In this document: positions 1 through 54,306 of the stretch, one piece after another
How positions within the stretch are numbered: the stretch's first letter is position 1
Layout: each line of letters starts with the position of its first letter
Assembly (NCBI GenBank): GCA_023645945.1
Contig: JALAIB010000008.1
Span: 1-54,306, forward strand
DNA: 54,306 bases
Direction of reading: 5' to 3'
Origin: Diploschistes diacapsis
Taxonomy: Eukaryota
Position numbers and translations under genes: made by a program
The notes under the pieces: generated by a model
What the model saw: the letters and a program-made list of their open reading frames with translations, nothing else
What the model was told of the DNA's origin: nothing
Databases searched by the model: none

Positions 1-332
1 AAAAAGGCCGAAGAACGGGGTAGTGTAGTTGAAAACAGATTTAGCTTCGTACAAATATGGAAGCGCTCGATCTAGCGCAATTACATTATAATGTAGTGTT
101 CCGCTTCGTGGGGTGTTCCGTTTCATGGGGAAACACGTTATCTAAGTTACCACACCATTCACATGTTTCTCCACTTGGGTACCTCGTTCTTCCTCCAGCG
201 CCCACTTCTTCCTACCGGTTGCTTACTAGTATTGAAAGAAACCCAACCTGAGTCGTTGAGCAAAATGTCGCGATGAAACGCACATATGCGCCTTCAGAGC
301 TAGCTAGTCTTCCTGACCAGGACACCCCTTAG

Positions 333-3300
333 ATGGGCATGTCGTTCCCCCCAAATAAAATTAATCGATCATCATATTACTCCGAGTCGGGCCCTTCGTC
401 TTCAAAGCAAAGCAAGCGGAACGATAATGCGAGTTATCCACCGGGCGAGAACGAGCCTCATCTGAGCGACCAAGACTTTTCACATTATGACCCTCGGGTA
501 GCCGAAACTGGAGAGTCTACAAGTTATGGCCCACATCGAAGTACAGCTGATGAAAGCCACAGAAGACGACGGTACCAGTCAGATCAATCGGGCGGGTTCC
601 TGTTGAATACCATAGGGTTGCGTCTCAGTCACGGAGTGGGGCCGCAGCCTAGAAACATTACAGGTTGTGCTAGGAGGAGCTACACTCGAAATGCGGACCA
701 TGCTCAGGGGAAAGCAGATAGTCTCGAAGGAGATGGGAGCTCGAGCAGGAAAGGGAAAGCCAAAGCGAAAGAGACCATTGGCAGGTCACCTCTGGGGATT
801 GAAGTCATGAGTCCCGAGGATCCGGCGGATGGGTACAACACGAGTGATACGGCTGATCGAACAGCAACGAGCGGGCTGCAATCAAGAAGACAAGGCACAT
901 TTCAAAGGGCCCCTTTGGTTTTCGGTGCAGATCAGGCGCAAATTGTGAGTCTCGCCTTGAATCTGAGTGAAAATCGCCGAAGGCAATTCTCTACTGGTCG
1001 ATTTTCGCCAGGTCCGAATGGTAGTCTACGCGCTGTTTCCTCCGGAGCATTGTCTCCAATTGCTTCGACAAAGCCCACAATTGAAGAGAGTCTTCGACAA
1101 CGGATAAAACAAGAACGATTGGCATTGGGGAACTCGTCCCACACTTATGAAAAATCAGTAGCATCTGAAAGTCCTCGTGATTTCCTTGGAACTCGAGATG
1201 AATCGAGCAGTGACGGAAGCTCGTTACTTAAGCTACTTCCAGTGGGCTTTGGCTCTACCAAATCAGGCAGCTTCTATCCCTCCGAAGCCACATTGCTCCG
1301 TGTTGAGAAGGCCAAAACCGCACTCGAGCTGTCTTACGAGTATCGAAGGTTACTCCAATTTCTTCCAAAGCCGCCCGCTCCCCAAGACGAGCGGCCGCCG
1401 ACGGCAAAATTCTCGGGGACACAGCCTCCTGAGACCTTCATAGTGTACGGTAGGCCTTACAACCCTCTGCAGTATGTCCGAAACCGAAAGCTTCGTGGAA
1501 GGGAAAGAAACCTTCTCAATACTGAGGCTGAGGGTTGGAAGGACGTTGACGCTGTTAGGGACTGGGTAGATAGTGTTGCGGATCAGCAGCGAAGACGTTC
1601 ATCAAGTTCCGCTGGTGACTTCATGTTGCCTCCTTGCCCGGCTGTCTTGCGATTTTCTACCTCAAGTACACATTGTCCCGGAGCCAATCTTCGTGTCTCA
1701 GGGGTGGGCTCGACGGCAAGAGAATTGCGACCTCGGATTGATTGGATGATGACACCATGGGACATGCTAGCTGATGCGTATTGGTTGGAACAAGCCGGTA
1801 ATAAAGTTCTCATAGAGGATCACAAAGGCCGAAGAGTCTATAGCTCTCATGAAGCGAAGGCAATGACCTTTACCGGAGGTCACCAAGATATTCAACATCC
1901 ACTTTCACGACGATCCTTAAGTCTATCAAGATCAATAAAGTCTATCGACCACACCAGAAAGCCAGGTGTCGCTGCAGGTGAAAAGCCTACCATCGAAAGA
2001 GGTCGACCAAGACACCAACGGCTTGACTCTTTTACAAGCCTTCGGGACTACAGCAGCTCCCAAGACCGTCGGCATAAGTGGCGTCCACAACTTATGCGTT
2101 CTCGAAGCCCATCAAGCTCTGAGGAATCCGGCGCTCCTGCGGAGCAACAAGGTTTCAAATATATGAACTCAGCCAAAAAGAACCGCGATAGACGTGATAA
2201 ACTCATCCTCGAGAAGCAAGTTATGAGGCTGATAGCCAAAGAAGCTGAAGCTGCGCGTCACACCTCAGACGAGGAAGACGAGGACGAAGGCCTGAAAGTT
2301 CTTCAGTCACGCGATAGCGAGAAGCTTCACGAGAACCAAGCGTCTGTTCTACCACAAGATAGACATAGAGCACATATACGACCAACGACCCCCCCTGAGC
2401 GGATAGCATTAAACCATGAAGATAATGGCATGCGAGATAGAGGTACTTCGCCTGCTCCGAAAGAGGTGTCTGCGACCAGGCTTCGTAGAGGGGAAGTTGC
2501 TATCAACATCTCCCCTCCGGGGAGTCAGCCAAGAAGACGGTCCAACCTGTCAAATTCGTCGTCAGCCGAGCCCTTCGCAGCATCAGAGGAAGCACGATGG
2601 ACTCGTAGTGCGCAGGGTCCCTTGGTCAAGGCATATCAGACCTCAGCACCGAACCTATCTTCCGTCGACAACTTGGCTGCTCTGTCGCCAAGGACGGATT
2701 CGTCCATGGGACATCTATCTCCGCAATCTGCGGGATCTTTCCATCGACTAAGGAAACCTGGATCTGGTATCAAACATACAAGAAGCAAGGAGTCGAAGGA
2801 TTTCGAGTCAAGGTTAAAGGGACTTTTGAAGGGTACCAAGATTGCCGACTTCGTTAGCCATCCAGTGGCTAAAGTAGGTAATTTCATCTGGAAGAACGAT
2901 ATTAGTGATGGCGATGTGTTTTCTTCATCTGCATCCTATACGCCTAATGCTTCCGATCACGATGAGAGTGTGCAAAAGGAGACAGCGCAATCGGCACAGC
3001 CCAGCCTCGCAAATAATCCCGCAAACGGATCAGGGTCCCGCCCTGACCTTCCAGTGTTCAGGTCCCCCTTCAGGGGCAAGGAAAATGGTAGACAGCATGC
3101 TGAGAACGTTAGTTTGCAGTCTAGTCCAGAGCTAAGAGAGGGCCGCGAACCAGATCGCTTCGCTCAGAATGCTCCACCTCCTCTTGACTTGGGATCTATC
3201 TTTCCTTCTCCTGTGGGATCATGTGTACCATCGGCCGAAACTTCCGACAAGAGCCGCTCGATTGATAGGGGTAGGCTGTCTAGCTTTAAGAGAGATCAGA

Positions 3301-4091
3301 GCCCTGAGGGTAAGCCAACTCAGAGGAGGGGTGCTATCGCCAACAATCTCTCCGATCCCCCACGCCATGAGAAAACATTCTACAAAACAGCGATCGAACC
3401 GAAAAATGATGAGAACACAGCGTGGCCGGTTCATGATCCTTTGTATTACATATACGTTACTGAGCGTCTGCTGTCGCCTCTCGAAAGAACCATAACGGAT
3501 AAGGATTACTATGTTCTTCGCGCGCTAAACGAGTCCGCGGCTACTGTCTCAAGCATAATTACACAGCAAGTCCTTGAAGTGCGAAACTTTGCCTCGGATC
3601 CTGCTGCGCCATGCGTGCTCGCTCTTGGAAAAGGGAGGGGTCCTAATGCTAATGCTCAAGCGAAGCTCCTCCAGGCACAAGCCACAATAATCAATATTCG
3701 CTCCAAGGGCGAGGCAATGACCAGCGCAGCCACGATGTTTACGAGCGAAATTATGCCCCCCATCGTCGAGCGTATCAACTCTCTGGAGCATAAGATCTCT
3801 GCCGAGCTCACGCCCCTCGTTCGGAATTCTGGCAGCGACGCAGACCAGCTCAGCTCGGAGCTGGCGACTACGCGGACCCTGGAGCTCAGGCGGCTTAACG
3901 ACAAGATCGATCTTTTCGCTCGGCGAAAGCGGCGGCGCTTTAGGTGGCTTCGGCGTGGCGTCTATCTGTTGCTGGAGTGGACGCTGCTGGGCATGATGTG
4001 GTGGGCATGGCTAATCGTGGTTGTATTCAAGATCCTAAGGGGCAGCGTCAGGGGCTTTGTTGCTTCTTTGAGGTGGTTGTTTTGGCTATAG
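333..4091 (+). CDS. Conserved fungal protein, probably MTC4 (maintenance of telomere capping 4) family; largely disordered, with a C-terminal coiled coil and TM segment
   Basis: 1252-aa uninterrupted ORF. Conserved block GRPYNPLQYVRNRKLR. The C-terminus has a basic run RRKRRRFRWLRR followed by hydrophobic YLLLEWTLLGMMWWAWLIVVVF. Family recalled from the motif. Confidence 0.7.
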   Translation: MGMSFPPNKINRSSYYSESGPSSSKQSKRNDNASYPPGENEPHLSDQDFSHYDPRVAETGESTSYGPHRSTADESHRRRRYQSDQSGGFLLNTIGLRLSHGVGPQPRNITGCARRSYTRNADHAQGKADSLEGDGSSSRKGKAKAKETIGRSPLGIEVMSPEDPADGYNTSDTADRTATSGLQSRRQGTFQRAPLVFGADQAQIVSLALNLSENRRRQFSTGRFSPGPNGSLRAVSSGALSPIASTKPTIEESLRQRIKQERLALGNSSHTYEKSVASESPRDFLGTRDESSSDGSSLLKLLPVGFGSTKSGSFYPSEATLLRVEKAKTALELSYEYRRLLQFLPKPPAPQDERPPTAKFSGTQPPETFIVYGRPYNPLQYVRNRKLRGRERNLLNTEAEGWKDVDAVRDWVDSVADQQRRRSSSSAGDFMLPPCPAVLRFSTSSTHCPGANLRVSGVGSTARELRPRIDWMMTPWDMLADAYWLEQAGNKVLIEDHKGRRVYSSHEAKAMTFTGGHQDIQHPLSRRSLSLSRSIKSIDHTRKPGVAAGEKPTIERGRPRHQRLDSFTSLRDYSSSQDRRHKWRPQLMRSRSPSSSEESGAPAEQQGFKYMNSAKKNRDRRDKLILEKQVMRLIAKEAEAARHTSDEEDEDEGLKVLQSRDSEKLHENQASVLPQDRHRAHIRPTTPPERIALNHEDNGMRDRGTSPAPKEVSATRLRRGEVAINISPPGSQPRRRSNLSNSSSAEPFAASEEARWTRSAQGPLVKAYQTSAPNLSSVDNLAALSPRTDSSMGHLSPQSAGSFHRLRKPGSGIKHTRSKESKDFESRLKGLLKGTKIADFVSHPVAKVGNFIWKNDISDGDVFSSSASYTPNASDHDESVQKETAQSAQPSLANNPANGSGSRPDLPVFRSPFRGKENGRQHAENVSLQSSPELREGREPDRFAQNAPPPLDLGSIFPSPVGSCVPSAETSDKSRSIDRGRLSSFKRDQSPEGKPTQRRGAIANNLSDPPRHEKTFYKTAIEPKNDENTAWPVHDPLYYIYVTERLLSPLERTITDKDYYVLRALNESAATVSSIITQQVLEVRNFASDPAAPCVLALGKGRGPNANAQAKLLQAQATIINIRSKGEAMTSAATMFTSEIMPPIVERINSLEHKISAELTPLVRNSGSDADQLSSELATTRTLELRRLNDKIDLFARRKRRRFRWLRRGVYLLLEWTLLGMMWWAWLIVVVFKILRGSVRGFVASLRWLFWL

Positions 4092-4728
4092 GGCATTTTA
4101 TTGCATGAAAGAATTACTGGTCGCGTTTTAGCGTGCATTGCATTTGGAATTGAACTGGATTGTTCCGGCCACACAGGCTGGCAGGCTGGGAAGGTAGGAT
4201 GGTATACGTTGGTGTGGCTTTACACTGTATCATATCTATGCTGCTGTATGTTTACTTTTACCGTCAGCTACCATAATTGGCGGTATCATTGCATCTTCAT
4301 GATCCATCCAGGCAATTTGCGTGCCAGAATGCTGCTTATACGCACTCCGACATAGCTATCAGCCTAGACCTGAATCGCGCAGAGTGATGAGGCAGGCGTT
4401 GATTATAGAACGGTTGCAAAACAGTTGTCAATTTGAATCATAGAACAAATTAAGCGTCAATTCAAGCTTCTGATACTCAGGCTGTACGGTAAAGAGTTGA
4501 AGAGCTTCTCGATATCTACATGTAGCCCGGGAGTTTCACGGAAACATTCTGTTACTTTGTATGTCCAAATTATTTCTTTTTTCTTTGGGTACACTTTTTT
4601 GCTATTGAACTAAAGTGAAGCTACGCAGCGATACTACCCTTGTACCAGTATATCGGATTCTAATCGGCTAGCTGCTGGGCCGGGTTCTATTGTCAGCCTG
4701 TTGCTCACTTCTCAGGAACAAGATCACG

Positions 4729-5456
4729 ATGCTAGGCTGGTAAGTAAAGATGTAGATCTTGCATGAACCCTGACTGCTGGAGGCTAATAAAGGGTCATAC
4801 AGGTATCGTACGCAATTGACGCGGCGGCCGTTCCTTACGCAATGTGTTACGACTGCTGTGAGCTTCATACTTCGGTAGATTTGTCCCATATCTAACACGT
4901 CCAAGTTTCTCTTCGGTACAGGAGATGTCATGGCGCAACAGTTTGTTGAACGCGTGGGCGTGAGGAAACACAACTATGCACGTACAGGACGGATGGTGGG
5001 CTACGGTGGCCGTGAGTCCCTCATGCTCTCCCATGTCCCTCATACTCTTGCTGACCTTGCTCCGCAGTGGTCTTCGGCCCAGCCGCGACTCAATGGTATA
5101 AACTCTTAACGAAGATCAAGTTTGAAAGTGCGACTACCACCACTATCGTGCGCGTGCTCGCGGATCAGTCCATCTTCGCGAGCCTCAACCTGGGCTTCTT
5201 TCTCAGCAGCATGGCATACCTCGAAGGTGCGAGCCCGAAGAAGAGATTGGAAGACAAGTATGTGCAGGCGCTAGAAAAGAACTGGCTGCTGTGGCCGCCA
5301 GTGCAGACGATAAACTTCACATTGGTGCCGCTGGAGCACCGGGTGCTTGTGGTCAACGTGGTGAGCTTGGGGTGGAACTGCTACCTCAGCTGGGTAAATA
5401 ATCAGGGCGGGATCGAGGAGAGCGTGGTGGAAGAAGTTAAGCAGAAAGTAGCTTGA
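4729..5456 (+). CDS. SYM1: Mpv17/PMP22 family mitochondrial inner-membrane protein (4 exons)
   Basis: Hand-spliced with introns at ~4740-4803, ~4858-4905 and ~5012-5067: MLGWYRTQLTRRPFLTQCVTTA-FLFGTGDVMAQQ...RTGRMVGYGG...VLADQSIFA...NWLLWPPVQTINFTLVPLEHRVLVVNVVSLGWNCYLS. These are the typical Mpv17 motifs. Confidence 0.92.
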
Positions 5457-6033
5457 TCTTGATACCCAAGTCATTTGAGGAACATGTTCAACAGGCGTCT
5501 TATAGGTGATTCGGTCTATTTTACTGTTATACCCTTCTCTGCGGATACTGAAGCGGCGCTTCACTTCTAGTTCAATGTATGTTGCTTGAGTCTATGGAAG
5601 CTCCTCCAAAAGATTGCTGGTAGATTCAGAGAACTTGATTCTTGGTATTGTACGTACTCACTGGAGAACTTCTTCTGCAGCCAGGGAAGGTGGGATGTCG
5701 GTTGAAATGTGCAACAGGAAGTGGCGGGCAACTTCCCCGACACAGCGAGCAATTGCAAACCAACAACTACTTCATAAGATTAACCTCCCCTCAGCTCATC
5801 TTCCTAATCTTCTTTCAAACTGTCCTTACTATTCTGTTTGGTTTGCCCGGCGCAGCATCACTTCTGTAACTTCGTGCACGACTTCCGTCGGCACCGCTTG
5901 TTCAAATTATTCTCCAAAACTTTCCCACCAAAACTCTTAGTTTACTCTAGATATCACAACTATAAACATCCACTTCATACCCCAGTCGGAGCATTGAATA
6001 CTTCTACGTATTTTTCAGTTTTTGATCAACAAT

Positions 6034-6973
6034 ATGACGACTCTAGCTACTCCGGCTGCTGCAGCTCACAACCCCTCCTCTCCGGTCCCTCTTGACACAA
6101 TTCCCATCTCACCTGTAGGAGAGGACGGCGGAGAAAAGGGCGAGTCGAACGGTACCGCAAAGAAAGAATACAAAGAAGGAGAGGAGATTACAGTTTTTCA
6201 TGATCCGGAAAATTTCAATGTCAAGCACCCTCTCATGAATCACTGGACTCTGTGGTTTACCAAGCCACCGAGTGGGAAGGTCAGAGAAGAAGACTTGATG
6301 ACCTAGAATGCATACTGACTAGTACAAAGGGCGACAACTGGACCGATCTTCTCAAAGAAGTCGTCACGTTTGATTCCGTCGAAGAGTTCTGGGGCGTTTA
6401 CGTAAGTCTGCTTTCACAATCTCCTTCGTGGCCAATAGGAGCTTGAAGAGTACCTCAGCTGATACTAACTGCTCGCTCTCGCAGAACAACATCACACCCA
6501 CCTCTGAACTAGCCGTCAAGTCCGACTACCACCTCTTTAAGAAAGGCGTGCGGCCGGAATGGGAGGACCCACAGAACAAGCACGGCGGCAAGTGGTCCTA
6601 CTCGTTCAGAGAGAAGCGCACCGTACCTATCGATGACCTATGGCTCTTCGTTATGCTCGCCGCCATCGGTGAGACCTTGGAGAGCCAAGGCGACGGCGAG
6701 GTCATGGGCGTCGTTGTCAACGTCCGCAAGGGCTTTTACCGTATCGGTGTCTGGACCAAGACGGTGGGCAAGAGCATTCCTAGCGGCGGCGACGGAGACG
6801 TTGCGGGCGGTAAGGGAAGGAATGCCGAAAAGAGCAAGAACGTTTTGATGGGGATCGGAGCCCGGTTCAAGGAGGTGCTGAAGATTGAGGGGAACGAGGT
6901 TGTGGAGTTCAGTGGACACACCGAGAGCGCAAATGCCGGCAGTACAAGGGCAAAGGCCAAGTTTGTTGTGTGA
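6034..6973 (+). CDS. TIF45: Translation initiation factor eIF4E (cap-binding), 3 exons
   Basis: KHPLMNHWTLWF, VTFDSVEEFWGVY, DYHLFKKGVRPEWEDPQNKHGGKW, GVVVNVRKGFYRIGVW. Introns at 6280-6329 and 6402-6484. Confidence 0.95.
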
Positions 6974-7622
6974 GACCTTTTGTGGGCCATTTATACAATG
7001 GTTACTCGGTGCTCAACTCCAGCTCAGGTTTCAGCAACAGTCTGGGACTGGAGGGATTGCTATCGACATGAAATTCGACGATGACGTGCGCAAGCGATCA
7101 GGTGGAAAATTATAGCTGCATGATATCCGTTAGCGATATTGAAGGTAGCTTTGCGGCAGGAGCCCGAGAGCCCTACTTGCTACATGCTTTGATCATGGCT
7201 TTGGTATAGTATACCCTTTGACTATTTATTGAGCTATCAGTGACAGGACAAAATTCAAGATATGACATGTTAGCTGGTTGACTCCGATAGCCAACCAAGT
7301 GTGCGTGGCTTGATGAGGTGACAAGGTTTGTTTCCTCAACCATGCAGTGGCTCGTTCAGGGTCAATAAAAGATAAGCAGGACTCAGCTGGGATCTGCTAG
7401 AGCAATGAGGTACACGCATATTCGACATGTATAAGATGTAGAATGCGTATTTCTCCACCAACTTCTTGCGGCCCACCCAAATGTAGCTCCTTCCCTCCCT
7501 CTCTATGCGGCCCCCCCCCCTTCCTTTAAAAGACGTAACTTACACGTCCTCCCCAACTCCCCTCAGCGAAACCACCAAATCTGCACCGCCATCCCTCCCT
7601 TCCTTTATTACCGCCCATCAAA

Positions 7623-9654
7623 TCAACCCGTCTTCCCCTCCCCCCAGACATCCTTAATAAGGCTCTTCTTATTAATCTTCCCCATCGCATTCCTCGGCAG
7701 TCCCCCCTCGAGCACCTTGAGCTCCTGCGGGATCTTGTAGTTGACCAGCCGGTCCTTCAGCGCGCGCCGCATGTCCAACACGCCCCACTGCTTCTTGCCG
7801 GGCTTGGACGCGGACGCTCCATCTGGGGCGGGCGAGGAAGGAGGCGAGGGCTTGAGGACGACGACGGCGGCGACTTTCTGGCCCCACTGGTCGCTTGGCA
7901 GACCGACGACGGCGGCTTCGGAGATCTGGGGGCTAAGATGGGGGAGCATGGGTCAGTTACGGCTGCGAAGAAAGCGAGAGTTGGGGGAAGGAGGAGAGGA
8001 GAAGGCGAAAGGCATGATGGCGTACAGAGACAGCAGTTCTCGCTCCACCTCCAGGGCGCTGACCTTCTCGCCGCCCGTCTTGATGATGTCCACGCTCGCC
8101 CTGCCCCTGATGAAATACATCGGCCCCTTTGCCCATTCCTGCCCGCTCTGCCCCGCTCCCTCCACCGTCTTTCTGCACGCGACGTCGCCCGTCTTGAACC
8201 ACGTCCCCCCTCCGTCCTGCCCCTCCACAAACTCCCCCGCCGTGGCCTTCGCGTTCTTCCAATACTCCCTGAAGATTGTCGGCCCGCGCAGCTGGATCTC
8301 GCCCTCGCGCTCCTTGCCCGCCGAATCAACCTCCTCCTCGACGGGGATGACCTCGTGCGTGTCCGGATCCACGAGCCGCGCTTCGACGCCGGGCAGAGGC
8401 CACCCCACGCTCCCATCGATTCGGTCCCGCTCCTCCAGGCCGCAGGAGAGCGCCATGCCGACTTCCGTCATGCCGTAGCGCTCCAGTAGGATGTTGCCGC
8501 CGCTGAGCTCCGTCCAGGCTGATTTCGTTGGGGTGGGGAGAGCGGCCGAGCCCGAGATGTTGAGACGGAGGTTGGAGGGGGAGATTCCGGTTCTGGCGGC
8601 GGCTTGGGTCTCGGAATCGAGGGAGGAGAATGTGGAGAGGAGACGGTTGTAGATTGTTGGGACGACGGTGAAGAAGGTGATTGGCTCCTTTTTGGGCGAT
8701 TGGTTGGAGGAAAGGAAGGGGGAGGCGAGGCGCTCCCAGACCGAGGTGGCATTGAAGGGGAACATGAATTCGATGGTCGAGCTAGAGAAAAGGGGGGTGA
8801 GAAGGGCGTTCACGGTCCCGTGGATATGGTGCAGGGGGAGGACGTGCAGGAGGTGGTCTGATGGGGCGTAGTTCCAGGCTCGCTTGAGGGAGAGGGCCTG
8901 CGCGGTCAGGGCGGATTCAGGCAGGAGGACTCCTTTCTAGAGCATATTAGCTTTTGACCCTGTGCAGAGAGCCTGATGCATCTCACGGGCCTATTGGTGG
9001 TTCCGGAAGTGTAGAGCATCATGCCAGCATTGCTGCCCGAAACCGCTTCAAGGGTCGGACTGGACGTCTCTGTGCTGCCCTCGATCCGCTTTTCAAGGAC
9101 GCTCAGAATCGGCGATGTCTCAACTCCCTCCTTCAGGATCTCTTCGGCCTTGGACTTGAACTTTGCAGACGCTAGAAGAGCCATGGCTTCACTGTTGTTC
9201 AGGATGTAACGCAGCTCCGAGGCAGGGAAGCTTGGGGCCAATGGCAGCGCAATCGCATCACTGCCCATGATAGCAAGCAAAGTCACTGATTCGAATGAGT
9301 TTTTTTGGCTTCTAACGACTTGACTCGCTCTTTCGCACCTACATAGTCGTAGCTATTTTCTACCAGATAAGCTATTCGCTGACCGCTGAGATCAGCGCCC
9401 GAGGCAGCCGCCTGGAGCTTCTTTCTTGCGTCGGCAACATCATGCAAAAGCTCCCCATACGTGAATCTCCTTCCGGAAGCAGAATGTATTACGGCGGAAT
9501 GCTTCGGATCATGCGCCGCTATAGCTTCGAATATCGGTAGACGCGGTAGCGTGGCCATGCTTGCTCGACCCAATTGAATTGCTTGCAGGTGGGATACTCT
9601 TGGCCGTGACAATCTCAGAGGAGTGATTGATCGTGCAAGGGGTCTTGCAAACAT
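7623..9654 (-). CDS. Acyl-CoA synthetase of the malonyl-CoA synthetase (ACSF3/MatB-like) type, with a probable mitochondrial presequence; 4 exons
   Basis: AMP-binding motif YTSGTTNRPKGV (spans an intron), HVLPLHHIHG, ERYGMTE (malonyl-CoA synthetase signature), WFKTGD, RGRASVDIIKTGGEKV, LPRNAMGKINKK. The N-terminus MFARPLARSITPLRLSRPR is Arg-rich and acid-free. Confidence 0.88.
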
Positions 9655-9992
9655 GGCGATTTGTCCCCTCTGGAGATATGCATGGCGTAAAGATCGACTT
9701 TTAACTTGATGTCCGCATTGCCGCATCGACATGCAGCTTCTCAGGAACCGACGTCATCGTCATAAAAGATCGACAGCTCTGCATGCGGTTCTATCGCCTG
9801 TTGACTTATCATGATATTCTAAGCATCTATGCATCGCACCAAATCTATGTTAATCTCTATCTGACTTTGCAAACTCAATTAGTCTCAGACCGGTCGCAGG
9901 AAACCTTTCTCAGAGACGCATGATGACCTGCAGCAAAACCTATTACCACTGTACCTGAGCCGTAGTCTAGAATACAACAATCCAGGCAAGGC

Positions 9993-10451
9993 ATGTTTCG
10001 GCGCTTTGCACCACTCTCACTTGCCAGAAGATTCTCCATGGCGTCGGATACTCCTATCGAAAATGCGATTCGTGCAAAGGTCTGCTTGCCCAGCCGTCAC
10101 TATTGCTCGTATTCTACTTGCTTACATTCCCTGTAGTTAACCGAAGCTTTAAATCCCACCACGTTAGAAGTTTATAATGACTCGCACCTACACGCCCACC
10201 ACCGGGCCATGCAAGGCAGCACATCGAGAGAGACCCATTTCCGCGTGGTCATAACGTCAAATGAATTCAAGTCCAAGATGCAGCCAACCAGGCATCGCAT
10301 GGTCTATGGCTTACTTAAGGATGAATTGCAAATGGCGGGTGGAATTCATGCTTTGCAATTGAAGACTCGAACATTCGAGGAGGAAAAGCGCCAGCTGGCT
10401 CGGGAAGGGTTGCAGGACGGGCAAACGACGCCTGAGATCCGGGGTCTTTAG
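9993..10451 (+). CDS. BolA-family protein (Bol1/Uvi31-like), 2 exons
   Basis: Spliced at intron 10080-10136: MFRRFAPLSLARRFSMASDTPIENAIRAK-LTEALNPTTLEVYNDSHLHAHH...ETHFRVVITS...RHRMVYGLL...GGIHALQLKTRT. Confidence 0.92.
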
Positions 10452-10842
10452 GGAAGAATTGCGCTAGCGAAAGGGGAATAGTACAAGGTGAGGTCAAGCA
10501 CAGGCCGAGGGATGAATGGGGTTCACGTAGCCCAGACTTACAGGATACGGCCTCACCAAACTCCACCGGCCCTCAATAAAACCACTAGCAAGAATCCGCA
10601 AAAGTTGACCTGATCTGACTGCCTTTTGCAAGCCAGGCAAAGTCAAAAAACAGTAGACTGAGGATGGTACCTAGCGGTCAAGGCATGGCAGGGGACCAAT
10701 TTCGGAGCAGTTAGGAATGGTTTGGGAAATAGTTGTCGATTTCAAACTCTGTAAGCTGGACCCCAGATTCTAGCTACAGTATTGCAAGATCCGTTCAGTC
10801 ATGCACTCAAACACCGTCCCTAGCGTCGTAGGCTCACAGAAT

Positions 10843-11786
10843 CTAATACCTCTTACCCTCACGTAGAGTGTCGCCGTACTCTTCGAGCGGACTCCTGTGG
10901 AGCTTCGTTTCCTTCCATAGGTTAGGTGTGAGGAAACCGTAAGTGTTGCCGACTGCGGTGAAAGTGGCCTTGAGCGTGTTTTCAAGCGTTTTGGTGGAAC
11001 CGGCGGAGGAAGTGTAGGCATCTTGGACACCAGCAAGCTGTAGCAGACGCTTGACAGCAGGCGAAGCGACAAGGCCGGTACCACGAGGAGCAGGGATGAG
11101 CTAATATTAATGTCAAGCTGGATTTTCACTCTCATCAAGGGCAAAAACTTACACGAACTGTGACTGAACCGCACTTTCCGCTTTCCTTAGTGGGTAGCGA
11201 GTGAGGCTCACCAAGATTGGCACCCCAGTATCCACGACGGATCGGTAGGACGCTGAGCTTGGCGATGATGATGGCAGCACGGATAGCAGTTGCGACTTCT
11301 TTCGACGTCTTGATACCCAGGCCGACATGTCCTTCCGAGTCGCCAATGACGACGATGGCCTTGAATCGAGTGCGCTGACCGGCACGAGTTTGTTTCTGGA
11401 CTGGCTTGATCTGCAGGGTAGGAATGGTCAGATTGCTGTCTTTTGTAACGAGATAAAATGCCGCGTAGAGTAGGTGAACCAACCTTCATTACTTCGTCCT
11501 TGAGCTTTGGTAGGAACCAGTCCACGATCTGGTATTCCTTGATCGGCAGCGAGTGCAGATAGATTTCTTCCATGCTCTTGATCTTGCCGGCCTTGACGAG
11601 ACGACCGAGCTTTGTTACGGGTTGCCATTCTTTCTCTTCGCTCTTGCCGCCAGGTCCACGACGGCCTCCACGACCACGACCTCCGCGGCCTCCTCTTCCG
11701 CCACGATCACCGCGGGATCCAAATCCACCACCACGTCCCCCACCTCCTCTGGCGCCTCCGGCTCCTCCTCTCGCTGCGTCAGCCAT
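10843..11786 (-). CDS. RPS2: 40S ribosomal protein S2 (uS5), 3 exons
   Basis: RGG-rich N-terminus, [40 protein letters not shown], ending [16 protein letters not shown]. Confidence 0.97.
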
Positions 11787-12696
11787 GATTACAAAGGGGA
11801 TCTTTCACGATAATTTTGGTATTGATCGCGATGACGGGGCTCGAGATCGCACAACCTCAAAGAACAAGCTCCGTAGGGGGCATAGGGCGGGGACAAATCT
11901 TTGCGGGCTGGAAACAATGTGCGGGTTGCAGCTAGTTAAGTATTAAGCGAGGCCCTAAGTCTTGGCATCATTTCTCTGTTATTTTGCTCCTCGATGATAT
12001 AGCCTGCACGACAACTATGGTACAGATGCGTTTCTTGACTCTGTATACTAATCTTGACTAGTTTAAGGAAAAAAAGCAAGTTCGTGCTCTATTTCTTAAT
12101 TAGACATTTCCTCGTCCAGTATACTTATATAAATATTACTGATACCGACCGGCCACGGCTGAAATTCTAGACCGAAGTTATTAAGAATCGAATCTGCGGC
12201 CGCAATCAAGGCCCAGGTCAGTAATAAACGTGGAGAGCGTGCATTAACTTACAATTAATACTGCTGACAAAAAGTAGTCCTAAAAAGAGCTGCGTTATTA
12301 GTAATAATACGCCTCCTTTAATTAGCAGTGAAATTTACGTTCCAAATCTACGACGTTTGTTACGGGGCCTTATTAGCCAGTCACTCAACTCCATCTCTAT
12401 ATCATTAAAACAAAATTACGAAGCGCAGTTTATAACCTTTGTTACACCTAGCGTAGATATGCTTGTATATATTATGGTGTGTCGTGCATCTCCACGTTGT
12501 ATCTCTATCTCCGAAGAAATCGTACCCCTTACGGAGCAGACCAGTATTCGGTTAAAATGTATCCAAAATGTCTTCGTCATTGAAGATGGAAGACATATAT
12601 ATAGCTCAATGATCGTTCCTGATTTATTGCCCGCTTCTTCATTACATTCAGATCCGACGTCAATCAAAGCTCCAATTAATTAAGCGATAAATCACC

Positions 12697-13724
12697 ATGC
12701 CTGATTATTTCCTCCCTCGGTTCCTATACTGGCAATTCTTTGTCACCCCACCACTACCCAAAGAAGACTTCGCAGGACAGACTGTAATAGTGACCGGAGG
12801 CAACAATGGGCTAGGCCTCGAAGCAGCCCGTCACTTCACCAATAAGAACGCTAAGAAAGTTGTCATCACCGCACGAACGCCCCCCAAGGGCGAAGCAGCC
12901 AAGGAGTCGATCGAGGAGAGCTCCGGAAGGAAAGGCGTTGTCGAAGTTTGGCCACTCGACCTCAACGACTACGCTTCCGTAAAGGCCTTTGTCCGGCAAT
13001 GCCAGTCCCTCGACCGGGTCGACGTCCTTGTCGAGAACGCCGGGATCCAAGTCAAGGAATGGGTGGTCACAGAGGGCAACGAATCGACCATCACCGTCAA
13101 CGTCATCTCCACCTTCCTCCTGGCTCTGATGATGCTCCCAAAGCTCCGCGAGACCGCATCAAAGTACAACGTCACGCCACATCTCGTCATCGTCGGCTCG
13201 GAAGTGCACTTCATGAACGACGGCAAGAAGGAGCGTGCGGCACCCAGCATCCTCGAGTACGTCCGGCAGGAGAAGAACGCCGAGATGGGCTTCCCGAGGT
13301 ACAGTCTTTCGAAGCTCTTTGAACTGCTCTACGTTCGGCAGCTCGCGCGACGCATCAACGAGGGCGGCAATCCGCAGGTTATCCTGAACCTCGTGAACCC
13401 TGGCCTCTGCCACACTGCAATGGCCGCGGAAGCGACGGCCATCCAAAAGGCCAGCTTATCTATTGTCGCTCGGTCGGCTGAAATCGGAGCAAGGAATTAT
13501 ATCTGCGCTGCTGCGGCGGGACAAGAGAGCCATGGACAGTTTTTGTCTAATGGGGTTGTGACCCAGTAGGTATCCTGAGATTTTGTTTGCAATCTGCGCT
13601 GACCTTATTAAGGCCGTCGATATTCGTGCGGTCCACGGAAGGGGAAGACTTTGGAAAGAGGCTGTATGATGAGATTAACGACGAGCTTGAGAGGATCCAG
13701 CCCGGTGTTCTGAAGAATATCTGA
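12697..13724 (+). CDS. Short-chain dehydrogenase/reductase (retinol-DH/WWOX-like classical SDR), 2 exons
   Basis: TGGNNGLG Rossmann motif, ENAG, catalytic YSLSK, NPG. After the intron at ~13566-13612 the last exon ends ...ELERIQPGVLKNI*. Confidence 0.9.
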
Positions 13725-14277
13725 GTCTGCGGTGTAAAGGCCGTACTTTTATGGGATATGGAGTTCAGTTAGAGCGGCGTCGGTAGCTCTGGTGCATACT
13801 AAGACTACCTGTTGATATGGAGGCTGAATGTCTAGTATGAGGAATGGAGTTATCGAAAGTCCTTAATCTAGTGATACCACCTCGCTTGCAATGGTAACTC
13901 TTTCTGTTATTCCTTGTAGAGATCTGACGGCCCCAACCAGTCATCCTTGCTTTTTCCATGCTCACGAGAGGCAGTCGGAAGACGGGGGACTGCTATGAAA
14001 GTACCAAATAGCATGAAACATATGATTGCCGCACTTGCAGAGCGGAGCCGTTTCCCTTCGAGTATTTACAAAAAAACAGAATAGCGATTGGGGTATCAAG
14101 ATGTGTGCCTTCCAAATTAGCACCGTCTCAGACCACGCCGTATGCAGTTCCCGCCACCAAGTTTCAAAACACCCAAACTTGAAGCCATAGCAAAACAATC
14201 ATAGCAATCAGTCGAATACTGTGAACGAGCCATTTCAAATGGCGCGCTTCAGTTGGCCCACCCCACAAAACAATAAA

Positions 14278-16299
14278 CTACGTGTCTCCTCGGTCCAAGC
14301 TGTCGAGGTACTCCCGGAACTCCTTCCCCTCCTCCGCCATAATAGCCACATGGGACATATCTGTTGCGCTCGACTCGAACTCTGACTCATGCATACCAGT
14401 CTCCGTACCTCCAGTATCATCCCAAGGTAGGCTCTTTATCTCATCGGTGTACACGTATGTTGGGCTGAGAAGGGCTTTCCCAGGTTCCGCTCCCGTTGTC
14501 CCTACCTCCTCATCGGCATGAAGCACTCGCCCTCCAACTGCAATGTCACTGACACGCACCTGGTAGACTAATGCCTTACGTCCCTCGAGTATTAGCTCCT
14601 CGGTCCAGTCGAGGCAGCGCTTGAGACTTTGGTTCAATTTTTGACTGTCAATTAGGAGCTCTTGGTGCTTGTTGAGGTCGAGGCGCAGGCGCTTTTCGTC
14701 TCGCGCACCTTGGCGAGCGTCTCGGCTGGCTTGAGCGCCTGGTGAGAGGGAAGCTGATGAGCTGTCGGTACCATCGAACCCATCTTCGTCGGAGGGCAGG
14801 TCAGTCATTACGTCATCGTCCTCGAAACCTTCTTCCTCAATGTCGCTGCCTATGCTATACGATTTCGAAAAACCAGTCGAAGTCGAGACAGATCGCTCAG
14901 TGGGTGCAATAGATAGACGACCAGAGCTGGTAAGTCGTCGGTACCGGCGCAATTCGGCTTTCTGCTTCCTCATTTCGCGTTCCAATGTTCGGTTGATGGC
15001 GAGCAAGGACGAGTTGCTGATCTCAAGATCTAGTACCTTCCTCTCTCGCCTTGCGTTTGCTGCTAGCGCGTTAAGTTCATCTATCTTTTTCTGGCTTGTT
15101 GTGGATTGCTGATTAGTAGGGCTTACAAGAGGGGATGTAGGAGTGGCAACTTTGGGTGGCAAGGTGTTAGTCTGAAGATTTAGAGATAATGGTGAAAGGG
15201 CGGTACCCGATAAGGACTGTGGCGATTGGAGAGCGAATAGCGATGGTGTATCTTGGGTAAAGCCTGTCACCGGCTTCTGAGCCGGTGCAGACGTCAGTGA
15301 TTGTGCTTTTGAGTGGCCGACTGCTGACTTCGGTTTCTGAGCAAAGATTGGCTTCGGCGTATTATAACGGGCCAAAGATGTCGAAGCTCCACTTTGCAAA
15401 CTTAGACTAGAGATGCCGGAAGATCTTCGGCCTCTCGTTCCTGTGTGCTCCGCTGGGACTTCAAACTCTTTCAGAGGCGATGTAGATCTCTGGCGCGCAT
15501 TTGAAGGAATAGAAGACCTGGCCCACGAATGGTAGTCCTGTGCATCCGTCGGCGAAGCGACAGTGGAAGGTTTGGGGGATACGCCTCCTGATTCCGGTGC
15601 ACCATTCGCATGATAGAACTTGGGCAAAACACTGGACTGTGACGACGGGACCTGCTTCGTCGTGGACTCTGGTCTCCCATCAGCATACGTAAAGGCTGCT
15701 TTCGGAGCTACACATCCTTGGAAAGTGCGTTTTGGAGCAGATCCAGCGTCGCTTGCGTAGAAGAACATAGGGGAATTCGCTCCGCTATTCACCGGTTGGG
15801 CTGGCCGTTCCGGAGACACGCCCTTACGAGCCTGGATGGGACTTTCTGTGGAGCTCGCAGCCGGACTCGGTCTGATTGGCATGGAATGCGTATTTGTGAT
15901 AAGGCTAAGCCCTTGGATCTCCAAGGTTCCATCGCACTTGGGGCTGGCAATTATCGAAGTTGGTCGAGAGCTTGCAGGTGTTCCATTTGGAGTACTTCGA
16001 GGAGTTGAAGAGGCACTGTCGACGCGGGCTCTTCGGGAGCCAGATCTTGGTGTGATGTTTGAGCTAAGGAAATTCTTGACCGGAGTACTGATATCCTCCC
16101 CTCCGCCGACCTTCGGAGTGGCATTGCTCACAGTCCCTTGCTCTTTCTTGATGCTAGGAGATGATACAGGATTTGGAGAGCCTGCAGCAAGAGGTGTGAT
16201 GTATGTGCCAACTTTACCTCGTATAGGAGCTTTCGGTGTCGTAACGGGTCTCCCTGTCAAAGGGGGTTTTCTCGTATCGTACGGCATCTCGAGGCGCAT
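14278..16299 (-). CDS. Conserved fungal hypothetical protein, Ser/Pro-rich disordered with C-terminal coiled coils
   Basis: 673-aa single ORF with blocks NARRERKVLDLEISNSSLLAINRTLEREMRKQKAELRRYRR and DLNKHQELLIDSQKLNQSLKRCL...GGRVL. Confidence 0.8.
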   Translation of the reverse strand: MRLEMPYDTRKPPLTGRPVTTPKAPIRGKVGTYITPLAAGSPNPVSSPSIKKEQGTVSNATPKVGGGEDISTPVKNFLSSNITPRSGSRRARVDSASSTPRSTPNGTPASSRPTSIIASPKCDGTLEIQGLSLITNTHSMPIRPSPAASSTESPIQARKGVSPERPAQPVNSGANSPMFFYASDAGSAPKRTFQGCVAPKAAFTYADGRPESTTKQVPSSQSSVLPKFYHANGAPESGGVSPKPSTVASPTDAQDYHSWARSSIPSNARQRSTSPLKEFEVPAEHTGTRGRRSSGISSLSLQSGASTSLARYNTPKPIFAQKPKSAVGHSKAQSLTSAPAQKPVTGFTQDTPSLFALQSPQSLSGTALSPLSLNLQTNTLPPKVATPTSPLVSPTNQQSTTSQKKIDELNALAANARRERKVLDLEISNSSLLAINRTLEREMRKQKAELRRYRRLTSSGRLSIAPTERSVSTSTGFSKSYSIGSDIEEEGFEDDDVMTDLPSDEDGFDGTDSSSASLSPGAQASRDARQGARDEKRLRLDLNKHQELLIDSQKLNQSLKRCLDWTEELILEGRKALVYQVRVSDIAVGGRVLHADEEVGTTGAEPGKALLSPTYVYTDEIKSLPWDDTGGTETGMHESEFESSATDMSHVAIMAEEGKEFREYLDSLDRGDT

Positions 16300-16757
16300 T
16301 ATTGACCGTCAGGCGCGGCGATCGGCGGGAGGTGCCCATTCATCTGTAGATCCTAGTCGAGTCTAGGTGGAAAACTCGTTAGCTGTCATCGTATGCCGGC
16401 TGCAAGGTCAATCTTGTATGGAGGTAGCGGGTGTTGACGTTGCTACCAAAACACCAGAAGCGAGCGTTGATTATCTGGTGCGGAGGCAGTAGCGAGGGGG
16501 TTTAGGCCCCCGGCTAAGAAAGCACGCGGGGAAACGGCCCGGGTGGATTTCCATGTAAGTTACTTGTACGGAGTATTACATTACACAACGCGAGCGATGC
16601 ACAAATGACGCGCTTAAGGATCCTTCCGCCAGCTTCGTATAACTAGGTAGATGTACACTGCTGAAGCCAAGGCTTTGAAACCATAAAGTTCTTTGTGCCA
16701 GTTGATAGGTCATAGCACCATGCGCAAAGCCCCATCCTGAGACGCTGAGCGCAGAGA

Positions 16758-18806
16758 ATGCGGCAAAACACAAGCATACAGGCCACGACATTCAATAATG
16801 ACCCCCGCGAAGGCCAGCAAGCTTGTCCTGAGCCTCAATTGGTGAGTGATAATGCTTACGGAGAAGAGTTGTCGGAACCAGAAAACCTGCGAAGTGAACA
16901 TGAGTCGCTCAAATATCACCTGTTGGGTCCTTCCTTGACCAAGGCTGGCCAAGATAAGGTTGATCAGCAAAAGGTAAACCAGCCATTCATCTTCTTAAAC
17001 TGATACTGAGCTAGCCCATAGATATCTGAGATTATCTACAACGCATCGAAGGGCTCCAAGTTCTTCAACAACGAAGAAGTGAAAGACAAGGTCCTCACGC
17101 AAAAGATTGAACGCATTCTAGCTAGAAAAGCGCAGCTGGAGAAACTCGATCTTACGCACGATTTGCGGAAAGCAGATGACTATATCGCACAGCTCGAACT
17201 ATCTCGGGATCTGTCTCAAACTATTATTCATATTGATTGCGATGCTTTCTATGCTGCTGTGGAGGAACTTGATCGTCCTGAGCTGAAAAACGTACCGTTC
17301 GCTGTGGGAAAGGGAGTGTTGACAACTTGCAACTATGAAGCGCGAAAGTATGGCTGTAGAAGCGCTATGGCGGGCTTCGTCGCGAAGAAGCTATGCCCAC
17401 AACTTGTGCAGTTGCCCCTGAACTTCGCCAAATACACTGCCAAAGCAACCGAGGTGCGGGCGATATTGGCGGAGTATGATCCGAGGTTTGAGAGCGCAAG
17501 TATTGACGAAGCGTATCTTAATATCACCGAATACTGCGAGGATAACGACATAAAGCCAGAGGATGTAGTAAGCCAGCTTCGTCGGGAGGTTGAAGACAAG
17601 ACAAAGATCACAATTTCCGCCGGGATAGCTGCAAATGCAAAGATTGCGAAGATTGCTTCGAATAAGAATAAACCGAACGGACAATGTTTTGTGCCCAGCG
17701 ACAGGAACTCCATTCTGTTGTTCATGCGAGATTTGCCTACTCGGAAGGTCAACGGTATTGGAAGGGTCTTCGAGCGCGAACTAAGAGCCATCGGAGTGGA
17801 GACTTGTGGAGATATATATGCTCATAGGGCCTACCTAAACAGGCTTTTTGGCGGAAAGGCTTCCCAGTTCTTGATTCAATCCTATCTGGGTCTGGGCCGA
17901 ACTAATGTGCAACCGGCTGAAGAATACGAGAGGAAGAGCGTGGGCACGGAGAGTACTTTTCACGACAAGCAGGGCGACGAGCTCTTCGAACAGCTGAAGT
18001 GGACTGCAGAGGAGCTCGAGAAAGACTTGTCACGTACTCAGTTTAAAGGCCGTACTCTTGTTTTGAAGATTAAGTTGTATACCTACGAGGTTTTCACGAG
18101 ACAAGTTGCTCCTCCAAAAGCGGTTAGCACAGCAGAAGATCTGTACAAGTACTCCGTGCCGATGCTTGTAAAGCTCAATCAGGAGATTCCGAACATGAAG
18201 CTCCGCTTGATGGGCTTGAGGTGCACGCATTTAGTAAGTGCAAAGAAAAAAGGGGCCGACTTTTTCGGCTTTCGGCGTCCGGTGAACGGAAACAGTACTT
18301 CTGAGAAGACTAAACTTGGGCGAGAAAACTCATCCATGGAGAGCGACAACGGAGGGTGGGAAGTCTGGCCTGAAGGTGAATTCGAGGAAGCAGCTCGGCA
18401 AGAGAAAGAGGATGAGATGAACGATCTCGAGCGTCTGAGTCAAGAAGTAGCTGAAGCTGGGCAGGATGCCCCAACGGGCTCAAGCGAAACGCCAGACGAG
18501 ATAACGGGCGCTGATGGTGCGGCATGCTGGGATTGCCCCATTTGTAGCCGACCACTACCCGCTGAGGACGCTACTTTCAACGCACATATAGACCTGTGTC
18601 TGTCTCGTCAGACTATCAAAAAAGCAGTTCAGGACCACAACACTTCAAGCGAGGCACCGGTACCACTACCAAAGCCGGTAACGGTTGAGGCCAAGACTGT
18701 TGTGCATCGCGGCAGAGGCCGTCCTGCAAAACGGAAAGTGGCAGCTTTAACAATCAACTCCACGCCCGTTGAAAATACCAAAAAAATCAAGGCGTTCTTT
18801 GGCTGA
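16758..18806 (+). CDS. POLK: Y-family DNA polymerase kappa (DinB family), 2 exons; start codon approximate
   Basis: N-clasp KAGQDKVDQQK-ISEIIYNASKGSKFF (intron ~16974-17021), catalytic HIDCDAFY and SIDEAYL, TCNYEARKYG, UBZ finger CPIC...HIDLC, C-terminal PIP-like KKIKAFFG. Confidence 0.93.
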
Positions 18807-19776
18807 TCTGCAAAATGGTACAACGAGCATAGTAAGGTATGACTCTGAGTATTGGCCCACATAGGCTTCGACCCACGAGTGTTTTCGAAGTCGATGCGTG
18901 ATCTGTGACTGAGAAACAATGTACCCGGTCATACTTGGCTTTTGAGTTTCACACGTTGGCTTTTCGATCTCCAGTGGCGCACATGGCGATCCAGAAACCA
19001 TTGGAAGTTGCTCCAGTTTCAGAATCGGTAGCACCACGCGTCCTGCACTATGTCAACAACGGCGCCACATACAGGTGGTCAGCGCCGTGAACGGATGACA
19101 AAGCTTGGCATGCGCAACACAGGTCCAGCACGCGAGGAAGACGACATTCGTGATACATGCGGACGCAACTGGCAACTGAGGCAGCCGGATTGGGCGTCGG
19201 TTGAATGGCGCAGCGGGCTGAACGAGTGGACGGAGGTGCGGTGAAGGAAAAGCAAGAAGATAAGAAGTTTGGAAGAGGTGAGCTCGATAATACAGAACTT
19301 CCCATATTAGGGTGCCTTGAGGGAATATGGTAGGGCTATCGATTTTGTGTTCGCAAGACAGTACCAAAGGCTTGATGTGACGAATTAATAGCGATCCACC
19401 TTCGCCCCATAAGCTTAAATTCCCGCCATCATTCCAAACAAAAGCCGGTTCGTATAAGGGTGCCGTAAACACAGCATTACCCTGAGCCTTCTTTCCAGCT
19501 TAAAAGAACATCGGCCAACTTGCCTCAATCTCCTATCTCCCGCCTATCTCCCGCCTCGCCCTGCCTCCCACAGCTCCGAGTTCCATACCTCGTACGCTTC
19601 GCACACCCGCTCCGCTCCGCACACCCTGCACCAGCCTCTAACCCTCTCATCTCTCTCCCCTTCCCCTCCCTCCCTACCTGAATTCCGTTCACCAACTAGC
19701 CGCCCCGAACTTGAAGCAGAAGTCCATGTACCCTTTGCGCCGCCACCACATATGCCTCCCGTAGCCGCAGAGAAGA

Positions 19777-19780
<4 letters not shown>

Positions 19781-19820
<40 letters not shown>

Positions 19821-19838
19821 GAGCGAGAGAGAAAGAGA
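19781..19838. repeat. (GA)n microsatellite, ~29 units with a few interruptions
   Basis: Read directly from the sequence. Confidence 0.97.
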
Positions 19839-20592
19839 AACTGGCCAGCGACTGCCGGACCTACCTACCGACCACAAGACGCCGTTTTGTCCTCTGTGCA
19901 GCGGTCCCATAGATGTCGGGCGGCGTTTTGTGGGCATGTTGAGCGGTTGTAGCATTCCGCCGCGCAGCATTGTACAATCCGTGCCTGTTTCGATGCGGTT
20001 GTGCTTCGACTGGGCTTTGGTCCGGGGGGATTTTTTTTTGGGAGCGGTGGGGGGTTAATCAATTGCTTCTGGTGCAAATGTCTGGCTCGCTTGCTTGCTC
20101 TGGTGAAGGATTGGGAGGCACGCGGCGTCTGGTATGGGATTGAAGTTGGAATAAAGGGGACGGGATGGGGCTGGAACCGAGAGTCGCATATTGTCGAAGG
20201 CCCGGGGGGATGGTTGGAAATATAAATAGTTGGCGTTGTTGACGTTAACATGGTCTGGGGTTAAGGACTTCACAGCTCGACCCATGGGATCATGGGCTCG
20301 GTCGGGCGAATGTTGAAGCGTGATTAATGAATATTTAGAGGCGTTTGCTATAAACATGGCAATGGTATGACAGTACGATAACAGGGTATAAATGGAACGA
20401 ACGTCCTCGCTGGACCCGGTATACTGCGCCCCCCCCCCCGAATTACTCGCTCTACCCAGAAGAGCGGGTTGGGAAGATTCAATTATAGTTCGGTATATGT
20501 TCAAAAGTACCAAAAGTTCCGTGCAAAGCCTTTGGCGTGCACGATCGCATTTAGAAGCTCCTTTTCGACAGCAGTCGTCAGCGTTTCGGCGC

Positions 20593-21626
20593 CTAGACGG
20601 TGCCCTTCTCATCCTTGGTGGCGGCCGCCTCCATGCCCTTCACGGACCAGGGGAAGTGGGCGACGGGGATGACGAAGAAGCTGTTGGAGTCGTCGAGGAT
20701 ACCAGCCAATGCGTTGTACCAGGCAAGGAAGGAAGCGAGGATGCCAAAGGCGCCACCGGCCGTCAACACGGATGAATTCGGCGTGTTGGACGTGCCACGA
20801 GAGAGATAGCCGATACCGAGCAGCAAAAAGGCCATGTCGAGGGTGAAGAAGAGGAAGAAGAAGGCCACGGTCGAACGGAGGGTTGCCAAGAGCATGAGGA
20901 AGGTGAAGATGAACCATCCCTAGTATGGTGTTAGACGATACTGTCCGCTCTACGATCCAAAGGATCACTCTTACTATAAGTAGCAGACCGAAAGAATCGT
21001 AGAAGGCCGCACTGGTGGGGCCGCCTAGCGCATCTACGATTCCGAATCCACCGGGCGTCAAGACGATGCCGAAAGTGATCCAAAACCCACCATACGACGA
21101 CAAGGCGGTGGCACCGAAAGTGTTACCAACAGCCATCTCCCTGTTCCAGTGTCAGCTGTCATTGCACAGCAGTCGTACAGTCTTCCGTGATGGTATATGA
21201 CCGGACTGGGCGAACCTACCACATGCCGGCGAGCAACTGAATGAGGCCACCATAGCCAAAGGCAGAAGCGACGACGATGTTGGGCTCAGAAAGACCTCGG
21301 GTTCCCATGTTGATGAGACTGAGTACAAAGGTCGTCAAGGCGAAAGCACTGAGACCGAGCGGAGCAGGGTTGGCGAACTTGCGCTGGGCAACGGAGGAAA
21401 AGGTACCGGGCTGGAACTCTCCTCCAAAGGGGGCATGGCGGATCCCTCCTGTGGTGCCGACGTGGGCGAGAGGGCCGTAGCCGAAGCGTGCGGCGGACCT
21501 GGCGGCCTGGTGCTCTTCGTGGGTCATGTGCTTCGTGATTTCATGCTCGTCGTTCCCGTGGGCGTGGACGTTGTTTGCTGTCTGTGCTTGGGCGTACTGA
21601 GTGTTTGGGTTTGCGGTAGTCGCCAT
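20593..21626 (-). CDS. GPR1/FUN34/YaaH (Ady2/AcpA-like) acetate transporter, 3 exons
   Basis: FGGEFQPG, FANPAPLGLSAFALTT, GGLIQLLAGMW-EMAVGNTFGATALSSYGGFW, AFGILASFLAWYNA. Confidence 0.95.
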
Positions 21627-22124
21627 TGTGCGAGCTGCTGCGTAACGCAAGTCTTAGACTGTTATATGACGCTAGCTGGGTAGATACAGGCTTTATCAGT
21701 CGACCCCTTCCTTTTTGGATTCAGCTGGAGCTCGAATTCAATGATGCACTGCTTACTTCTGTCGAAGGAGGAAGAGAAATGACAGTCTGGGGAGAGAGAG
21801 CAGGGACCGTGGGCTTTGCTTTAAGGGTTACATGTCATGGGGGACGGCAGAGTATTTGACCTTTCCTTTTTCTGGGGATTATCCCCGCATGAGGCAGGTA
21901 AGGTAACGCTTCGAGCGACATACGAAACAAAACGGCAGGTGCACTTTGTAGCAAGTAGCACGTGACACCGCGTTTCCTACGAATCATTGACAATACTCGC
22001 ATACAGACGCAGCATGCGCAACGTTTGATGCGCCTCGTTTTCCCACCAAAAACTCCAGCCAAGTACATACAATTCAGATGCCGTTAGTCGTTTGGACCAT
22101 GCGAGGCCAATTGATGCACAGGAG

Positions 22125-22892
22125 TCATAGACACCTCACGGCCACCCAGCCGAGGCCTCCGACCCATCTCTTGCTTGTTGTTTTACAAGGCAAGCATACC
22201 CTGCCTTCGTCGGCATAGACCACCGCGCATCCGTCGCATACATTGCGCCGGCACTCCTGACACATGTGTTGCGGCCCATCGTCCAAGACCCCGGCATCGA
22301 TGTTCATTGCGCATTCATCTCTATTCAGTAATGCAGTCTCGCAATCGTCACATCTGACGAGCGGAATGGGAGGCGCTGCCGTGGGCATGACTTCTTGAGA
22401 CATGCTCTGTCGATGTGGCAGTGCCCAAAAGCTGTGCAGCGACGCCTGCGTTTGCTTCGTGCTCGACTTCGTTAACGTTGAAGGCATCGGTCGAGATTGT
22501 GATGGAGCGGGCATTGAAGACGAGAATGTTGGTTGCTGAGCCTGGAAGAGTTTCTGAAACGTGTTTTCTGTGCTTCAATCAGCGATGGAGAAATTGCAGG
22601 TCTCCAGGCTTGCCGTACCATAGACGACCTCATCGCTGGGCCTGTTATTCCTGTAGCGTTTGCGTGTGCGGCTGTTGAGATAAGACGGCATATCGGAGGT
22701 GGCGACATCCATAGCCCATTGATCGAGATCACAAGCATCTCCAAAAGCATCCTGCATCATCGCGTCGCGATGGGACTGATAGGAGCCGCTGTCACATGGG
22801 GAAGGACTCGAAGCGTCCGACTGGGCGGTAGAAGTTGCACTAGAGGGCGAGAAGGCAGAGTCGGATCGTTTACGCTTAAGACCCATACCCAT
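22125..22892 (-). CDS. Conserved fungal hypothetical protein with an NLS-like N-terminus and a C-terminal Cys-rich (zinc-binding) region, 2 exons
   Basis: MGLKRKRS, LNSRTRKRYRNNRP...Y|ENTFQKLFQAQ (intron ~22570-22618), CDDC...CQECRRNVCDGC...CLPC, KRWVGGLGW. Confidence 0.75.
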
Positions 22893-23341
22893 TGCTGTGA
22901 TAAGTAAAGTAATGATAGCACGGATCAAAAACGAACGATGTCGATGAACTCGGTGGAAGAGTATTCGCGTAAAGAGTTGACAGGTCCATGACGCGAATCG
23001 GCCGCGACCCCCTTCCAGTACGAAACAATACACGCTAGTTCGAGATAGGTAAATTGGCAGCAATTCTCGAACCTCTTGCCGTTGCCATTCAAATTACTGA
23101 CCCAAAATCTATTGCCTGCTGCATCATCAGTCTGGCATGCCTGCGATGTAGACACTTCTTGAGAGATGCGAATGAAGGGCAATGGCAGCAATTGCTATCC
23201 TCCCTGGGAAGGCGTGACGTGAGTTGCCCCTCATCGACCCCACCTACTGATAGATAAATACATGTCTCTGCACTGCTCCAAAAGAAACTCTTTGTGGTGT
23301 ACTGCAACTTCAATATGTGAGGGTATAAGTACTTCGACAAG

Positions 23342-24437
23342 ATGTCTCAGGCACTGAAGCGTAGTGCTACACACGCTGGCTCGTGGTATTCTGGCGATGC
23401 AACTACTTTGTCGAATGAGCTCGACACGTGGCTATCGAATGTTCCGAGCTCAGTTGATGGGAAGCAGATTCCCCAGAGAGGGGGGAGAGTAATCATTGCC
23501 CCGTCAGTCTCTCTACTGTACTCATATTGCTCGCTTTCTCACTTGCTTCAGGCATGCCGGATATTCCTACTCGGGACCCAACGCCGCATGGGCCTATAAG
23601 TCTTTAGATGTCTCACAGGCGTGAGGTCGCCCCTGTTTCCTTAGTAGGACCATCGCTTAATAGAGCTGCAGGAAGCGTGTCTTTCTCCTTGGGCCCTCAC
23701 ACCACTACTACCTTACCAACTGTGCCCTCTCGGAGTTTGCATACTACTCAACGCCCTTCGGAGACTTGAAACTAGATCAAGATGTCATGGCCAAGCTCTA
23801 CGAGACGAAGAAGTTTGGCACAATGAAGCCAGACACGGACGAGGAGGAACACAGCATGGAGCTACACCTGCCCTATATCTTCAAGATACTGTCAAGGAAT
23901 TTCGCTGCGGACAGATTCCCCACCCTCGTCCCCATCTTGGTGGGAAACACAAGTGCCGGAGTAGAAGAAGATTTTGGTACGATCCTGGCACCGTATCTAG
24001 CAGACCCTGAAAATGTCTTTGTCGTGAGCTCGGATTTTGCACACTGGGGCATTCGCTTTTCGTATACAAACTATCTGTCCGACCTCGGCTCGGTGGGAAG
24101 CATTAGGTCGCTGAGAAGCTCGGACAAGAAGGTTGATAGCCCCAAGATTTACGAAAGTATTGAAGCGATAGATAAGATTACAATGGAGGCCATCGGGACA
24201 GGGGAACATGGCAACTTCCTGAAGTCGCTGAGGAAGACAGGTAACACTGTCTGCGGCAGACACCCTATAGGTATCGTCATGGCCGCTATGGAGCATCTGC
24301 AGGAAGAGTCAAAGATTGCAGACACCCGTTTTCAGTTTGTGCAGTACTCGAGGAGCAGTAACTGCATCAAGGTCACGGATAGCAGTGTGAGCTACGTCAG
24401 CGCATATGCGGTGATAGAGTCTACAGGTAAACAATAG
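23342..24437 (+). CDS. MEMO1/Mho1 family protein, 3 exons
   Basis: RSATHAGSWY, IAP-HAGYSYSG (spliced), RVFLLGPSHH, EEEHSMELHLP, SSDFAHWG, NTVCGRHPI, DSSVSYVSA. Confidence 0.94.
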
Positions 24438-25633
24438 AAACGGTATTCTCTGAAGACATGCGTCAAATGGTAGGAGAGTTTGCTTTCTTCCATTTGGCCC
24501 TGCTATTCTTTGACCAAGCCTCTCTTACGCCAAAACCCGTACAGCATGTTTGAAATGGGCGTGATGACCTTGGTGTGCCTGACTCATATGTTGCGCCATA
24601 GGGCAACCTATCGATGCTTTTGAGAGGTTACGTCGTATCCGCGTTGCTGCCGCCGTGGGCTCGGCGTTGCCCATGAGAAGTCCGTCGAAGGCAGATTCAT
24701 GTCCATATCATCTCCCAATGATCCCTGAGACTTCTACCGCGCTTTAACCACATATTAGAACAAGGCTGGTCGTATGTTCTGGGAGAGTTCCTCGTAGAGG
24801 GGGTGCATGTAAAACGTTGTTCGTAGCTAAACCCATACTCCGACAAGAATGAAGTTCTCCCCAAGTTCTCGTCCCCCAACGATCGACCTAAGCTGCCACT
24901 AGAGCTCACGACATCGAGCCCTCTGATTTTATTTTGATTGAAGCTCAAGTCCAGTGGCAATGCAAAATCTATCGGCCTCACGCAGCTATCCCACGGAATT
25001 GGGGGGGCAACGTCCGTGATAAGCAGAACCCGAAGTGGGCTTTGGGCTGGCTTTGGTAGATAGAGCCCTCCCCCTCCGAGGCATGATTGGTGTGTGGGTT
25101 GTTTGTTTGAGGAAGAACGCGCTTCATCTAAATGCTTGTGCGGGAAAAAAATATAACAGACTGCGCAAATACTTTTCTTCATCATGTCCGTCGATCGCGC
25201 TATACGTGGGAAGGGAGTCGGCATCGCCATTACCTGGAAACCTTCTACTGTCTCTCGTACTGGAGTCGTTTTTGGGGTGGCGGAACAGTGTGGTCTTCGC
25301 ATATATAACTTATATATATATCAGTTTTAGTCCGATAATCCAGTATTGTTGGGTCTTTTGGCCATGTGGCCTAGCGGTACTAAACTGGCGCTTTGTAATA
25401 TCACAACAGGATGTGGAGGGGATTCAGATCTACTTGTTGAAGCAAAACCTCAACGGCGAATTCAAAACCTTTACACAATGGCTTCATGTTCGCGCCTGTC
25501 ATGGCAATAGCATCTCCCGCATTAGCGCCTGGACTCGAAAGGATCGAGTTGCAGCAGTTCAAGTTCGTTCGGGAATCAAAGGTCTTGATTAATCTACCAT
25601 ACCGAAACGCCTAGCAGTGTCCGTACATGCAGC

Positions 25634-28600
25634 TCACTGGATCAGCTTTTTGAGTATCACTTGGCACAACGAAACAAGCGTCTTCGCACCAACAACCTCC
25701 AAAGCGCTGATCTCAACGCTGAGCTCCGACCGTGCCCAGTTCCTCAGCTCCACCGCAACGAGGGAATCTATACCATAAGTCGTCAGGGGCCGAGAAGCTT
25801 CCAGAGGCTCGCTCATGCCCAAGCTCTTCATCAACACTCCGTTCACAAGTTCCACGCACGAGGCCAATAGCGTGGCCTGGTCGACCTGGGTCTCGCCCTT
25901 GCTCGCGCTCTTGAGCATCGCCAAGTGGCTGTCTTTAGCATCCATAGATCCACCAGCGCCACCAGCGCCGGGCCGTAGGGCGCTAAAACGATGGTGTGGC
26001 TGCAACGGCGATGCAGAGGTGAGCTCGCGGGGGATGCCCGTAATCAGCTGCGCCGTGCTCGCAGGGTTGATGGGCGACGAAGTTTGCTGAAGAATGCTGA
26101 AGCGCAAGATCTTGTGCAGAAGCGATTCGTTGATCATTCTCCATCCTTGCGCTTCAAGACGGCGGCTGAGGTTCTCGCGCTCGACAAAGTATCCCACATC
26201 TTCAATAACACCAAGGTTGACCGAGCAGGCCGGTAGGCCCATCGATTGCCGATAAGTGGCGAAGACGTCGAGGAAGACGTTGCCAGCGCTGTAGTTTGCC
26301 TGGGCCTTTTGCCCGACAACACCGCTAACACTGGAAAGTAGAGTGAAGAAGTCGAGCTTGTTGCCTAGTTCAAGGGCTACGTTGTGCAGGTTCCAGGTAC
26401 CCTTGATCTTGGGATCAATCGGTTCACGGAACTCCCGGGCTGTCATCCTTGGGAAAACCTTGTCCTATTGCAGCGTGTCAGATTAGCTTCCAGCTTCCAT
26501 GGCAGCAGATCGGTGCTAGACTCACTCTTAGCACCATGGCTCCCTGTATGATACCACCAATGGGCTTCGTAGCGCTCTTGAAGCACCTTCTAACATCATC
26601 CGCTTGTGTGATATCGCCACGAACAAGATCAACGTGCGTTCCCATTGCGTTCAGGTGGTAGATGACACCCTTACTGGCCTCGTCATCGTAGTTGCTGCGA
26701 GATAGCGCGACCATATATTTGGCACCATGGCGGGCGAGGTATATGGCCAAACTACCGCAGAGGCCCTTGAAACCTCCGGCAATGAGGTACGATACATCTG
26801 ACCGGAGCTTCATAACGGGAAGGGCGGGTCGAATCTGTAGTTCTCCATCAGCTATGTCTGAAGCCGTCCGTAGCAAATCAAGACTTACCGGTACATTGAC
26901 CATGCTTCTATCGCTGTCGGTGATAACAATCTTGCCCATGTGCTTACCATCACGCATATATCGGAATGCATCGACAACGTTTTCGAACCCGAAAGTCTTG
27001 CCAATGTAGAGGGGCTTGATGTGGCCTTCGGCAACGAGCTTGAATATTTGACCAAGTAGTCTGCAATAACAATTAGTATGGAAAGCTCCACCGTGAAGGA
27101 CAGACTTACCTCGCCATGGTAGCGCCAGAGACGCATTGCAAAGACAGATCGAAGGCACGATAAGAAGCGTTCCAGTTGAAAGGCTCCATTGACAAGCTGT
27201 TGCGGTCCAAGATGTCCTTCTTGCCAATCTCAATGAAGATACCGTTCTCAGCAACACAACGCCAAGTTTCGTGGAGCATGTCGCCGGCAAGTGAGTTCAG
27301 AATCACGTCTATCCCACGTCCGTTGGTAGCCTTCATCAGCTCAGGAGCGAATGCAACAGAGCGTGAGTTGAACATGCGCGATCGTGGAATTCCGTAGTTT
27401 TCTTCGAGGAACTTCCGCTTCTCTTCCGAGCCAACGGTGATGTAGATCTCTGCTCCAAGATATCTGGCTATCTGAATAGCTGCCATTCCGACACCACCCG
27501 CTGCCGAATGGATCAAGACGGTTTGTCCCTTTTGGAGATTGGCTAGGTCGAAGAAGCTGTATACTGCGGTGAGGAAACAAACGGGCAACGTGGTGGCTTC
27601 TTCGAATGTCATCCAGTTAGGGATACGGTGGACGCCGCCGGCGACGCTCTTGACTCTGTTGGCGAAGCAAGCACCATCCTTCCTCACCACAGCAACTCTG
27701 TCGCCGACTGATAGCCAGTCCACGCCGTTGCCGACTCGCGTGATGATACCGGCGCATTCCAGGCCGAGCACCTTCTCGTTACAGGGGACGAAGCCCATAG
27801 CGTGTGCAAGATCCTTGAAGTTCATTGCAGCGGCGTGGACTTCCACTTCGACGAATCCGTCTTCAACCACCTCATGGTCATTGACTTCACCGTAGCCCAA
27901 AGTGTCAAGCGTTCCAACACGCGCACTCATCAATCGTGCAGTCTTGGGGTTGCCGTGGAGTGCTTCGAGAACAGGTTCAGGGCCAAATGTTGCGTCCTTC
28001 TCCGATTGATTGACCAAGTCGTCGGGTAGGATACGGCTGATGTGAAGCATGCCACCTCGCTCGACAAACTCGTAGTCGTGCGGCTCCAAAGTGTCGACGG
28101 CCCTAATACGTTTGAGAACGGTGTGGATGGTGCTCAAACTCTGCGATGCGGTGTTGGACTCGAGGTCCAAACACGCCACCATGACTGTGGGGTCTTCAGA
28201 GTGAAGAGACCGCGCAACACCGTTGAACAGACTCTGTTCGGGAAGGGTGATGTTCATGTGGCCACCCTTGGTCACCCAGAGCAAGCGGCACTTCTTTGCA
28301 ACGAGCTGCTGCAGTGCTTCGAATTGGTTGTCGCGCAGGTTCGAAATCATGGGAGCGAACATTTCATCTAGGACAAGAACGGTGCTGTCCGCAGGGATGT
28401 CGTCGCACGGCAGGTCGTGCTCCACCATTTGCCAGCCACAGCTCGAGAGAAGATCCTTCGTGGCGTCCTGGGCTCCATCACGTGGTTGAAAGTGCACGAG
28501 ATGGACTTGGGGATCGGCTCCAAGACTCTCGTTAGCCTTCGCAGCAAGGGAACCAAAGTAGGCAATTTGAAGACCATCTTTGGAGTCTTTCGAGGCTTCG

Positions 28601-31600
28601 CTTGGAAGCACCTTCTCGGCGCCGGTAAGGGACAGCTCGCATGGCACCCTGCTCTCCGACCGATGCAGCACAAGCAGGAAACCGGTTTCAGAAAGCACCT
28701 GCCGCGCAGCTTGCATCACGCTCTGTACTGCTGATGAGAGGTCCGACACTTTAAGGATGACGAGGTCAAACTTCTCCTGAGCCTCTAAGCCGTCGAATGG
28801 CTTCTCGGAGTTGTTCTTACCAAACTCAATGCCGCCGTAGTTTCCATACTTTATACGAGCGTCGATCAGGTCGTTCTCTCCTTGCAAGGACAAGTAATAT
28901 TGGCAGTTGGCTCCCAATTCGGAAACATGCGGCCTGACCTGGTCAATCCACAGGCTCTCCACGCCCTCGACAAGGCTAGTTTCCATGATCCTCAGGCTTG
29001 GATTTTTGTGAGCAATAAGCTCGATGGCCTTGGCAGTCGTTGCTATCGTTCCAGTTTTGTCCAAGTCCGATGGGGCGGCAGCTTCAGTCAGGAGGATCTT
29101 GGAAAGGTGTTGCTGGTTAGCAAAGGTGATATCAGGCTGCCAGGTAACATGCAAATAAGTGTGTGCCAGGTGAGCGTCGTTCGTGGCGTCAAGGCTGTGG
29201 TATCGAAGGCCAGAGAGTCGCATTACCATCTCACCATTTTCGGGATTGAAGACGGACACGTTGGACTTGTAGCGCCTTGCGTCGTCGATTCTCCCAATCT
29301 TGGTGAACTCTGCATCGGCCACGGCCATGCCCTTTGCGGGCACCGCAGATTGAGCATGAATGGTAAGCTCGTCAATCATCGCGGGCAACATTAGATTGCC
29401 AACTGAGCTCCTATGACCGCTCCAGAGGGACGCGGCACCGGTCTGGAAGCAGGAATCGATGGTGACAGGGTGCATTGGGTAACGTGACTGGGGCAGAACG
29501 GACTCCGGAGCGTCAAAAGACACCAATGCCCTGTTTCGGCGCGATCCTGCGGTTGACTCGACCTCCAGTTGTCGACGGAAGCCAGGACCAAAACTATAGC
29601 CAACGTCGAGCATAGCTTTGTACCAGATAGCGGCTGGCGAGCTATGTTTCAGGGGCTCCAGATCGCTGGCCGTACCAACTTGCTTGGTCTGCTCGCCCAG
29701 GGAAATTAATCCCTGGCAGTGGTCGCTGATGATGTCCTTGACGATGGACGAGATTTTGAACTCGTGCCAGGATTCTTTGGTGCTAGTACAAGGCGTGAGG
29801 AGAAGGAGAACCTTGGATCCCTTGTCATCATCTTCGAGGGGGAGAGTCCTTGAGAAGGTGACGTTACGAAGCTTGTACATTACCTGGTTAACCTGAATAT
29901 CGTCCGCAAGGCGACCGGTGGCCTTGCTCTTTTGGTAAAGCGCTTCGACTGCCATGGCGACGTAGCCAGACCCCGGCATGATCACGCTGTCGCCGAGCTT
30001 GTGGTCACGAAGCCACGGCATCTCGGAAAGCTTGATGGTTTTCTTGAACTCCGGTTGTGTCCAAGGAGTTCCGAGAATCTTTGTGCCGATGAGATCGTGA
30101 TGAAGGAACTTGCGGAATCGCCAATCCTTGCTGGACTCGCTCTCGTGCCAGAACTTGGTGGAGTGATCCCAAGAGTAGTTTGGTAGATCGACGATGAACG
30201 CCGGTGGTGCAGACTCGCTGTCTTTGTTGACCTGAGTCAGATCTATTGGGTATCCGTTGGTGAAGAGCCTTCCTGCAAGTCCGAGTAGCGTCGGCAGAGC
30301 ATCCGAGCCTCTCTTCCATGCCGATGTATAATCAACCTGGACGGAAGCGGCCTTCTTGATCTGGTTGAGGGGACCTGCCAAAGCGTTGCTAGGGCCGAGT
30401 TCTATCAACAGATCAAGACCCTCGGGCTGGGTGATCATCTGCTTGACAGCTTGGTTGAACAGAACCGGCGACACCATGTTCTGAACCCAGTAGCTGGGGC
30501 CAAGAACTTTTTCGACCTTCTTGCCAATTGTAGATGAAAACATAGGTCGGCGATCCTCGGGCAAGGTTTCAGGCCACTCGACGTTGTTCTCAAGCAGGTT
30601 CTGGTACTCGTCCGAGATGACATGCATGTACCGAGAGTGATAAGCTGCCTCGACTTGGAGCAGCCTAGCGAAGTGGCCATCGCCCTTGATTGTCTTTTCG
30701 ACAACCTCCAACTCTGACCGTTGTCCGGAGAGAGTGACGCTCTCGGGACTGTTGATGCATGCGACCTCGACCGACGTCTTTTCCAAGTAGGGCCGAACTT
30801 TCTCCACGCCGAGACCAACCGCAAGCATTCCTACGCGCACATCATACCTGGCATTAGAGGTTGCCTTGCCGCGGTAGAAGGCGATCTTGATGGCTTGCGC
30901 GGGCGTCAAGGTGCCGGCTGCTACAGCAGCTGCAATCTCACCGGATGAGTGGCCGACCACTGCCTCGCAGGACACGCCAAACTTATTGAGAACGGCTAGC
31001 ATGGCGAGTTGAAGAGCGGTAACGAGAGGCTGAGAGAATTCTGGGAGCTTCAGTTGTTCTCCGCTGCGCGGTTTCGTGATCTCGTCGAGAATGTTCCATT
31101 TCGGTGCGTCCGGAAGGCTCTGAAGCACTTGGTCCAGATACTTGACTTGCTCAACGGCAGCTGGGAAAGTCTTGAGAAGGTCCCTGCCCATTTCTGGCCA
31201 CTGGGCACCCTGGCCGGTGAACACGAATCCAATCTTAGGAGGTTCGCTTTTTGTGCTGTCGGCGATCAAAGATTGCATGTCGAGAGTCTTGCTTGCTGCA
31301 ATCGTGTATCCGCGTCGGAAGAGCTTACTACGCTTCTCGGACAGAGTGTATGCCAGGTCGCGCAAGCTCACACTGACAGAAGGGTCCGAGAGGTGCCTGT
31401 CCAGCGCAGAGTACTGGGATTTGAGCGACTCGTCGTTGTTGGCCGAGAGAACGAGGAGGTACGGCCTTTCGACAGTCTCTTCGTCGGCGAAAAGATCGGC
31501 TTCCTCTGTGAGGTAAGAAGAGACGTGCCTGCTCACGCCAACAGCGGCGTCCACGATGATGTGAGAATTGGAGCCACCGTAACCGAAGGAGTTGACGCTT

Positions 31601-32958
31601 GCTCTGCGGAACGGCACAGCCGGCCATTTTGTGGTAGTCCTAGAAGGAGCGACTCGGAGCTTCTGGAAGTCAATGTTAGGGTTTGGGGTGATGAAAGTGG
31701 GATTGCCCGGGATGATGCCCTTCTCGAGCGAGAGGACGGCTTTGAGCAGTCCGGTGATACCTGCTGCGGGTTCGGAGTGGCCCAAGTTGCTCTTAACGGA
31801 TCCTATACGCAGCGGCTTGTCTGGCGAGAAGCTGTCGGAGAAAACCGAGGCGACTCCTTTGACTTCGATGGCGTCTCCAGCTCGTGTACCAGTGCCGTGG
31901 CACTCGACATAGCTAGTCAAAGACAGATCAGTGATACCGGCGTTGGCGTAGGCCTGTCGGATGGCTTGGGCTTGAGCGTCTGAATTTGGGCTGGCAATAC
32001 CCGCCGTCCAGCCGTCGCTGTTCGAAGCTGAGCCGCGAATGATTGCTCGTATCGGGTCGTTATCCTTGATAGCATCATCCAGGCGCTTGAGGAACACCAT
32101 GTTCACGGCCTCGGCTTTGATGTAGCCATCGGCCTTCGCGTCAAAGGTGTGACACTTTCCAGAAAGCGAAGCAGTGCCGTTGGCGCCCATATGGTGGTCC
32201 ATCACATGCTCGGGGCTAAGGTAAATGTTGCAACCAGCAACGATTGCTCCGCTGATCTCTCCGGTTTGAAGGTATCGTGAAGCAACATCCAAGCCGGTCA
32301 TGCTTCCAGAGCACGCAGTGTCAATAGTCATACTCGGGCCCTTGATGTTGAGAAAGTGACTGATTCTGTTGCTAAGCATAGCTCGACCGATCCCAACGGT
32401 ATTCGCAGCTGAGCGATCCTCGGGATCACGGGTCTGCATATCCGCGTAATCGCAAGCAAACGAGCCTACGAAACATCCCACGGGCGCTCTGTCGAGCTCC
32501 TCCAGCGTGACGCCTGCGTTCTCGAGACCTTCATAGACAACCTCGAGTAACTGTCGCTGCTGAGGGTCCATTGCAATAGCCTCTAGCTTCGACAACTTGA
32601 AGAACTGTGCATCTATGTCTCTAGGATCCACGTTCTGAAGGTACATTCCTCCCGGTGAGGCCATGGTCTTGTTGCGGAGGGATCCATCGTAGTGAGTATC
32701 GATGTTGTACCGTGATGTTGGAGGCCTATTCTTCGCAATGCCGCCCCTTTCGATGAACTTCCAGAACTGTGCGGGGGTGCTGCACTCGTCAGGGAGACGA
32801 CATGCCATACCAACCACTGCAATGGGCTGCTGGACATTTCCCCTCCTGACGTTCTGGGCTTGTTGAGGATTGTTGGCATGGTGAGCGCTGTTGACTCCAC
32901 CCGTATAGTGACCGTTAACGCCATTCATCCCGTTAGAGCCGTTGTGGTTGATTCCCAT
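25634..32958 (-). CDS. Highly reducing iterative type I polyketide synthase, KS-AT-DH-(pseudoMT)-ER-KR-ACP, ~2386 aa
   Basis: Exons 32958-27110, 27060-26889, 26834-26526 and 26464-25634 join in frame (7161 nt). KS: DTACSGS, ECHGTGT, KSNLGHSE. AT: GHSSGE, AAYHS. DH: DHKLGDSVIMP, HPVTIDSCFQ. ER: LIHSAAGGVG. KR: IAGGFKGLC, VLRD, QANYSAGN. ACP: GIDSLVAVELRNW. No TE or R domain. Confidence 0.97.
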
Positions 32959-33619
32959 TTTGAAAACCTAGAAACGAAAAAAAAGCAGTATACAAGGAGA
33001 GTAAAAGTTGGATCGGGGGATGCTTCAAGATATGACTTTATATGGCAGCCGCACCTTGCATTTTATATTGATCAGGGGAAGCTCCAGTAGACCCTCAGCA
33101 CCCTGAGCCTGTCTAACCAGTTGCTGCCACGCCGCACCAGCTCGTCTCACCCCGCGGCAGAGATGGCAAAATCTTTCCGAAACAGACTACTCATAATGAG
33201 GTTGTCTCGACTTCGAGGTGAGCTACGCTGCGCCGCTGGTCAGCATCTGTCTCAAACGTTCCAGTAATATAAGACATCCTGGCTGAAGGATGGTGGATAT
33301 GACTCAATACTACCTTTCATTGGCACCACTCAAAGCTGACCACCAAGGATAACGGGGTTGGCTATCGTCAAGAGGAAGTAAAGGCCGGCGGCTGATGGGG
33401 GCTTTCTCATAGCTTTGTCTATAAAAAGACAAGCTCCTGCCACGGTCACAGAAGGGCAGAACATCACTTCCGTTCAAAATCGATTCAGCCGGTGAACAAC
33501 AACACATTGTCTATCTTGGCTTGTTACTTCGTGCCTTATTAACTTACAAAAGGTGCTCCCTGCATACCTACCTCTCATCTCCCCAAAGCAGACTCAACGT
33601 CCAATCGCATTCCTCCGAA
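32959..33619. promoter_or_regulatory. Bidirectional promoter region between the PKS and the thiohydrolase, with candidate TATA boxes
   Basis: The divergent ATGs are ~660 bp apart. TATAAAA lies on the minus strand at 33061-33067 (toward the PKS) and TATAAAAA on the plus strand at 33420-33427 (toward the hydrolase). Confidence 0.55.
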
Positions 33620-34619
33620 ATGGCCGGTCGGGAAGACGTGGAATTCAAGACCATCGATGGTCTCGTTCTAAGGGGCGTCGTGTATCCCGCTAAAGAGCGA
33701 GGTCCCGGCGTTGTAATGAGTCCAGGGGTAAGGTTCACCAGCTCCTGATCCCGCGGCTCTGCTTTTTGAGGCTCACAATCGCCACGTGTAGTTCAACGGC
33801 GTCAAGGAAATGGTGGGACTGCCTAGCGCGGCCGCAGCCTTCCAGGATGCAGGCTTCACCGTTCTTGCGTATGACCACCGCACGACCGGTCTCAGTGATG
33901 GAGAGCCAAGGAACGATATCGACCCATTCAAGCAGATCGAGGATTACTCCGACGCCTTGACCTTTCTCTCGACTCACTCGATGGTGGATTCAGCCCGCAT
34001 GGGCATTTGGGGGATGTCACTGTCAGGCGCCGTGGCGCTGTGTACCGCATGTTTCGATCGCAGGGCACGCTTCGTGATCGCCGTGTGCCCCGCCACTCAG
34101 TATCAATACAACGAAAGGAAGCTCTCCAACGTGCTGTCCCGGATCGCCAAGGATCGCGAGTCTCAGGTCAAGGGGAACCCGCCATTCTACATTCCTATGC
34201 TCGACCAGGCGGGCGAGAACCCTGCAGGGTTCAACCTAGGGGTGGACAAAGATGCGGCTATGCGGATCCTGGCTGCTCAGGACGAAACGATCTCGACACG
34301 CCAGGCCTTGGCACCAAACCATGTCAACAGGACAACGATCCAGTCCTACAAGAAGCTTCTGATGTGGAGCCCTTCATACATGTGGAAGCAGCATCTGCTC
34401 ACTACTCCAGCCATGTTTGTTGTGCCGGAGCTGGACGAGTTAATCTCAGCGAAGGCGCAGCAGGAGTACTTTCAGCTCCTCCCAGGACCAAAGAAGATGC
34501 ACATCCAGAAGGGCCGTGGACATATGGACATCTTGGAGGGGGAAAGCTTGCCAGGTGTGATGCAGTTGCAGATTGACTTCATCCACGATTCTTTGGATGG
34601 CAAGGTCGGTCGACCATAG
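33620..34619 (+). CDS. Alpha/beta-hydrolase, PKS-partner thiohydrolase/thioesterase (Bref-TH/Fma-AT-like), 2 exons
   Basis: Spliced at intron 33728-33791: [19 protein letters not shown]...MSPG-FNGVKEM...[29 protein letters not shown]. Nucleophile WGMSLSG, acid ELDELI, His GRGHMD. Confidence 0.88.
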
Positions 34620-35580
34620 GTTCGGATATTTGGAATGGCATAGAGGCTTGCATTCCTTGGTTAGTTAGAGTTTACTAGTGATGTAGTAGCAACATAGAGA
34701 ATTGAATTTGAAGCTGTGGTGCTGATAACCGAGAGCACGTTTGCACGTTACAGTTGCAATTTGATACAACAGCCAATGTAGTGTAACTTGCTAGCAGATT
34801 ATCGTTTAGCGAGTTTTCTGCCACAGCACCTAGATCAGGCTAGATGTAGACGTAGTGTAATTAAACGGGTAACGCTGTTATTAATACTGCCTACTAGTAC
34901 TAGCGGTACCTTAGCTACTTACTAGTGCCATCCGCTTAAAAAACCCTTCTGCAACCTCTGAATCAGGAATTGCTGCACGTGCCGTGCTCAAAGCAGTAAT
35001 GCTATCTCGAAACCCTTCGGGACTCTCTTTTTCCGGCTCAGAGTTGCATTCGACAGCTTCTTGGTGCTCTCGGGACTTGAGCATCTTCCTTTGCCTCCCT
35101 GTTACTAGTTCCTGTAGCACCAAGAGCGATGAAATAACAAATGATCTTTACGTAATAGCGGGACGCAAAGCTGAAGAACGCTTCTTCCGAATTTGTTTCA
35201 GATATCGGGTTTCCTTCCAAAGCTATCGCTTTCGATCCTATCACTGGCCAACTCGTGTCTCTGCAGTTATAGGCTGAACATCTTACGTTGTTGAGCAAGG
35301 GTTCACAATGTAACGTGAGGGGGGCCACTTCGGCGCGGTGCGGTGATTACAGGCTTACAGCATGACCAACACAGTCACGGTCGGCCATTACTGGCCTTGT
35401 AAGGCAAACAGCAATTCGAGCATCGTGCTTCCCATGTGCGAGCTCGTGTCTTCCTACTCCAATTCAGCAAGCAGAGGGGCAACTCATTGCATCAGAGAAT
35501 GAGCAATTTTGACAAGCATCACCCATCCATAAGCCTCTGCTCACTTTCTTGTCGAGTCTCTCTTTCCTGCGGGCGACATC

Positions 35581-37510
35581 ATGTCTTTGCCAATCATTTT
35601 CTCTCCTCGCTCCAGCGTGATCATCCCGGGGTCGATACTCGAGTTTCCTGGGCTCACTGCTTTACCTGCCTTCCCGGAGGAGCCTGAGGATGAGTCCCCG
35701 CCGTCTCCGGCGTGCAAGCGGACGACAGCACAGATTGCCGTGATCATGATTTCTCTGAGCGCCTCTTGCTTCGTTGCTGCCCTTGATGTGACGATAATAG
35801 CAACTGCCTTACCCGCCATTTCCGAATACTTCCAGTCGCAGTCGGCATACACATGGGTCGGCACCGCATACATCTTGGCCAACACTGCCAGCACCCCTTC
35901 GTGGGGTAAGGTGTCAGACATATGGGGCCGGAAGCCCATCATGCTAATGTCGGTGGGCATCTTCCTCGCGGGCAGTCTCATGTGTGCTTTGGTGAACAGC
36001 ATGCCAGCTTTCATCGCCGGTCGTGCTGTTCAGGGCTTCGGTGCTGCCGGCCTGATCACGCTTGTCAACATCACTATTAGCGATCTGTTTTCTATGAGGG
36101 ATCGGGGCATGTACTTTGGGCTGATATCCATTGTATGGGCCTTCGCCAGCGGTGTGGGACCGGTGCTGGGTGGCTTGTTTACACAAAAACTTACGTGAGT
36201 ACTTCGATCCTCAAGAAGCTTACCGAGCTCTTGTACATTGGTTTGTGTGGCTGACACGCATTTTTCAGGTGGCGGTGGTGCTTTTACATCAACGGTACGT
36301 TCGGCCCTATGATTCAGGTTGAAGAGGTGTGTATCAGAGCACATTGCTAACTCGATGATAGTGCCGATCACCATAGCGGTCTTTTTGCTCCTGCTCTTCA
36401 CTCTAGAGCTTGAAACGCCGAAGATTCCAGTATGGGAAGGCTTGAAGGCAGTTGATTGGAGTGGCAGCGCCCTGATAGCCGGAGCGACTCTGATGCTTCT
36501 TCTGGGTCTCAATTTCGGCGGCGTCAATTATCCCTGGGACTCGGCCATGGTTCTCTGCCTCATTGTCTTTGGCGCTGTCGTTGGCGCCATCTTCGTCGTC
36601 AACGAGTGGAAACTTGCACGATACCCAATCATCCCACTGTACCTATTCCGCCAGCGGTACCGAATAGCCTCTTTCGCAGTATGCTTCTGTCACGGCTTCG
36701 TGTTCATGGGTGAGGCGTATTACATTCCGCTATATTTTCAGGCAGTACTAGGCACGAGTCCGCTGATCTCTGGCGTGTATCTCTTGCCATTCATACTGTC
36801 GTTGACGATAATGGCCGCATTTACGGGATTCTTCATACAAAAAACTGGCAATTATATTATTACAGTTTACGTCGGTTTAACTCTCTTAACCCTCGGGATA
36901 GGCCTGCTTATCGATCTTGACGTTGAAACAGATTGGGTGAAGATCATCCTTTTCCAGATCGTTGCCGGCATGGGTGTTGGTCTCAATTTCGAAGGGCCGC
37001 TACTTTCCATGCAGGCTACAATTGCGCTCGAAGACGTCGCGACCGCCACAGCCACCTTCAGCTTTGTCAGGTCCATTTCGACGGCCATATCTATCGTGAT
37101 TGGTGGAGTAGTCTTCCAGAATCAGATGGTCAACGAAGGGCCGCAGCTTGTGGCCGGCTTGGGCCCCGAGCTAGCCAGCCAGCTCGGCGGCGGGAACGCT
37201 GCTGCAAACATTGGAATAATCGGTACGCTAGCACCTGCGCAGCAGGTCATTGTCCGACAAGCGTTCTACAATTCCATAAGATCAATGTGGATCATGGTCA
37301 GCATCCTTCGTATTCTTTCGCTAGAAACTAGCTAATCTCGTACAGTATGTCGGAGTCGCGGCAGTCGGCCTGTTTGCCGGCGCCTTTATCGGCGTTCACA
37401 CCTTGAGCAAAGACCACAGAGCCGCGACTATCGGACTGCCGACCGGGAGCAAGAAGGAGAATAGGATCACGGAGGGTTATCCATTAGGCGGCTATACGGA
37501 GTATAGTTGA
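35581..37510 (+). CDS. MFS drug:H+ antiporter (DHA2, 14-TMS) efflux pump, 4 exons
   Basis: ALDVTIIATALPAI, WGKVSDIWGRK, GRAVQGFG, GPVLGG, micro-exon WRWCFYIN (~36269-36294), YYIPLYFQAV. The last exon YVGVAAVGLF...EYS* ends at 37510. Confidence 0.93.
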
Positions 37511-37650
37511 TGCCCGGTACGAGACATGCATTGGGGGTACATGGGTGGCATATTGGAGATTTAGCAAGCGAAATTGAATTTGGCGCTCTTTTGCTCAATT
37601 TTCAAATCATGTCCCGATTTCCCCCTGTTTAACCGATCCGACAACATTTG

Positions 37651-38634
37651 CTACCGTAGGCCGCGCGACTCGTTGAAGGGCTCGCACTTCCTCTCGCACC
37701 ACTCCCAAAACTTGGTAGCATGTCCCTCTTCGATTGCATTTGAAACGTCTTTCCTCGGACCACCCTCCATCACACGTCCCCATGGCATGACGTAGGCGCC
37801 GTTGCTGTCCGCATTGATTTCGGGCGACAGCCCGGCGTAGAGCATTGTATATGCGCCCATCTTTACGGGGTGGAGGCTGGGCCTCATGAACATCATGAGC
37901 AGCGAGGACTGGTGTCTCCACACCTCGGTGTCCAACTGGCCTGGATTCTGCGCCACGCTGATGATGCCGTCTCCGCCATAGCGCTTCGCACCCTCGACCG
38001 CCAGCAACCAGTTCCCTGCCTTGGAAGCCGCGTAATCCCGCGGCGGATTCTGCGTCCTGCCGGCGTCGGCGAGAGAGAGGTCGACCCCGTTCGCCGGTGC
38101 GTGTGTCTCGATGCTTAGGCTTGCTGTCCATACGATACGTACGCTGCCGGGATGAGAAGCTGCTGCTTCCTGCATGTGGCGAATCAGCTGCTGCGTCAGG
38201 AAGAGCGGGGCGACACAGTTCACGCCGATATGGCCCTCGAGATGCTGTTTCGTGCTGGTCCCAACCGGAACGCCTCCGACGCCCGCATTGTTCCACAGAA
38301 TATCGAGGCGTGATTCTTGAGCGGCGAAGGAAGCAGCCGTCGCCGAAATGGTCGACAGATCGTCGAGGTCGAGATGCAGATACTTCAAGGCACCAGGTTT
38401 GGGTGGGGTGGGTTTGCCAGCAACGACCGATTGGATTGCAGCTTTGGCACGCTCTTCGGATCTGCTCGCCATGTAAATTGTTGCACCCGTGGGGTACAGA
38501 ATTTTGATCAGCTCAAGCCCGATACCGGAGTTCCCGCCGGTCACGATGAAGACTTTACCATCCTGTCGAGGGACATCCTTCTCCGTAAAGTTAGGCGGGG
38601 GCGGGAACCATTGCGTCCAGAAACTGCGTAACAT
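37651..38634 (-). CDS. Short-chain dehydrogenase/reductase, intronless, cluster-associated
   Basis: 327 aa with TGGNSGIG, WNNAG, catalytic YAASK and QNPG. Confidence 0.92.
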   Translation of the reverse strand: MLRSFWTQWFPPPPNFTEKDVPRQDGKVFIVTGGNSGIGLELIKILYPTGATIYMASRSEERAKAAIQSVVAGKPTPPKPGALKYLHLDLDDLSTISATAASFAAQESRLDILWNNAGVGGVPVGTSTKQHLEGHIGVNCVAPLFLTQQLIRHMQEAAASHPGSVRIVWTASLSIETHAPANGVDLSLADAGRTQNPPRDYAASKAGNWLLAVEGAKRYGGDGIISVAQNPGQLDTEVWRHQSSLLMMFMRPSLHPVKMGAYTMLYAGLSPEINADSNGAYVMPWGRVMEGGPRKDVSNAIEEGHATKFWEWCERKCEPFNESRGLR

Positions 38635-39059
38635 TATGCAGGTAGTTCTGAGAAGTATGTTCTAAGCACTGAATTTAGAGAGGAGGAGTTTGCACTGAAC
38701 TGGCAAGACCTGGTAAATTTCAATTTGCACTCGCACTTGAGGGACAATAAAACAATGGTCTGGGTATGAGACTTGGATGGGGACAAACCCTCGGGGATGC
38801 TTGGACGACTCGTCATAAGCCTCCCTGAATCATGGTAGCAGCCTGAGGAACTGATGGGAACACCACACGGCTGGTTAACCTGTGTATGTAGTGGATCAGC
38901 CGTCAAGGTTCAGCCCGCAACTGCACTCCTAGAGGCCCCTTAGACTCAGCTCCGTTGTCCAAATTAGGCGTTGCGATTCAGGAAACGGAAACGGAGAACG
39001 AGAAGCCTGGAAGCCTGGAGGTTGCAAAGGGAGCCTAGACAATTTCTTGTACCCATACA

Positions 39060-39121
39060 TTGTGTTGTGTTGTGTTGTGCGTTGTACGTTGTACGTTGTA
39101 CGTTGTACGCTGTATGTTGTA
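39060..39121. repeat. Compound tandem repeat: (TTGTG)4 followed by (CGTTGTA)4 and 2 degenerate units
   Basis: Read directly from the sequence. Confidence 0.93.
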
Positions 39122-39562
39122 GCGTTGCAATAAAGTAGTAGTCCCCTTTAGCCAACTTTAACTAGTGTCATCGTCCAACTGTTAGATCGCCCCGCTTCCT
39201 ACTTCTGGGGCCAAAGGCAAAAAGCAGGAATTAATGAGCTAAATAAGCGGCACGAGCTAACAGTTGGGGTAACGATAGAGGTTGCAGTAGATACTTACTA
39301 ACTAGGTGGCCCGATCCAATAAGGATAATCCTCATGACTGCAAGCACTCACCCTTCAGCTATTCCCAAGATTGAATAGATTTGAACGCTCAGATACCATC
39401 AAGGTTATACTAGGTTTCAGGATACCTGTGTTAGAGTACAATCTATATATACATTCTAAACTGACACTGTAGTGAGTTTTAATCCCCGGGTCAGTCACAC
39501 ATTTTGACCGCTTTGTTAATCAACAGAAATCCTTCCGGAACAAGACCGCAGACCCGAGCCGG

Positions 39563-42500
39563 CTACATCACGCTCAGCCAGATTGTGCTACAGAGTCCTA
39601 CATTTATCATCAAATGGTGATAAAGAGCCCAGAGACCGCCGAATACGTATTTCGGCGCATGGGCTATCCAAATGAAAGGCTCCCTCCTCAGCACCGTACA
39701 CGCAACCATAAACGCCAGGAGACTGAACGCTGTAAGAAGCGTTTGCAGTGCCAGATAATCAAAAAGAGGCCTTCCTGGCTGGTCCACCAAAGTACCGTCA
39801 GGGCACGGTTTCGGACTTCGCACCGCTTTCGTATTGCCCTTCCTGCTCGTCAGGTCGGTTGTACCCTTTGGCGCGCTGCCTAAAGCCTCTTGCTTGATCT
39901 CGACCCATCGAAGGAGAAACCTAAGGCCGTTGCAAGACCACCAGATGGGTCCGGCCCAATTTGTAGCAAGAACTTGGAGTGGTACCCCTACAGCATTGTA
40001 ACCTACAATGCCGTTATATCCATTGGTGAGGTCGATTGATGAAATGGCGTTGCTGTTGCCAAAGACAAAGTACGAGTTTTGAGCGAGAAGGAAAACCAGG
40101 CCGGAAGTTTGCAGTGGATGCAGCCCAAGTGGTACAGATTCTGCATACGTGGTCAGCTGTATTGCCATCACTTGGATGTGCTGAATCAGCACAACAGGCG
40201 AGGATTATTACGTAGAGCGTCAAGCTGGAATTTCAGAATAGAGAATAGCGGAATATTATGGGCTCGAGATTGAGTCAGAAGATACAAACTCAAAAGCTCC
40301 AGGATACCGCTTAGAGTGTCTGCAATCTCACATCAGTCTACGAGCTTGGAAGTAACGAGATACGCACCTTCTCTTGTCCGACGACCTTTTCGCTTCGACT
40401 GCAGCACAAAGTAAGCCAGTACCGCGAGAATACCTGAAAAAAGGGCTCTAGCGATTGGCGTCGCATCTGATTCCTCGGCTTGCTGCAGCAGCCAATGTGG
40501 GGAAAAGGCTACTAGCTGAGGGCTGTCTCGAGCGGTTGTGATGAATTTAAAGATCAGTGCCGTCAAGCACAGAGCAGTAGCAGCAAGCGGAGCGGCAAGT
40601 GTTGCTTTCGGTCCACCGTCATCCGCAATGCCCTTGGACAATCGGACGGCTGTACCAAAGTATGTTGCAGCAATACCGACCCAGAGTATGGAAGGAAACC
40701 TGTTGAAACATTCGTGAACGAGGTCCGGTATCCTGTACTGCGTGTCGCCAGCTTGATTCCAACACTGGGTCGCAAATTGCAAGAGGGCTGGCAGCACCGA
40801 AGACAGTATGGACGCATTCCTCGTTATGCTTGTACACAATCAGCATCGTACCAAGTCCAAGAATAACAGCAGAAATTAGTTTATGCGCGACAATCCTTAC
40901 CTTCTGCAGCCCAAGCAGGTCAGCCACGCTAGCGAGCTCCAGTACCAGAAATGATGCTCCTCTTGAACATAGCGACTGCTGAACATTGTCGAGCTATATA
41001 AGGCCGAAAGTGTTCCCAAAGCCAGGCGATCGGTGGTCCATTGTAGTCTCAGAGGACTGTATGCAAGAATTAGGAGGATGACGGCGGCGCACACGCCAAG
41101 GATGCCATATGAGAGTAGGGGAATGCTGAGGTTGCCAGCCGTTACACCCATGACCCGTTGCGCATGCTTACAGAACTGAAAGACGTCAGCCGCCGATATC
41201 ATAGCTTTTTCGAATAAAGAGAATCGAATGTACGCACAGCGGTTACGACCAAGCGTACATCTTCCAAACTGGTATTTGAACTTTTCGCAATCTCTAGCCG
41301 CTCCTCAACTTGTCGCCAGGAGCAGGAAAGTTCGGTTCTGCCCAAATGATCTTCCTTACAATCAAGGTTGGGCAACACAGAGTCCGGATTGTTGGTCTTG
41401 AACGCATCCATTAATTGCATTCCGTTGCCCTGCAGAAGCTGCAGATGGTGGGAGCCCTTTCCCCAAAGGGGTAAGAAATCCTCAATGAATACACCCATAT
41501 TGTTGGAGGGGATTCCAAAACCTAGGAGGCCAGCCAGAGTAGGCACAATATCGGACTGGTCCACAACCTTGTAGTAATCGAATCCGTTACCTCCGTGAGC
41601 TGTGGGTGATTCCAGCCCCTTGGAGATCGACTTGAGGTGAGGTGACATGAAAACTAGCGCTGGAGAGGATTCTCCCGGCGAAGAGCCGCCGTGGTTACCC
41701 TTCTCGTTCATCCCATGATCGCCGACTATCACAAATAGGGTAGATTTCAAGTGCGGCTCCTGCTCCATTGCGCCGTAGATCTGCCGTACGATGCCATCCA
41801 TTTGGCGCTGCTTTGGTAACATATATGGACTATGGCCTCTTTCAGTCTCAGTCTATAAGTTGGATTCTCGGGAGCGCTTCACCTGTTCGGTCCGCCCACA
41901 TGACCGACATGATCCATGCCGGGGAAATGCAGCACGAACGCGCTCCAATCGTCATTGCGCAGTTCTTCTGGGATATGTCTTGTAACATTGTTGTCGACTT
42001 GAATGAAGTCCTGTAAAGATATACGGTTCAGCTTCCGTTGCGTCCATAACTTGGGGGTAGAGAATACCGGCACGTAGAAGGCATGAACACCTTCAGAGCG
42101 GTCAAAGACATCGGGGAATAGCTGCAGCCATGTGTTCTCCCCGTAGAATATCATTTTCCCAGTCTCCTTCTCTTTTAGCCGTCTCAGCCAGGTATCTTCC
42201 GTAAGGGCGGATGCAGCCTCCGAGTCTGCAAGATTGAGTATGACATCGAGAAAGGAAGGGTTTGAGCCGGTCGTCATGCTCTTGATGCGAGAGATCGTGA
42301 GACTGGGAGGGCTGGCATGGGCAGTGAAGGGAATAGCCTCCCCAGAACGTATCAGACTCAAGTCAAGTCAGCTACTCAACAGGCTGGGCCAGCAGGGAAC
42401 GGGTCTCTTACCTCTGTACATAGCTGAACCCAGATTTATTCGAGTACACAAAATCGCTATTGCAAATTAGAAGATCGGTATGAAGCTATGCGTCGGCAGC

Positions 42501-42721
42501 AAGGAATACCTCCGCATCGCATCAACCACCATGAATATAACTTTGTCGAAAGGAGCAGTCTCCGACCCGCCTCCATTGGGAATACGTTGGTCATCTTCGA
42601 GCCTCGCAAGATCCGGAAGTACAGGCTTGTAGCGAAAGAAACCTGCCGCAAACACAAGCACAGAGAATGGGATCAAAGTGTTCGCAAGAAATAAAAAGCT
42701 GTTCTGTTTGAAGTGACCCAT
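39563..42721 (-). CDS. GPI ethanolamine-phosphate transferase 2 (GPI7/PIG-G) homologue, 9 exons; probably a cluster-specific paralogue
   Basis: Hand-spliced in frame: N-terminal TM VLVFAAGFFRYKP, KVIFMVVDAMR-SDF, PPSLTISRIKSMTTGSNPSFLD, LHFPGMDHVGHVGGP, VGDHGMNEKGNHGGSS, QSDIVPTLA, SRYVQEEHHFWYW, LTQSRAHNIPLF, GNSNAISSIDLTNGYNG, IAHAPKY. This is an alkaline-phosphatase-fold domain plus a multi-TM C-terminus. Confidence 0.9.
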
Positions 42722-44724
42722 TTTTGCACCACATACACGCAAAGCTTAGATGGAGCGTGGTATGATCGACTGGGCGTCAAACTTCTCAGAGTCTATCTTC
42801 CATACTCTAAGCAAGAGACGTGTGTCAAAGTATATTCCTCGAAACCGTCCCTTACTTGAGGCGCCAGCAACACACCAGCTACCGTATATACAGATCTGTT
42901 ATGGCGTATGTTTCTCCGACTGATTGAGAGCGTCCACCAACTCGCTTCCAAATGCCGATGGAACCTTCGTCCTGCACCACTCTTCCTGCCAGGGCCGAAG
43001 ATGACAACTCTCAGACAGACAATGAATATGAGACATCAGCTTCCCTTCCGTTATTGGTTCGCCAATGCTGATAGGATTGAAAGGTTCTTCTCTAATGCCA
43101 ACAATCAATCATAAACCAATTTGTTCATGATTCTATGTTTGTATGCGGCTGATGCGAGTTGCATTAGGTGGAGTTCCTGGTTGGGGGCTTATGGAATGAA
43201 TGGATCCTTGACGGGAACGTGGCTGCATACCAGGTAACAGGTTTGGACCAGCATCGTTTTGCGTTTTGGCGACTTTTCAGCCTTTGCGTGAGTGAGTCTT
43301 GAAACAGCCACCTTACCTGCCACCACTCTGGAATGGCTCTAGCTGGCAGTGGTAGTTGCTCGCGTGCTCAAGTACGAGGTTGAGAAACAGCCCTCCATGG
43401 GTGGGATTCAGCTTTTCGTACGCTTGACCTAGATCGGAAAGCTTAGGTAACTGACTGATGCAAGCACCCGGGTTGTTACTCCGGGTTACGTTACCCCGTG
43501 GCTATTTTGCTTTGACGCCACAGACCGACTGTGGCTAGTAAGTGTTTTGTTACCGTACAAGCTTGTAATTTCTTTTTTCTTTCTCACCGCCTCCATGGTC
43601 CTTGGCCCCACGGGGCATAATCACATGTTTCTAGCATTAAAAAACAAACCCACGTGCGGCTGAGCCATCCGGTAGGGCTGCACACCCCTTCCAGCTCATA
43701 CAGATAGACCCTCCCCGGTAAAAGTCCGGTACTTCAGGTACAACTCAATCACACAAAACGTGCATACAATAATTGCGAAACTAGCTGGAGGTAGTTGTTT
43801 CGCAGCCTAACGGCATGCTTGCTTGCTCACGTACACAGCAGCAATGCCACACCTACTCCCTCAAGCCGTTGATGGCTAGAATGCGACCACAGCCAGCTAT
43901 GTCAAAAAGCCACTAACTTCGGTTACAGAATCGGAGTCACCGAACGGGGACGGGACACAACTCACTCACGGTGCAACTCTGACGGCTTCTGCCCTCCCGT
44001 CATCCGTTGCAGTTGTATTCAATGGCTTCGGCGCTCATTATAAAGTATATCATGGAGTAGAAAGAAAGGGCATGCACCGTCGGCTGGCGCCATCTTCAGC
44101 ATCAAAGTAACCGCAGCTGCTTAGTTTTCGGCAACACGGCCCGGTCCGAGCTTGTCTCCCCTCTCCCCTCTGTAACCATGATATCGAGGCACTACTGTTC
44201 TGAATCCTACGCAGTCCTTGTCTGGATTTGCGCAGTGAAGGGTCGTGTCAAATAAGTATTACCTACCGATATAATTCTGTGAATCGAAATCCTTCGGTAT
44301 TGGGTCAGAACATATCATTTTAACACAAAGAATGAAAGGCGGGAAGAGCAAGACTTGCTGTGTTCCAAATTCGGTCTAGCCTGGCCAACGGTATGAACGA
44401 TAAGTTTGATAACGAATCTTAGTAGATCTGAACAACACCTACATTTGTCGTCTGCCTGCTTAAGATCACGAGAGCTCAATAGGGCGAAGGTCTTGAGGGA
44501 ATGATTAGGAGAGCCTGTTAGAATGTTAAAATGACACTACTCAAAACGCCAGACCCCTCGGACGGGGAAATTAAACACAGTTCAGTCAAGCATCATTGAA
44601 TTCCCGGCTGCGTTAAATGTATAAAGACGTGGAGGTGGCATGACTAATAGTCAGCCAGCCAACGGGACAGACGTGATGAGAAACCATGAATATAGTGTTA
44701 TCCTCCTATAGAATCTGCAATTCG

Positions 44725-45219
44725 CTATACAATCTCAATGGTCATGAGAAAGCCAACAACAAAACAGACGCAAGCCGGAAGATCGACAGCCAGCGTCCTT
44801 GCCGCGTGCATCCGTAGCCACTTCTCCATTGATAGAGTGCTGTTTCCCTTCGGCCGGTCCCCTCGAATGTCATCAAGTAGCTTCAGCGCAGTCGGTCCCC
44901 ACAGGAAGTATCCCAGGCTGAACGCGGTACCCGCCCAGTACCACCGATCGGCGCCTCTTACCAAAAGGCTCGAAGAGCTCGTGAAGATGTTGGCCGTTCC
45001 GGAGATGAATGATGTTGAAAATCCCGCGACGAGGATGCAAACAGCGTTTTGCATCCAGCGAGCAAACCACGAGGGAAGTAAGTTGTTTGCACGCTCTCTA
45101 TACTGTGGTTCAATCCAGCAATTGAGGAAGATGTATTCGTCATGCGCAAAGACCAGATTGGTGGTTGAAGAGATCACGGGTATGAGACGAAGGAGTTTGA
45201 GGCTAACGAAAGCGTCCAT
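44725..45219 (-). CDS. Small integral membrane protein (DUF1772/anthrone-oxygenase-like appearance)
   Basis: 164-aa intronless ORF with about 4 hydrophobic segments, WYWAGTAFS and C-terminal WLRMHAARTLAVDLPA. The family is a pattern-level guess. Confidence 0.65.
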   Translation of the reverse strand: MDAFVSLKLLRLIPVISSTTNLVFAHDEYIFLNCWIEPQYRERANNLLPSWFARWMQNAVCILVAGFSTSFISGTANIFTSSSSLLVRGADRWYWAGTAFSLGYFLWGPTALKLLDDIRGDRPKGNSTLSMEKWLRMHAARTLAVDLPACVCFVVGFLMTIEIV

Positions 45220-46805
45220 TCTGGCAAGCGATAGTAGATATGAAGAGATGTTTTGAGGTTATGTAACGACGGCTTTCTTGTAGATCGCTAAGCTATTGCT
45301 GTTTTTTAACGTCTAAGTTTGATGACATTAGCGATTATAACTTAACAAAAAAGCTTACTTCAAACGATGAAGGAATCACCTCCCGAATCGGCCAATCGGG
45401 TAAAGCACAATAGCCGCGCGTCTCACGCTGTGTGAAGCTCATCAAACTGACGTTCTTCGCTCGAGTTCCATCGCCTGATTTACAGCCACAAGCATCAGTG
45501 AGCCAAGTATAGCGCTGCTTCATGCATTGAAAAAAATGTTCTGAGGTCAGAGACCTCGCGGCTATGTGGTCTTGCACGAGCGACAGGCTACTCCCGCCAG
45601 TATCGACCAAAAGCAGGGCCATCTATCCTATGCGGATAACCTTGGAGTCTTCTGCTTCCACATCTGGCGAACAGGCAATCAGCTCGGCAGGCGAAGAGAT
45701 CAACTACAAAATGAGCTGTTGAGGTACTGGAGAAAGTTTTCTTGCAAGTGCATTCCCAAAGCCCCTGCGCTCGTGGAGCCACGATGCAGTGGTAGGCCTC
45801 AGAATAGATGCGCCTGTTCGCATGGCTGGGCAGGCTAAGATGGTAATGCTCCATGAAGCCTGATGAGTGCAAACTAGCCCGTATTATGAGAGTTTGTTAT
45901 CCGAGGTGATGCTCGACCATGAACTTCACAGTGTACGGATGGACGTCTGCAGGATCAGCTTCCAAGGTCTTTGATTTCCTGCTATTTCTGGGAGCTTCAA
46001 CAAAACTACTATTCCATTCTGACTGCTGCATCTGAGCGGGCAATTAGATGTCTCATATAGCTTTCTCTCATGCCTATTGGAGATGTCGGTCCGGACGCTG
46101 AAGTCCACATGTATGACTGCCGACTCTGGTGTCGTGGAAGAAAGGAGGGCTCATGTAGCGATTATGGAAAATCAAGGAATAAAATAATTAGTTATATGTA
46201 ATGAAAAGTCAGGGCTGCTGTTTTGGAAACGGAAACGACATGCCCTTACTGAGTGAATGCTTGTACACTCATGGTGGCAACGAGAGCTACAAGTTCTCGC
46301 GATAGGCTTTATTAATACTGCGGAATGCCCCTGCATATAACAAACAAAGTGTGGCCTGGAGAGATTTTAGAAGGGTTAACAAAGAGGAAACATTCATCTA
46401 CAGCAGTTGAGGAAGTTGCCACACCCCTTGCGTTCAGCTGTTGAGCAGCTAAAATTGATGTTCGTTAATGTTATACCAGAAGCCGCTCATTATCAAGTAT
46501 AGAAGGGATGATAAGTTTCCGTGAGGACGTAGTTGTGAACCAAATGGCATGTGGTATTGATCGGAGTCAGACACTTGTTTGCGCCTTTATACTGCAGAAG
46601 GGCAGTGAATGAAATGACAAACAATCGAAGAATTGAACAATCGTACAGTAGTAGACAGCTGAATCTATATAAAAATAGGGCAAGATACAAAAACTAAATT
46701 ATCAAATTCAAATCAAGCTTGATCAAGTGGTAACTGACATAGGAAATTGGACCGACAATACCAAAAAATCCGATATCGATATTACATTTTCTAAAAGTCA
46801 GCAAC

Positions 46806-48155
46806 ATGAAGAGGATGAAGATACTAAGGCCAGCAGCTGCAGTGTTCCAGGCTACTGTCGCAAGCTTGATTGCCTGTGCTACCATCCTCTACTTTTCTCC
46901 CTTCCATGCTCTCCTTGAGGTAGGAGGATTCTCTGTCCTGTCCCACCCCTTCAAGTCCGGATATGCAAAAGCTTTCCTTTTTCTCTTCATATTTCGCTAC
47001 CTGCGTCTTATTGTTGGAATCATTGGACATCGCATCCACCGGGCAGCTCCCATACCTCGAGACCCGAAGTATAAGGCGTCAGACGTGACAGCGATCATTC
47101 CAGCTCTTCCGCCTTTCACGGAGGAGACAGAGAAGGCCATACTTACAGCAATTGGAGCCGGGTGTGCAGAGGTGATCCTTGTTATCCCTGAGTGGGCGGA
47201 CGACAAGATGATAGATCCCTGGCTCCGCGGCCAGATTACACTCAGGAAATGTGCCAAAGTCAGCAAACGGGAACAAGTATCCACCGGCTTGCGTGAAGCT
47301 CGAGGTAGCATTATCGTAATCACTGACGATCACTCTGTGTGGCCTTCGGACGACTTTCTGCCAAACATACTCGCCCCTTTCGAAGACCCTGATGTTGGAG
47401 GGGTGGCAATGAACAAACGTGTCCGGCGCCGATTTGGCAAGCTATTTTCTGCTGGAGATCTCTGCAACTTCATCGCCTGTCTGTATCTGGAGCGGCATAA
47501 TTTCGATCTTCGGGCCACGCACGGAGTCGAGGGCAGTCTGTTTGTTATCTCGGGGCGCACCAGTGCGTACCGGGCGAGCATAGTCTGCGATCCTAAGTTC
47601 ATCGAGGCGTTCTGCAATGAGTTCTTGTTTTTCGGTTCGGTCGGGCCTCTGAACACAGACGACGACAATTTCTTAACTCGCTGGCTCATCAAACACGATT
47701 GGAAGATTGGCTTTCAACATGGCCATGCAGCTCTGACGGAGACCGAACTTGGAGTATCTGGATTCAGGAAATTCAATCAGCAATGCCGAAGATGGGCTCG
47801 TACAACGGTGCGATCCAATACCACGACCCTGTTTGTCGACAGGAGGGTCTGGGTCAGTCAGCCTTGGTCAGTGTATTCAATTTACATTACATCTTTCTTC
47901 AATTTCGCACTATTCACCGACACCTCCTTGGTGTATCTTTGCTCTCGCGCTGGATACTCTGTTACTGCATTGCTGATATGGATCGCATTGACAAAGCTGG
48001 TGAAGCCGATGCCACACTTCCTGCGAAATCCGAGGGACATTATTTATCTTCCTGCACACATATTGTTTGGGTATTATCACTCCTTACTCAAGCTCTGGGC
48101 TCTTGTCACCGTGTTGGATAGCTCCTGGGGATCACGGCCTGGAGTAGTCGCCTAA
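46806..48155 (+). CDS. Glycosyltransferase family 2, membrane-bound processive type (Cps1/hyaluronan-synthase-like), intronless
   Basis: N-terminal TMs (LFIFRYLRLIV), SKREQV, ITDDH (DxD-like), ISGRTSAYR, DDDNFLTRW (catalytic base), QCRRWAR (QxxRW), C-terminal TMs ending SWGSR. Confidence 0.9.
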   Translation: MKRMKILRPAAAVFQATVASLIACATILYFSPFHALLEVGGFSVLSHPFKSGYAKAFLFLFIFRYLRLIVGIIGHRIHRAAPIPRDPKYKASDVTAIIPALPPFTEETEKAILTAIGAGCAEVILVIPEWADDKMIDPWLRGQITLRKCAKVSKREQVSTGLREARGSIIVITDDHSVWPSDDFLPNILAPFEDPDVGGVAMNKRVRRRFGKLFSAGDLCNFIACLYLERHNFDLRATHGVEGSLFVISGRTSAYRASIVCDPKFIEAFCNEFLFFGSVGPLNTDDDNFLTRWLIKHDWKIGFQHGHAALTETELGVSGFRKFNQQCRRWARTTVRSNTTTLFVDRRVWVSQPWSVYSIYITSFFNFALFTDTSLVYLCSRAGYSVTALLIWIALTKLVKPMPHFLRNPRDIIYLPAHILFGYYHSLLKLWALVTVLDSSWGSRPGVVA

Positions 48156-48627
48156 GAGGAGCTGTAAGAAGGGGCTACAGGGCGTATCAGCCGGTGCCAA
48201 TGGGTTAGCAGGGCTCGGAGCACCCTTTCCTTCTCACAACTACCTGGGAAGCAGGTAACAGCTCAAAGGTTAGACATGCTTACGAAGTACCTCAATGTCA
48301 AGCTTTGGAATGGAAGCCGTAGGAATATGAAAAGGGATGAATGGGAAAAGGGAGAATGAAATGGAAAGCATGCAAGTATTTATTGACATTTATAGAAAAC
48401 AAGCTTTTCCTCGCAGGGTACAGCCGACGCCCATATATTGTCCGTAATGTTCCTGCAGTTATGTTGTTTTGACAACCTTTGCCTGGGGCTATATGGTTGT
48501 GGACGAAGATCGTACTGCAGACTTGAACTCTAAACGGTCGGCAATGGGCTAAGTCAATGACGTCTTCAGATCAGATAGTGGTTAGGTTGCTCCTACATGT
48601 AATCTTCTCGGCTTGTAAGCTCGCAAA

Positions 48628-49212
48628 ATGTCTTCAGTCGCTTTTTCCAAAGGCGGCTTCGACTCCTGCTATTCTCGTCTGCTCGAGCTTAAACCACCTC
48701 TTCTCCCTCCCTCAAAGCCGACGGACACATCTCTTGCAGATGCCATTTCCTCTCTGTATCTGCATCCAGCTCTCGAAGCCGCCTTGCACATTCTGAACAA
48801 CGACTTGCCATCCGCGCACTTCCTAGTTCGGCACATGGAAGCGGCCCCTGCCTATGAATCGATGTATCTTCACGGCATTCTGCATCGTATCGAAGGCGAT
48901 TACGACAATGCGAGGGCCTGGTACGAGGACGTTAGGTCATCAGGTGTCTTTCAACACAATTGGAAGAGCGGCATAGATGCCTCGAAATTCATCGATGAGA
49001 TCGAGGCCTTCAACAGAGAGAAGCGGGGTTCACAGAGCGATCTTGAAGCTCGGAGCGTTGCAGAGATCAAGGGCGTCATCGACTATTGTGTCAAAAGATT
49101 TGGTATTGGAATGTTACAGGACGCCCGTGAGGTATGGGTGAAGTCTGAAGGGGATTTGAAGAAGCTCGGGCAAGATATGGTATCTGGGGATAAAGGTTAC
49201 AGGAAGTTCTAA
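48628..49212 (+). CDS. Conserved hypothetical helical protein
   Basis: 194-aa ORF with the block LHPALEAALHILNNDLPSAHFLVRHM...LHGILHRIEGDYDNARAWY. Confidence 0.78.
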   Translation: MSSVAFSKGGFDSCYSRLLELKPPLLPPSKPTDTSLADAISSLYLHPALEAALHILNNDLPSAHFLVRHMEAAPAYESMYLHGILHRIEGDYDNARAWYEDVRSSGVFQHNWKSGIDASKFIDEIEAFNREKRGSQSDLEARSVAEIKGVIDYCVKRFGIGMLQDAREVWVKSEGDLKKLGQDMVSGDKGYRKF

Positions 49213-49458
49213 GGTCCGATCATCGACGTCCAAGTTTCTTGCGAGCGTGGCTGTGCAGGAACGTGTGGGGGCGGGACAAGGTGTAGATCTTTTTTTAAAA
49301 GTGTCCGCCTAAGTTGCAGCGGTTTGTCAATGTCATTTTGACCAATGATTCCAATGTTAACGTGAGCCGCCGCAGTATATAATGAACGAAATGGAAGCTT
49401 GCTCCGTGCCTGACGCTCGTCGGCGAACCTGGAGTACTCCGCAGTCTTGGTTGCAATC

Positions 49459-51404
49459 ATGTACTCACGTATACGACTATGGCTTCTCCTCGCGAATCTA
49501 GTGCTGCCATCGACAGCGTATGATTATGTGATCGTCGGAGGTGTACGCAACAATGGTCCCGTTCTAAAGGGTTTTCTCTTATATGTATAGGGAACATGCG
49601 GGCTAACCGTTGCGAATCGGTTATCGGAGAACCCCAACGTTACAGTCGCTGTGATTGAGGCGGGGACCTTGCAAGAGAACAACCCAAACGTAACAGCCTG
49701 GGATAGCTTTGAGAAGGCCTTCAATACCAGCATTGACTGGCAATATCTTACGGCGAAGCAGCAGTATGCTGGGAACCAAGAGCTCATCTATCACTCTGGA
49801 AAGGCCCTCGGAGGAACGAGCACTATCAATGGTCTGGCATCTACAGAAAATTGCTAAGCTGAACGCACACTGATCACTAACAGGTATGACCTACGTTCGA
49901 GCCGAAAAGGCGCAAATTGATGCCTGGGAGACTGTGGGTAATAGGGGATGGAACTGGGACAACTTGTACCGGTATTACAAGAAGTCGGAGCATTTTGACA
50001 ATGCAACGCAGAATCAGCTTGCTGTGGACGGTGTTTCTTACATTAGCGAGTATCATGGCTTCGACGGGCCTCTGCATGTCGGATATCCTGTCGAGCTGAA
50101 CAATGGCACCTTTCACGAAACCGCAAACGCAACGGTGCAGGCTCTAGGGATTCCTTTTAACCCAGACGTCAACGGAGGGCACATGCGAGGCTACACTGTC
50201 TGGCAAAGTACTTTTAATCGGGTTGCTAATGTACGCGCGGACGCTGCGAGAGAATTTTACCTTCCCATTCAAGGTAGATCCAACCTCAATGTCTACACGT
50301 CCACGACGGCAAACAGGATAACCTGGGGTGCTGCAAACAACTCGATAGATGCGAACGGTGTGGAAGTCACACTTGCAAACAACAAGACCATGGTCGTTCA
50401 TGCTACCAAAGAAGTCATCGTTTCGGCAGGCTCGTTGCGGAGTCCTGCACTTCTGGAGCTTTCTGGTGTAGGCAATCCTGAGTGAGTATGCTTCTAGACT
50501 GGAATTATCTTTTACTGACATCGAAGGATCTTGAACAAATCTAATGTTTCGGTACGGATTCCATTGAATGCAGTAGGCGAGAACCTCCAAGATCAAACGA
50601 ATGTAGCCCTCATTGCCCGTGGCAATCTCAACTTCACCGGGACCGGTCCATACGTAGTCTATGCCAATCTAACTGATGTTTTCGGTCAAGGCCTGTCAAA
50701 GGTGTCCGATTCCAGTATCGCATCCTGGGCCCAGACAGTCTCCCAGGCGAACGACGGCTACGTCAACGCCACAGCCCTGGAGACACTCTTCAAAATCCAG
50801 CACGACCTTGTCTTCAAGCAGATGGTCTCAGATGCCGAGATTATCGTCACAGCCTCCAGTAGCAATGTCGCTACAGTCCAATGGGGTCTGATGCCTTTTT
50901 CCAGGGGTAGTGTGCATATCGCCTCCGCAAACCCACTCGACACGCCGCATATTGATCCCAAGCTCTTCGTTGCCGACGTGGACCTGACGATACAAACTGC
51001 AATCCTAAGGTTCGGGCGGTCTGTTTTCTATACGAAGCCGATGTCGGATCTTGTTTCGCAAGAGCTGGTGCCTGGTACATCGGCCGTGCCATTGAACGCA
51101 ACTGATGCAGAATGGGCGCCATTTGTTAAAGCTAGTAGTAAGTCTTATCTGCACCTCTGGAGATGTCTTCATGAGTACTAAAGATAGCTCAACAGCTACG
51201 CCAAATTTCCACCCAATTGGCACGGTGTCTATGTTACCGAAAGAGCTCGGGGGTGTTGTGGACTCAAGCTTGCGAGTGTACGGAACGAGCAATGTACGAG
51301 TAGTAGACGCCTCGGTCATGCCCTTTCAGGTCAGCGGGCATCTGACAAGCACACTATATGCGTTATCAGAGAAGGCTGCAGATCTTATTAAGGCGGATAT
51401 GTAG
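49459..51404 (+). CDS. Secreted GMC oxidoreductase (AA3_2; FAD glucose dehydrogenase/glucose oxidase clade), ~5 exons
   Basis: Signal peptide [20 protein letters not shown], then [57 protein letters not shown]. His/His catalytic pair in PNFHPIGT and SGHLTSTLY. Confidence 0.92.
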
Positions 51405-52161
51405 TGAGCCGTACAAAGCTGTATAACTACCTCATAAAGACTTACTCTATGAGTCTTTGTTGTTCTGCTGCCATCAGCTGCTTGATGACAACGGCTCATG
51501 TGTATGCGCAGCATGACCTGGCATTGCCTTGCACCCTTGATGCATGTTCAAACAGATTGGTACTTTTCTGGAGGATAGTAATGGAACGTTAAAGACTCCT
51601 TACTGGCAATTGAACGTGATTTAAGTAATAGCATTTGGTGCTACTTTCCCCCTATCACTGAGAACATGCTTCTATAGAGTGAGCAAGATCCCGCGGCCCC
51701 TTGTGGTAGCTTCATCAGTCGCAACAAGCAGCGACATATCCTAAGGTCCTCACGGTAAGGTGGTTCAACGAGTAACGTTTAAGTTTCTTCTCCGCAGGAA
51801 GGATTCTTCCCACAGGGCTTCGGAGGACTCAAGCAGTTTGTGAAATTGTTTCAGATCACGAATAACAACAAGTGCGAATTTTCTCTCGCTGTGTAACTCA
51901 AGGGTGCCGTATCTTCCATTGAAAGAACCGGGCGCTCTCCGCTGAACCATTATGCATCGGAGGTAAGGTATATTTCTTCTCAATGTAAGCGAATTTCTAG
52001 GAGAACCAGCTGAGGTCGAACCTGAAGAGCGAGACAGAGATACCTGAGAAGTTCCTTCGTTGCATGGATGACCTTAGCATGATTCGGTTATGAAATCTGA
52101 CGGTAAGATCAATCCAGGTGCATCCTTTAATCCTTTCTGGGTCGGTTCCCTGTCCGGCATC

Positions 52162-53358
52162 CTATACAGACTCGGATCTCGGTGCATGACAGGAGTTTAG
52201 GTCATGGTTGATCTGGTCTCTATCTCCTGGAAGGTGGGCCAGCGCTATCCTGAAATATTGCTTTGCTGCTTCGAAATCCGCAAGTGCCTTGCAGGCCTTG
52301 CCAGTACGATAGTAGATCTTGCCCATTTCCTTGGAAGCCACAAATTCGTGCATGGGCTCATCATCACCCCCAACGGCCTGGCGCATAAGATTGATGGACC
52401 TTTCACCCCAGAAGCGCGCTTCTTCGTAGTTCTCCAAGTTGACGTACGCGTGGACGACATTCGCAACGAGCTGTACTCGTAGTCTGAGCCGAGCTATGTG
52501 ACCATATTGCCCTTTGAACGTCCCTTCGGTGATCTCGGTCTGGAAGAAAGGGTCCGCCATCACGGATCTTCGGCGTCCCTCACAGACAATATGGACTGCG
52601 AGGAACGCTTGCTCGTATAGTTCGATTGCCTCTCGGTATCGCTTCCCTTGGAGCGCCGTGTTCCCCTCGCCTTTAAGGCGCATGGCTTCTTCTAGGCATG
52701 CTGTGGGCGACTTGTACGGGATGGCCATTTCATCCCTCATCGACTTTTCTATTGAGGGATAATGCTCGCCTTTGATAGTGACGTGGTATAGTCCTTTAAC
52801 AACACCGAACGGTTCCAGCAGCCTTCTTTGCAGAGCTTTCGAGACTGGCCTTGGATCAAAGGGAGGTGCGTAGGGATCTTGAAGGACCAGAGTGAGCCTC
52901 AGGTGGGCATTCAAGCCTGGAAGTCCAAGATCTGAGTAGAACCACATATTGCAGAATCGTTTCAGATCGTCAACAAGGATGAGAAAGCGAACCAGGGCAT
53001 CTTTGCGACTATGTCCCGGTGCGTCAATCGTAACGCCAAGATGGTAGTCCTTGAACATCCTCGCCTTCTCGCCGGTCGCCAAAATCGGAACGAACCCCTC
53101 CATTCGAACATGTTGTTGGGCTTCATGCCACGGCGTTGCAATTACCACGAACACGTTATTGTCCCTGAATATTTTCCGGGCTTCGTAGTAGAGCTGTTGG
53201 TTGACTCTGAAAATGCTCAGGTCAAAGGCGTACGCCTTATGGCCATCCCCAAGATCTCGTGTATTCTCAACCGGCGCGAGCGCTTTGAGGTAGATGAGTT
53301 CTCTGAGCTCGCCGGGCAATCGGAGGAAAGGGAAATGCTGGTCACCGCGGGACATCAT
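52162..53358 (-). CDS. Hypothetical protein with an N-terminal F-box-like motif and C-terminal TPR repeats
   Basis: FPFLRLPGELRELIY...VNQQLYYEA; TPR-like AMRLKGEGNTALQGKRYREAIELYEQA and KIYYRTGKACKALADFEAAKQYFRIAL. Confidence 0.75.
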   Translation of the reverse strand: MMSRGDQHFPFLRLPGELRELIYLKALAPVENTRDLGDGHKAYAFDLSIFRVNQQLYYEARKIFRDNNVFVVIATPWHEAQQHVRMEGFVPILATGEKARMFKDYHLGVTIDAPGHSRKDALVRFLILVDDLKRFCNMWFYSDLGLPGLNAHLRLTLVLQDPYAPPFDPRPVSKALQRRLLEPFGVVKGLYHVTIKGEHYPSIEKSMRDEMAIPYKSPTACLEEAMRLKGEGNTALQGKRYREAIELYEQAFLAVHIVCEGRRRSVMADPFFQTEITEGTFKGQYGHIARLRLRVQLVANVVHAYVNLENYEEARFWGERSINLMRQAVGGDDEPMHEFVASKEMGKIYYRTGKACKALADFEAAKQYFRIALAHLPGDRDQINHDLNSCHAPRSESV

Positions 53359-53859
53359 CCAGGTTAGTCTGCTCTAAGTTACTGCTTTCCTATATGTAAC
53401 GAAACAGAAGAGATGAGGTTAAGGCCGTGCACCAGACGTCGTAGATGTACGCGTAGATCGACGTGACAATACGTAGTACGCTGGCGCAACAAATGTCGTA
53501 GATGTATAAATATGTAATGATTTGATACTTCTTTTTCTCGGACTTGGCTCCCTCTTCTTTATCGGACTTTAGTTAACTAAAATCCGACTACATTGTCTCT
53601 GCACCAATAGATTTTTAACATAGTAACATAGATCCCAACAACCCCGTGTGAGGCACGCTTGTATTCTGCTTCATAGAAGACTCTTTGCAAAGTGAAGTGC
53701 TGCCCCCCTTATGCATCCAATGCTTGCTCACTGATCTAAGGGTATTGGGCTGCGAGCTACAGCGAGCTTACAACACTACAGGGCGATTCGGGAGCACCAC
53801 CTGCTCCCTACCCCGTCCATACAAACCTCGTAGGGCTGACAATTAATCTATATACACGC

Positions 53860-54306
53860 TAAGTTAGGTCCTACATAAATTTATATATGCATTTCCTTTA
53901 ATATTCATGTCACGTGATAACATTTCTTATTATTAAAACTTCTTTTTTTTTATATATTTTAGAGTTCTTTTTTAGAGTTTAATATATCGCTTATTAAATT
54001 ATTTAAATAATTAATATCTAAATAAACTTCTTACGATATTATTAACTATTAATTAACCTTACGCGCCTTATATTTTACCCTTCTTTTCTCTTTTTTCGTC
54101 TGTTCTTTTAATTATTTTGTTTATTTTTTTTCCTTTTTCTTTTATTTTTATACTAATATCTTTATAAATTTTATCGCCGCCGTTTCTTTCGTCGCGTTCT
54201 TCGCCGCCGTTTTTTAATCTTTTGTTACCGTTGTTGTTATTATCGTTATCGTTTTTTCTTTTATTTTAATTTTGATAGTTTTTCGTTTCCGTCGCTTATT
54301 TATTGT
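53860..54306. mobile_element. AT-rich, RIP-like degenerate repeat/transposon relic running off the window end
   Basis: GC drops abruptly. From ~53941 on, CpA is essentially absent, TpA is abundant and CpG islets (cgccgccg, cgtcgcg) are retained. No ORF is present and the element class cannot be identified. Confidence 0.65.

What the first reader, a model, noticed from the sequence alone, without database searches (positions are those of the whole stretch)
25634..42721. Candidate cluster for a phosphoethanolamine/phosphocholine-decorated macrolide (HR-PKS + trans thiohydrolase + MFS + SDR + GPI-EtNP transferase)
Seen: five contiguous, apparently intact genes - an HR-PKS with no release domain, a divergent alpha/beta hydrolase, a DHA2 exporter, an SDR and a GPI7/PIG-G homologue. 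Known (from memory, please verify): HR-PKS plus stand-alone thioesterase pairs make fungal macrolactones (brefeldin A Bref-PKS/Bref-TH; phaeospelide ApmlA/B). The akml (Aspergillus kawachii) and ciml (Colletotrichum incanum) clusters use GPI-ethanolamine-phosphate-transferase homologues to put phospho-aminoalcohol groups on 22-24-membered macrolides, the chemistry seen in eushearilide and JBIR-19/20. Inference: this is a further, probably uncharacterised member of that rare class, making a zwitterionic phospholipid-mimicking macrolide.
Basis: partly seen in the sequence, partly recalled or inferred. Interest (0 to 1): 0.88.

Follow-up and report, generated by a model that had tools for sequence, protein, structure and literature searches.

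The report
Phospho-macrolide gene cluster, ciml/akml type
This fungal locus is an intact five-gene cluster of the already described family that makes large-ring lactones carrying a phospholipid-like head group, so it is a new member of a known kind, not a new kind.

Summary
Window 25634-42721 carries five contiguous, intact genes: a highly reducing PKS ending in ACP with no release domain, a stand-alone alpha/beta hydrolase, an MFS transporter, an SDR and a GPI7/PIG-G-like ethanolamine-phosphate transferase (EPT).

- The PKS is 56% identical to CimlA and to the PKS cluster encoded beside AkmlB relatives.
- The hydrolase is 52% identical to CimlB and to the AkmlB cluster representative.
- The EPT is not the housekeeping GPI7. 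It lies in a 16-row clade (SH-aLRT 100, long stem) with CimlC and other PKS-linked paralogues, and it shares their altered active-site motif.
- Holding it with a lichen housekeeping GPI7 is rejected (p-AU 6e-33).
- PKS, hydrolase and EPT trees all put the window with the same set of linked clusters.

Differences from akml/ciml/ptml: no P450 anywhere in the 54 kb, an SDR instead, and an early-branching position. The closest EPT is from the lichen fungus Lasallia pustulata (59%).

The product, its ring size, the head group, expression, and a second canonical GPI7 in this genome could not be tested.

Verdict: new member of a known kind, moderate interest.

The parts
25634..32958 (-). Highly reducing polyketide synthase, 2392 aa, 3 exons (32958-27146, 27060-26526, 26464-25634). 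Domains KS-AT-DH-(sdrA-like structural domain)-ER-KR-ACP, with no C-methyltransferase and no release domain.
   Evidence: Pfam. Gene model guided by P0242. Catalytic motifs. Full-length identity 61% to P0242 and 55.7% to CimlA P0507. KS-AT tree.
33620..34619 (+). Stand-alone alpha/beta-hydrolase (thiohydrolase / trans-acting release enzyme), 311 aa, 2 exons (33620-33727, 33792-34619). Transcribed divergently from the PKS.
   Evidence: Pfam Hydrolase_4. Splice site read from the DNA. Identity 52% to CimlB P0198 and 67% to P. argentinense P0125. AkmlB lies in the 90% cluster of P0181, which is 52% identical. Tree. Best PDB matches 7d78 at 5.9e-53 and 6lzh GrgF at 5e-41.
35581..37510 (+). MFS transporter, about 579 aa, 4 exons (35581-36194, 36269-36294, 36362-37296, 37346-37510). 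The last intron is my best guess.
   Evidence: Pfam MFS_1 on both large exons, TRI12 weak. A 26-nt micro-exon encodes WRWCFYIN. Last intron chosen among GT-AG candidates. An MFS is reported in akml, ciml and ptml (PMC8788809 section 16).
37651..38634 (-). Short-chain dehydrogenase/reductase, 327 aa, single exon, lying between the MFS and the EPT.
   Evidence: Pfam adh_short 4.5e-22. Motifs read. Atlas neighbours are all ascomycete SDR clusters. Membership of the cluster rests on position only.
39563..42721 (-). GPI7/PIG-G-like ethanolamine-phosphate transferase paralogue of the CimlC clade, 895 aa, 9 exons (42721-42510, 42456-42412, 42356-42068, 42010-41883, 41829-41238, 41175-40901, 40828-40368, 40319-40212, 40140-39563).
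   Evidence: Pfam PIGO_PIGG on three exons. Gene model. Active-site motif comparison. Trees. AU test. Identity 59% to Lasallia P0001, 36% to CimlC P0366 and 42.5% to housekeeping P0007.

Best explanation
This is a biosynthetic gene cluster of the akml/ciml/ptml family.

Shown: all five genes are present and intact, and the three core genes group with the named Ciml/Akml proteins.

Inferred by analogy with that family:
1. The iterative HR-PKS builds a long, unbranched, partly reduced chain on its ACP. It has no C-methyltransferase and no release domain.
2. The separate Ser-Asp-His hydrolase takes the chain off the ACP, probably by macrolactonisation.
3. The EPT paralogue is a multi-pass membrane protein with an alkaline-phosphatase-type domain and a Thr nucleophile in PSLT. 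It transfers a phospho-aminoalcohol head group to a ring hydroxyl. The head group would be phosphoethanolamine taken from a phospholipid donor, as GPI7 does, or phosphocholine.
4. The SDR performs a redox tailoring step in place of the P450 found in the known clusters.
5. The MFS exports the product.
For: PKS:
- Of the best 120 of 5617 hits, the 17 best named ones (54-61%) include CimlA (56%) and the A. lentulus/A. terreus PKS cluster P0250 (56%). After these, identity drops to 51% or less.
- P0250's members are encoded next to hydrolases of the 90% cluster that holds Swiss-Prot AkmlB.
- In the KS-AT tree of 48 rows, the window sits in a 20-row clade (SH-aLRT 95) with CimlA, P0250 and all 4 PKSs that I had marked as EPT-linked. 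The other 28 rows lie outside.

Hydrolase:
- In a 39-row tree it falls in the 23-row side (99) with CimlB, AkmlB and the 3 EPT-linked hydrolases. It is nearest to P. argentinense and P. mononematosum.

EPT:
- 110 of 120 best hits carry the canonical P-T-[IV]-T-[ML]-P-[RK] / TTGS[IV]PSF motif, 3 do not cover it and 7 are divergent. The window shares its PSLTISRIK / GSNPSF form with 3 of those 7.
- In a 69-row tree, the window plus 15 divergent proteins, including CimlC, form one clade (100, stem 0.62). In a 25-row tree the clade has 9 rows (100, stem 0.78).
- Holding the window and Lasallia with the Pycnora housekeeping GPI7 costs 313.6 lnL, p-AU 6e-33.

Linkage in other fungi:
- The divergent EPT shares a contig with the PKS and/or hydrolase of this clade in six species.
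  - C. incanum: CimlA and CimlB on a 22.5-kb contig.
  - P. pulvis: locus tags 001950/001951.
  - P. argentinense: locus tags 004568/004571, with two genes between, as in the window.
  - C. eremochloae: 236-kb contig.
  - H. cercidicola.
  - Hypoxylon sp. NC1633.
- In P. mononematosum the canonical GPI7 (P0069) is on a different contig from the PKS and hydrolase.

Literature: passages and section 16 of PMC8788809.
Against: - No product, expression or enzyme data. No RNA run could be listed, which is not evidence either way.
- No P450 in the whole window, whereas akml and ptml have one (PMC8788809 Table 2).
- The SDR is placed in the cluster by position only.
- The whole genome is not held, so I could not show that a second, canonical GPI7 exists in this organism.
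- The closest EPT relative (Lasallia, 59%) has no PKS or hydrolase of this clade among the best-120 lists. Linkage is therefore not shown for the nearest relative.
- Pairwise identity does not separate the groups: 36% to CimlC against 42.5% to a housekeeping GPI7. The assignment rests on the trees and on shared derived motifs.
- The trees are 'quick' searches with SH-aLRT support only, and long branches are present.
- The AU group was named after the tree had been seen.
- For Mb-size contigs, 'same contig' is inferred from equal contig length and does not prove adjacency.
Confidence: 0.72

Rival explanations
1. The EPT is the organism's ordinary housekeeping GPI7. It adds ethanolamine phosphate to the second mannose of GPI anchors and merely lies beside an unrelated HR-PKS + hydrolase cluster.
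For: Pfam sees only the generic PIGO_PIGG family. Overall identity to housekeeping proteins (about 40-42%) is as high as to most paralogues. The gene sits at the edge of the cluster, followed by 4 kb without any domain hit. No second GPI7 could be looked for.
Against: It lies in the clade with CimlC at 100 support in two trees. The AU test gives p 6e-33. The derived motif is shared with PKS-linked paralogues and absent from 110 of the 117 hits that cover it, including every lichen housekeeping sequence whose sequence covers the motif. The PKS and hydrolase beside it belong to exactly the clades that travel with such paralogues.
Confidence: 0.05
2. The cluster is real and of this family, but the chemistry differs from the phospho-macrolide model. 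Either the hydrolase releases a linear acid instead of a lactone, or this early-branching EPT uses another acceptor or head group. The product would then not be a phosphoethanolamine or phosphocholine macrolide.
For: UniRef calls the homologues 'thiohydrolase', and relatives in the PDB have varied chemistry (7d78, GrgF). The window's EPT lies outside the sub-clade that holds CimlC, in a basal position. The cluster has an SDR and no P450.
Against: 52% identity to both CimlB and the AkmlB cluster representative, with the catalytic triad kept. All metal and nucleophile motifs of the EPT are kept. Three-gene co-phylogeny with the characterised clusters.
Confidence: 0.15
3. The cluster is silent or decaying and makes nothing in this organism.
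For: According to PMC8788809 (passage), akml and ciml were reported as unexpressed in culture. No shared promoter word was found among the four upstream regions, and no pathway-specific regulator was seen in the window.
Against: All five reading frames are open after splicing with GT-AG introns, and all catalytic motifs are kept.
Confidence: 0.08

Closest known systems
ciml cluster of Colletotrichum incanum (CimlA HR-PKS, CimlB thiohydrolase, CimlC GPI-EPT-like protein; Morishita et al. 2020 as cited in PMC8788809; UniRef names seen)
   Same: Same three core genes, each in the same clade as the window's gene: PKS 55.7%, hydrolase 52%, EPT 36% identical. Same PKS domain order without a methyltransferase or release domain. 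An MFS is present.
   Different: The window's EPT keeps TTGS.PSF and MDHVGH where CimlC has TQGT.QSF and LDSLAH, and it branches earlier. The window has an SDR and no P450.
akml cluster of Aspergillus luchuensis (= A. kawachii)
   Same: AkmlB lies in the 90% cluster of P0181, which is 52% identical to the window's hydrolase. The PKS cluster encoded beside members of that hydrolase cluster (P0250) is 56% identical to the window's PKS.
   Different: I did not retrieve AkmlA or AkmlC themselves. akml has a P450, akmlD (PMC8788809 Table 2). The window has none.
ptml (preussolide) cluster of Preussia typharum
   Same: Same gene kinds: PKS, thioesterase, GPI-EPT and MFS. Its products are 24-membered phosphoethanolamine macrolides, and they are actually produced in culture (PMC8788809).
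   Different: ptml also has a P450 and an NTF2-like gene. No sequences were available to me for comparison.
Housekeeping GPI7 / LAS21 / PIG-G (GPI ethanolamine phosphate transferase 2)
   Same: Same Pfam architecture, length and metal/nucleophile motifs, at about 40-42% identity. The paralogue clade is nested inside the Pezizomycotina GPI7 tree.
   Different: The active-site surroundings are altered: PSLTISR against PT[IV]TMPR, FYGENTW against MYGDDTW, CWNQAGDTQY against RWNQTGQK. It lies in a separate clade and is linked to a PKS.
Other fungal HR-PKS + trans-acting hydrolase pairs (macrolide and related clusters without an EPT)
   Same: PKS-hydrolase pairs share a contig in many fungi among the hits, such as Xylaria, Daldinia, Bathelium and A. 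sclerotiicarbonarius. PMC11519919 (passage) speaks of hundreds of such putative clusters.
   Different: In the trees those PKSs and hydrolases fall outside the clades that hold the window, CimlA/B and AkmlB.

Membership tests
GPI-EPT-containing fungal macrolide clusters (akml/ciml/ptml) | HR-PKS without a release domain, in the clade of CimlA/AkmlA | tested here: met
   Pfam finds no TE or R domain, and ACP is the last domain. 55.7% identity to CimlA over the full length. 20-row clade at 95 with CimlA and P0250 in a 48-row tree.
GPI-EPT-containing fungal macrolide clusters (akml/ciml/ptml) | Separately encoded alpha/beta-hydrolase of the CimlB/AkmlB type with a Ser-Asp-His triad | tested here: met
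   GMSLSG, PELDEL and GRGHMD align with CimlB. 23-row side at 99 with CimlB and AkmlB in a 39-row tree.
GPI-EPT-containing fungal macrolide clusters (akml/ciml/ptml) | GPI-EPT homologue that is a dedicated paralogue (CimlC clade), encoded in the cluster | tested here: met
   Clade at 100 with CimlC. AU p 6e-33 against a housekeeping placement. The gene lies 930 bp from the SDR and 2 kb from the MFS (parts list).
GPI-EPT-containing fungal macrolide clusters (akml/ciml/ptml) | Cytochrome P450 (akmlD, ptmlD). This is an accessory gene and not the feature that defines the family. | tested here: not met
   No p450 Pfam hit among the ORFs scanned. No F-x-x-G-x-R-x-C-x-G heme motif in any of the six frames of the window.
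GPI-EPT-containing fungal macrolide clusters (akml/ciml/ptml) | MFS transporter in the cluster | tested here: met
   MFS_1 on both large exons. Reported for akml, ciml and ptml in PMC8788809 section 16.
GPI-EPT-containing fungal macrolide clusters (akml/ciml/ptml) | Product is a macrolactone carrying phosphoethanolamine or phosphocholine | not testable with these tools
   Needs expression and LC-MS/NMR.
Housekeeping GPI7/PIG-G | Canonical active-site surroundings, P-T-[IV]-T-[ML]-P-[RK]-x-K-x-x-TTGS | tested here: not met
   The window has PSLTISRIKSMTTGSNPSF. 110 of the 117 hits that cover the site are canonical.
Housekeeping GPI7/PIG-G | Groups with housekeeping orthologues of related taxa | tested here: not met
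Housekeeping GPI7/PIG-G | Single copy in the genome, acting on GPI | not testable with these tools
   No whole genome is held.

The most novel reading that the evidence does not exclude
The window and Lasallia proteins are the earliest-branching and least-diverged members of the CimlC clade. They could represent an intermediate between housekeeping GPI7 and the macrolide-decorating enzymes. Together with a cluster that lacks a P450 and carries an SDR, this lineage (window, Lasallia, P. argentinense, P. chrysogenum type) could make a structurally new phospholipid-like polyketide. The enzyme might even still act on GPI as well. This would show how an ER glycolipid-anchor enzyme was recruited into secondary metabolism, and would place that step in or near lichen-forming fungi.
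Probability: 0.2. Interest if true: 0.65.

Novelty: new member of a known kind. Interest (0 to 1): 0.45.

Why it matters
Phosphoethanolamine and phosphocholine macrolides (eushearilide, JBIR-19/20, preussolides, and the akml and ciml products) are rare antifungal lipid mimics. PMC8788809 lists only a few producers.

An intact cluster from a lineage far from the characterised ones would widen the known set of scaffolds. It shares at most 61% identity in any core gene, has an SDR in place of the P450, and its nearest EPT relative is in a lichen fungus. It would also give an early-branching enzyme for asking how a GPI-anchor transferase changed its acceptor.

It does not open a new class of system.

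Tried and rejected
- Whole genome: none is held. I made no copy-number check for GPI7 and no genome-wide synteny check.
- RNA evidence: no RNA holder was listed for 33000-42800.
- Context of relatives: a metagenome scan with the hydrolase gave 1 locus of 1262 bases (L001, 63%) out of 78 pattern matches, too short for context.
- Earlier findings of this scan: nothing by place, sequence or words.
- Shared promoter words: among the four upstream regions, no 8- to 10-mer occurs in all four. The count shared by three (3 at k=8) is below the background mean.
- P450 or methyltransferase: none found.
- PDB by sequence: no match for EPT exon 41238-41828. Only weak generic matches for the SDR.
- AU test on the 69-row alignment: not finished after 858 s. 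It was replaced by the 25-row test.
- Morishita et al. 2020 (Org Lett 22:5876): not held. What I say about it comes from its citations in PMC8788809, PMC11519919 and PMC11316297, and from my recall of its abstract.
- First EPT models: these were wrong at two places, a GC donor and a retained 57-nt in-frame intron. They were corrected. The 69-row and 25-row trees used the model that still held the 19 extra residues.
- Organism: not determined.
Full report
**What is in the sequence**

The window is fungal: it has short GT-AG introns and no prokaryotic features. No whole genome is held for it. Stop-to-stop ORFs and Pfam scans show five genes between 25634 and 42721.

I built gene models with homologues as guides.
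- The PKS has 3 exons and 2392 aa.
- The hydrolase has 2 exons and 311 aa.
- The MFS has 4 exons and about 579 aa, including a 26-nt micro-exon that encodes WRWCFYIN.
- The SDR has one exon and 327 aa.
- The EPT has 9 exons and 895 aa, including a 45-nt micro-exon and a 57-nt in-frame intron that I first missed.

All frames are open.

The PKS reads KS-AT-DH-(sdrA-like structural domain)-ER-KR-ACP, with no methyltransferase and no release domain. Its catalytic motifs align with CimlA. The hydrolase keeps the Ser/Asp/His motifs of CimlB. The EPT keeps the alkaline-phosphatase-type metal ligands and a Thr nucleophile.

**Surroundings**

To the left lie ordinary genes: eIF4E, an AMP-binding enzyme, an SDR, a Y-family polymerase, a Gpr1/Fun34 protein and a Memo-like protein ending at 24437. 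To the right of the EPT there are 4 kb with no Pfam hit in 25 ORFs of 55 aa or more. Beyond these lie a family-2 glycosyltransferase, a GMC oxidoreductase and a TPR protein. No P450 domain or heme motif exists anywhere in the window.

**Is the EPT the housekeeping GPI7 or a dedicated paralogue?**

This was the crux.

A search with exon 41202-41852 returned 192 proteins, of which the best 120 were listed. Around the nucleophile, 110 of the 120 carry the near-invariant housekeeping sequence. Three do not cover the site and seven are divergent. The window's form, PSLTISRIK...GSNPSF, is shared with three of the seven: Lasallia pustulata P0001, Penicillium argentinense P0120 and an unnamed Logan protein P0034. 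The other four are Hypoxylon and Biscogniauxia proteins with a second divergent form.

A profile of the three window-type proteins, searched against 1.84 billion representatives, brought in further divergent sequences. Look-ups of names showed that one of them, P0366, is 'GPI ethanolamine phosphate transferase-like protein cimlC' of Colletotrichum incanum.

Three tree-based results followed.
- In a 69-row tree, the window and all 15 divergent proteins form one clade with SH-aLRT 100 on a long stem (0.62). This clade is nested among Pezizomycotina housekeeping GPI7. The lichen housekeeping proteins (Pycnora, Agyrium, Peltula) lie elsewhere.
- A 25-row tree gives the same clade (9 rows, 100, stem 0.78).
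- Forcing the window and Lasallia to join the Pycnora housekeeping protein costs 313.6 log-likelihood units, p-AU 6e-33.

Caveats apply. These are quick searches, long branches are present, and the AU group was chosen after the tree was seen. Pairwise identity alone does not discriminate: 59% to Lasallia, 36% to CimlC and 42.5% to a housekeeping protein.

**The PKS and the hydrolase tell the same story**

The PKS search listed the best 120 of 5617 hits. It shows a top group at 54-61% identity:
- P. mononematosum, C. tofieldiae, three Hypoxylon species and Oculimacula;
- C. incanum, which is CimlA by the name found;
- the A. lentulus/A. terreus cluster P0250;
- P. pulvis, C. eremochloae and M. 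brunneum, among others.

After this group identity falls to 51% or less.

The hydrolase search listed the best 120 of 350 hits. It includes 'Thiohydrolase cimlB' (P0198). One search showed that Swiss-Prot 'Thiohydrolase akmlB' sits in the 90% cluster of P0181. The A. terreus and A. lentulus members of that cluster are encoded next to members of the PKS cluster P0250.

The trees agree.
- The KS-AT tree of 48 rows puts the window in a 20-row clade (95) with CimlA, P0250 and all four PKSs marked as EPT-linked. The other 28 rows lie outside.
- The hydrolase tree of 39 rows puts the window on the 23-row side (99) with CimlB, AkmlB and the EPT-linked hydrolases. Its nearest named neighbours are P. 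argentinense and P. mononematosum.

In all three trees the window falls in the clade that holds the Ciml/Akml proteins. In the PKS and hydrolase trees its nearest named neighbours are Penicillium proteins. In the PKS and EPT trees it branches early.

**Linkage elsewhere**

The divergent EPT shares a contig with the PKS and/or hydrolase of this clade in six species:
- C. incanum: CimlA and CimlB on a 22.5-kb contig;
- P. pulvis: adjacent locus tags 001950 and 001951, with the PKS on the same contig;
- C. eremochloae: all three genes on a 236-kb contig;
- H. cercidicola;
- Hypoxylon sp. NC1633;
- P. argentinense: hydrolase 004568 and EPT 004571.

In P. argentinense two genes lie between the hydrolase and the EPT, the same number as the MFS and SDR in the window. 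I could not see what those two genes are. For large contigs, 'same contig' is inferred from equal contig length. In P. mononematosum the canonical GPI7 lies on a different contig from the PKS and hydrolase.

**Literature**

PMC8788809 (passages, section 16 in full, Table 2 as a passage) describes akml, ciml and ptml as HR-PKS + thioesterase + GPI-EPT homologue + P450 + MFS. It states that the EPT forms the phosphate ester on a macrolide hydroxyl. It lists eushearilide, JBIR-19/20 and the akml and ciml products as the only such compounds.

PMC11519919 (passages) says homology mining gave hundreds of putative HR-PKS + thioesterase macrolide clusters. PMC11316297 (passages) shows that antiSMASH already links clusters to 'AKML'.

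The original paper (Morishita et al. 2020) is not held. I recall its abstract as speaking of a 'characteristic family' of such clusters and of phosphoethanolamine or phosphocholine products. That is recall, not a call. Searches for cimlC, akmlC, GPI-EPT, eushearilide and preussolide found no paper on a lichen or SDR-containing member.

**Mechanism**

Shown: gene content, intactness, catalytic motifs, and clade membership of the three core genes.

Inferred by analogy:
- chain building by the PKS;
- release, probably by lactonisation, by the hydrolase. Its best solved relatives by sequence are 7d78 and GrgF. I recall 7d78 as a lactone-forming thioesterase, and that is recall only;
- transfer of a phospho-aminoalcohol from a phospholipid donor to a ring hydroxyl by the membrane-bound EPT;
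- a redox step by the SDR;
- export by the MFS.

Ring size, the position of the head group and the choice of head group cannot be read from the sequence.

**Open points**

- No expression data.
- No genome in which to look for a second GPI7.
- The SDR is assigned to the cluster by position only.
- The nearest EPT relative (Lasallia) shows no PKS or hydrolase of this clade in the lists I could see.
- The organism is not identified.

**Verdict**

The cluster is a new member of a family described in 2020. It has two variations, an SDR instead of a P450 and an early-branching lineage. Interest is moderate.

Noticed in passing
window 42456-42412, 42067-42011 and 36269-36294: Gene-structure oddities that automatic annotation is likely to miss. 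The EPT has a 45-nt micro-exon and a 57-nt in-frame, stop-free intron. The MFS has a 26-nt micro-exon that encodes WRWCFYIN.
   Followed up: yes
proteins P0001 and P0541 (Lasallia pustulata): Both deposited Lasallia models lack the stretch LIRSG..PFTAHA..P just before the nucleophile, and P0541 lacks further blocks. These are probably annotation errors at small exons and not real deletions.
   Followed up: partly
EPT trees: The whole CimlC-type clade sits next to Dothideomycete housekeeping GPI7 (96 and 99 support). Yet it holds proteins from Sordariomycetes, Eurotiomycetes, Dothideomycetes and a lichen fungus. This fits one old duplication followed by patchy loss or by transfer of the cluster. 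The root and direction were not tested.
   Followed up: no
protein P0366 (CimlC), alignment: CimlC reads LDSLAH where housekeeping GPI7 and the window have DH[IV]GH. The characterised enzyme has therefore changed one of the conserved His positions, while the window's enzyme has not.
   Followed up: no
window 42722-46742: Four kilobases to the right of the EPT have no Pfam hit in any of 25 ORFs of 55 aa or more. The two overlapping 177-186-aa ORFs at 44696-45258 are unexplained.
   Followed up: partly
window 333-4091 and 14278-16308: Long open frames of 1252 aa (plus strand) and 676 aa (minus strand) have no Pfam family.
   Followed up: no
window 7953-8936 (minus) and 12691-13569 (plus): An AMP-binding enzyme fragment and a second SDR lie 12-18 kb to the left of the PKS, separated from it by housekeeping genes (polymerase, Memo). 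I did not treat them as part of the cluster.
   Followed up: no

What the first reader, a model, noticed from the sequence alone, without database searches (positions are those of the whole stretch)
39563..42721. GPI7/PIG-G homologue looks like a neofunctionalised tailoring enzyme
Seen: the metal ligands and nucleophile are intact (D of VVDAMR, second-position Thr in PPSLT, DHVGH, GDHG, NHGG). The surrounding motifs deviate from the housekeeping consensus as I recall it: PPSLTISR vs PPTVTMPR, LHFPGMDHVGH vs LHYLGLDHIGH, YGENTW vs YGDDTW, FIWIAHAPKY vs FIWTVFSPKY. Inference: this is a duplicated ER GPI-anchor enzyme recruited to transfer a phospholipid head group onto a small molecule.
Basis: partly seen in the sequence, partly recalled or inferred. 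Interest (0 to 1): 0.72.

Follow-up and report, generated by a model that had tools for sequence, protein, structure and literature searches.

The report
Polyketide-cluster paralogue of GPI7 transferase
This gene is a diverged extra copy of a GPI-anchor enzyme that sits in a fungal polyketide gene cluster and most likely puts a phospholipid head group on a macrolide, a trick already shown in two other fungi.

Summary
Positions 42721-39563 (minus strand) carry an intact nine-exon gene for an 888-aa GPI7/PIG-G-type ethanolamine-phosphate transferase (EPT).

The gene lies 6.6 kb from a highly reducing PKS that is 62% identical to CimlA. A stand-alone hydrolase 50% identical to thiohydrolase CimlB, an MFS transporter and an SDR lie between them.

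In trees the EPT falls in a 12-row clade (support 100) that contains CimlC, the characterised macrolide-tailoring EPT of Colletotrichum incanum. It lies outside the species-like tree of housekeeping GPI7. An AU test rejects placing it with lichen-fungus housekeeping GPI7 (p 6e-59).

It keeps 105 of 134 columns that housekeeping enzymes keep at 95-100%. Of its 29 deviations, 22 fall where the clade also deviates.

The two best-matching sequencing runs also hold a second contig, at about equal depth, that reads the exact housekeeping motif. A canonical GPI7 therefore probably co-exists.

Strain differences give dN/dS of about 0.22, and all listed indels lie in introns or the UTR.

Verdict: a new member of the akml/ciml/ptml-type family, here in lichen-metagenome DNA and without the usual P450.

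The parts
39563..42721 (-). EPT gene (GPI7/PIG-G paralogue of the cimlC type), 888 aa. Exons: 42721-42510, 42456-42412, 42356-42068, 42010-41883, 41829-41259, 41175-40901, 40828-40368, 40319-40212, 40140-39566. Stop codon 39565-39563.
   Evidence: Splice model. End-to-end alignment with homologues. Pfam PF19316 on three exons. All 12 listed indels (of 19) in runs X2/X3/X4 lie in introns or the 3' UTR.
41691..42523 (-). Catalytic (alkaline-phosphatase-like, luminal) core with the predicted metal ligands and nucleophile intact: D67, T106 (42298-42296), D215/H216/H219 (41914-41900), D262/H263 (41720-41715), H271 (41693-41691).
   Evidence: T106, GDHGM and HGG are kept in all 12 rows of the cluster clade. 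The assignment of roles to these residues is recalled from the alkaline-phosphatase superfamily and was not tested here.
25634..32967 (-). Highly reducing PKS with domains KS-AT-DH-(structural NAD-binding region)-ER-KR-ACP. No methyltransferase or terminal release domain was found. It spans three reading-frame blocks; the exact start and the introns were not modelled.
   Evidence: Pfam. It is 62% identical (residues 40-1300) to P0131, whose 90% cluster carries the name 'cimlA'. Best named hits are Penicillium mononematosum at 69% and Colletotrichum tofieldiae at 68%.
33792..34619 (+). Stand-alone alpha/beta hydrolase, the likely trans-acting thioesterase/thiohydrolase that releases and cyclises the chain. 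This is the main exon; a short 5' exon was not modelled.
   Evidence: Pfam Hydrolase_4. It is 50% identical to P0491 'Thiohydrolase cimlB' and 62-67% identical to hydrolases whose locus tags or contigs sit beside the best PKS hits.
35533..37335 (+). MFS transporter (two reading-frame blocks), a likely exporter.
   Evidence: Pfam MFS_1. An MFS gene is reported in the akml, ciml and ptml clusters (PMC8788809 section 16).
37651..38661 (-). Short-chain dehydrogenase/reductase, a possible tailoring enzyme. It is not reported for akml/ciml/ptml.
   Evidence: Pfam adh_short. Cluster membership is inferred from position only.

Best explanation
The gene encodes a membrane-bound transferase descended from a duplicate of the ER enzyme GPI7 (Las21/PIG-G). 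It belongs to the CimlC/AkmlC/PtmlC lineage of cluster-embedded 'GPI-EPT homologues'.

Proposed mechanism:
1. The adjacent highly reducing PKS builds a reduced polyketide chain.
2. The stand-alone hydrolase off-loads and macrolactonises the chain.
3. The SDR may adjust an oxidation state.
4. The EPT takes a phospho-head group (phosphoethanolamine or phosphocholine) from a membrane phospholipid, using its intact alkaline-phosphatase-type site (Thr106 nucleophile, Asp/His metal ligands), and esterifies it to a hydroxyl of the macrolide.
5. The MFS transporter exports the phospholipid-like product.

Shown here: paralogy, clade membership with CimlC, cluster context, an intact and constrained gene, and a co-existing canonical GPI7 motif. 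Inferred: the acceptor, the donor, the head group and expression.
For: Phylogeny
- FastTree on 153 rows puts the protein in a 12-row clade (support 100) with P0255. UniRef names P0255 'GPI ethanolamine phosphate transferase-like protein cimlC'.
- IQ-TREE (LG+C20 PMSF, 48 rows) recovers the same 12 rows with SH-aLRT 100 on a stem of 0.76 changes per column.
- The AU test rejects holding the window protein and Lasallia P0001 with 5 Lecanoromycete housekeeping GPI7 (delta lnL 323.8, p 6e-59).

Shared derived residues
- The window protein keeps 105 of 134 housekeeping-conserved columns. The other 11 clade rows keep 65-85% and the 36 non-clade rows keep 95-100%.
- 22 of its 29 deviations lie where at least half of the other clade rows also deviate. 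At L752Q all 11 other rows deviate, 10 of them to Q. P108S is shared by 8 of 11, Q145R by 8 of 10 and P30R by 7 of 9.

Cluster context
- The PKS is 62% identical to the cimlA cluster representative.
- The hydrolase is 50% identical to cimlB.
- In Hypoxylon sp. NC1633 the clade EPT and the homologous PKS have accession numbers two apart on one contig. In Penicillium pulvis the PKS, hydrolase and EPT are on one contig with consecutive tags.

A second copy exists
- Lepidopterella palustris has both a housekeeping copy (P0054) and a clade copy (P0249).
- In run X1 a second contig of 4010 nt (depth 97.6, against 99 for the window contig) matches only 42243-42277. In X2 there is extra depth of about 95 against 87.8 at the same place.
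- The flanks of that contig, translated by hand in frame, read PTITMPRVKA...ILNFAESDT. This is the housekeeping consensus (tables 2, 7, 8).

Constraint
- Of the 40 listed differences to X2 (129 differences in all runs), 16 are synonymous, 11 non-synonymous and 13 non-coding. This gives dN/dS of about 0.22.

Function of the lineage
- PMC8788809 (section 16) reports that heterologous expression of akml and ciml gave macrolides bearing a phosphoethanolamine moiety or a derivative of it. It assigns the phosphate-ester step to the GPI-EPT homologue.
Against: - Raw identity to CimlC is only 36%, lower than to housekeeping GPI7 (43-45%). Clade membership therefore rests on the tree and on shared substitutions, and long-branch attraction among fast-evolving rows cannot be fully excluded.
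- The group tested by AU was chosen after the tree had been seen.
- No P450 was found in the window, although akml, ciml and ptml each have one.
- Three genes separate the EPT from the PKS.
- The best PKS and hydrolase relatives (P. mononematosum, C. tofieldiae, O. yallundae) were not shown to have an EPT.
- The closest EPT (Lasallia, 60%) was not shown to lie by a PKS.
- Evidence for the second GPI7 is about 95 nt seen in contigs of a metagenome and of one coded organism. It was linked to the same genome only by depth.
- No product or transcript was seen.
Confidence: 0.8

Rival explanations
1. It is the organism's ordinary housekeeping GPI7, which adds ethanolamine phosphate to the second mannose of GPI anchors and merely happens to lie near a PKS.
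For: - It has the full GPI7 architecture and intact catalytic motifs.
- By plain identity its best matches after Lasallia are housekeeping GPI7 at 40-44%.
Against: - It falls outside the 103-row housekeeping clade and inside the CimlC clade.
- The AU test rejects a Lecanoromycete housekeeping position.
- It has lost 29 of 134 near-invariant housekeeping residues.
- A contig with the exact housekeeping motif is present at about equal depth in the same runs.
Confidence: 0.03
2. It is a self-resistance or decoy copy. On this reading the polyketide inhibits GPI-anchor ethanolamine-phosphate transfer, and the cluster carries an insensitive GPI7 to protect the producer.
For: - Fungal clusters often carry a duplicated copy of the target enzyme (general knowledge, recalled).
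- The catalytic residues are intact, and the gene is under purifying selection.
Against: - A resistance copy must still do the housekeeping job, yet this clade has lost 15-35% of the columns that every housekeeping enzyme keeps, including parts of the YGDDTW, TMPR and HLFIWTVFS motifs.
- Clade member CimlC and the akml homologue are credited with forming the phosphate ester on the macrolide (PMC8788809).
Confidence: 0.07
3. It is a functional diverged EPT whose substrate is unrelated to the neighbouring PKS (for example another lipid or glycolipid), or it is a silent relic of a cluster that no longer makes a phospho-macrolide.
For: - No P450 is present and no RNA evidence exists.
- Three genes lie between the EPT and the PKS.
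- The window and Lasallia pair is the least derived branch of the clade.
Against: - PKS, hydrolase and EPT are all homologous to the three core ciml genes.
- The same trio is contiguous in P. pulvis.
- The reading frame is intact over nine exons, with dN/dS of about 0.22 and indels only in introns or the UTR among those listed.
Confidence: 0.1

Closest known systems
CimlC (Colletotrichum incanum), AkmlC (Aspergillus luchuensis/kawachii) and PtmlC (Preussia typharum): GPI-EPT homologues of fungal macrolide clusters. Sources: Morishita et al. 2020, Org Lett 22:5876 (not held here; known only through PMC8788809 and recall), and PMC8788809.
   Same: - It is in the same clade as CimlC.
- It has the same partners: an HR-PKS of the cimlA family, a stand-alone hydrolase of the cimlB family and an MFS transporter.
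- It shows the same pattern of lost housekeeping motifs (TMPR to TxSR, L752Q and others).
   Different: - It is only 36% identical to CimlC.
- It keeps the DHxGH motif, which 5 of the 12 clade rows including CimlC have changed to D[CNS]xAH.
- Its cluster has an SDR and no P450.
- The DNA comes from a lichen metagenome.
- AkmlC and PtmlC themselves were not in my trees. A. uvarum P0261 may stand for the akml type, but that is untested.
Housekeeping GPI7 / Las21 (fungi) and PIG-G (mammals): GPI ethanolamine phosphate transferase 2.
   Same: - It has the same architecture: an N-terminal TM segment (residues 9-27), a luminal phosphatase-like domain and the PIGO_PIGG multi-TM region.
- The predicted catalytic Asp/Thr/His residues are conserved.
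- It is 43-45% identical.
   Different: - It is not orthologous.
- It has lost 22% of the near-invariant columns.
- It lies in a polyketide cluster.
- A separate canonical copy appears to be present in the same runs.
Lasallia pustulata protein P0001/P0393 (SLM39831.1, KAA6406985.1), annotated only as a phosphodiesterase/GPI-EPT 2.
   Same: It is the nearest relative, at 58-60% identity over about 790-820 columns, and it shares the signature substitutions. It also comes from a lichen fungus.
   Different: Its genomic neighbours were not seen, and no Lasallia PKS was among the 120 best PKS hits.

Membership tests
Cluster-embedded GPI-EPT homologues (akmlC/cimlC/ptmlC type) | Common descent with a characterised member, apart from housekeeping GPI7 | tested here: met
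   The 12-row clade with CimlC has support 100 in FastTree and SH-aLRT 100 in IQ-TREE PMSF. The AU test rejects the Lecanoromycete housekeeping position tested, p 6e-59.
Cluster-embedded GPI-EPT homologues (akmlC/cimlC/ptmlC type) | Encoded beside a highly reducing PKS of the macrolide (cimlA/akmlA) family | tested here: met
   A PKS lies 6.6 kb away on the same strand. It is 62% identical to the cluster representative that carries the cimlA name.
Cluster-embedded GPI-EPT homologues (akmlC/cimlC/ptmlC type) | A stand-alone thioesterase/thiohydrolase (cimlB/akmlB family) in the cluster | tested here: met
   The hydrolase at 33792-34619 is 50% identical to 'Thiohydrolase cimlB' P0491.
Cluster-embedded GPI-EPT homologues (akmlC/cimlC/ptmlC type) | A P450 in the cluster (present in akml, ciml and ptml per PMC8788809 Table 2) | tested here: not met
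   No P450 Pfam hit was found on any of the 73 reading frames scanned across the window (30 + 14 + 29). An accessory tailoring gene is probably not defining for the transferase itself.
Cluster-embedded GPI-EPT homologues (akmlC/cimlC/ptmlC type) | Transfers phosphoethanolamine or phosphocholine to a macrolide hydroxyl | not testable with these tools
   This needs heterologous expression or a microsomal assay. The predicted catalytic residues are intact.
Housekeeping GPI7 / PIG-G | Domain architecture: phosphatase-like domain plus PIGO_PIGG membrane region | tested here: met
   PF19316 is covered at 1-78, 86-232 and 257-419 of 423. Homologues carry PF01663 and PF19316.
Housekeeping GPI7 / PIG-G | Retention of the near-invariant housekeeping residues | tested here: not met
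   It retains 105 of 134 (78%), against 95-100% in 36 of 36 non-clade rows.
Housekeeping GPI7 / PIG-G | Orthologous (species-tree-like) position and sole copy in the genome | tested here: not met
   It lies outside the housekeeping clade. A contig with the canonical motif is present at about equal depth in runs X1 and X2. No whole genome was available, so the second copy is seen only as about 95 nt.

The most novel reading that the evidence does not exclude
The window and Lasallia lineage is the earliest-branching and least-derived branch of the cluster-EPT clade. It still has the DHxGH motif that CimlC lost, and it sits in a P450-less, SDR-containing cluster of a lichen- or rock-dwelling ascomycete. 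It could decorate a macrolide scaffold not yet described, giving the first phospholipid-like polyketide from a lichen fungus. It could also use a donor or head group different from the akml and ciml enzymes, and so show an intermediate stage of how a GPI enzyme was retooled.
Probability: 0.3. Interest if true: 0.55.

Novelty: new member of a known kind. Interest (0 to 1): 0.35.

Why it matters
Phosphoethanolamine- and phosphocholine-bearing macrolides (eushearilide, JBIR-19/20, preussolides, and the akml and ciml products) are rare. PMC8788809 reports antifungal activity for the preussolides.

This locus adds a diverged member from a lichen metagenome to the enzyme lineage that installs the head group.

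The comparison made here gives a practical way to tell tailoring copies from housekeeping GPI7. Plain similarity searches and current annotations do not: every clade member except CimlC is labelled GPI-EPT 2, alkaline phosphatase-like or hypothetical. The useful markers are:
- a single clade
- a long shared stem
- signature changes such as TMPR to TxSR and L752Q
- loss of YGDDTW and HLFIWTVFS

It does not open a new kind of biology.

Tried and rejected
- Whole-genome search for a second GPI7: no genome is held. The question was approached through contigs of public runs instead.
- Earlier notes of this scan: none.
- RNA evidence: no RNA holder was listed, so nothing can be said on expression or on splice junctions.
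- JGI metagenome scan with exon 5: 98 pattern matches, none confirmed. The permitted second scan was not used.
- Solved structures: only ENPP7, at E 5e-5 to the Lasallia homologue, so there was no structural mapping.
- Morishita 2020 (Org Lett): not held. Which head group each enzyme transfers is therefore only recalled, and a head-group prediction from the DHxGH versus D[CNS]xAH split was dropped as untestable.
- Literature searches: 'lichen' + 'ethanolamine phosphate transferase' + 'polyketide synthase' gave 0 papers. 'GPI-EPT' + 'polyketide' gave only PMC8788809 in the listing.
- First gene model: it used a 41-nt eighth intron and gave 898 aa with a 10-residue insert that no homologue has. 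It was replaced by a 71-nt intron with a CTGAC branch site, giving 888 aa. The trees used the 898-aa model. The insert columns fall below the fill threshold, so they should not matter, but the trees were not rebuilt.
- Taxonomic class of the organism: not determined.
Full report
**What is there**

The window is fungal DNA with short GT-AG introns. On the minus strand, from the ATG at 42721 to the stop at 39565-39563, lies a nine-exon gene.

My first model used a 41-nt eighth intron. It produced a 10-residue insert that none of seven compared homologues has. A 71-nt intron (40211-40141) with a CTGAC branch site removes the insert and gives 888 aa.

The protein has three parts:
- an N-terminal hydrophobic segment at residues 9-27;
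- a C-terminal region that covers Pfam PIGO_PIGG positions 1-419 of 423 over three exons.

It aligns end to end with full-length GPI7 proteins. The coordinates and all six quoted motifs are confirmed.

**Is the deviation real?**

I aligned the protein with 36 GPI7 proteins outside the cluster clade: 30 Pezizomycotina and 6 more distant representatives. GDDTW is present in 34 of the 34 rows that have residues there. PT[IV]T[ML]PR, H[YF]LG[LM]DH[IV]GH and FIWTVFSPK occur in nearly all rows.

Of 134 columns at least 95% conserved in those 36 rows, each of the 36 keeps 95-100%. The window protein keeps 105, or 78%. The predicted catalytic residues are all kept: D67, T106, D215/H216/H219, D262/H263 and H271. 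The roles of these residues are recalled from the alkaline-phosphatase superfamily and were not tested.

**Surroundings**

Pfam scans of 73 reading frames show this gene order:

| Coordinates | Strand | Gene |
|---|---|---|
| 32967-25634 | - | Highly reducing PKS (KS-AT-DH-ER-KR-ACP; no methyltransferase, no release domain) |
| 33792-34619 | + | Alpha/beta hydrolase |
| 35533-37335 | + | MFS transporter |
| 37651-38661 | - | SDR |
| 42721-39563 | - | The EPT |

No P450 was found.

The PKS is 69% identical to a Penicillium mononematosum PKS and 68% to a Colletotrichum tofieldiae PKS. It is 62% identical to C. incanum P0131, whose 90% cluster includes the entry named 'Highly reducing polyketide synthase cimlA'.

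The hydrolase is 50% identical to 'Thiohydrolase cimlB'. It is 62-67% identical to hydrolases of P. argentinense, P. mononematosum, C. tofieldiae and Oculimacula yallundae.

**Family tree of the transferase**

A word-indexed search with exon 5 found no close relative. The best hit was Lasallia pustulata P0001 at 59% in the exon, and the rest were housekeeping GPI7 at 47-56% (120 of 604 hits listed).

In a FastTree of 106 rows, the window protein, P0001 and one unnamed Logan protein form a clade with support 100. It lies outside a 103-row clade that follows fungal classes.

An exhaustive HMMER search with P0001 against 50%-identity representatives (150 of 3909 listed) brought in further rows. 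In a 153-row tree the window protein lies in a 12-row clade with support 100. Look-ups name the members:
- CimlC of C. incanum
- Hypoxylon sp. NC1633
- Penicillium pulvis
- Penicillium chrysogenum
- Penicillium chermesinum
- Aspergillus uvarum
- Epichloe festucae
- Monosporascus sp.
- a second Lepidopterella palustris protein
- Lasallia pustulata
- one unnamed Logan protein

Lepidopterella's other copy, P0054, sits in the housekeeping clade, so that genome has both.

In Hypoxylon NC1633 the EPT and the homologous PKS have accession numbers two apart on one contig. In P. pulvis the PKS, hydrolase (tag 001950) and EPT (tag 001951) are consecutive.

An IQ-TREE PMSF tree of 48 rows recovers the 12-row clade with SH-aLRT 100 on a stem of 0.76. 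It attaches beside Dothideomycete housekeeping GPI7 (SH-aLRT 99), and Lasallia and the window protein branch first.

An AU test rejects holding the window protein and Lasallia with five Lecanoromycete housekeeping GPI7 (delta lnL 323.8, p 6e-59). The group was chosen after seeing the tree, and long branches are involved.

Plain identity would mislead. The window protein is 36% identical to CimlC but 43-45% identical to housekeeping GPI7. What ties the clade together is shared derived states. Of the window protein's 29 deviations from housekeeping-conserved columns, 22 lie where at least half of the other 11 clade rows also deviate. At L752Q all 11 deviate, 10 of them to Q. P108S is shared by 8 of 11, Q145R by 8 of 10, P30R by 7 of 9, S858A by 7 of 10, and Y431L and L851P by 6 of 10 each.

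**A second, canonical copy**

No genome is held. The stretch was found whole in one lichen-metagenome run (X1, probably the source). It was found at about 97% likeness in a run of a coded organism (X2) and in a rock metagenome (X3).

When contigs were laid, a second X1 contig of 4010 nt matched only 42243-42277. Its depth was 97.6, against 99 for the window's contig. In X2 the same place shows extra depth of about 95 against 87.8 (my arithmetic from table 2).

The loose ends are identical in X1 and X2. Read by hand in the gene's frame, they give PTITMPRVKA upstream and (V)ILNFAESDT downstream. This is the exact housekeeping consensus of the Dothideomycete, Lecanoromycete and Leotiomycete rows. 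The window gene has PSLTISRIKS and ILNLADSEA at those places.

This is short evidence, about 95 nt, linked to the same genome only by depth.

**Is the gene alive?**

Forty of the 129 differences found across all runs are listed, and all forty are differences to X2. Of these, 16 are synonymous, 11 non-synonymous and 13 non-coding. The estimated dN/dS is 0.22 over 39566-41921.

All 12 listed indels (of 19) in X2, X3 and X4 fall in introns 2, 3 and 6 or in the 3' UTR. This supports both the exon model and purifying selection. No RNA run was available.

**Comparison with what is known**

PMC8788809 (passages and section 16 read) describes the akml, ciml and ptml clusters. [quoted passage not shown] It cites Morishita et al. 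2020 for the heterologous expression of akml and ciml. That paper is not held, and I recall only its abstract.

The window cluster has homologues of the three core genes and the MFS transporter. It lacks the P450 and adds an SDR. It is therefore a new member of a known kind, not a new kind.

**Rivals**

- Ordinary housekeeping GPI7: excluded as far as these data go, by the tree, the lost invariants and the second copy.
- A self-resistance copy against a GPI-pathway inhibitor: conceivable, but it fits poorly with the loss of 22% of housekeeping-invariant columns and with the role reported for the lineage.
- A transferase acting on something other than the neighbouring polyketide, or a silent relic: this cannot be excluded without expression data.

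**Verdict**

Novelty is modest. I put 0.8 on the tailoring-transferase reading and rate interest at 0.35.

Noticed in passing
Alignment (no window coordinates); the window equivalent is residues 214-219, 41917-41900: Five of the 12 cluster-clade rows (CimlC, Epichloe, Lepidopterella copy 2, P. pulvis, Monosporascus) have replaced the His of the DHxGH motif (D[CNS]xAH). The window protein, Lasallia, the Logan row, P. chrysogenum, P. chermesinum, A. uvarum and Hypoxylon NC1633 keep the His. The clade thus splits into two active-site types, which might relate to donor or head group.
   Followed up: partly
Tree: The cluster-EPT clade holds proteins from Eurotiomycetes, Sordariomycetes, Dothideomycetes and a Lecanoromycete, yet it attaches as one clade beside Dothideomycete housekeeping GPI7 (SH-aLRT 99). 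This suggests one duplication followed by spread with the cluster. It was not tested further, and the long stem calls for caution.
   Followed up: no
window 42243-42277 (tables 7 and 8): A second contig in runs X1 and X2 overlaps only this 35-nt conserved stretch. Its flanks encode the canonical GPI7 motif, so it is probably the organism's housekeeping GPI7. The motif type (PTIT, ILNFAESDT) matches the Dothideomycete, Lecanoromycete and Leotiomycete rows rather than the Eurotiales or Sordariomycete rows.
   Followed up: partly
window 42800-46700: About 4 kb between the EPT and the next recognisable gene has no Pfam match on any of the 12 reading frames of 70 aa or more that were scanned.
   Followed up: no
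window 46743-48155 (+) and 49874-51181 (+): A family-2 glycosyltransferase and a GMC oxidoreductase lie downstream of the EPT. Whether they belong to the cluster is unknown.
   Followed up: no
window 7953-9352 (-) and 12691-13569 (+): An AMP-binding (adenylating) enzyme and a second SDR lie upstream among housekeeping genes: eIF4E at 6374-6973, a Y-family DNA polymerase at 17022-18806, Gpr1/Fun34 at about 20609-21653 and Memo at 23664-24437.
   Followed up: no
window 333-4091 (+) and 14278-16308 (-): Two long open frames (1252 aa and 676 aa) have no Pfam match at E up to 0.01.
   Followed up: no
window 39400-42900: Near-identical DNA (roughly 96-98% alike) occurs in a run of a coded organism, in a rock metagenome and, in pieces, in two further coded organisms' runs of another study. 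The cluster-bearing fungus or its close kin is therefore not confined to one sample.
   Followed up: partly
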